64,000 nucleotides of DNA from Oculina patagonica. Lineage: Eukaryota. Of the stretch, positions 1-64,000 are shown one piece after another. Position 1 is the first letter of the stretch; each line of letters starts with the position of its first letter. The notes beneath the pieces are model-generated. The model had not been told where the DNA came from. It did not search any database and was given only the letters and a program-made list of their open reading frames with translations. The DNA lies in contig NC_135764.1 in NCBI RefSeq assembly GCF_052425735.1, forward strand, positions 10,664,001-10,728,000. The letters are read 5' to 3'. Position numbers and translations under genes: made by a program.

Positions 1-17
1 CTTGTATTTTATTGCAG

Positions 18-170
18 ATTTCCTGAAGGACAAATGTCCGCCATATTCGCCTAACAGGCAATGTCCCAGCTCAGTTCAAGATGAATGTACATGCGATTCT
101 GACTGTGATAAAGATGATGGCTACAAGTGCTGCTTTGATGGCTGCCGACGATTCTGCAGAAAGAAAGCTG
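18..170 (+). CDS. Gene A exon: WAP (four-disulfide core) domain, 9 Cys
   Basis: ttgcag| acceptor, G|gtaggc donor, phase 1-1; CPPYSPNRQCPSSVQDECTCDSDCDKDDGYKCCFDGCRRFC. Confidence 0.9.
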
Positions 171-3100
171 GTAGGCGAAGCTAAGTTGTAGTTATATCGA
201 ATCGTAGCTTTTTGTTACGACGCTTCAGCAGCATATCAGGCGAGTTTGGTTAAGCTGTGGTTCGTATTTTGACGAAACGACGAGAGCCAAGTGGTTTGCC
301 CACGAGGCAGGGGTTTAAAGGAGCTACGTCACAGACAACACATTTTCAAAAAATTGGCAAATGTTGTCAAATTTTTCATGCATAATCCGTCTTAATCTTT
401 GTCAGTCGAGACCGACCTTGTTTATTTTGGGTTCTTTATTTTTCTGTTGGTGTTTTCCACAAAAGAAAACTATTATTTTGAGGTTTCCTTCAATTTGAAA
501 GTAAAAAAGAAAAATGACTTGAAATACCATAACTTAGCTCCTATTAGGTATTAACTTTTTCAAATTCGACCAAACTTTCGGATGAATACTAAAGGAAATT
601 AGGACAATGCAAAAGGCTCCTGATTGGCTTATTGCGAATTTTGTTACGGTACTTTGCAAAAACAGCTGTAAGATGAATACCTGTAAAATCCTGTAAGATG
701 AATACCTGTAAAATCAAGTCCAACGTGGGAGACCACTACTATACTTTGCCGCCTTTTATTAGTCTTATTTTATTCTTCACCTTTCAGGTCAAATATGCAC
801 CACCAAAGTGGACATCATATATCTCATGGACTCATCAGGTAGCATTGGCGCCGTTGATTTTGAGAGACAGAAGGACTTCGTTAAAGATCTGGCGCGAATC
901 TTCAGTGTCGGACCAGGGGCCAGCCGTGCTGCTGTGGTCACCTATAATGACTATCCAACCGTTCGTAGCAACTTCGGCGACTTTGATAGCACGGATGAAT
1001 TTGCAGAAGCCGTTGAAAGCATCAACCAGACTCGAGGACGAACGAGGATTGATCGTGCTCTAGCTAAAACATCGGAGATGTTCGAATCAGCACGGAAAAA
1101 CGTCCCCAAAGTTTTAATCGCTTTGACAGATGGCTCTCAGACGCCTGACCCAGATGCTATTGCACTCGACGTAGCGAGCCAGAGTTTTCGCGACCAAAAC
1201 GTAAGGGTTTTTGCGTTGGGAGTCGGACACCAAATAAATGTCACCCAGTTGAGATCCATGGTGGAAAGCAATTCCGATGTATTTCTGGTGGATTCGTTTG
1301 TGGATCTTCTTCGCAAGTCGCAGACGATTGCTGAAAAAGCTTGTAGTGAGATTGGTGAGTAATTCATCTATTTTCTATCTATAAAATAAGCAGATACATG
1401 GACAGTTTGTTCAACGTTCAATCTGCAGTAAAATCGTATAAACCAGTTGAGCCCGTAGCGGACAATTCAACCAGTTGCAATCTATACAGTAGAATTCCGA
1501 TTTATCGAACTTCTAGGGGAAACGAAAATTGTTTCGAGAAATCGGGAGTGTCGATAAATCGGGGGAAAATTTAAAAAAAATTACTATCCAGGAAACGAAA
1601 ACTTGTTCGAGAAATCGGGGGTTCGGAAAACCGGGGGTGGGGAAAAAGGGGTTTTTAATTTTTTTTTTTAACTAAATTTTGAAACAATGATAAAAGCATT
1701 TTATTAAAACAAAAACGTAAGACAATGCCTTTAGTCGACGATTTTTCTTCCTGACACCTTTATACACAAATTTATAAACATTTTTTTCTGTTTCTCTTTG
1801 TTAGTGTCTTCATGTGTCCAAGGTGTCGACGTTGCCTTCTTAATGGACTCTTCCGAAAGCATCACGGACGAAGATTTTGAACGAGAAAAGACAGCTGTAA
1901 AGGAGATAGCTCGAAGATTCCTAAGAGCCTCGCCAGACAGTCGAGCTGGTGTCATTATGTACAGCGGCCGACCAGAGCTAAGCATTGACTTTAAAAGTCA
2001 AACTTCCTTGGACAACTTTCAGTCTGCGGTAGACGCCCTGACACACACACGCAGTATGACAAGAATAGATCTTGCCCTTCGTTATGCTGCGGAGTCTTTA
2101 TTTTTAAATCCACGCTCTTCTGTGAGTTCGATTGCTGTGGTTATGACTGACGGGCTGCAAACGCCGGGACCTAGTGTCGAGCCCCTTGGACAGGCTGTGT
2201 TACCTCTTCGTTCGAAGGGTGTGCGCGTGCTCGCAGTCGGCGTGGGACCGCGTGTGGACCGGAATGAACTAAAGGACTTGGTAACTAATCAGGATGATGT
2301 TTTTCAGATGAGCTCTTTTCAGGAATTGCTCGACAAGTCTAATCAGCTACTAGAAGCAGTCTGTCCTCGTAAGTAAACGGCAAAATAAGCGTTTAAAACA
2401 TAGATTGGTAACATAGTGGAGGGAGAAGAAACAGTGACCCGCGGAGCACCGCCAGGCAGAGAGACCCGCGAACCGGGCGGCCACACCAACGGGGGGACCG
2501 CGGAGGCGGACTCGCGTAAAAAACACCCCCACAAATTCAAGCAGTTGTATGAGGGAAAATTAATACCAGCATGATACAGAGAATTCCGATACTGACGAAG
2601 TGCTAGGAGACTGAAATATCTGTTGTCTGGCTTCATTATACCGGGGTCCTGTTCCAGTACACCATACTCAGCTCTTAGTCACTTTGGCTGGGCTGAGAAC
2701 AACGTTTTACTGGGGGACTCGTTAAAAAGGGGTCGTTAGGATCAGGGTTCATATCTATTGGTAAAATTAGACTAAGAGATGTCCAAACGTTCGAATCGTT
2801 GAAGCCAGTGACTTGTTGTTTGTCTCACACCAAAGGAATTTTGTATCAAAATTTTTTCATGACGGACTTCTATTTTATTCTCATTTTTAGCCTAGTTAGA
2901 TAGCAAAAGTCGTAATGCCGTTTTATAACAACACAACAGGAAGAAAAACGCCCCCCCCAGCGGGGATAAGAAAGAAAAATAAGCAAAGGAGTAGTATTCT
3001 ACTATTTTTTCACTTGACTCTGAAGATGACTTCCGCTCAGGTTGTCGAAACGTCAGTCACCAACAATAGTTCTTTTCAGAACTACTCTCATCCTGACGAT

Positions 3101-6100
3101 CATACTATACTGATACTCCTGCGTTCAAACCATGTTACTACGTATTCTTCTTGTTGGCGCAGCAATAAAACAAAAACAAGCAAATCATAAATTCGGAAAT
3201 TCAGTGCTGTAAATTGTTCTTTCTCTCTCCACCAGTGAATTACTTCCCAAGTCAATGTCAAATTTTGAATTTTAACTGAATAAGTGTCATTTTCTTTAAT
3301 ACTGATATTGTTACATATACGATTGCTTCCAAAGAACCATCACAATCTCCCATTATAATAACAACAACAGCAGCAGCACCAACGACAAAGACAAAGACAA
3401 CGACAGCGGCACCGATAACGACACCAGAAATAACAACGACGCTGCCTCCAACAACTCGTGCAATCACGACACCGATTACCACCGAACCCGACCCGCCGTG
3501 TGACGAACTGTTCGACATAGTCTTCGTGATGGACTCGTCACGTAGTATCAACGCGCCGCAATATGAACAGGAGAAAAACTTTGTCAAGAGACTCGCCACT
3601 ATATTTAATGTCGGAGCAGGAAGCCGAGCAGCAGTGATCATCTACAGTGATGAAACGCAGTTGAAGATAACGTTTGACCAGTACCGAAACTTGGATAATT
3701 TCTTGGCGGCAGTCGACGCTTTGCCGTACCTTCAGAGAAGAACCAGAATTGACAAGGCACTTGCCGTGGCCGCACGAGTATTACGGCAGGCCAGGTGAGA
3801 TTTCTTATGCATTTTCTTTAGTCTCGGTAATTAAAACAAACGTCTTCTTTTACACGCTAATGTAGATACATGATGACGTAGACTAAGAACAAGAGACATC
3901 AGTTAAGACTCCCCGATTGGTTGTTACTCGCACTCGAAAGCAACATAGCCGAGCAAAAGCCAATTGGGGAGCCTTTAAAAAATTGTACACAATAATTTTA
4001 ATCAGTCTAAGGTGGTACGACCCGATATTTATATTTATGTAGAAGCACCTTCCAACTTTAATCGGAGTAAATATCACGTGACAATGATGTCACACTTGTT
4101 TTAGCTCTGAATCAAATTTTAGCCCCGCCGTATCCGCATTTTCTCTTGAGATGCTCTGCGCTACTTATACCCCGGGTGTTTGCCTTCTGTTGAGCAAAGT
4201 TTTATAAAGAGGAATTTCTACAGGAAGGGTATAATTTGTCGATAAACTAAAGATTTGACTTCGTGGATTCCTGTATTTGTGGTCTTTGTTACAAAATGGG
4301 AATGAAGTTTTTCTGATCATCCAAATCCAGGGCATATTTTTAACTTGCGAATAACGTTTATTTATATAATTCTTCGCAGGCCAGGCTTCCCGAAAGCAGT
4401 GATCGTTATGACTGATGGACGTCAAACACGTGATCCAGATGCAGTTGAACTCGATATCGCCGCTGACCCTATTCACCGACAAGGAGCGCGTGTACTAGTG
4501 GTTGGAATAGGGCCTGAAATTTCACAGAATGAGCTTCGTATGATTGCAAAGGATCCTTCATATGTTTTCAATGTCCAGTCATTTGAGAACTTGAGAAAAG
4601 CTACTCGGGATGTGGCTGCTTCTGCATGCATCAACCCAGGTAAGCTATAAGATATTGCCAGTTTAGTGTTTGCAAAATATATTCTTTGATCCTGCTTCTG
4701 GTTAAATCTCAAAATTGTGCAAACTCGCTAGAATACCTCCCGGCTTCCCATGGCCCAAAACCTCTCCTTCCAAGCCCCTTACAAGACATATACAACTAGT
4801 CTATCTAGACCTGCATTTTGTTAACTGTCGTTACCACTAGTTATTACATTTAATGTTGCTGTCGCTGATGTCGCTGCTCCTCTTCCTGCTGCCGTTGCTA
4901 TTATTGCTTTTATTGCTATTGTTGCTGGGGTTTCTGTTGTTGCAGTTGGTTTTTGTCGTCGTAAATATTGTTGTTGTTGTTTTTGTTTTTGTTATTGTTG
5001 TTGGACAACTTCATCGTCATTTCGAGATATTCTCACTCTTCAGTAACTATATTTATTATTTTCTTTTACTTTACTCCACAGCTGTAACAACAACCACGGC
5101 ACCAGTTGTTAAACCAGGGATTTGCCCAATCTTCCCACTAAACATAAGATGCGCCGTAACAATCAGCTCCTGCATTTCTGACAGCGATTGTTCTGGAAAT
5201 TTAAAATGTTGCTATGACAACTGCCGCTTTATTTGTACCCGACCAGACGATGACGGTAATAAAAATTGAACCCATTTTATTGAAACAATATAGTTTTACT
5301 ACACAAAAGTGAAAACCGCTTTAGTGGCCGGCATAAGGGATCTCCTGTGGGACAATGCTTAGCATGTATCCCAGGAAGTAGAAACGCAATTCACGGTTTA
5401 GGCTGACGAAGTAACCTGTTTTACTCAATGCGTCATTTCATAGACTATAAATCAGTGATTTGTTATTGACAGGCAATTTTGCAGTTAGGTATATTACATT
5501 GTAATGGGACTGTTTATCTTAACTGGCCATTCCCCAGCAGAGGAGAATGAATAACTCGGCTAACGGAGCTAAAGATCAATACTCAAAATACAGTCAATCA
5601 CTTAATGTTTAGGTTTTTCTCTACAGGAATAGCAACGACGACTGCTCCCTTGGGTTACTGCCCAGTGATAACGGATCCACCTGGTGGCTCCTGTTCTTCT
5701 TTTACCAGTACCTGCTTGTCTGATGAACAGTGTTCCTCCGGCTCCCGGTGCTGTTACGACGGCTGTAGATTTACATGTATACTGACCTTGGGCGGAATTA
5801 CCGGTTAGTGCATAGTGATGATGATGATGATGATGATGATGAATCACGATTATGATGAATCATGATTATGATCATGATGTCGTTGTTGTTGTTGTCATTT
5901 TTGCTTTTGACCAACTGTAAACTCTTTGGTACTCAATCAGGTATCTACCGGAGGAGATTGCGCTTGTAATTGCCCAATCAGGGACAGCTCGAACCCTGAG
6001 AGCGTTGTTGTTCAGCTTGACGTTGTTGCTATCAATACACGGCATATCACTAAGTAAATTCACAGTTGTGGATTCTTTCTGGGGGAAGAGGGCCCCACGG

Positions 6101-8174
6101 CTAGGCCCAATCCATTCCCATTGTTAATCTGGTTAAGAACGGCAACGTCGTTTCCAGATCAAACAATTGCGCACGAATTTTGCAACCATTTTTCAATTCT
6201 ATTTTTAAACCAGGGAGTAGGCACAAGACAGGAATAGGGACAGATGAAGAAAGGAAATAGCCACATTTTAAAACCACACCCTGTTTTATGTCTACAGGAC
6301 CCACAACTCCACTTATACCAACCACCACTGCTGCTCCAACATGCGCACAAGCATTTGACCTGGGAATCGCCATGGACTCATCTGGCTCCATACGAGATGC
6401 TAACTACCAAAGAGAGAGGAACTTCGTTAAGGGATTAGCCGACAGAGTGGTCGTCGGTCCTCAAAACGTGCAACTTGGCCTTATCGTTTTCAGTGACGTA
6501 CCCATCCTTTCCATCAGATTTGGCACGCTTAAAAGCACCGACCGTTCCTCCTTTGCTACTGCTGTAGACGGTGTACCCTACCTTCGTGGTCGCACTCGCA
6601 TAGACAGCGCGCTTGAGACCGCTGCCAACAACTTATTTCCTGAAGGACGTCAAAGCCTTGCACCTCAGGTCTTGTTGTTGATAACTGACGGCCGTCAATC
6701 AAACGATCCTGGGTCTGTGGAGTTGGTTGATGCTGTGCAACCGTTGCGTGATCAGGGTATTAAGGTAGTTGTGTGTTTGATTATACCTTTGCTTCTCACT
6801 ATTAATCTTTGAAAACCGAACGACACAGAAGAGTGTGATCTGTCTTGACAATTGTGAGTTGAATAAATGTTGGATGAAACTTTATGTTATCAATATCGTT
6901 AGAACGGTTTTCACTTAAGTGTCGAAAGTAATTCGTGTTTGCTTTGGTTTTGCATCACTGTGCTTAGTGATTGGTTAAAAAATTCGCGCCACATTCTTAA
7001 CCAATCAGATGTGAAACCAAAACCAATTGTGGCTTGCTCACACACGTTTTTCCGCGTTTTGCGTCATCTAACTGTATCAATAGGTTATCTGTGTATTTGT
7101 GATTGGCCAGAATGATTACTTTCGTGTTGATTTTACGACAGTCAATTGAAATCTTCTCTATAGTAGTTTTATTATACATAGTGGAACTCCGCCTAAGATA
7201 GAGTAAGGTTAAGGTCTGCCAAGTGCCCTATCAGGCCGGCTTTTATTTCCCGTTTTCGTAACGTGTAAAAGCTAGGAGTATCTCTTTCAATCAATTCAGG
7301 GAACCTAGTGCATAGCAGAGTAACACCCAGTATTTAATTCACCGGTGCCAATTTATACACCTGGGTGGAGAGAGACACTATCGGAGTAAAGTGTCTTGCA
7401 CAAGAACACAACACAATAAGCCCGGCCAGGGCTCGAACACTGACTGCTCGATTCGGGGCCCAGCGTTCTATTAAACCACCGCCTTACCGTCTTACCGCCT
7501 ATCATGGTCAGATAGATCGATCCCGGTGGAACACTCCTGTCTTAATCACTACCCACCGCTCAACCAGTAATTGTAACCTGAAGCAGTAACTATATGGATA
7601 TCGCGCAGAAATGTAACGAATTGCGCAAAACAAACGTCTCCATGCTGTCAACTCAATAAAAATCATTTTTCAGGTCATCGTTGTTGGTATTGGAAATGAT
7701 GTCGATGAAGACGAGTTGAAGTCCATAGTACAGAACCCGGAAGATGACCTCTTCCTTGTTGCGTCATTCCTGGAATTAAGACCGTTACTGGATAACAAGA
7801 GGCTTAGTGATGCGCTATGTTTAACAACACGTAAGTAGAAGGAGCTAATCACAGCTAGCTTATTATAGCTGAACACTTAAGCCTGTCTTTTTTGCACATA
7901 GTCTTTAATTTGAAGATGACAAAAGTAAATTAACCGCCTTAGCGAATTGGGAAAACCTGACGTTTTTGAGCGTTACCCCTTCGTCCGGAAGCAGTATTTT
8001 GCTCCGACGAAGGGATAAGCTCGAAAACCAACTTTTCCAAATTCGCTGCCGCGTAATGTCGTTTCTTTATTCCTTTCATTCTATTACAAGAAAAAGAAAC
8101 AAAAGAACCATGTCACTCAAATTTTCTGTTCATTTTTTCTTGCAGAAGGGCGCCTCCGGAGAAATCGGTCGTGA
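18..8174 (+). CDS. Gene A (spliced, 5'-partial): secreted-type WAP + VWA domain protein; WAP-VWA-VWA-TP linker-VWA-WAP-WAP-VWA-basic tail, 10 exons seen
   Basis: Exons 18-170, 788-1354, 1805-2368, 3335-3794, 4380-4639, 5082-5255, 5627-5803, 6298-6764, 7674-7830 and 8146-8174 are joined by GT-AG introns with matching phases. All four VWA domains have DxSxS...T...TDG and a flanking Cys pair. Confidence 0.85.
788..1354 (+). CDS. Gene A exon: VWA domain A1 (intact MIDAS)
   Basis: tttcag| ... G|gtgagt; DIIYLMDSSGS, GRTRID, LTDG; Cys at both ends. Confidence 0.93.
1805..2368 (+). CDS. Gene A exon: VWA domain A2 (intact MIDAS)
   Basis: tgttag| ... C|gtaagt; DSSES, SMTRID, MTDG. Confidence 0.93.
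3015..3059 (+). ncRNA. Minimal type I hammerhead ribozyme motif (Penelope-like repeat remnant)
   Basis: Stem I tgact/agtca, CTGAAGA core, stem II gac/gtc, GAAA, loopless stem III CG, GTC cleavage triplet. Confidence 0.72.
3335..3794 (+). CDS. Gene A exon: Thr/Pro-rich mucin-like linker + N-half of VWA A3
   Basis: Open frame EPSQSPIIITTTAAAPTTKTKTTTAAPITT...PPCDELFDIVFVMDSSRS; phase-2 donor AG|gtgaga; the acceptor (ccaaag) is less certain. Confidence 0.82.
4380..4639 (+). CDS. Gene A exon: C-half of VWA A3
   Basis: tcgcag|G phase-2 acceptor; PGFPKAVIVMTDG...ASACINP; G|gtaagc. Confidence 0.9.
5082..5255 (+). CDS. Gene A exon: WAP domain (8 Cys)
   Basis: ccacag| ... G|gtaata; KPGICP...C...CISDSDCSGNLKCCYDNCRFIC. 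Confidence 0.9.
5627..5803 (+). CDS. Gene A exon: WAP domain (8 Cys)
   Basis: ctacag| ... G|gttagt; GYCP...C...CLSDEQCSSGSRCCYDGCRFTC. Confidence 0.9.
5816..5893. repeat. (GAT)n/(GTT)n microsatellite
   Basis: Direct reading. Confidence 0.9.
6298..6764 (+). CDS. Gene A exon: T/P linker + most of VWA A4
   Basis: ctacag| ... AAG|gtagtt (phase 0); DSSGS, GRTRID, ITDG. Confidence 0.9.
6900..7160. mobile_element. MITE family member; related copies at ~38357-38620 and 46786-47039
   Basis: tagaacggttttcacttaagtgtcgaaa / tttacgacagtcaattgaaatcttctcta; shared internal sequence among the three copies. Confidence 0.6.
7674..7830 (+). CDS. Gene A exon: C-terminal part of VWA A4 (not in ORF track)
   Basis: tttcag|GTC phase 0; VIVVGIGNDVDEDELKSIVQNPEDDLFLVASFLEL...ALCLTT; C|gtaagt. 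Confidence 0.9.
8146..8174 (+). CDS. Gene A putative terminal coding exon (QGRLRRNRS*)
   Basis: Strong acceptor cattttttcttgcag|; phase 1 gives TGA at 8172-8174, followed by AT-rich UTR-like sequence. Confidence 0.6.
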
Positions 8175-8717
8175 GAGAAGAAGGAATAATGCTGATATAT
8201 ATGATGTAGTTTAAAATATAGGTAACATAACATACAAACGTTCTTTTTTTATCTAAATACGAATTTATCTTACAAGGGAACAATGTTTTTTGTTCCGCGA
8301 AGAACGCTTTTAGAATTTTTTCGCTTTTAACTTATGTATTTTATCTTATACAACAATAATCCATTTTTGAAACTAGCAAAGGACAAGGGAAGTATCAAAA
8401 CTTCATTAAAAATAGATGAGCTACAGACATTGGTTAGGCGCATAAAGGGCATGTCACAGTTAGAAGGTTTAGAAGGCGACATGTAGATAAAATGTGATCA
8501 AACAATACATGTCTCCCCTAACCATTCTGTAGAGATTGTTTTTTGTTTGCTTGTTTATCTGCTTGTTTACCTGAAGCAGCTCCATTGTAAGTCATTTAGT
8601 CCTGCTTAGTCAAGTATAGAACTGAAAGCTGTTCTTTCAACATCCGTTGAGGAATTTGTTTTACTTAAAGTTCAAATTCATCTGAAGCAACTAGAGCGAC
8701 ATTCTAAAATATCTGGA

Positions 8718-8723
8718 AATAAA
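8718..8723 (+). terminator. Candidate polyadenylation signal of gene A
   Basis: AATAAA followed about 20-45 nt later by a GT/T-rich tract (tttgtgtc...ttttgttgtg). Confidence 0.4.
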
Positions 8724-8800
8724 GCTCTATCATATTAAAAAAAACTTTGTGTCGATATCGTTTTGTTGTGATTCACCCCGTGCTTGTACTCGGCAAAACC

Positions 8801-9025
8801 TAGCCTGCAGTGCAGGCGTTTTCCGTGGGCGTGCGTTGTACTAGTCTGCGATCGAGTAGATTCGCCGGCATGTTGGATGAGGGTAGAGAGAGGTCTTTTC
8901 AGCCTAACTTCTTCTACCCTAGGACACGTTTCTCCTATCCCCAATCCTCTCCCGAGTGAAAATCCAAGATGGCGCCCGATCAAAATGCGTTCGAATATGC
9001 TCACTAAATACGCGCTTGCAGGCTA
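8801..9025. mobile_element. MITE with TAG...CTA termini and 9-bp TSD
   Basis: TIR tagcctgca/tgcaggcta; ggcaaaacc duplicated at 8792-8800 and 9026-9034. Confidence 0.8.
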
Positions 9026-9203
9026 GGCAAAACCGCAAAGGACTGTTCGGCGACTCACCCTAAACCACCCCCCCCCCCCCACCCTCCCCCCGCCCTCCTC
9101 ACACTCTTCCGACTCCACAACCAAACTTTGATTGATGCAAGTACTCTTTGTGTTTACTCGCCAGGACCTATTAAACCACTCCCTTATTTACTTTTATATT
9201 TAA

Positions 9204-9660
9204 AGATGAATTCCAGTCCGTACTGCGCAATCTCGGCTGCAATGTTTATGTGAGCCCACACGAAGGGAATGTTTACAAGCAAAACCAAAAATTCCACGAC
9301 AAACTTTTTTACCATTTTACTTCATGTCGAAGACAGCAGAGCGAGCGCCGCAAAAAGAAGAAGCAAAAAAGCACAAGCCACAAAACCTAACACTTATTAA
9401 CGCCAGATATCGCTTGCAGAACAATTCATAAGCTAACGAGTAGAAAAATCTTGAGACTTTGCTACTTTCAAACCGACTTTTCAGCTCATCGGAAATTCTT
9501 TGACCGAAAGCACCGGGGGGAGCGACGCGGGTAAAACGAATCTGTAATGGCGGACTAAAAAACGTCATGTATGCTGTCACCGAAGTGTAACGTTTCAACG
9601 AATTCAAAACAAAAACGTAAACAAACCCCGAGTCTGCGCAGTACGGACTGGAAATCAGCT
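9204..9660. mobile_element. TTAA-flanked MITE (Kolobok/piggyBac-like), copy 1
   Basis: TIR agatgaattccagtccgtactgcgca / tgcgcagtacggactggaaatcagct; TTAA on both sides. Confidence 0.85.
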
Positions 9661-12600
9661 TTAACAAATACGCTGCTTCTATAAATTTCGCATTGTGAAA
9701 AATACATTCCTTTGATTAAAATATTTGTGATTTTGAAGCGTTTGACTCAGAGCGAGTATTGGATATATATCCACGTTGCAAAACAGAAACTTTTAACATG
9801 CAGAATTATTATTGAAGGACAATAATCAAAATTATTCATTCAATGTTTAAGATAGCCGTGGATCAAGCAAACCTCCGATATTGATGTTACTCGTGTGATT
9901 ATTATTCTAGCCTGCACAGCAGTCGTTTCCTTGGCAAGCGCGTGGAACGAACGAATCGTGCGAGCGAGCGAGCGAGCGAGCGAAAAAACGTGGAGAAGCT
10001 AGCGAGCGAACCAACCAACCAACAAGCGCGCCTGGGAAGGGGAAAAAAGGGGGAGAAGGGGTATCCAAACCTTTACTCTTGCTACGCTTTTTAACCCCGA
10101 ACGCAATTATAACTTAGCCGCCCATTTTAAAGCTTTATTGATTCCCATTGCTTGTGAGGACCTTCTCGTGTCGCGTTCCCCTCGAGCTGTCTCACTCATC
10201 GCATGGTACTACACGTCCCCCTCGAGTTGCGTCTCGTTTCTCTTGTGTAAGAATGCTTTGAATAGTGATCTCTTCTTGACTCTACACCCTCAATTGGTAA
10301 AAGTTTAATTCCCGGGTATCACGGCTTTAACATGGACAAAAGTAACGAAAAAAGTTCAACTGCTTGAGAGTGAGCTTTTTATGGCAAATGCTTGCAGTTT
10401 CTCACAACACGCGTCTTTAACGTGGGCGCGAAACACGCGTGTCGATAGAAACTGCGAGGATTTGCGAAACGCGTGTCAAACGTGGGCGTGGTCAGCCGAT
10501 GACTCGTGTGTTGCTAGAGTGTCTATCTTAGTACTTGAAGTAAGAAACTTCTGCTTCTGTTCATTAATTACAAACAAAGAGACCCTTGAACCTTTGGCCT
10601 TTCTGCCAGATGGCTCGTGTCTCGCGCCTGGCGGTCTACCGCAGAAGTTAAGCTAAATAGTTTGTTGTGCGGGTATGTTAGGTTCACGTTTTCTCGAAAA
10701 TTCAGCTATTGATTTTGTGTGTTGTCGCCTTACTTTCTTCCTCGGAAACGCAGTGTGACCACCGGATGTTGTGAGTCAGCAAAAGGGCTTCGAACGGGAA
10801 TAAGGATCTTTTTAAGGATTTGCCTTTAAAAGCTGCTTTTTATTGACGCCCTTTACGGATTAAACCATTAACCAAGTTGCCGCACATAAGGCCCCTTTAA
10901 ACTGATTCACGTAAACACGTGTATCAAGTTGTTCTAAAGAAGAAAACGCTAATCGCTGTCCAGCTGGGACTTGAGCTGTTAAAAAAGGATGTTTTCATTA
11001 CCATCCCAAATCCACTTAAAATTAACTTGTTTTATCGGAAATATTTTGGCAAAACTTCAAATGGGACTTGGGACTAATTTAATTCTAATTAAGCTTAGCT
11101 TTTAAAATCTGATTTACGTAAAACGATTTCTCACATTTGAGTCACGTAGGAACATGGCACGGAGACATTAATTGCTGTATTGTTATAGTCTGACTCGGTA
11201 AACAAGGTACCCAATAAAGTTTTACACGGGGAGGCTCCGCCCCGAGATCCAAAGCCTTAGCCTCAGTTTTTGTAATTGAATGTACCTTTTTTGTTAGAAA
11301 AGGTAACCCATCCATATACCATCCATATAAAATGGTACCCCTTTCACATACCTAAGGTAGAGAAACTGCACCCCTTTTTCAAACCTTTTACCTGACTTTC
11401 TCCTTAAAATACTCCGAGATGACCCTGCGCTCGCGCACCGCACGCGCTTTAATACAACACTGGGGGACAAGTTTGTGTAAGGGAGTACCCCCTCTTCCCC
11501 CGCCCAACCTACCAGGAGCCAACACTACACTCAACAGCCAGGATTGTTCTAGCACAATCCTACGCCGATCTATACTTTTTACCCTAAAAGAAACCTCCAT
11601 TCAACCGTTAGCTTAGTCTCCCTAGCTACCGCTGTTTGGCCCCTACGATCACCTCTCTAGATCTGGAAGGCTATTTTTCGCCGTCGGGTTTTTTTCTAGT
11701 GGATTTGCTTATTTTCTGTTTGCTTTTTTAAAATGTTTTGGGTTTGGATATCTTGTTTGTTTTCGTCTCACTTCCAATTTTTTGCTATAAAATCTCGGTT
11801 ATCTGTTATTCTTTTTTTTTCTAAATTCAAAGTGCAAAAATAACTTCACAGTAGAACCGGAAGTGGGTAATGAGCAGAATGAAAAGGTCGCCCAAGAAAT
11901 TGCAAAAAAGTTATGCTCTCAGTGGAAGGCGAAGTTTTTTTTTTCATTATTAAAAATTGCCTTGGACCTTAAGACATTTTTATGTCCTTTACATCGTTCT
12001 TTTTTCGATCTAAAGCAAGAAAGAGGTCGGTCATACTAGTACATTCCGTCGTAATAGGAAAATAAGCGGAAATCGTGGTTACGTTCCCTTTCAGAAAGCT
12101 CGCGAATTTACTATCATAATTATAATGATGATTACAAGGAAACTATCCTTTCATCACTGCGATCTTTAAAGTCAAAAGGAAATACTGTAGTTTATTTTTG
12201 TTCAAACAAGACAAATATCACATTACACCCGCCCATACAGTGGTAGTATGAGGTGCGAATATACATTTCCCTTTTAGGAATTTTTTCATGACAAGAGAAT
12301 ATCAATAAATTATGTTCTCTTGCTCATGGTTACTGTTTGTCAATTTGTACCTACATAATAAATTTTGATTGTAAAAAAACGCTCTGAGAACCGCAGTTTT
12401 AAAGACCCTATTTTAAGAGATAGAGCAATTTTTATTCAGCCACACCGCTTTTGTCCAAACCCCCAAAATTACGATCCGTTACAGACGAGATATGATCTTG
12501 CGTTAGGTTAAAAGGTGAAATAACATTATTGCTTATCGCGTGTAGCACTCCAGGTGGGTCGGGAGTTTCCAATCCTCTTTTTATTTGATTCCACTGCACA

Positions 12601-12876
12601 CTGACTGAATTGATAGCTACTTATGCACAGATCTGTTGAATACTTCACGTTATATCGACAGCTGCTAATCTGTGTCACTTTTACCGCAACGTCGCTCTGG
12701 GACACGTGAGGAATTTCTCACACAGGGAGATTTTCTCGCTAAGCTCTTCGCAAATAACTGAACCACGGTAAATCTGCAATTAGGGAAGCACGATTCCAAA
12801 ATATCTGCTGTTCTTGGGCAAAACTGTATTGCTGGAGTTGTGGATGATTTTGTAAAGAAAAACGACCACAAAGGCG

Positions 12877-12949
12877 ATGAAGACACCATCTGTCTTCGTC
12901 GGGACACTGCTGTTGATTTTTATCAACCTCCAGATCACCGCATCACAGC
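12877..12949 (+). CDS. Gene B first coding exon: signal peptide MKTPSVFVGTLLLIFINLQITASQ (not in ORF track)
   Basis: ATG with purine at -3; in-frame TAA at 12853; basic n-region, hydrophobic core and small-residue c-region; consensus phase-1 donor C|gtaagt. Confidence 0.78.
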
Positions 12950-15900
12950 GTAAGTGACCCTTTGTTTATCGCTGGCACAAGTATTTCTGTCTGAGTAGTT
13001 TATCAATATAATGGCGTAAATTACACACGCGCAAATGTCACTGGCTTTAGAAAACTTTATTCTGTCCTCGTAGATCTAAGCGTCGCATAAAATAAGCTAA
13101 AATATAATCAATACTTCGAGAAACCCGCCATGTTACATCTGGCTGTCAATTAGTGCAGCGGCTTTGTCTATCATTTCTAAAACGGGATTTAAATATGGCG
13201 GCTGTCGCTGTACCCTAGTCACAGAGGTTTTCTTTCCTTTCTTTTCATCACAAACGAATTTCAGCCGCGAAATGGCAAGAACCCACGGTTCGGCGAATTC
13301 TCCTTTCAGTTTAAGAAAATATCTGTGACCGTCGTGTTTCCGCTCTGTCGTGGCTTTCAAATTATAGGACTTTAAAAATAGTAGTGGTGCGTTTAAGAGA
13401 AGACTGAATCCGTGCTTTGAGAGAGATGAAAGAAAGATTTTTTTAATGAACTCGCCTGAGAAAACGGGACCTCACATGCATATTCTTAATTATTGTATGG
13501 CACGATCAGCGGCGTGTATTTACAGTATAAAATACGTAATCCAAAACACCAATGTCACTTTGGACTATGGGAAATGTAATTTCCACAAAGCATAAAACGT
13601 GTCCTGTTCATTAATTGTTGTCGCTGCATTTCTGATGCGTGAAAATCGATGCGTGAAAATCGATCGTGCTCTGCAGTAAATAATTAATTAACATAAATTA
13701 AACAGTCACGCTAGTTTTGGCCCGATTTTAGCAGTTCTGTAAAATACAAATAATTTTTCTTTTAATCGAACAGAACCTACAAAAACAGAAACGATTGAAA
13801 AACGTATACCACATGAAAAAACTGATAAGCCACATGGATGGCCGAAGTTATACAAAATTGTCGAAAGAGATTCGTCATCCACAGTTCGGCCAGTTTAATT
13901 TCGTGTGCGAACCACAGTAAACTGATCGTAAACAAGAATATCCGATTAAAATCTTAGTTTAATATTTTAAGATTCATTAAGCAGTTTTCATTTTCACTCT
14001 AAATTTAGCAACATTGAAAAGCGTTGTATTTTAAGACGTCACCACTTCAACACAAATGCGGTCACGCAATGTTGTGTGACGCGAGGTCATCCCAGCATGG
14101 GATTGAGAGTTGATATCAAGAGTTCTCAAATAAAACTTCTCTGGCATGGAAATTATGATTTTATAGCTTCGGGAAGGCTAAATGTAACTTTTTGTTATTT
14201 TTAATATTCTCTTGAACAGTCATTTCTCCTCTACGAAAAAAGGTCAAGGAGTTAATTAACCGGGTGGCCTGGTTCGAGCCCAGTTCTAAATGCTCGTGTT
14301 TGTTTTTGTAGTTGTTTGTTTGTTTTTTGTTTTGTCTTGTTTTGCTCTGTCTTGTTTTGGGCGGCCTTGGTTGACAAGTTGATCTGGAATATTAAAAATT
14401 AAAATATATTATCATTATCATTGTTATTGTCGTTGTTATTGTTATTTTAAAGCTGATTTCCAGTCCGTACTGCGCAGACTCGGGGTTTGTTTTCGTTTTT
14501 GTTTTGAATTCGTTGAAACGTTACACTTCGGTGACAGCATACATGAAGTTTTTTAGTCCGCCATTACAGTTCGTTTCGTTCAAGGATTTCCGATGAGCTA
14601 AAACGTCGGTTTGAAATAGCGTCAAGGTTCTTCTACTCGTTATTATTTGTTCTGCAAGAATATCTGGCGTTAATAATGAAGAAAAACGTAAGTTTGTCGT
14701 GGAATTTTTAGTTTTGCTTGTAAACATTCCTTCGTGGTGGGCTCGCATAAACATTGCAGCCGAGATTGCGCAGTACGGACTGGAATTCATCTTTAAGCTA
14801 TAAATTATACGGTGAAACTATGAATATATGAAATCATATATTTGAACTGCGGATGAAGAATAAATGAAGAGTTGATCTTCGCAGTCATGAACAGTTCTGT
14901 TCATAACAGCGAAGATCATCTTTTCATTTAAATTATACGGTGTTACATTTTTCCGACAGGTATTTTTTTGCGGGATGGCAGATGCCCAGCAGTTCAAAGG
15001 CGAACTGACTGTCCTACGTACGTGTGGGATGAGTGCACGTGCGACACTGATTGCGCTGGGAAGAAAAAGTGTTGTCTTGATGGATGCAGGCACGCATGTC
15101 TTGACCCAGGTAAATTACTGATGCTTTAAGCTTGGTTGTGCTCTGTGATACTCCCAAACATGTATTCATCAAGCATCTATTGGCCGTTCCGAGGATGCGC
15201 AGGGAACTGGGGCGAGTTTCGAATTTCAAGTAATCGATAATCTGACACCACCATATGAAAGATCGCGATGAGATTGGTGATTTGACTAAGTTTGATGCTT
15301 TCAGGATGCACAGAAACGAAGTTATGGACCTTGAAACATGGTTAAAAATCCATACAAACGTCTCTAATTGTAAGCCAGCGTCCCCCAAAACCATATAAAC
15401 TCTTAAAATTTTTATCTGTTTTGTGACAGCTGTAAAATCCTGCCAAAGACCCATTATTTGAAAGAAACTAAGTTGAAAATCACTATGTTTGCCCATAAGA
15501 TAAGATAAAAGATAAGAAACTTTATTTAAGTGTCAAAGCCATAGCCTGGAAAATAAAACCATACTAAGGGGACAAAACTAAAAGCACACAACTAATTAAA
15601 TACAATAAAAATATATATAGTTATAAAAATGTTATAATAATCTATGGTGTAGAGAGTATCACAAAAATCATAAAAAATTTTAAAAGAGTTTATATGGTTT
15701 TGGGGGACGCTGTCTCAAAATAAGAGACGTTTGTATGGAATTTTAACTATGTTTCAAGACCCATAACTTCATCTCTGTTCATCCCAAAAGCGTCTAACTT
15801 GGTCAAATGACCAATCTCACCGGGTTCTTTTATGTGGTGTGTCAGATTATCGATTACTTGAAATTTGAAACTCGCCCCAGTTTCCTGCGCAACCTCGGAA

Positions 15901-18900
15901 CGGCCAATTCTCCAACAAGCCCAAATTCTTCTCGTGAAAACCCATGAGTCTTCTCATCTCTCTTGTCTGCCTTGATGGCTTAGGAATGTTAACATTAACA
16001 TCCGAATTAAAGCCCTTATTAGCTTCCCTGAGCACTATTCCTACACAACAATAAGTTAAGAAAAGTGTGTATGGGCCTCAGGAATTTTAAGCAGATAATA
16101 TGATGCATTTTGATTGCCATTTACTACCTTTTTACCTTGTTGGAGACGCGGTGGCCTAATGATTAGCGCTCTGTACCTGTATTCCGGATCGAGCAATCCG
16201 GGTTTGAGCCCTGGCATGGGTCATTATGTTTTTGTTTTGGGGCAAGACCCAGTACTCTCATACTTCTTTTCGTCACCAAGATGTATAAATGGGTACCGGC
16301 GAACTTATGCTGGAGGGTGCGATGGACTAGGAGCGGGTAGAAATACCCATCAGGGGTACTAGGTGTAGAAATACTCCTAGGCTCCGGCGGAGTGGGCCAC
16401 TTCGCCTTATCTAACTTCCTTTGCATGGCTACTCTCTTAACTGTGTTGCTTTTCTGTGTTTTTGCCTTCCTCTCTTTTAAGACACGGGGACGCCCTCTGT
16501 CAGAAACAAAGCTGATGTGGTGTTCATAATGGACTCGTCTGGAAGCATCGGGCCGGAGGATTACAACCGCGAAAAGCAATTCGTCAAAGATCTCACGAAT
16601 GTGTTCACAATCTCCCCGACTGCGGCACGAGTCAGCACGATCATATACAGCGACGACCCGAAACTCATGTTCGACTTCGACACTTACAGTGACAAACAAA
16701 GCATTAACACTGCCATTGACAACCTAGAGTATTTAGGCAACAGGACACGAATCGACAAAGCATTGGCACTAGCGCTGGAGGTCTTCTCCAAATCCCGTCC
16801 GTCTGTACCCAGAATCGCCTTTGTCCTCACCGACGGAAAGCAGACAGAAGACTTCGACGCAAAACCGCTGGACGTAGCAGTCCGACCATTGCACGACCTG
16901 GGAGTTCAAGTTTACGTCATCGGGATAGGCATTTATATCGACATCAATGAGTTGTATCTTCTTACCAGGCGACGGCAGGATGTGTTCTTTGTGGACTCCT
17001 TTGAGAAGCTTTTGCAACAAACGTACCGCATTGTTAACCAAATTGATACGTACGGTGAGTTTGAGTGACTGAAGTGTTCTATTTAAGATTCTAGCCATCA
17101 TTATTTATCGTGTTCAACCCCAGGGAGGAAGGGGCACTCAAGAAAGATATACGGGAAGGCCCAGACAGAAAAAGGAATCCTTTCATGTATTTCCGAAGAA
17201 GATAGTAACCCTCAAACATACCTACGAAAGCAACGTTCTTAACGTTCACAATATTTTGAAAGTCTCTATGAGATACATAAATGGAATTTCTCCCCGCCCT
17301 TTTATATACATCACTCCCGGGATGAACCTTTAAGGGATGAAAATGGTTGAGATGGAGGATGAGGAAGGAAAGGGGAAACAACAAAGTGAGACAGGAAGAG
17401 AGGGACAAGAAAAAAGGAACACAATCAAAACACTGTCAGGAAAAGAAGAAAGGGCGCACGCAGGCAAGAGAACAACGCTATGCAGGCACCGAGTTGGATT
17501 ACCGAAAAAGTAGTATTCGCTGCGAATCCAAAGCAAGGTGAGAAGACGACAACCTCCACCAATCAACGAAGAACCTGATAGACGAATGGCGTGACAGTCG
17601 TTGAGGGGCGCACTCTGACGAACACGGACTACATCACACTGTGTGACCGATGACAGACAAGGGAGACGAGGGAAAATATATAGAAAGACCGGAAGGGAAA
17701 GAAAGTTATTCATTAGCGGGAGATTCCAGTTATCGAGGATTCCAGTTATCGAGGGTAAAATTACAGTAAATGTATAACGGAAATCCAGGGGAAATCGATT
17801 TTGGTTCAGTAGTCTGCTGTTTATAGACTGTTTACATCCTCTTTATTTTTAAACGCAAAAGAACGCGCGAGAGAGAACACAGCGAGCGAAGCAAGCGCGA
17901 TTGCAAAGCATAAGAGGGTGGGGCGGGGACCAAGCGTGCGCTGGCGTCCAGTTCTCTCGCCGCCGCTCTTTCCCCGGCGTTTAACGATCGAAGTAAAATT
18001 AAAAAAAAATAGAGGGCTGAGAAAAGTCTGGCTTGTTAAAGCAAGAAGGGACGCCGCCTTAAAATCTTTCCTCCACTTTTCGTCCATAGAAAAATGTTTG
18101 AAACGACCGTTCCATCAAAAAAAATATGCGAATATAAAACGGAAATTAATTGCAAAAGTTGAAATTCTCTCGAGCTTCCTTGAAGTTGAAATAAATCCGT
18201 TTTTCTCTGGGACTTAGTTCAACGCGGAAATTCTATTAAATTTAATCCATCCACGTATTTTCATTGATGCCATTGAGAATTTAGCCTTTAATCGAGATTT
18301 AAGCCGCGTCATTTTCGTTACTTGCGCCTTTGCTTTGAATTAAAAAAATAGAGAAGAGTACGAATGAAAACGTTAATTTCAATTTCAATTGAAAAACATC
18401 GTCTCGATACAAATTCCTCTATTTTGATCTTTGACGAGTACAATAACTTTACCCAGTCTCTATTCTCTTACCACAGATGCAATACCACCGCTGGAAATCG
18501 CAGCCGACATGTTGTTCCTGCTCGATTCTTCCTCAGCTATACCCCGAGAAAATTATGGAAAAGAACTAAGTTTCCTAAAAAAAGTCGTCGGGTTATTCAA
18601 CATATCTCCTCGCTACGTCCGAGCCGGCATAATTCCTTACGGAAACACCGCTGAGCTGTCTATACCACTTGGTAGAGATACAACAAACGAGGCAATCAAT
18701 CGGTCAATTGACTCACTTCCTTACATTGGCGGCAACAAGAGAATCGATCGTGCGCTAATGCTAGCTAACCAGACGTTTTCTCAAGCACGACCATTAGTCC
18801 CTAAGATTTTAGTCATTCACACTCACGGAGGACAGCTGACAGATCCTGGGACCGACTTAAGGCCTCCTATCCAGGCTCTTCGCGCTCAAGGTGTCAGCGT

Positions 18901-21900
18901 ATTCGTAATTCCAATTGGAGAGGGTGTGGATTATTCAAGGCTAAATCAGATTGACGGAAGGAACGATATCATTGCAGACAAGTCTCACGAGTCACTGGAG
19001 CCGTACCTTCCGCCTGCAGCTAGTTATATAAGAGTGAAATCAGGTGAGGTCGATATGGCAGTTATTTACTGAACAGTCAGTAAATAACATCAAAACTTAT
19101 CTCTAGGGATAAACTTAATATGAGCATTAACATAGCTGCTTTTCTTAATTTAGAGACCAAAAGGATGAAAGCTGTTGAGATCGATAAATTAAGATCAGAA
19201 CAGAACATGACGTTATGCACTTTGTATTTATTTACCCCACTGCTTTTCTTCAAAAAATGGAATTACTTTTATGGTCGCTATTTTTGGAGGGTCGTTACTT
19301 TCGGAAGGTTGCAGCTGAACCGTAAGACCCGTGCCCTGCATCTTCACTGTTACGATCAGAAGGGGACTTTAAATAACCCACCACTTATCGCAAAGTGTGA
19401 GCCATGAAGTTCCCGGTGTTGTGGTCTGATCTCGCCTATTGTACTGTCAAGTGTGGGGTGGGAAATTCTCGGAGATATTAGCTAAGGGCGCTTTCCATTA
19501 GACAAAAGTGGCTGGCCGGCTGGCCGGTGAATCTGAATGGAATATAGGCTCACAACAACAGTGAAATATTTATATATTGACTGATTTCACAGGACAAGTC
19601 TGACTAGCAACGGAATTCAGTTCTCGAAAGTAGCTGACCAACCGGTCAGTTCTGACTAATAGAAAGCGCCCAAATAAAGTGTTCATATCATATCATTCAT
19701 ATACAAAACAATCGTTAAAATAGATTGCTACTCTGGGGATTCGTTACCTCGGCTGAACTTTACGGTGAGTCGCTTTTTCATGTCTAAAGGTTACCATTTT
19801 GTTTTAATTTGACAGACTTTTCAACTCCTTTGAGTAAAGACGCTGCCGTTGTCTTCCTGATAGACTCCTCTGAGGAAGTAGAGTCGAACGACTTCAAGAG
19901 ACAGAGAGAGTTTGTGGTATCCTTAGCAAAAGCCTTTAAGATTTCTGAAAATGGAGTTCGCGGAAGTGTTATTACATACGGCAAATACGCCCGGCCAAGT
20001 GCGCAATTCAAAGACTCTACAAATTTTGATGAATTTCTGGAAGCAACAGTAAGAACCAGCCGAATAAAAGGACCAAGGAGGATGGACACGGCGTTGCAAA
20101 TGGCTGTCCGCATGTTCAGAGATCACGAAAAACCTGCACCAAGAGCAGTCATATTATTCACGTCAGGGCCACAAAAAACCGATCTTGACCAACTAGAAGA
20201 AGCTAGGAAAAAGCTCGAAAAATTGGGCGCGCGAATCTACGTCATTGCCATTGGCCCTTCAGTTGTCTACCTTGACGTTGCGAGACTGGTGAACAGTTCT
20301 AGCGATGTCATACAGGTTCCTTCGTTTATCGATTTACAGTCTGAGATTCATGCAGTTGGGAGGCACGTGAGCCTAAGACAAGGTAAGCAACGTAGATTAG
20401 TCTATGTTATGGACATGTTAAACGAGGCAATTTCCTTCGCGACATTCTCGTCACCAGAGCCGCTCGTCCCTCTCAGCCGGCAAAGCCTGGGGCACGGGGG
20501 AACAAGTTCCTCTGGGGCCACATGATTTGTTTGGCTAGGTCTTTAACAAAGGACATTTAAATTTAGCAAATCAAATCAACCGTTCCAAAATCCTTTTGTT
20601 GTGAGTGATTTTACTACGGTTGATTTGATTGGCTAGATTTAAATTCTAATTGTTAAAAATCTATCAAAAATGAAACCATGTGTCCCCATAGCCACTTGTT
20701 CCTTGAGCCCCAGACTCATCCGGCCAAAAGGGACAAGCTGGTCTGGGGACAAGAATGGACATGAAACGAAACAAACACTGCATTGACATTTGCAAAAAAA
20801 ATTCACGTGTAACACTTCATGTTTGCAACCTGCAATGCAACATTTCGTGTTGGAAATTGCAAGACAAGTAGAACTATTCAGGACAAGTTACTGCCTGTTA
20901 CACCTGTCCTGTTGGCCTTAATTTTTGTTCTTTTTTCACTAGGTCACCTTAATTAGTGACTGCATGAGTTGTAATATCAGCAACATTGACCGTTTTTTAT
21001 TTACGCTTTGCGAAATATGGGTATTTTTTGTTGCTGACACTGAATTACTCCTAATTTCTATATTTTGACGGTAGCGATTCCCAATAAAAGAGCCAGCGTC
21101 ATTAAACAACTAAATAGATAATTACACTATCGCCAAGCATGTATAGCTTTTGAGATCACCAGCAAAATGAATGAGTTTTTCCCAAACTCACAGTAGCGTT
21201 TTGATGACAGCATAATAGTCTATATAGTCTATATTGCTTTTTTGGTAGTTTTGCATGCTTTACAATTTTTATTGTGTAGGATTTGCAAAATAGCAAACAC
21301 GAAGAAGGCTTCGCCCGACACCCAGTCTCCAGTTTGTTCTCTAATCTGTATCAAAATGTTAGATTTCTACAACATCGTCTTTATATACTTTTTTTTTGTT
21401 TTTTTTATTTAACCCTCAGGAGATACAGCGACCCTTTTTATAGCCGATGTTGTGTTCCTAATGGATTCGTCCGTGGGTGTTGGCAGTGCAAACTACAGAA
21501 GGCAGAAGGATTTCGTCAAAGCTGTCGCACGGGCCTTGAACTTCGGAGAGCGAGCCACCAGGGCCTCACTAGTAGTCTACAGCAGTAACCCGAGGCTGAT
21601 AACCAGATTCGACAGCCACACGACCCTGAGGCAGTTCGAAGCCGCCGTGGACAGGGCGTCTTATTTACGCGGCACGCGGCGTATCGACAAAGCACTGGCA
21701 TACGCAGCTCGAATGTTTACCGCAGCAAGATCGGGTGTTCCTAAAGTTATGGTGCTCATTACATCCGGGAGACGAGATTCCGTCAATCCTCTTGACGTTG
21801 CTAGTATACCGCTAAAGAATATTGGCGCGAAGTCATTCATCGTCGCCATTGGTTCTTTACCAGACATAAGAGCCTTGCGGTTGATTGTCAGCGGGAATAA

Positions 21901-24900
21901 AGACATCTTTAGAGTGCCGTCTTTCCTCAGTCTTTCTCAAATAGAAAAATCGTTTCCGCAGTACATAATCTCTTCATTTGGTAAGTGAGAAAGGTAATTT
22001 AACTAAATTTAATTTAATTTTGAATTTAAAGGATCAAAGATCGGGGCAATATGAAATTGCTTTGCCATTTAGAATTGTTATGTTGTGGCCGTTTAATTCT
22101 CTACCGATCAAAACCTAGTTTCCCCAGGGTCAGACAGGCAGGTTACGGCAAAACAGAAAAGGGGATATTGTCTCAATGTATCAACAAATTCTTTAAACTT
22201 AAAGTGAAAGAAATTAATGTTTTCCTTCGAGAAGAATTAAAACTTTGAGCGCGAGTAAACACATGGTCAGTTTTTTATAAAACACAAGGATCGAGGAAAC
22301 TGTTGAACGTATAATAACTCAGTCATGAGCTAAATGGGTTTTCATATTTGTTTCATAGACTCCACCGTACCCACTACAAAGCCAACGCCGACTACAGGTA
22401 TAACGCCCTCTACAGGTACAGAGTCCCCTACAGGTACCGCGTCCCCTGTAAGGACAACAAACGTAAACGCAGACATCATTTTCCTGATGGATTCATCTCA
22501 AACTGTCACACCAGAAGCTTATCGGAAGGAGAAATCTTTCATCAAGGAAATGGCTAGACACTTAAACGTGTCCCCTGGCCAATCACGCGCTGCCCTGATC
22601 ACTTACGGTTCCACGGCTTCAACAGTCGATACTTTTGGAAATACGCGATTTGATGAGTCGGTTGACCGGGCTCGATCCATGTCTGGTGCTCGAAGAATAG
22701 ACCAAGCCCTGCTAGAGGCAGTACAACTGCTTTCCTCTGCTCGACCATCTGTTCCTAAACTGGTGGTACTGTTAACGGCGGGAAACCAGCAGTCAGGCGC
22801 ACAGTCTCCAGAGTATGCTGCCAGACGGATCCAGTCTCGTGGCGGGAAATCTTTTGTTGTTATGGTTGGCCGTGAGCCCGATGAAAATGAGTTTTATAAA
22901 ATAGTAGAGAAACCTTCAGATGCGTTCAGAGTTCCTTCATTTGATGGGATCCAACCATATGCTGCTCCGTTGTCAAAAGGAATTGAGGAAAGCCTAAAGG
23001 AAGGTTAGTTAGGGGAGAAATGAACCAGACTATGCTTTCATAACGTAACTGAGAACTTCGTGGTGAAAAGGCTTATTTTGTAATGTTTATTTATAGTTGA
23101 AGTTAAGTTGTATTTAACGCACGCTGTCAATGGTTGTTTTTTGGTTACGTTGCCATGACCATGTATCCTGCAGTGGGAACCATTCAGCTTGGGTGGGTCT
23201 AATACTTGTCCTTTTTATTTGTAAATTTGTTGCTATATATCTAAGCACTTTATCACTGGTTCATTTTGAATATAGTTAGTTTTGTATTTAGGTCTCCGGA
23301 GTCTTCCTCTACCATATTTCAGTTAATATCATGCCATAACCACTTACTGGGGAGTATCCGCTTCAACTCAAAGTGTTCTCTTCATTATGTTAAATGATAT
23401 TCAAAGCTTTCTTGATCGCAAACCAAAAAAATTAAGAGGACACTTTTCCAATCAGAAAATAATGGGTGATGACCAAAGCCACTTAGAATACCGCGTTTAT
23501 TACTTCGAGTAAAGGAACAACATCCACAAGGAGGACAATTAGGTGCAATTCCTAAGGCAAAACGTTCCACTATACTTAAAATATAGGGATGTACCATGTC
23601 GCCAACAGGTTGTTGTATTACTCTTATTGCAGGCCCTGAAGCCTCAGACATCATTGCGGATGTAGTATTTGTAATGGATTCTTCTTTCACCGTGCCTCGC
23701 GACGACTACAGGAAGGAGAAGGAGTTTGTCAAGTATCTCGCCAGATATCTCAACGTTTCACCGGGGAATTCTCGCGCAGCGCTTATTACCTACGGCAACA
23801 GGGCGGCTGAGGTGGTAGGCTTCGACATCAAACGGTCTGTGTCAGACTTCGAGACTGCTGTAGACAAAGCTCCATTTGTTAGCGGTGACAGACGCATCGA
23901 TCGATCTCTTGACAAGACCTCTCAAATAATGGCCAACGCCAGGCAATCGGCGACGAAGATAGTCGTGTTGTTGACCTCCGGAAAACAAGCCTCGGCGTTC
24001 GGCAGCAAGACTCCTGGTGAAGCGGCAATTCCTCTTCGAGAAGGCGAAGTTTACAGCTATGTTGTAGCAATAGGTCAAGAACCTGACATCTCGGAACTTC
24101 GTCCTGTGGTGCAAGAATCATCGCATATTTTCAGAATGGCTACGTTTGGTGATTTAGAGCCTCGCCGGACGACGGTTGGTCAGATCATTGTCGAAACATC
24201 GAGTAAGTTCTGTCAGTATATTTCTGCGCTGGTTTTCAATGGCCATAAACAAAAGCATAAGGAATGTACAAGCATAAGCATGATCACGAGCATAAGAATA
24301 AGCATAAGCATGCATACCCTGGGTGCCAGAGGGTTTTTACATTTTGTAGGAAAAACAAATAGTTCATTATATAAACATCAGTGAAATACCAGGAAATCTT
24401 TCGCACGAAAAAATCATATCTTCACACGTGAAAATAACATGTTTTATTTTTTTCCAAGAGGGCACGGTAACGAATCCTGCAATCTGATTGGTTATTAGCG
24501 CGGGCAAGATTCTCCTATCTCTGCCCACGGGCCACGGTAACGCTTTCGTGAGTTTCATTTCGCGGCGAGACGAACGAACCCATGACAGTTTTGCTCTCCA
24601 AAATGATTTAAATCGATGTAGTTGCTCACCAACCGTTGTAAATGTGAAAGGGAAAATTAGCAGTGGAATTAAAGGCCTTGAAGTTTTCCAAAAGGCGAGT
24701 ATTTATTCTCTTTAGTGACAAAATGAAGTTATAGTTTTATGGCCGTGGTTTGCCGATCGTTGTTTGTGCATTCGCACTGATTTTCACGCCATTGCGGTTA
24801 ACTGCAAGTCGCCGGTTTACAGACTCGATTTATCCTTTCAAACACCTTGCTTCTCTGCTACTTTTCTCCAAAACCGAATACTGCTTATCGCCATTCAAGA

Positions 24901-50815: not shown

Positions 50816-53800
50816 AAAATCCGCGCGAGGCCAATTGTAATTACGAGCACGATTAGTCTCTTTATTACACATTGTAGTCACTAGCTGTCTTCTCATTGGT
50901 TAAAGGGGCTACGTCACGAGGTTTTAGTATATTTTTTTTCCAAACTCTTCTGTAATTGGTGGGAGGCAATTTTACCCATGGAAATATTTTTCTTTGAATA
51001 TATAAAAGAAGATACAAAAGTATTTTTTTGTGAGGGATCAAATCACGCCGAAAATTTTTTTTTTTTTTAAGCCCCCCCCANNNNNNNNNNNNNNNNNNNN
51101 NNNNNNNNNNNNNNNNNNNNNNNNNNNNNNNNNNNNNNNNNNNNNNNNNNNNNNNNNNNNNNNNNNNNNNNNNNNNNNNNNNNNNNNNNNNNNNNNNNNN
51201 NNNNNNNNNNNNNNNNNNNNNNNNNNNNNNNNNNNNNNNNNNNNNNNNNNNACAAAACTTCCACTTTTTTTCCCCCCCACCAAATAATTAAATAAACTAA
51301 AATTTTTTTTTTTTCAAAAACCACCCCAAATATGAATTGTACTACACGAGGTCCAATTACTAATTAATGGTATGAATATCAAAATACGAGGTTAGGAAGT
51401 CTTTGAGAACCTTTTTTTGTGAGAAAAAGCGAAAGGTAGATTCAATTGCTTGTACAAAAAGTAGGGAAACAGCAAAACAAAAACATTCAAATGCGCGAGA
51501 TTGACGCGCGAATGGCGTAGGTGTCCAATTTCAAGTATCCAATTTGAAGTTGCTCTAATTGGATACCTGTAATTGGACACCCACGTGATCGCGCACCGAT
51601 TACGCGACAATAATTATTAGGCGCGCGCAGAACCAATCAAAATCGAGAATTTTGTTATAGATACGATTATAAATTATATACCTTTCTTAATTCTGTAATA
51701 AGCCAATTCAATTGCATAAGTGGTTTTGTGCAGGACTAATGCATTCTTTGTCGTGATCAATATACGAAAAGGTGGTGTCGCTTTTTCCTAGTGATACTGA
51801 GTCAGTTGTATAATATCTTCTAGTAATGGTTTGAAGTAAACTTTAGATGATTCCGGTTTAAATTTTACCTTCCATTTTTTTAGATTCTAAACCTGCGGAT
51901 AAAGATCAAGTAAACGTCATATTCCTACTGGATACTTCCACGGGCGTCACTCGTAGCGATTTTGGAAAACAAAAAGACTTCGTCAAGGCCATGACTCGGT
52001 CATTTCAACTCCCCCTTAGTGAATCAAAGATGGCTGCTGTTCCATACGGTGCTTTTACTGCGACATCAGGAAAATTGAATACGTACCAGTCCCTGAATGA
52101 ATTTGACAGGGATGTTGATGCAGTACAACTAATAAGTGGGCAAAGGAGGATGGATGAAGCCTTGAACGCTGCCAGCAATGTGCTTCGACAAGACAGGTCA
52201 CCGGTCCGTAATATTGTCATTCTGCTGACTGCCGGAAGACAAGCTCGGCTGTATCAAGGCCAACCTGTGAGGGATTCCAGCAAGGACGTCAGGGACGTCG
52301 GCGCCGAAATCTATGTCGTGACAATTGGCAGTGAACCGAGTCTTGACGAGCTTAGGCCCATTACTGCAAATCCAGAAGACATTTACCAAGTTGGCTCCTT
52401 CGATTATCTTCAGCGTGAAGCGCAGCCCATTGGACATGATATTATTAACAGTAAGTGGCACAGACGTTTTCAATGTGTTTTATTGATCCTTCCCTATTAA
52501 CTTAAATTCCCCCTTCAAAGTCTTTTTACAAGTGAACATGGGTATTTTACAGACGAATGGTCGTTTTTGTTGTTATTGTTTGTTTGTTTGGGTTGAGCAT
52601 TTTAAAATTCTCGTCTTCCGGAATTCCTGTTTTATGCAACAGCTGGCTAATTCCCCAATTTTGGGCTAACCATTAGTAATTGTTTTTTCTAGTTGTTGTT
52701 GTTATTGTTACCGGTTTTTAGTTGTACATCTTTATTATTTGGTGAAACTTGATTATTCACATTTATGTCTTATCAGATACCGGACGCCTGTCACTTACGC
52801 AACACAAGTAAAATGGCCCAGCTCACAACGAGTTCGTAGCTCAATTGGTTAGAGCAACCAACCTGTGTGTTTGAGGCCTTGGGTTACGATTTCCGTCGGG
52901 GACTCAGAATTTTTCTTTGTCCCAACAATTGTGTCAATATATACTTCATCTTCAATAGATAATCAATCTAAAATGGACAAGTAAAAAGAAATGCTGTACG
53001 GGAAAGACGGGAAACAAATCCTGGTTAAAGGGCGTTTAAAATATTTATTGTTACTATAAATGAGAAAAAAATTGTTGGTAACATCTGGCAAATGTTTATT
53101 TTTTATTCTATATTTTTGTCATTAGGTGGTGCATACAGACCGTTTGACGTAACTGCTGACATTGTCTTCATGGTAGACTCTTCGGGCTTAGTCGGGAACG
53201 AAAATTATCAAAAAGAGAAGGAGCTCGTTAAATCCTTAGCACGACTTGTTAATGTCACTTCTGAAAAATCAAGAGTAGCTGTCATTGCGTACAGCAGATC
53301 ACCCATCCTTGTTGTACGATTTGATGGTTACAATTCATTAGGCGAGTTTGACAAGAAAGTGGAAGAGATGCCCTTGCTTGGAGGTTCGTCGAGGCGCATG
53401 GATATTGCCTTGCAGACCGCTGCTCAAGTATTAAACACTGCTAGACAACATGTTCCAAAGATCGCAGTCTTGCTGACGGCAGGAAGGCAAATACCTGGTG
53501 GGATTTCACTCAGCACTGCCACCCAACAGCTTCGAAGTTTAAATGCTACTACCCTGGTGGTAGCTATAGGACAACAATACGATAAACAAGAACTGAGCAC
53601 TATTGTTACTGAGCAAGAAGACTTATTCGAAATACCTTCTTTCAATGCGCTAGCGTCACGTGCTAGGACGATTGGACAAGCAATAGAGGAGAAGTCAGGT
53701 AACGTATGTACATTAATCGTGCAAAAGACTAAGTTTTTGTAAAACCACGCCACAGTTTTAAAATACTTCTCAAAAGAGCATGATGCCGGCTGATCTTTTG

Positions 53801-56800
53801 GAAATCAACCGAATGTTTTATCCGTATGTTGGTTTTCAAACATAAAAGATTACTAGTGTGGTAAATGCTGGACATAAATTGGTGTCCAATTTTAAAACTA
53901 TTATCTAGCACAGACCAGGCCCACAAATTAGTGTAAAATCAGTCAAAGGCTAGTCAGTTAGAAAAGAGCTTCTTTATCTCAGCTTCCGATTTTTGACGGA
54001 TTTACAGGTTTAGTTATAGAAAAGTCCATTGATTTGAGTTTATTTGTTTCATTGCTTGAAGCTGGTAACGTAGTTGTTTATTTGTTTTTCTTCTGAAGCT
54101 CCAAAACCAGAGGACATAATAGCCGATGTTGTTTTCTTGGTTGACTCCTCCAGTAATGTGACATCACTCAACTTCCAGTTGGAAAAGAAGTTTGTGAAGG
54201 CCATGGCCAGGTCTTTAAACGTGTCTCCTGACAAGTCTAGAGCGTCTGTCATTTTGTACGGGTCCAAGCATAACGTCGTGCTGTCACTGGGAGAGGCTAC
54301 CGACTTGGATGGTTTCAACCGTGCTGTAGACAGTGCAAGTTATGTCGATGGACCGCGTAGAATGGACTTAGCTTTGGAGGCAGCAGCAGCCGTAATGAAC
54401 CAGGCAACGAGGAATGTTCCAAAGATTGTGATCCTTTTGACATCTGGGAAACAGTCGCCTACTAATACACCATTCCCATTGAGTAGTGCTGTGAAGCCGT
54501 TACGTGATCTCGGAGCTCAGACTTACGTCGTTGCTATCAGCGGTGAGCCAGATAAGCAAGAACTCGTTACTGTGGTGGATGACCGAAAGGACATATTTGA
54601 AGTGCCACAGTTTGAAGAATTATTGCCGCAAGCAACGCAGATCGCAAAATCAATTGCCGGAAGATCAGGTAAGGTTTCTGGTATTAACTCATTTTAAGAT
54701 ATTTCTTGATATTGCTCTTAGCATTTTACACCAGGTCCACAAACCTCGTCAAAAGTGTTTGCATGATCACCAAATTTCTCTCTCCCTCTCCTCCCTCCTC
54801 CCCGTGTCAATACTGAGCTCTCAAACATATTGCACAAAACAATCCCTATCCACGAGGGGTCCAACATTTTAAAGGGGAGGAGAACCTGCAAGAACGTTTG
54901 TATGCGACGTTGACCAAGTTTAAGTGTAAAGTATCTTTGTTCGCGTCGTTTAATGGTGTGCGATCTAGCTACTTTTTTCTACGCTTGAATGTTCTCAAGG
55001 CTCTTCGAATGTTCTTTCATCTAAAAGATGCAAAAATCAGAAGCGCTTAATTTCGCAGGATATACAAGATAACAACATACACTTCTTATTTAGTTCAAAC
55101 TTAAATAATTTTGCGGAAAATTATTAACCATTGATTGACGTCCTAAATGAATAATCTTTACTTGTTCAGTTGCACGCTCGCCGAAACTTCTTTTCCATCC
55201 CGCAGATCAACAGCCGCTAGACATAGACGCTGACATTGTGTTCCTGATAGACGCTTCTAGCTTCGTAACTCGGGACAACTTAATTAAAGAGAAGGACTTT
55301 GTCAAGTCCCTGGCCAAGTTCCTGAATATGGCGCCTGAAGCCTCAAGAGCTGCTCTGGTTCTCTTTGGCACCTTGCCTAATACGGAGATAAAATTCAATG
55401 ACTACCGTACTTTACGTGACTTTAATGACCGTGTTGACCTGGCCCGGGCACTTGGTGGTTTCCGGCGAATGGATCGTGCTTTAGACGAGGCCGCTAATGT
55501 ACTAGCTGACAAAAGGCGGGGCGTGCCACATATTGTTGTGCTTGTTACATCGGGAAAACAATCACGAAGTGAAGACGGCATTCCGCTTGATGACGCGCTC
55601 GATCCTTTAGAAAAACTAGGAGCTTATACTTTCGTTGTTGCTATTGGACATGATCCGGATACTTCGACACATGTGCTATCTGTACCCTCCTTTGATTGAC
55701 CTTCCATCTCGAGTTTACGGCATGGCAAAGCAAATCAAGAGCACTAGTGGTATGTACAGAGACATTTTGTTAGTAAATAACATGCAGTCGTGTTTGTGGC
55801 TGGATTCTTGTTTGTTTCGAAAACCGAACAGTTTAAGGAGTTCAGTTCAACTAACTCTGTGAGCTTTCTAAAGCTCCTTAAAAGGAACAGGCTATGTCCA
55901 GGAGCAAATACCAGTAAATATTACAATTTCAGTTCTTCTGTCAGTTATTACTTTTTTTGTAATTTTTATCTTTATTATTCGCCAGCAAACTTTTGTTTTG
56001 ACCTTTAAACCTTCCTCTACCATCTTTTTTTTCTACCTTTAAACCTTATTTGAATAATTTACCACAAGTAGATATAGATAAAAATCCTAATAACCATTTT
56101 TAAAAAGTTAGTAATGAAACTCTGTTTTCCAGGTTTGATAAGGTAAAGGTGGTGAAAAACGAGGACACAATGTTCCGAATACATTGATACGAACAAAAAT
56201 GTTTTCCCGTTTGCCTGCACTAGCAACATTTGTCGCGGACACAAAATTTGTCTCCTAGACACATCATCCGATTTCCGTCAGAAACACTTTGTGTCCACAA
56301 CAAATGTTTCCCCGTTTGCGCGGCATGGACACAAAACATTTGTTTTGTGTACCGCTCGTTTAATCACCCAAGAAACATCATGAGCAACAACGTATCGGCA
56401 ACAATGTGTTCTCTTTTGCCACCACCTTAAAGTGCGGCTTAAAAAACATTAATGATACTTTTCTCCACTACCCCGGCCTTAAAATGTCTTGATTTTTGTT
56501 TCACGTTTTTTGCTTTTTTTTGTGGAGGAAAGGGTCATTGGGTTTGTTGGTCGATTCTCGCTTGTCAGTGGGCACTTTCAAAGGTCAACATTTGTCACGT
56601 TAATTTGTCACCTTTAAAATAATCCCAATACTTACAACCACCCGGATTTGTCGGGTAAAGAATATTAACCAAAAACAAATCTTTTTCCGTGCATTCGTAT
56701 TAGCGGTTTTGTAAACGAGTACTTTTCTTTACTGGTACCATTTTTCTTACAATGTGAAAATGCTTCCACTTTTATCTATTTTTTCAGAGCCAAAACCAGC

Positions 56801-58308
56801 AAACATCACAGCTGACATTATATTCCTTATGGATTCTTCAACCTCTGTTGGACGAGAAGGCTTTGGCAAGGAAAAGAGTTTTGTGAAATCTTTGGCAAAG
56901 TATTTCAACGTCTCACCAGGGAAATCCAGAGCTGCTGTTGTCTCGTACAGCAGTTTTGCTCGCACTGTTCTTAAGTTCACTGACTACCAATCCGAAACCG
57001 ATTATAATGACAAGCTTGATAAGGAGCCATGGGTCGGAGGCAGCCGACGTATAGATCGTGCTCTTGAGGCGGCAGATACGTTACTGAGCCAAGCGCGTTC
57101 AAAGGTTCCGAAAATCGTTGTCCTAGTCACAGCCGGAAGACAAACGACCAGTGTTGGTGCTACCCCATTGGGAATAGCTGCCCAACCACTCAAAGATATT
57201 GGAGCTAAGACCATTGTTATAACGGTTGGAAGCGAAGCAGATCACAGAAATCTGCTTCCGGTGGTGGACAGTATGAACGACATATTTGGTGCACCTCTAT
57301 TTGATGACCTTCGCTATGAGGTGCAGCCAGTCGTTAAATACACTGTTGAACATTTTGGTGAGTTGAACGAAACATGATCACTGATATCAATAGCATTAGG
57401 TTTGTAATGCGGAGTTACAAGTATTTTGTCGTGATAGAGAGGAAGGGCACTGTACCGAACCTCGAAGAACACGATTACTGTCATTTTCACCCCGAGGAAT
57501 CAGCCGAACCACCTAAGCCAACACAGCGTTGGAAAAGCCTTTTTTTTTATAGTTTTCACACCTGTTAATGAGATTTGTTTTTATTCAAATGCAACCGGCA
57601 AAGAGTTATAACTACACCTTTGGTCGACGTTTTGTCATCTAAATTAACACAAAATCGTCAAAAAGGGTTACCATTTTTCAATGGTATGCGTAATATGATT
57701 TATTTCTTATGTTAATGTCTTCTGTTTTTCTGTTTAAGAATCGCCGATTCACAATATCACTTCAGAAGTGGTCTTCATTTTGGACGCTTCAACACCGGTT
57801 GGAAAACAAAACTTTGACAAAGAAAAGGCATTTGTCAAACTCTTGGCCAGGTCTCTAAACGTCTCTCCTGGAAACTCAAGAGCAGCTATTATAACATACA
57901 GCACGAACCCATTCACGGTCATACCGCTGGGCGGATACAGCACTGTTCAAGAATTTGAGCGAATCTTAGATGCCATAGAGGTCTATGGAGGCGATAGGAG
58001 AATGGATCGAGCGTTGAAAGAGGCGGTCGGTTTGTTTCAGAAAGCAAGACCTGGTGTTGATAGAAAGGTCATCCTGCTGACCGCTGGGAACCAGAACGTG
58101 GGCGACGATGAAGAACCTTTAGATAAAATAAAGAAAATGCTCCTTGATGTTGGTGCTCTGCCGTTCATCGTTGCCATAGGGGAAGACCATGACATTCCAA
58201 CACTCACAACAGCTGTTGAAGACCCGAAAGACATTTTTGAAGTTCCATCATTCGATGACTTGCTGTCTCAAGTTTCGTCAACAGCCGCAGTAGTTGCGAA
58301 CAGAACAA
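12877..58308 (+). CDS. Gene B (spliced, 3'-partial): giant secreted protein, signal peptide-WAP-(VWA)x28+, about 5,400 aa seen
   Basis: 32 exons joined by GT-AG introns with compatible phases; apparent frameshifts in the VWA22 and VWA26 exons; the last exon ends in a donor, so the gene continues. Confidence 0.82.
14451..14792. mobile_element. TTAA-flanked MITE, copy 2 (inverted relative to copy 1, internally deleted)
   Basis: Same TIRs and internal sequence as 9204-9660 in reverse; TTAA on both sides. Confidence 0.85.
14815..14928. mobile_element. Short hairpin-containing insertion with 14-bp TSD
   Basis: taaattatacggtg at 14801-14814 and 14929-14942; internal palindrome atgaagagttgatcttcgc...gcgaagatcatcttttcat. 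Confidence 0.72.
14960..15109 (+). CDS. Gene B exon: WAP domain, 9 Cys (not in ORF track)
   Basis: ccgacag| ... G|gtaaat, 150 nt; DGRCPAVQRRTDCPTYVWDECTCDTDCAGKKKCCLDGCRHACLDP. Confidence 0.9.
15179..15908. mobile_element. Foldback/MITE with ~240-bp inverted arms
   Basis: 15179-15416 is the reverse complement of ~15670-15908. Confidence 0.8.
16141..16400 (+). mobile_element. tRNA-derived SINE; related reverse copies at ~7215-7490 and ~30160-30375
   Basis: A-box-like gtggcctaatga and B-box-like gggtttgagccc, followed by shared body (ttggggcaagac...ctctca). Confidence 0.6.
16482..17054 (+). CDS. Gene B VWA1 (intact MIDAS)
   Basis: phase 1-1; DSSGS, NRTRID, LTDG. Confidence 0.92.
17824..18030. 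mobile_element. MITE
   Basis: tagactgtttacatcctctttattttt / aaaaatagagggctgagaaaagtctg. Confidence 0.5.
18477..19043 (+). CDS. Gene B VWA2
   Basis: ccacag| ... G|gtgagg; degenerate MIDAS. Confidence 0.9.
19486..19671. mobile_element. PIF/Harbinger-like MITE
   Basis: TIR gggcgctttccattag / ctaatagaaagcgccc; TAA on the left. Confidence 0.6.
19816..20382 (+). CDS. Gene B VWA3
   Basis: tgacag| ... G|gtaagc. Confidence 0.9.
20443..20757. mobile_element. MITE
   Basis: TIR cattctcgtcaccaga / tctggggacaagaatg with further internal symmetry. Confidence 0.6.
21420..21980 (+). CDS. Gene B VWA4
   Basis: cctcag| ... G|gtaagt. Confidence 0.9.
22359..23003 (+). CDS. Gene B T/P linker + VWA5
   Basis: tcatag| ... 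G|gttagt; STVPTTKPTPTTGITPSTG linker. Confidence 0.9.
23633..24202 (+). CDS. Gene B VWA6
   Basis: ttgcag| ... A|gtaagt. Confidence 0.9.
24365..26066 (-). mobile_element. Terminal-hairpin non-autonomous element (hairpin 25914-26066), interrupted by another
   Basis: Long palindrome; IR attatataaac (24366-24376) / gtttatataat (25901-25911); internal ttcggaaa tandem repeats. Confidence 0.72.
24442..25618 (-). mobile_element. Terminal-hairpin non-autonomous element (hairpin 25461-25616)
   Basis: Long palindrome; perfect 13-bp IR 24443-24455 / 25449-25461. Confidence 0.75.
26786..27361 (+). CDS. Gene B VWA7
   Basis: ttttag| ... G|gtaact. Confidence 0.9.
28012..28590 (+). CDS. Gene B VWA8
   Basis: cctaag| ... 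G|gtacca. Confidence 0.87.
29004..29258 (+). CDS. Gene B VWA9 N-half
   Basis: atttag| ... G|gtaaga (internal phase-1 intron). Confidence 0.88.
29653..29961 (+). CDS. Gene B VWA9 C-half
   Basis: atgtag| GSRRIDKAL ... G|gtgaga. Confidence 0.88.
30501..30533. repeat. (TGT)n microsatellite
   Basis: Direct reading. Confidence 0.95.
30591..30958 (+). CDS. Gene B VWA10 N-part
   Basis: tcctag| ... GAG|gtaaga (phase 0). Confidence 0.88.
31459..31669 (+). CDS. Gene B VWA10 C-part
   Basis: tcacag|GAA ... G|gtaaga. Confidence 0.88.
32422..32973 (+). CDS. Gene B VWA11
   Basis: ttttag| ... C|gtaagt. Confidence 0.9.
33329..33883 (+). CDS. Gene B VWA12
   Basis: ttttag| ... G|gtgaga. Confidence 0.9.
34113..34191. 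repeat. (CAGA)n microsatellite
   Basis: Direct reading. Confidence 0.95.
34486..35067 (+). CDS. Gene B VWA13
   Basis: ttccag| ... G|gtgcgt. Confidence 0.9.
35390..37250 (-). mobile_element. 5'-truncated L1/Tx1-type LINE (RT C-terminus + zinc knuckle, frameshifted) with 14-bp TSD
   Basis: Protein similar to the C-half of ORF2 at 59177; -1 frameshift near 35958; short A-tail; flanks gccccgcaacgtat (35376-35389) and gccccgcaaggtat (37251-37264). Confidence 0.9.
37746..38291 (+). CDS. Gene B VWA14
   Basis: ctgcag| ... G|gtaagt. Confidence 0.9.
39181..39798. repeat. ~210-bp inverted repeat (foldback DNA-transposon remnant)
   Basis: ttttaatttttttacccgtcacttagtcacaacggttaccatagc... and its reverse complement ending at 39798. 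Confidence 0.8.
39937..40515 (+). CDS. Gene B VWA15
   Basis: caatag| ... G|gtaagt. Confidence 0.9.
40881..41186 (+). mobile_element. Terminal-hairpin element Y (hairpin 40884-40994)
   Basis: Palindrome with GCGAAGC tip; IR 40996-41014 / 41167-41186. Confidence 0.75.
41187..41719 (+). mobile_element. Terminal-hairpin element X', complete copy (hairpin 41191-41374)
   Basis: Palindrome with GCGAAGC tip; IR 41377-41400 / 41696-41719. Confidence 0.8.
42695..43261 (+). CDS. Gene B VWA16 (alternative in-frame acceptor at 42707)
   Basis: tccaag| or taacag| ... G|gtttgt. Confidence 0.85.
43688..44251 (+). CDS. Gene B VWA17
   Basis: tcgcag| ... G|gtttgt. Confidence 0.9.
44669..45232 (+). CDS. Gene B VWA18
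   Basis: aatcag| ... A|gtaggt. Confidence 0.88.
45863..46432 (+). CDS. Gene B VWA19
   Basis: ttgcag| ... G|gtgaga. Confidence 0.9.
47371..47937 (+). CDS. Gene B VWA20
   Basis: ttgcag| ... G|gtacgt. Confidence 0.9.
48434..49012 (+). CDS. Gene B VWA21
   Basis: attcag| ... G|gtgagt. Confidence 0.9.
49062..49440. repeat. Degenerate ~137-bp inverted repeat with a hammerhead-like motif in each arm
   Basis: 49062-49198 is the reverse complement of 49304-49440; motifs CTGACGA-A-GGCT..AGCC-aAAA-CGTC (-) and CTcATGA-A-GGCT..AGCC-GAAA-CGTC (+). Confidence 0.75.
50005..50581 (+). CDS. Gene B VWA22, with +1 frameshift near 50490-50492
   Basis: 577 nt (3n+1); the domain continues in another frame (KKPEDVLKVSKFDDL...NKTG); splice sites intact. 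Confidence 0.75.
50759..51670 (+). mobile_element. Degenerate terminal-hairpin element, interrupted and spanning the gap
   Basis: tagtaattggacc...gtacaattca pairs with tgaattgtac...ggtccaattacta (51333-51362); distal ccaatcaaaatcg motif. Confidence 0.5.
51081..51251. other. Assembly gap (171 N) with homopolymer-rich, low-quality-looking flanks
   Basis: N run. Confidence 1.
51884..52450 (+). CDS. Gene B VWA23
   Basis: ttttag| DSKPADKDQVNVIFLLDTSTG ... A|gtaagt. Confidence 0.9.
52830..52955 (+). mobile_element. tRNA-derived SINE remnant
   Basis: tagctcaattggttagagc ... gggttacgatttcc; no complete cloverleaf. Confidence 0.55.
53126..53698 (+). CDS. Gene B VWA24
   Basis: cattag| ... G|gtaacg. 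Confidence 0.9.
54099..54668 (+). CDS. Gene B VWA25 (alternative in-frame acceptor at 54111)
   Basis: ctgaag| ... G|gtaagg. Confidence 0.85.
55206..55749 (+). CDS. Gene B VWA26, with a ~9-codon deletion and +1 frameshift/stop at 55697
   Basis: 544 nt (3n+1); PDTS-THVLSVPSFD* then DLPSRVYGMAKQIKSTSG in the next frame; splice sites intact. Confidence 0.7.
56147..56427. mobile_element. MITE (TAA-flanked, Harbinger-like)
   Basis: aggtggtgaaaaacgaggacacaatgt / acaatgtgttctcttttgccaccacct; TAA on both sides. Confidence 0.6.
56788..57357 (+). CDS. Gene B VWA27
   Basis: tttcag| ... G|gtgagt. Confidence 0.9.
57739..58308 (+). CDS. Gene B VWA28
   Basis: tttaag| ... A|gtaagt. Confidence 0.9.
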
Positions 58309-58875
58309 GTAAGTAAATATAACTTTTTTATTTTTCTCAGCGCACAAGCGAGCAAAAGGAACCAAATCCTACAATCTGATTGTTTCCGGGGCAGATGGAA
58401 TTTTAGGATAGACGAGTTGGTCATAATCTGAAAATTGTGTTACTTTGTTGTCGAATTATCTGAACAATAGTACCTACTACTCAAAGTACAAGGATTAAAA
58501 AGCAAACTTGAACCGAAATATTATAACTATAGAAAACCAGCTTTAATTTAGCTTGCAAAGTGGCTAAGTTTTGGTTTAATTTTACCCATGATACAATTTG
58601 GTATTTTCCTTTGTTTTTTATTTATTGTCATAAATTATATCACCATTCACCAGAACAAAGGAAATACCAAATTGTACGAAGGTTTAAATGAACCACAACA
58701 GCTACACATCACAGGCGCACGTAGCCACAATAAAATTTTCACAGTGTGGAATTTAAAGATTATCTCATTTTTTTGGAGTGTGTGCCGTTTGATATATTTG
58801 CGATTTTGCCTGTAACCTTCAAAATACCACAAAAGTAAACCTTTTGTTAAATTGCTGTAAAAGTCTGTTTGCGGG

Positions 58876-58917
<42 letters not shown>

Positions 58918-59176
58918 TAAAGCAGTTTATTGATTAACACTGACTTACAATACATTACAATACATAGCTTACTTACAATTACAATACACTACAATACATA
59001 GCTTACTTACAGAGAATAATTTACGTTACACAAAGGGCATGCAGAAACTAAATAAAAAAGAATATATTACAGAGAACAGGAAACCTGGGTGCCTACTTTT
59101 GTTGTTGTTATTATATCTATTATTTCTATATATGTTTATTTCTATATATACTTATTTCTATAGTTGTTGTTACGGA

Positions 59177-62100
59177 TTACAACTGTATCTGTTTCTTAGA
59201 TTTATGCATCTCTATCTGAATTTTACTTTCAAGAACGGCCATGAAAGCTTCCCAGTAGTACTCTTCTTCTTTTCTGGAGGCAGTGTAAATGTAATGTTTT
59301 GCGATAATCAAGCAGAGGTTTAAACCAAGTCGACGAGAGAAGTCATTGGCAACACCGTAAATGATCATGTTTTCATCAAGAGTTATTGGCTCGGAGTTTT
59401 TGAAATTCCACCAATTAGTAAAATGAGACCAAAAGCTCTTAACTTTTGAACAGGAAGCGAAAAGATGAGGTAGTGTTTGTCTTTCAGAGCATAGGTGACA
59501 TTTATCGGTTTCTTTAAGTGCGTCTCTAAAAAGTGTTGAGTTTGTTGGCAGAATGTGATGTATAATTTTAAATTGAAAGATGGCAAGTCTGGTGTCCTTA
59601 GTAACTTTGAAAGGAAGGCTATATATGAGTTGTATTGTTTTTTCATTCAAATTTGCTTTTACCATCCTTTCTTCGGCAGTAGGTGTTACAAACTTTTTTT
59701 TGACAAAGAATCGTGTAGCCGATTTGCAAGAGAGCTTATTCAAAGGTATTCTATTGTTATCTTTACCATCCAAAGGCGCCTGGATATTTCCTTTTAGGAT
59801 ATTAACCCATTCTCTAGGGATTGAGTGGCATAATCCATGATACGTAAGAAAGTTAGCTTTGATTTTAAATCTAGAGCAGAACTCAGGAAAAGATAGAAAA
59901 GCATTGTTTTGGAAAATGTCTTTGATTTTAATGACTCCGGCTTCATGCCATTTTTTGTAATAAACAGAAACACCACCAACTTTAATGAAGCGATTGTTCC
60001 AAATAATTTCATTCAAAACTTGTTCTTTGGTGTTAGGAGAAAAATAATTTATTTTTTCCCAAGCGTAGAGAGCTTCCGAGTAAAAAGCAAGTGGTATTTC
60101 AATTTTAAGTGCTTTTAAGTCAAAATTACATTGAAGTAGAAACAAGCCTCCGACATCCCTTAGGTAGCTTAATGGTATGTAGCTCCAACTTGAAGTCTCA
60201 TTACTGTCGTTGAGTCTTTTTATCCAGGAAACTTTAAGTGCATCGTTGATTATTTCAAAATCAGGCATATCTAGTCCACCTTTTTCTCTCGGGCCGATCA
60301 TAGTCTTTTGTTTTATTTTAACTTTCTTGTTCCACACAAATTGGGTAATTGCTTGATTTACCATGTTGACAAATTTCGAAGGAAAGGTGAGCACTGATGT
60401 ATTATATACAAGTTTAGAGATTGCGAGAGATTTTAAAATCGTTATACGGCCATATAAAGTGAGGTTTCTAGGATACCATAAGTTGAGAAGGCTTTTCATT
60501 GAATTCAGTTTTTGTTCGAAGTTTTTCTTATATGCAACTTCATCATCATGTGAAAAATGAATACCTAATGCGAGTATTGAGTTGGAAGGCCAAGCTATTC
60601 CAAGGGGCTCTGTTGTATTGTTTCTGTTCGCGCCCAACCACATACCTTCAGTTTTGCTTTTATTAATCTCTAGGCCTGAACATTCCTGGAAGTTTGACAA
60701 TAATTGGAACAAATTATTTGCAGATTTTAGGTCAGAGACAAAGGCAGTTGTGTCATCGGCATATTGAGAAAGCTTAAATTCTTTGTTGTGTATATTAATT
60801 CCTTGAATAGTTTTATCAGTTCTTATTGCATTGGCTAGGATTTCAGCGCATAGGACAAATAAAATACCCGAGAGTGGACAGCCTTGACGAACGCCTCTCT
60901 CAGGCATGAAAAAGTCAGACGCATATCCGTTGTTTATGAAGCAACTGGAGCAATCCGTGTAAAAGGTTTTTATCCACTTTTGAATGCATGGACCGAAGTT
61001 AAAAGCTTGTAGGGTCTTGTGAAGAAAATTCCAGTCGACCGTGTCGAAGGCTTTCTTAAAGTCAATGAATATAGCCAGCCCAGGGATGTTTTCTAATTCA
61101 GTTACTTTCATAATATCCATAATGAGCCTAATGTTTTGACCAATATAACGCTCTTTAACGTATCCGGTTTGATCATCGTTGATTATTTTGGGAAGAACGT
61201 TTGAAATCCTATGAGCTATGGCTTTAGTTGCAATTTTGTAATCGACATTAAGTAGTGTCAGCGGTCTCCAGTTTTCAAGATATAGTTTGTCCTTACGTTT
61301 TTTTGGTATTACTTTGATAATTCCTTGTTTTTGCGTTATATTCAAATGTTGATGTTCGAATCCGTAGTTTAGACTTTGTACCAACTCTTCACCCAGCATC
61401 GACCAAAAGCGTAGATAGAACTCTACTGAAAGTCCATCGCTACCAGGGCATTTGCCCTTGGCGCACTGCTCTAAAATGTGAAGGCATTCCTCGTTACTGA
61501 GTGGGTGCTCTAGTTCATTTTTTCCAGTTTCATCTAGCTTAGCAAGATTAGGATTCTCAAAGAAAAGATTGTACTTCGAATTGTTGCACGGTGCTGCAGT
61601 ATATAGATTTTTATAGAACATCTTTCCTTGTTCTAGGATATCGTTCGGAGTAGTAATTTCTCTATCATCGTTTGTTTTCAATTTGGAAATGTGCGTCTTA
61701 AAATGGTGCCTTTTTTCTAAATTCAAGAAATATTTAGTGTTTTTTTCGCCTTGTTCATGCCAGCGTGTTCTACTTCTTATTATTGCGCCTTTAGTTCGAT
61801 ATTCCGCAATAGCGTTAAGTTCAGCTCTAAGACGATAAAATTTTAAAATGTTTTCCTTTGAACGCTCCGTCTTCAGCAAGGTCATCAAATGGTCAATTTG
61901 AGTTTGAAGGTTTCTTTCAGCATTTCTGCGTTCTCTATTTTTCCGTTTTGCATACTGGACACAAAAGCCTCTCACTTCCATTTTTATCATGTCCCAGTAG
62001 AGACCTTTATCCTCTAGATAATTGTGCTTTGTTTTGAAATCTGGTATCTTGTTAGAAAGTTCCTGTATGAATTTTTCATCGTGCAGCAGAGAGTTGTTTA

Positions 62101-62866
62101 TTTTCCAAAAACCTGGGCCTCGCTGAGTATATTCTTTTGATTGCAGATTAAGGATAATTGCAGAATGATCAGACAATGTGTAATGAACAATTGTAGAGTC
62201 TTTCACAGAGTTTGACAAGTCTTTTGAAACCAGCCAGTAATCCAGCCTGCATTGTACTTTTAGAGAGTTGTTACGCCACGTGTATTGTGACTGATTGGGG
62301 TGTTGACTCCTCCATACATCTTGTAGGTTGTATGTTTTGCATAAATTATTGATCTCGCTAATTACTGCTTTTTTCCTTTCAATAGAAGTTCCACCAGTTT
62401 TGTCTAAAGGTGCTAGGGCGCAATTGAAGTCGCCCCCAAGAATAATTTGCATATCAGCGTATTCTCGAAGGGTGTCATTGAGCTTTGAGAAGAATATTTT
62501 TTGACTGTTATTGTCGTTTGGGCTGTAAATATTGCAAAGTAGAAACGTAGAATCATACAGCGAGGCTTCTAGTAGTATATACCTTCCGTTTTTATCAGCT
62601 ATAATGTTTTTAATGCGAACATCTAATTTCGGATTAAAGAGAATTGCAACTCCTTTTGAGTGATTTGTCCCGTGACTGAAGAAAAAATTCCCTCCCCATT
62701 CTGATTTCCACATTGCTTCTATGTTTTCCGTAGAGTAAGTTTCTTGAAGGAAGATTACATCAAATTTATAGTTGTGAAGCCATCTGAAAAGTTGTCTTCT
62801 TTTTCTTGTTTGGTTTAAACCTCTTGCATTGAGTGAGCAAAACGACGCTTTAAACGGTGTTGTCAT
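59177..62866 (-). CDS. LINE ORF2: APE endonuclease + reverse transcriptase + C-terminal CCHC knuckle (1229 aa)
   Basis: SLNARGL, LQET, GGDFN, RLDY, SDH (APE); PGSDG, KAFDTV, GVRQGCPLS, YADD (RT); CHLC...HLFASC. Confidence 0.96.
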   Translation of the reverse strand: MTTPFKASFCSLNARGLNQTRKRRQLFRWLHNYKFDVIFLQETYSTENIEAMWKSEWGGNFFFSHGTNHSKGVAILFNPKLDVRIKNIIADKNGRYILLEASLYDSTFLLCNIYSPNDNNSQKIFFSKLNDTLREYADMQIILGGDFNCALAPLDKTGGTSIERKKAVISEINNLCKTYNLQDVWRSQHPNQSQYTWRNNSLKVQCRLDYWLVSKDLSNSVKDSTIVHYTLSDHSAIILNLQSKEYTQRGPGFWKINNSLLHDEKFIQELSNKIPDFKTKHNYLEDKGLYWDMIKMEVRGFCVQYAKRKNRERRNAERNLQTQIDHLMTLLKTERSKENILKFYRLRAELNAIAEYRTKGAIIRSRTRWHEQGEKNTKYFLNLEKRHHFKTHISKLKTNDDREITTPNDILEQGKMFYKNLYTAAPCNNSKYNLFFENPNLAKLDETGKNELEHPLSNEECLHILEQCAKGKCPGSDGLSVEFYLRFWSMLGEELVQSLNYGFEHQHLNITQKQGIIKVIPKKRKDKLYLENWRPLTLLNVDYKIATKAIAHRISNVLPKIINDDQTGYVKERYIGQNIRLIMDIMKVTELENIPGLAIFIDFKKAFDTVDWNFLHKTLQAFNFGPCIQKWIKTFYTDCSSCFINNGYASDFFMPERGVRQGCPLSGILFVLCAEILANAIRTDKTIQGINIHNKEFKLSQYADDTTAFVSDLKSANNLFQLLSNFQECSGLEINKSKTEGMWLGANRNNTTEPLGIAWPSNSILALGIHFSHDDEVAYKKNFEQKLNSMKSLLNLWYPRNLTLYGRITILKSLAISKLVYNTSVLTFPSKFVNMVNQAITQFVWNKKVKIKQKTMIGPREKGGLDMPDFEIINDALKVSWIKRLNDSNETSSWSYIPLSYLRDVGGLFLLQCNFDLKALKIEIPLAFYSEALYAWEKINYFSPNTKEQVLNEIIWNNRFIKVGGVSVYYKKWHEAGVIKIKDIFQNNAFLSFPEFCSRFKIKANFLTYHGLCHSIPREWVNILKGNIQAPLDGKDNNRIPLNKLSCKSATRFFVKKKFVTPTAEERMVKANLNEKTIQLIYSLPFKVTKDTRLAIFQFKIIHHILPTNSTLFRDALKETDKCHLCSERQTLPHLFASCSKVKSFWSHFTNWWNFKNSEPITLDENMIIYGVANDFSRRLGLNLCLIIAKHYIYTASRKEEEYYWEAFMAVLESKIQIEMHKSKKQIQL

Positions 62867-63516
62867 ATCCTGATATTGTGTGATTCTTTCTTACTGAAAC
62901 AGTTGTAATCCGATTTGTGATATTTAACATATTTGGATTGTAATAACATGTTGCTATCCTTATAGCTTGTTTTTAAAAATGTAAACAAGGCATAATGGTC
63001 TCTTATAATTGATTGAGTATAGTTGTTTACTTGTAGATATTACTGTATTACTAGATAGTTGCCAAGAAACCTGTAGAAGAAATATTAACATAGAAACGAA
63101 AATCCTAAGAACTACAAAAATACAAGACACACGTGAACGACAGAAACGTGCCAGTTTATAGAAAAAAAAAAACTAGCACGGTGAAACTACTTTGCCGAGC
63201 GCCGAGTCAGCAAAGGAAGGCAAGGGAGCTGTATGATTATTAAATAACTAAATAGAAAGACTCCCTTGAATATATAAACAATGGCGAGAATGCATCTAGG
63301 GAATATGTCGCAAGCACTTTGCAAACGTAATTAATGCACGAAAGAAAGAAAAATACACATTTCGACAAGTAAGCAGAACTAAATAACCGTCAGTAGACTG
63401 AAGCCCGAAAACATTAAATAAAAAAGCAAGAAAAAGAAACAAATATTAATAGAAAAAATTACCAAAAAAAAAGGAAAAAAAACTAGCCGATTTATGTTTT
63501 TAGAAATAGGTTAGAT

Positions 63517-64000
63517 TTAATGATCGTTGCCATGTTTTGAAGGCAGCAGATACTCTGGAATATTGTCAACTGTGTAGCTACTGCTGTTAACAAAAAGTTT
63601 GTTACCTTTAATGAAAGCCCGAGATATGTTCAGTTCCCTTGATTTCCTGAGCGCCGCTCTAAGTTTCGCTCGAATTTTGGCAGACTCTGCGGAGAGATCT
63701 TTGTCAATAAAGACCCTTGACAAAGCGGGATTTTGGAGCAGCTCTTTTCTTCTTCCCCAAACAGCGTCTGCATCCATTCTTGAAACAAATCTGACCAGTA
63801 TCGGGCGTGGGCGGTCTCGAGGGCGGTGCGCCTGATCACTCATTGTTGTATCACTTTGATGACTGCTCGCTGCGGGAAGATTCTCTTGTTGTTGTTGTTG
63901 TTTCCCGACGCGATGAATAGCATGATAACTGATCTCGTTCGGGTCAAGTCCAAGAGCGGTTACGACTTCCTTCACTTTGTCACAGCATTGCTCGTTCGTT
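63517..64000 (-). CDS. LINE ORF1, C-terminal part (L1 ORF1p/RRM-like)
   Basis: IHRVG...RPRPILVRFV...VFIDKDLS motif typical of L1-clade ORF1; lies upstream of ORF2. Confidence 0.75.
   Translation of the reverse strand, partial: TNEQCCDKVKEVVTALGLDPNEISYHAIHRVGKQQQQQENLPAASSHQSDTTMSDQAHRPRDRPRPILVRFVSRMDADAVWGRRKELLQNPALSRVFIDKDLSAESAKIRAKLRAALRKSRELNISRAFIKGNKLFVNSSSYTVDNIPEYLLPSKHGNDH

Follow-up and report, generated by a model that had tools for sequence, protein, structure and literature searches.

The poly-VWA locus of Oculina patagonica is a single 44-exon gene of about 65 kb on the + strand, which begins inside the window (the whole 64,000-nt stretch of DNA that we analysed) and extends beyond it. 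The analysis supports a secreted, beads-on-a-string protein without a collagen helix as its product and, judged by sequence, the gene is the ortholog of the Nematostella gene annotated as 'collagen alpha-3(VI) chain'. The predicted product has a length of about 7,105 aa (about 778 kDa) and consists of a signal peptide, a WAP domain with nine cysteines and 37 VWA domains, with no other domain. It belongs to a known kind of matrix protein, of which it is a very large representative, and does not define a new kind.

A local HMM map placed the VWA domains V1 to V37 consecutively on one strand. An earlier note on this DNA had described a signal peptide, one WAP and 28 or more VWA domains, about 5,400 aa and still open. 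All these elements were found at the positions given there, all 28 VWA domains in the window match PF00092, and the conceptual translation is 5,399 residues long where V28 ends, with the frame continuing downstream. The full count is, however, 37, as nine further VWA domains lie 3′ of the window. The C-terminus, which the note had proposed to inspect, holds these nine domains followed by a TAG stop about 13.5 kb downstream of the window, and no collagen exons. The features are the following, in window coordinates:

12877–12949, + strand: exon 1, start codon and 24-aa signal peptide MKTPSVFVGTLLLIFINLQITASQ, phase-1 donor GTAAGT; N-terminus collinear with Nematostella P0151
14960–15109, + strand: exon 2, WAP four-disulfide-core with 9 Cys (extra one in the C3-C4 loop); PF00095, 41.7 bits; same 9-Cys pattern in P0151
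16482–17054, + strand: V1, complete MIDAS (DSSGS..T..TDG), Cys-free; HMM, 59% identity to Nematostella V1, PDB integrin I domain matches
18477–19043, + strand: V2 VWA exon, incomplete MIDAS, Cys-free; HMM map and splice ends
19816–20382, + strand: V3 VWA exon
21420–21980, + strand: V4 VWA exon
22359–23003, + strand: V5 VWA exon, 31-aa Thr/Pro-rich linker at its start
23633–24202, + strand: V6 VWA exon
26786–27361, + strand: V7 VWA exon
28012–28590, + strand: V8 VWA exon
29004–29258, + strand: V9, first half; a phase-1 intron interrupts the domain
29653–29961, + strand: V9, second half
30591–30958, + strand: V10, first part; a phase-0 intron interrupts the domain
31459–31669, + strand: V10, second part
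32422–32973, + strand: V11 VWA exon
33329–33883, + strand: V12 VWA exon
34486–35067, + strand: V13 VWA exon
37746–38291, + strand: V14 VWA exon
39937–40515, + strand: V15 VWA exon
42695–43261, + strand: V16 VWA exon
43688–44251, + strand: V17 VWA exon
44669–45232, + strand: V18 VWA exon
45863–46432, + strand: V19 VWA exon
47371–47937, + strand: V20 VWA exon
48434–49012, + strand: V21 VWA exon
50005–50581, + strand: V22 VWA exon of 577 nt, whose reference sequence has a 1-nt frameshift near 50494; RNA contig start at 50004/50005
51081–51251, no strand: assembly gap (N) in the V22/V23 intron, between high-copy repeats; DNA depth to either side about 10^3-fold that of single-copy sequence, both neighbouring exons in phase 1
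51884–52450, + strand: V23 VWA exon; RNA contig coverage
53126–53698, + strand: V24 VWA exon; GT..AG joint 53698/54099 in X1, X2 and X7
54099–54668, + strand: V25 VWA exon, classic VWA fold; AF2 model, pLDDT 95.8
55206–55749, + strand: V26 VWA exon, 544 nt, in-frame loss of 9 aa in the alpha6 region; joint 54668/55206, contigs end at donor 55749
56788–57357, + strand: V27 VWA exon
57739–58308, + strand: V28 VWA exon, last inside the window
64615–77556 (window-equivalent), + strand: V29–V37 (loci L003–L004); stop TAG at 77554–77556

Every exon has AG/GT ends, and 40 of the 43 introns are in phase 1. The lengths of exons holding a whole domain are multiples of 3 except in V22 and V26, each of which carries a 1-nt indel; within the window V9 and V10 are each split by an additional intron. 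The linkers between VWA domains are short and Pro-rich, as previously noted, with 0–6 residues and 26% Pro versus 4.9% Pro overall, and the only exception is the 31-aa Thr/Pro linker preceding V5. The junctions V22/V23 (across the assembly gap) and V28/V29 (across a 6.3-kb LINE-bearing intron) as well as the 5′ and 3′ ends are predicted from phase logic and orthology.

PF00092 matched all 31 open frames scanned, three of them from gene A (best E 1.2e-33), and the WAP exon matched PF00095 with E 1.4e-10 (score cut-off 20.8), its cysteines being the eight canonical ones plus the extra one. The AF2 model of V25 (pTM 0.92) shows a Rossmann-like alpha/beta VWA fold, with TM scores of 0.83–0.87 to VWF A3 and collagen VI alpha-3 N5. 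These two domains and the mussel protein PTMP1 are the closest to V25 in the PDB, and integrin I domains were matched by the sequence of V1 and not by that of V25.

Cysteines in the product are restricted to residues 33–71 (WAP) and to residues 6918 and 7103 (V37). The Cys-free run between them has 6,846 aa, and V1–V36 do not contain any Cys, in agreement with the reported absence of Cys from the part of the array in the window (V1–V28). All five MIDAS residues (DxSxS...T...D) are present only in V1 and V37 of the 37 domains; in V2–V36 the second Ser is absent, Thr is replaced by Arg, or Asp by Ala, Ser or Gly. The earlier note had set the array against gene A, whose VWA domains it described as clamped by Cys pairs. 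The gene does lie beside disulfide-clamped, MIDAS-complete paralogs: in gene A, all four VWA domains in the window have an N-terminal and a C-terminal Cys, together with MIDAS residues. The contrast is right for V1–V36, which are unclamped, but not for the last domain, since V37 combines a complete MIDAS with an N/C Cys clamp and the protein ends 2 aa past the clamp Cys. Because the last VWA is also MIDAS-complete and clamped, both ends of the protein look, from their sequence, like binding modules.

Comparison with Nematostella showed that the N-terminal 460 aa are collinear with residues 44–492 of P0151 (3,720 aa) at 43% identity, and that the C-terminal 566 aa align to residues 3157–3718 at 33% identity, both proteins having just 2 aa beyond their last Cys. 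P0151 has the same order of a signal peptide, a 9-Cys WAP, a V1 with MIDAS, a Cys-free run without MIDAS and a clamped last VWA with MIDAS, and as in the coral its MIDAS is complete in the first and last VWA only. Collinear termini, a single 9-Cys WAP, MIDAS at both ends and the terminal clamp place the two proteins in one hexacorallian WAP-polyVWA orthogroup. They differ in the number of VWA domains, which is 19 in P0151 or 18 in P0001 (XP_048579525.1, 3,534 aa; the two are listed as isoforms X2/X4) versus 37 in the coral, and the inner domains do not correspond one-to-one, with best cross-species identities of 30–44%. The Pfam and ortholog searches proposed earlier thus recovered PF00092, PF00095 and an ortholog already annotated in RefSeq. 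Its collagen name is automatic and the protein has no collagen helix (no PF01391); the label 'collagen VI alpha-3' is misleading for the cnidarian relatives, since these lack a triple helix.

We also considered that the gene encodes a true collagen VI chain, with triple-helical exons lying elsewhere or missed. The relatives carry the database names 'collagen alpha-3(VI)' and 'alpha-6(VI)', and among solved structures collagen VI alpha-3 gives the best match in both sequence and fold. However, no Gly-X-Y run of at least 6 was found in any frame across 164 kb around the window, which extends the earlier observation that the window has no such stretch. The product has no PF01391 helix, no post-helix VWA and no Cys-rich junction, and its frame runs only 2 aa past the V37 clamp Cys before the stop, the very arrangement seen in the Nematostella ortholog, so that we regard this explanation as hardly credible. 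Collagen VI chains combine a Gly-X-Y helix with C-terminal VWA and, in many cases, a Kunitz domain, whereas the coral protein has none of these and a WAP head instead.

The likeness to collagen VI lies in the N-terminal arm of the vertebrate alpha-3 chain (human COL6A3; PDB 9han_C, 4igi, 6snk), which is a tandem array of Cys-free, MIDAS-incomplete VWA domains with 24–28% identity to the coral domains. We compared the arrays using fish, shark and trout models, the coral exons being phase 1-1 with one domain each; COL6A3 likewise has one domain per exon. Fish collagen VI alpha-3 shows Cys-free, MIDAS-poor arrays of 20–29 VWA domains, and the teleost col6a3 models P0186 and P0187 have 29 and 27 VWA domains with Cys-free stretches of 4,300–4,800 aa. 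The figure of about 12 VWA domains, against which the coral array had been contrasted, holds for human but not for these teleost models. Given the similar arrays in fish, the size and Cys-free state of the coral protein are less exceptional than first thought.

To examine expression and integrity, we used RNA samples (runs X1, X2 and X7) and a DNA run (X17). Contigs of the three RNA runs cover exons and are absent from unique intron bins, while X17 covers the introns, and the ends of RNA contigs coincide with predicted exon borders. The possibility that the locus is untranscribed is contradicted by these exon-only contigs from three samples. Two GT..AG joints were seen directly, V24-V25 (53698/54099) and V25-V26 (54668/55206), and the tested part of the gene is transcribed and spliced with consecutive exons joined. 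Of the 38 exon variants with the best support, 22 are synonymous and 16 non-synonymous (p 1.6e-5, with 25% expected to be synonymous), and the gene is under purifying selection.

Could the VWA exons be cassettes, with much shorter isoforms as the usual products and the 37-domain protein made rarely or never? Each phase 1-1 exon could be skipped in frame, alternative splicing of the N-terminal VWA exons, including exon skipping, is established for vertebrate COL6A3, and the Nematostella RefSeq isoforms (3,720 and 3,534 aa) differ by exactly one VWA. On the other hand, RNA contigs join the neighbours V24-V25-V26, a 1,631-nt contig extends 1,374 nt past the V26 donor, a distance exceeding the combined length of V27 and V28, and no skipping joint is among those listed for the RNA runs. 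Moreover, all 37 domains are open and have diverged under constraint. We therefore consider this explanation unlikely. As to the earlier concern that the exons serve only as alternatives in short isoforms, V24-V25-V26 are spliced together, and the phases do permit skipping; because of these symmetric exons and the Nematostella isoforms, the 37-domain form may be one of several.

The reference carries two 1-nt frameshifts, in V22 (near 50494) and V26 (55696/55697), which raises the question of whether the locus is decaying, either as a pseudogene or as a gene truncated after V21. The extra T in V26 is found only in the reference and is absent from every contig of all four runs. In V22, some of the depth in X1 and X17 comes from a version that is one letter shorter at 50494 and restores the frame, but the reference-like allele is also present in other samples and accounts for about half of the depth in one RNA-like and one DNA run, so the truncating allele may be real. 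Decay of the locus nevertheless seems very improbable to us, as the 21.3 kb of coding sequence has no stop besides the effect of the two frameshift exons, synonymous changes are in excess, and the gene is spliced and expressed downstream of V22.

Regarding function, we rather favour a model in which the secreted 37-VWA protein as a whole is a tether or shock absorber with two binding ends. By analogy with VWF A3, integrin I domains and mussel PTMP1, the V1 and V37 ends would bind a matrix ligand such as collagen in a metal-dependent manner, and the odd WAP Cys could provide a covalent link or dimer. The 35 inner domains would form an inert, closely packed spacer of about 150–190 nm; lacking a clamp, they would be reached by tension and could unfold in succession, in the manner of VWF A2. 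In this way the protein would serve as a long tether or shock absorber in the extracellular matrix, in mesoglea or cnidocyst matrix. Both its extensibility and its tissue of action we infer. V25 models on VWF A3 (TM 0.86), V37 has an N/C Cys pair of the A1/A3 type and V1–V36 are unclamped like A2, but force sensing by A2 has an experimental basis, and its sequence identity to the coral domains is about 19–20%. PTMP1 (proximal thread matrix protein 1 of mussel byssus, PDB 4cn8), from an extensible extracellular fibre matrix, also has VWA domains in tandem and ranks second among the PDB sequence matches of both V1 and V25; it has two VWA domains only and belongs to an unrelated lineage, so the resemblance is at the level of domains.

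The combination of WAP with VWA is known from secreted cnidarian matrix proteins, namely Hydra Hcol3 and NvvWFA-WAP (NV2.11346), the latter without a triple helix (PMC12549020). These have alternating or repeated WAP and VWA domains and many Cys, unlike the coral protein with its single WAP and long Cys-free run. The same study, which gives the only expression lead from a relative, offers a different site of action, in which the coral protein would be a cnidocyte-made structural component of the stinging capsule or tubule and not a mesoglea, skeleton or mucus protein. NvPolyvWFA (NV2.8635), a 'vWFA domain repeat protein' with human COL6A3 as best Swiss-Prot hit, marks early and nematocyte-lineage cnidocytes (43–62% of cells versus about 1% elsewhere; PMC12549020). 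By elimination P0151 is the likeliest candidate for NvPolyvWFA, because it has a single WAP and 19 VWA domains, whereas P0157 (at least 7 WAP signatures, 167 Cys) and P0158 (also 7 WAP signatures) fit NvvWFA-WAP. However, no minicollagen-type propeptide follows the coral signal peptide, and NvPolyvWFA was quantified in mesoglea preparations too (PMC12549020); we regard a capsule origin as a serious but less likely possibility. In the skeleton proteome of O. patagonica, coadhesin-type VWA proteins are listed and the poly-VWA protein is not among them.

The result is a clean and verified gene model for a protein whose 37 domains place it among the largest VWA-repeat proteins seen to date. Its MIDAS and Cys residues occur only at the two ends, a polarity conserved from sea anemone to stony coral, which yields a testable statement on which parts bind and which span or absorb force. 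A bolder and quite unlikely reading is that hexacorals keep two sticky ends and an inert extensible spacer, with the number of inner VWA domains (19 in the anemone, 37 in the coral) setting the reach or the energy absorption of a tether. Only the terminal VWAs would then bind, through MIDAS, clamp and the free WAP thiol, and the tether might sit in the stinging capsule, where other structural proteins are cross-linked via cysteines. The finding also has a bearing on how vertebrate collagen VI alpha-3 came by its Cys-free N-terminal arm, as cnidarians possess a poly-VWA gene in the same style that lacks collagen.

A scan of the window (GC content about 40 %, eukaryotic DNA) for the VWA strand-1 motif gave 31 matches, all of them on the + strand. 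Gene A, upstream, accounts for three of them; the other 28 belong to the poly-VWA gene B and lie between 16.5 and 57.8 kb. All 31 open frames matched the Pfam VWA family PF00092, with a best E value of 1.2e-33. The earlier note had counted at least 28 VWA domains in gene B and left it open downstream. We added 100 kb of sequence around the window, applied the same VWA HMM there and found nine more domains at window-equivalent positions 64.6-77.5 kb, followed by a stop codon, which completes the array at 37 domains (V1-V37). The HMM matched nothing for 20 kb beyond 77.5 kb, after which the next cysteine-rich VWA gene starts. AATAAA signals are located 3′ of the stop codon at 78167 and 78317. 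The features of gene B referred to below are as follows.

12877-12949, + strand: exon 1, start codon and 24-aa signal peptide, then a GTAAGT donor
14960-15109, + strand: exon 2, WAP domain with nine Cys (PF00095, 41.7 bits)
51081-51251: run of N (assembly gap) inside the V22/V23 intron (donor 50581, acceptor 51884)
77554-77556 (window-equivalent), + strand: stop codon TAG

The gene model consists of 44 exons, all AG/GT-ended, separated by 43 introns, 40 of them in phase 1. Nearly every VWA unit has a single acceptor preceded by a good pyrimidine tract and a single strong donor, both in phase 1, and one extra intron interrupts each of V9, V10, V33, V36 and V37. The lengths of whole-domain exons are multiples of three except for V22 (577 nt) and V26 (544 nt). 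Some introns carry mobile elements: a LINE-type retrotransposon ORF (endonuclease, RVT_1, zf-RVT) of 1,237 aa without stops lies on the - strand of the V28/V29 intron (59180-62890), and a zf-RVT fragment on the - strand of the V13/V14 intron (35956-37353). An element of about 80 nt (58311-58390) starts directly after the V28 donor and has at least 39 further genomic copies with 80-88 % identity.

Four sequencing runs were compared with the window. Runs X1, X2 and X7, which carry three organism labels, cover the exons and show zero depth in unique intron bins (e.g. 53870-54063 and 54840-55033), whereas X17 covers the same bins at single-copy depth; by this, X17 is DNA-like, and X1, X2 and X7 are RNA-like. 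The GT..AG joints 53698|54099 and 54668|55206 were recovered in X1, X2 and X7 with exactly the predicted borders, and contigs start or end at 50004/50005, 53126 and 55749. One contig of 1,631 nt crosses the V26 donor and goes on for another 1,374 nt, which is longer than V27 and V28 combined and fits a transcript running on into V29. Given the exon-only depth and the two predicted joints in these three runs, gene B is transcribed, and the silent locus that the earlier note had named among the results that would count against it was not what we found. The 38 exon differences with the best support comprise 22 synonymous and 16 non-synonymous ones (binomial p 1.6e-5 against 25 % synonymous); purifying selection acts on the inner domains of gene B.

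The odd lengths of the V22 and V26 exons are due to insertions of 1 nt each, and both frame breaks were bridged with X in the conceptual translation. The extra T at 55696/55697 in V26 is missing from all contigs of all four runs and is therefore private to the assembly or an error. At 50494, where the indel sets the V22 reading frame, a one-letter-shorter, frame-restoring form accounts for about 40-50 % of the depth in both X1 and X17, so both forms may segregate and the longer one may be a truncating allele. An X2 contig across this site also has one gap. The assembly gap lies between a donor and an acceptor both in phase 1, and the frame is thus independent of it. The assembly broke here because of high-copy repeats on either side, where X17 depth reaches 35,000-80,000 vs about 66-80 on unique sequence. 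Depth of X17 at about a thousand-fold the single-copy level was seen in three intronic stretches, 50766-50959, 51348-51735 and 52706-53093, the first two of which flank the gap. DNA joints over 50.8-51.3 kb stem from these high-copy repeats and are not specific for bridging the gap; no RNA joint V22|V23 spanning it was among the joints listed, and the gap may hide an exon.

The predicted product has 7,105 aa (mature form about 778 kDa, pI 8.2) with its 37 VWA domains spaced at about 188 aa. The linkers are Pro-rich and 0-6 residues long; the sole long one is a Thr/Pro-rich, mucin-like stretch of 31 aa before V5, encoded by the start of the V5 exon (22359-22451) and probably a site of O-glycosylation. 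In the alpha6 region (55640-55700), V26 is nine residues shorter than every other domain, an in-frame difference. Cysteines are confined to residues 33-71 (WAP), 6918 and 7103, which leaves a Cys-free run of 6,846 aa (residues 72-6917); their total of 11 is odd. Cys 6918 and 7103 bracket V37 at the positions of the VWF A1/A3 clamp. Gly-X-Y runs of six or more were absent from all six frames of the 164 kb examined, so a collagen reading of gene B was ruled out, and the earlier statement that the window holds no such stretch now extends well beyond it.

An exhaustive phmmer search with V25 returned as best match, in 18 matched stretches, a 3,534-aa protein of Nematostella vectensis (XP_048579525.1, 'collagen alpha-3(VI) chain isoform X4'), of which isoform X2 (3,720 aa) is longer by exactly one VWA. 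Residues 5-460 of the coral protein are collinear with 44-492 of this ortholog at 43 % identity, the nine-Cys WAP included, and the C-terminal 566 aa are 33 % identical to 3157-3718, with the last Cys two residues before the end in both. Domains pair as V1-V1 (59 %), V36-V18 and V37-V19 (coral first); the inner domains show no one-to-one correspondence. Within the coral protein, identity between domains averages 35 % and none exceeds 50 %, by which recent tandem duplication was ruled out; the array is old, with no recent expansion. Full-length scleractinian orthologs were not found in a word-indexed search with the Nematostella N- and C-terminal queries among proteins of up to 6,185 and 6,510 aa, likely because both ranges end below 7,105 aa. 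Corals gave only paralogs there: P0153 of Acropora cervicornis (84 Cys), P0154 of Pocillopora and P0156 of Oculina. The last, annotated 'SCO-spondin-like', is on the same chromosome, whether or not within the gene cluster described below, and eight of its nine VWA domains keep the full MIDAS.

We read the five MIDAS positions (DxSxS, T, D) from one HMM alignment of all domains. All five are retained by the first and the last domain alone: V1 and V37 in the coral protein, V1 and V19 in the Nematostella ortholog. In the inner domains the second Ser is missing, Thr is replaced by Arg, and Asp by Ala, Ser or Gly. V1 matches integrin I domains among solved structures, whereas V25 has no such match; its AF2 model (pLDDT 95.8) superposes on VWF A3 (TM 0.86), collagen VI alpha-3 N5 (26 % identity) and mussel PTMP1.

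In the 164 kb that include the window, the VWA HMM matched 80 times, always on the + strand (window-equivalent -18.7 kb to +136 kb). This pattern suggests a gene cluster with several VWA-rich members in tandem, of which the upstream ones and those at 97.9-136 kb are rich in cysteine. The WAP of the gene A region (5113-5247) has the canonical 8 Cys within the exon, vs 9 in gene B. Domains there come in the order three VWA, WAP, one VWA, and the label 'gene A' may thus cover two or more genes.

Arms of vertebrate collagen VI alpha-3 are typically Cys-free arrays of MIDAS-incomplete VWA domains. In fish, col6a3 models contain 22 to 29 VWA domains, with Cys-free stretches reaching 4,812 aa, and a shark protein has 20 with zero Cys. 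The giant Cys-free array described in the earlier note is real and extends further downstream, but its unusualness was overstated. The coral protein nevertheless exceeds these arrays in size, with 37 domains and a 6,846-aa Cys-free run, and differs from collagen VI alpha-3 in lacking the helix and in carrying a WAP at its head and a binding-type domain at each end. It is a new, very large representative of an already known kind of protein; the interpretation given in the note holds only in part.

As to the place of action, the Nematostella matrisome contains a 'WAP and vWFA' protein without collagen and NvPolyvWFA (NV2.8635), a 'vWFA domain repeat protein' that strongly marks cnidocytes and was also quantified in mesoglea preparations (PMC12549020). 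P0157 and P0158, with seven WAP signatures each, fit the former entry, so NvPolyvWFA, a name that the literature searched contains in this paper only, is the likeliest candidate identity of the single-WAP ortholog. A skeleton-matrix reading of gene B found no support; a poly-VWA protein is absent from the skeletal proteome supplements of O. patagonica, where the VWA proteins are of the coadhesin type, VWA+TSP1+F5/8C (PMC9532382).

The architecture, polarity, expression and constraint of gene B are shown by the data above; the mechanism is a proposal. The protein would bind at both ends, through MIDAS, clamp and an unpaired WAP Cys, in a matrix that may be mesoglea or cnidocyst. The 35 inner VWA domains would serve as a spacer of roughly 150-190 nm. 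The A2 domain of VWF unfolds under tension; with no clamp on the inner domains, tension would reach them too, and they could unfold sequentially in the same way.

Follow-up and report, generated by a model that had tools for sequence, protein, structure and literature searches.

A coral WAP/poly-VWA protein with a shared three-site MIDAS change and a conserved arginine along 33 consecutive VWA domains

The DNA analysed here, to which we refer as the window, is a stretch of 64,000 nucleotides from the coral Oculina patagonica (NC_135764.1). A six-frame HMM scan of the window together with alignment, using a profile built from the window sequence, located 28 VWA units on the + strand between 16487 and 58313; all 28 are recovered by the window-built HMM, and their number is the one given in the preliminary description. 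They are part of gene B, which consists of one WAP domain followed by ~37 VWA domains, with nothing but VWA exons up to the stop codon, and of which exons B29-B37 lie downstream of the window (L002, L003). The features within the window are listed in Table 1. The product of gene B is predicted to be a very large secreted coral matrix protein. The gene sits in a 250 kb cluster of VWA genes.

Table 1. Features of gene B in the window. Motifs are given as DxSxx loop / Thr site, with the position of its codon / Asp site.
Feature	Motifs	Position	Strand	Basis or remark
WAP (four-disulfide core) exon		14932-15126	+	upstream of first VWA; Pfam PF00095, E 3.4e-10
B01, canonical	DSSGS / RTRID / TDG	16482-17054	+	Pfam VWA E 1.2e-33
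B02, variant	DSSSA / Lys 18737 / THG	18477-19043	+	alignment, splice sites
B03, variant	DSSEE / Arg 20076 RRMD / TSG	19816-20382	+	alignment, splice sites
B04, variant	DSSVG / Arg 21677 RRID / TSG	21420-21980	+	alignment, splice sites
B05, variant	DSSQT / Arg 22691 RRID / TAG	22359-23003	+	alignment, splice sites
B06, variant	DSSFT / Arg 23890 RRID / TSG	23633-24202	+	alignment, splice sites
B07, variant	DSSYD / Arg 27049 RRID / TAG	26786-27361	+	acceptor approximate
B08, variant	DTSSF / Arg 28278 RRLR / TSG	28012-28590	+	alignment, splice sites
B09, variant	DSSAE / Arg 29658 RRID / TAG	29004-29961	+	exons 29004-29258, 29653-29961
B10, variant	DSSSD / Arg 30854 RRVD / TAG	30591-31669	+	exons 30591-30958, 31459-31669
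B11, variant	DSSSE / Arg 32670 RRID / TSG	32422-32973	+	orthologue L038:10034, 58% identity
B12, variant	DSSVD / Arg 33589 RNIA / TAG	33329-33883	+	orthologue L038:10583
B13, variant	DSSFD / Arg 34755 RRID / TAG	34453-35067	+	modelled domain; orthologue L038:11611
B14, variant	DSSSQ / Arg 38003 RRMD / TGG	37746-38291	+	alignment, splice sites
B15, variant	DSSNE / Arg 40209 RRMD / TAG	39937-40515	+	alignment, splice sites
B16, variant	DSSSA / Arg 42958 RRID / TAG	42697-43261	+	start = HMM match start, not acceptor
B17, variant	DSSLT / Arg 43948 RRID / TAG	43688-44251	+	alignment, splice sites
B18, variant	DSSSD / Arg 44923 RRID / TAG	44669-45232	+	alignment, splice sites
B19, variant	DSSRG / Arg 46129 RRID / TAG	45863-46432	+	alignment, splice sites
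B20, variant	DSSFG / Arg 47637 RRMD / TAG	47358-47937	+	start = HMM match start; orthologue L038:18303, 62% identity
B21, variant	DSSSL / Ala 48700 ARLD / TAT	48446-49012	+	alignment, splice sites
B22, variant	DSSSE / Arg 50274 RRMD / TAG	50005-50581	+	one-base assembly frameshift ~50490-50496
Assembly gap (N)		51081-51251		inside B22-B23 intron
B23, variant	DTSTG / Arg 52144 RRMD / TAG	51884-52450	+	transcript joint 52450>53126, GT..AG
B24, variant	DSSGL / Arg 53392 RRMD / TAG	53126-53698	+	transcript joints 52450>53126, 53698>54099
B25, variant	DSSSN / Arg 54356 RRMD / TSG	54099-54668	+	joints 53698>54099, 54668>55206; three runs
B26, variant	DASSF / Arg 55463 RRMD / TSG	55206-55749	+	joints 54668>55206, 55749>56788
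B27, variant	DSSTS / Arg 57045 RRID / TAG	56788-57357	+	joint 55749>56788
B28, variant	DASTP / Arg 57996 RRMD / TAG	57739-58308	+	donor 58308 leads to exons beyond window

All exons are phase 1-1 and have a length that is a multiple of three, except for the two frameshifted exons B22 and B26, and one additional intron interrupts each of the domains B09 and B10. Transcript contigs cover exons only and are joined by GT..AG at the predicted sites; a loose contig end at 57357, in B27, continues into the start of B28. Base 55696 of the assembly is missing from the transcripts in all contigs of X1, X2 and X7, and the frameshift in B26 is one surplus assembly base; this domain also has a short in-frame deletion near its C-terminus. 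For B22, the 577-nt exon exceeds a multiple of three by one in the assembly sequence. The N gap falls between the B22 donor at 50581 and the B23 acceptor at 51884, and the HMM scan found no VWA-like coding sequence on either of its flanks, even at E<=1. With a phase 1-1 exon on either side, the gap has no bearing on the reading frame, and any exon concealed in it, should the gap size be underestimated, would alter the domain count alone.

The domains A1-A4 of gene A and B01 align as DSS[GER]S / xTRID / TDG, and the complete DxSxS loop recurs in B35 and B37. Throughout B02-B28, the first MIDAS Asp and the third-position Ser are both kept (27/27 each), with Thr (B08, B23) or Ala (B26, B28) at the second position. 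Their fifth-position Ser, and with it a complete loop, is found in B27 alone. The Thr position holds Arg in 25/27, Lys in B02 and Ala in B21, within an RRID or RRMD motif from which B08 (RRLR), B10 (RRVD), B12 (RNIA) and B21 (ARLD) depart. Finally, the Asp of TDG is always replaced, by Ala (18), Ser (7), His (B02) or Gly (B14). On each of these points, from the canonical motifs of gene A and B01 to the retained D-x-S, the lost last Ser, the Thr-site tally and the constant, mostly Ala or Ser, replacement of the Asp, the alignment agrees with the preliminary description, to which it adds the fifth-position Thr of B05, B06 and B17. The feature described there, 27 consecutive rewired domains, is bounded exactly by the B02 acceptor (18477) and the B28 donor (58308). 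While this pattern holds in the window, alignment of the flanking sequence extends it past the window edge to 33 consecutive domains, B02-B34. The 27 rewired domains moreover reflect one ancestral change, propagated by tandem exon duplication, and not 27 events. Over the full run, the Thr site is Arg in 31/33, with one Lys and one Ala, and the Asp site is Ala (20), Ser (7), Thr (3), Gly (2) or His (1). The first Asp, the third-position Ser (33/33) and the Thr preceding the lost Asp are invariant, and 13 of the 33 have an acidic residue, Asp or Glu, at the fifth position. The array then ends with three near-canonical domains, B35 (DSSQS/PKRLD/TDG), B36 (VEG) and B37 (DASGS/RSRID/SDG), followed by the stop codon. 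As such, the combination that characterizes a MIDAS-bearing VWA domain (DxSxS, Thr or Ser on the loop preceding helix alpha3/4, and an Asp after beta4) is absent from the variant domains. The array is still readily recognized as VWA: the six domains tested against Pfam PF00092, B01 among them, match at E 1e-24 to 1e-33 and score 85-117 bits, where the gathering cut-off is 23.8. The variant domains contain no Cys and have a median pI of 8.05, with a net charge of ~ +1 per domain, versus a median pI of 5.3 for the canonical domains, most of which contain Cys.

An AlphaFold2 model of B13 (pLDDT 95.7, pTM 0.92) has a Rossmann-like alpha/beta fold with six strands and the expected helices, and superposes on solved VWA domains with TM 0.84-0.88, as a VWA fold should. 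In this model, D18 lies at the end of beta1, R89 in the loop before helix 91-102, and A118 at the end of beta4; we take D18/S20/x22/R89/A118 to correspond to D140/S142/S144/T209/D242 of integrin alphaM. The I domain of this integrin (1IDO/1JLM), the reference MIDAS, shares its fold with the coral domains, and the full integrin-type motif including its Gly-Arg-Thr context is kept in B01 and A1-A4, whereas B02-B34 have replaced two of the three direct metal ligands (the fifth-position Ser and the Thr) as well as the Asp. The PDB folds nearest to B13 are those of metal-free VWAs, namely collagen VI alpha3 N5 (4ihk/4igi, TM 0.84) and VWF A3. Both VWF A3 and A1 are metal-free VWA folds close to the coral bead (TM 0.85-0.88), although each stands alone and is closed by a disulfide at its termini, where the coral beads are cysteine-free. 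VWF A3 retains every MIDAS residue and yet has no metal bound. Since two of three direct ligands and the Asp are gone, and since the best-matching folds are metal-free, the inner domains very probably bind no metal and would form a conserved bead subtype. Could a divalent cation nevertheless be held by a remodelled site, made up of the first Asp, the third-position Ser, an acidic fifth position and the Thr before the lost Asp? The invariance of the Asp, Ser and Thr would fit such a site, and the acidic residues at the fifth position of 13/33 coral domains might in principle assist cation binding. However, none of the Nematostella variant domains has an acidic fifth position, the Asp, Ser and Thr are kept in metal-free VWAs generally, and the Arg or Lys present at the Thr site of 32/33 domains would repel a metal. 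Together with the metal-free nature of the nearest folds, this makes a remodelled cation site very unlikely.

Most VWA domains of collagen VI lack a conserved MIDAS as well (PMC3919171), and the likeness to this protein goes further. The vertebrate alpha3 chain (N10-N1), like the coral array, consists of tandem one-exon VWA beads that are mostly MIDAS-less (DGSxx, TAG/TGG); its N5 domain (4IGI/4IHK, PMC3919171) is the best structural match to a coral bead, and 9han_C, also from collagen VI, is the best PDB sequence match to the coral domains. Even the Arg at the Thr position is shared by the N3-like, C1 and C2 domains of gar and other COL6A3. Conversely, the Thr site of collagen VI varies (Leu, Pro, Thr, Arg) where that of the coral is fixed as Arg, and the motif context is xNTG instead of RRID. 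Gene B furthermore lacks the Gly-X-Y triple helix and the C-terminal domains of collagen VI, and has a WAP domain that collagen VI does not; across all frames of the window and of 60 kb of flanking sequence, no Gly-X-Y run reaches five triplets. Gene B was therefore rejected as a collagen VI alpha chain, with which it does share the tandem of mostly MIDAS-less VWA domains. The preliminary description had interpreted the variant domains as a conserved substitution that defines a metal-independent subfamily. Metal independence gains support from the lost ligand residues and from the proximity in fold to collagen VI alpha3 N5 and VWF A3, and the substitution is indeed conserved (see below), but the claim that it defines a subfamily is overstated, as MIDAS-less VWA arrays have already been described for collagen VI (PMC3919171) and the Arg is found there too. 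The literature searched yielded no description of an Arg at the MIDAS Thr position; papers on collagen VI structure give the MIDAS only as absent, or as present in alpha1 C2.

Several lines of sequence evidence support the Arg as a substitution conserved under selection instead of a product of decay, as had been suggested from the window alone. Mean pairwise identity between the variant domains is 36% (range 23-50%), and the Arg column, 94% conserved, ranks in the top ten of ~190 alignment columns for conservation. All six Arg codons are in use across B02-B34 (AGA 9, CGA 8, AGG 7, CGG 4, CGC 2, CGT 1), and the first Asp is encoded by GAC (17) as well as GAT (14). The low identity, the codon diversity and the rank of the Arg column together put the pattern beyond chance or recent copying. 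The same Arg recurs in the other taxa compared, which comprise Nematostella, one jellyfish (Sanderia) and one further coral assembly. The latter matches B09-B20 in collinear order (52-62% identity), with ten domains as one-to-one orthologues; it has Arg at 14/15 readable Thr sites and shares the two-exon split of B09. A Sanderia protein also carries Arg at the MIDAS Thr site. In Nematostella, the orthologue of gene B is XP_048579525.1 (P0001; isoform X2 P0165), which has a WAP domain in the same place (residues 62-106) and 18 VWA domains, and like gene B lacks a collagen helix. Its domains 1 and 18 are canonical, and the inner ones resemble those of the coral in their DxSxx loop, their missing Asp and their Arg at the Thr site (15/16 variant domains). 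On account of its WAP and VWA-only layout and the orthology of its end domains, gene B belongs to the cnidarian WAP + poly-VWA orthologue group of this protein.

In a domain tree from which the MIDAS columns were left out, B01 groups with Nvec01 (SH-aLRT 99), B03 with Nvec03 (93), B36 with Nvec17 (97) and B37 with Nvec18 (93). The tree also places B02 with Nematostella domain 2, both of which have Lys at the Thr site, and requires just 2 changes of Asp state. The inner coral domains show no one-to-one resolution against those of Nematostella; with 18 versus ~37 VWA domains, the inner arrays have expanded separately. Those of Nematostella diverge more: Val frequently takes the place of the Thr that precedes the lost Asp, no acidic residue stands at the fifth position, and their pI is higher (9.4). 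A word-based homologue search with P0001 as query returned Nematostella paralogues and vertebrate COL6A3 only, and one with P0079 returned only four short ENA fragments. It could be argued that a decayed domain was recently copied or gene-converted, so that the Arg is shared by descent without selection. It is true that all 33 arose by tandem duplication of a single exon type and cluster apart from the canonical ones. This passive scenario nonetheless has a negligible probability given the 36% identity between paralogues, the six codons and the top-ten rank of the Arg column, and given that individual domains have one-to-one orthologues in the other coral and, for those at either end of the array, in Nematostella. 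Recent duplication and gene conversion are thus contradicted by the tree, codon use, coral collinearity and paralogue identity alike.

So what is the role of the Arg? We propose, tentatively and with slightly less than even odds, that it is placed in the former cation pocket, where the preliminary description suggested that it may face the retained Asp. In a covariation survey of 657 domains less than 70% identical, from 150 multi-VWA proteins, Arg occupies the Thr site in 50/242 MIDAS-less domains versus 9/415 in which the Asp is kept (raw counts), and it is the commonest Thr-site residue in the MIDAS-less domains of these proteins. Counted over phylogenetically independent pairs, the association of Arg gain with Asp loss is not significant (4.2 vs 1.3, median p 0.375). 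MIDAS-less domains keep the first Asp and the third-position Ser in ~92-96% whether or not the Arg is present, and in the survey neither first-Asp retention nor how large a residue replaces the lost Asp differed between those with and without it. Because 92% of the Arg-less ones keep the first Asp, its retention is not specific evidence for a salt bridge. Furthermore, other MIDAS-less VWAs have Leu, Pro, Ala or Ser at the site, so that a metal-free fold can do without the Arg. The Asp of RRID, three residues after the site, is conserved in canonical domains too, and the second Arg, adjacent to that at the Thr site, is likewise conserved, equally so in canonical domains. With these neighbours, the Thr-site Arg could also pair with the RRID Asp or face the solvent.

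If the latter were the case, the Arg would be exposed on the former MIDAS face and bind ligands, its guanidinium taking up a carboxylate or sulfate of the partner (acidic matrix proteins, sulfated glycans) without a metal, and the array would act as a polyvalent, metal-independent adhesin. Integrin I domains bind ligand on their top face, and that is where the site is positioned in the B13 model. Exposure would also suit the strict conservation of the Arg along with its neighbour, and the shift from acidic to basic (pI 5.3 to 8.05 in the coral, 9.4 in Nematostella). Yet the second Arg is just as conserved in canonical domains that bind metal, the coral net charge is only ~ +1 per domain, and there is no known ligand. 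Known metal-free VWAs such as VWF A3, moreover, are reported to contact their ligands on a different face (PMC3919171). We regard an exposed, ligand-binding Arg as unlikely. More speculative still, and improbable in our view, is an 'arginine-dependent adhesion site': the guanidinium, in place of Mg2+, would clamp an acidic group of the ligand, making the inner array a 33-bead adhesin between two metal-dependent ends, and the same solution would have arisen or been kept in vertebrate collagen VI (C1, C2, N3-like, and a COL6A4-like domain with GLRRIG...TAG). Dibasic processing at RR was considered too and is unlikely, as the model places the motif in a loop folded with high confidence and canonical domains have R-T-R there.

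The analysis itself establishes the pattern together with its age and expression, the selection that acts on it, and the architecture of gene B; for their explanation we lean, by a modest degree, towards a WAP/poly-VWA matrix protein with canonical ends and 33 metal-free Arg beads of single origin, in which the Arg replaces the cation. At the ends, B01 and B37, and in part B35, keep their MIDAS and presumably bind ligands through metal. B02-B34 would derive from one ancestral domain that lost the fifth-position Ser and exchanged Thr for Arg and Asp for a small residue; this domain would predate the split of corals and sea anemones, tandem exon duplication would have multiplied it, and purifying selection would have retained the Arg ever since. 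The inner domains, free of cysteine and binding no metal, would be strung together as mildly basic beads into a rod or spacer of tunable length, comparable to the N-terminal VWA array of collagen VI alpha3. In the pocket, the guanidinium would assume the place and charge of the lost cation: a 2+ ion with two Asp would be exchanged for a 1+ Arg with one Asp, so that the pocket stays neutral.

VWA domains belong to the most widespread adhesion modules in animals. The reasons why those of the matrix so frequently lose their MIDAS are poorly understood. Here, a single polypeptide offers a natural comparison between metal-binding ends and 33 diverged inner domains with the same three-site change, and a directly testable hypothesis, namely that a guanidinium substitutes for the cation while one Asp is removed for charge balance. 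With metal-free VWA arrays already known from collagen VI, this is a refinement and not a new principle. The findings also correct an annotation, as XP_048579525.1 was automatically named 'collagen alpha-3(VI) chain' and the cnidarian proteins so named within its orthologue group have no collagen helix. The Nematostella matrisome list includes a WAP/vWFA protein (NV2.11346) and a poly-vWFA protein (NV2.8635) (PMC12549020), and XP_048579525.1 probably corresponds to a core-matrisome protein of one of these two kinds in that study. Its two isoforms differ by exactly one domain, which, together with the phase 1-1 exons, suggests a rod of tunable length.

In the preliminary description, 27 consecutive VWA domains of gene B were reported to have lost part of their MIDAS. 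This run is confirmed, and it extends through six further variant exons downstream of the window (B29-B34, with RRID/RRMD and TTG, TGG or TAG) to 33 domains (B02-B34), which carry Arg at the Thr site in 31 cases and have MIDAS-type domains on both sides. The motifs of A1-A4 and B01 are DSS[GER]S / xTRID / TDG. Throughout B02-B28, the first Asp and third-position Ser are invariant, as had been described, and the fifth-position Ser is indeed found only in B27, with Thr in B05, B06 and B17. The Thr site holds Arg in 25 of these 27 domains, Lys in B02 and Ala in B21, while the TDG Asp is always replaced, by Ala (18), Ser (7), His (B02) or Gly (B14). Cysteine is absent from all 33 variant domains; the majority of the locus's canonical domains contain one or two, as a terminal disulfide would require. 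Furthermore, the median pI is 8.05 for variant versus 5.3 for canonical domains. Recent copying or gene conversion is ruled out by a mean identity of 36% among the 33 domains, an Arg column that is 94% conserved and within the ten best columns, and the use of all six Arg codons at this site. The same observations bear out the earlier claim of a conserved substitution rather than decay.

The DNA is of animal type, with introns and LINE-type ORFs, and scanning it with an HMM built from its own domains located VWA units on the + strand only (see table), their identity being confirmed by Pfam (E 1e-24 to 1e-33). Since each unit has its AG acceptor two bases ahead of the frame and its GT donor one base past it, all VWA exons are phase 1-1. 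Their lengths are multiples of three, except for B22 and B26, each one base over; an extra intron splits B09, and another splits B10. Positions 18477 and 58308, the limits previously assigned to the variant run, are the B02 acceptor and the B28 donor. No Gly-X-Y run was found in the window or 60 kb of its flanks, and the gene B product reads as a WAP plus poly-VWA matrix protein, not as a collagen VI.

Features of the VWA locus (window coordinates)
Feature	Position	Strand	Description
A1-A4	769-7784	+	4 canonical VWA units, window-built HMM
WAP exon	14932-15126	+	upstream of B01
B01-B28	16487-58313	+	28 VWA units, window-built HMM
ORF, 465 aa	35953-37350	-	zf-RVT; in B13-B14 intron
N gap	51081-51251		between B22 donor (50581) and B23 acceptor (51884)
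LINE-type ORF, 1229 aa	59177-62866	-	endonuclease, reverse transcriptase, zf-RVT; in intron after B28
B35	downstream of window, after B34		DSSQS / PKRLD / TDG
B36	downstream of window		DSSAY / VEG
B37	downstream of window		DASGS / RSRID / SDG, then stop

The exons beside the N gap are both phase 1-1, so the reading frame does not depend on it. Both sides are low-complexity, and even a cut-off of E<=1 reveals no VWA-like coding there; the gap may conceal one more exon if its size is underestimated. The assembly has one-base frameshifts in B22 (at about 50490-50496) and B26 (55696). The latter base is absent from contigs of all three public runs, whose type was taken as RNA by guess; B26 transcripts are thus in frame, and the base is an assembly error or a private allele. 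These contigs cover exons and leave introns uncovered, and their GT..AG joints match the prediction (52450>53126, 53698>54099, 54668>55206 and 55749>56788), which shows spliced transcripts; a loose end at 57357 continues into B28 sequence. In all runs, two intronic stretches (52745-52933 and 56147-56524) reach contig depths of up to about 2400 with many loose ends, and are repeats that are common, or transcribed, at other genomic sites.

In a search of 1.84 billion proteins with a profile made from 23 variant domains, the best match by a wide margin was Nematostella XP_048579525.1 (P0001), annotated as 'collagen alpha-3(VI) chain isoform X4'. It has a WAP and 18 VWA domains, of which 1 and 18 are canonical, whereas 2-17 lack the Asp and have the Thr replaced by Arg (15) or Lys (1). 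In a domain tree built with the MIDAS columns left out, B01, B03, B36 and B37 pair with its domains 1, 3, 17 and 18 (support 99, 93, 97 and 93), and two changes of the Asp state suffice. As such, the two genes are orthologues, and the variant state is older than the coral/anemone split. Repeats reading GGTRRM...TNG are present in a protein of the jellyfish Sanderia. Within corals, a 21-kb locus of a second assembly (L038) is collinear with B09-B20 (52-62% identity versus 43-50% for the next-best domain), shares the B09 split and shows Arg in 14 of the 15 sites that could be read. Between Nematostella isoforms X2 (P0165) and X4 there is a length difference of 186 residues (3720 versus 3534), the equivalent of one VWA exon; together with the symmetric exons, this suggests that array length is tunable through cassette skipping.

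So what could be the role of the Arg? A model of B13 built with an alignment (pLDDT 95.7) places D18 at the end of beta1, R89 in the loop preceding helix 91-102 and A118 after beta4, which is the geometry of a MIDAS. Its closest solved folds are collagen VI alpha3 N5 (4ihk/4igi, TM 0.84) and VWF A3, both metal-free VWA domains. Mutagenesis of integrin I domains is the established ground for expecting metal loss when MIDAS residues are lost. With three of the five gone, the core domains B02-B34 are predicted to be metal-free; the protein would then carry its metal-binding domains at the ends, with a long stretch of mildly basic beads between them that lack both metal and cysteine. A swap in which two Asp and their 2+ ion give way to one Asp and a 1+ Arg is chemically attractive, and our tentative reading, held at slightly under even odds, is that the Arg fills the former cation pocket. 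The main rival, that the Arg is exposed as a metal-independent ligand site, seems to us rather unlikely. Retention of the first Asp is no evidence of a salt bridge, since 92% of MIDAS-less domains without Arg also keep it in a survey of 657 domains (<70% identical, from the best 150 multi-VWA proteins).

In this survey, the Thr site holds Arg in 50 of 242 domains without the Asp versus 9 of 415 with it, an association that is not significant by an independent-pairs test. Among domains from outside the cnidarian family, only Thr is commoner at this site than Arg (32/223 for Arg). Fish COL6A3 carries Arg in its C1 and C2 domains and in one that is N3-like. Most collagen VI VWA domains, arranged as beads on a string, lack a conserved MIDAS (PMC3919171); our literature search found no description of Arg at the MIDAS Thr position. 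Two vertebrate COL6A4-like chains have a third domain near the cnidarian motif (GLRRIG...TAG in P0017, GSRRTG...TSG in P0090). The variant may predate Cnidaria, or it may have arisen by convergence.

Upstream, a paralogous gene (L007:8232-9870 and L006:5761-7493 in the preceding DNA, window 769-4641) contains variant VWA exons, including GARRID/AGG and GGRRNIE/TYG, in the same order as gene B: variant core, then canonical end (A1-A3). The domains described for 'gene A' therefore probably come from two genes, with A1-A3 ending the upstream gene and the WAP and A4 forming a separate one. A mucin-like, Thr/Pro-rich linker (3280-3480) directly precedes A3, in an open frame shared with it. Dozens of VWA exons, in several tandem genes, occupy about 250 kb of chromosome C7 (G000:C7:10605836-10853096), on which the window spans 10664001-10728000. 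Two small contigs, C1837 and C1697, give matches with scores identical to this cluster and look like its uncollapsed haplotigs.
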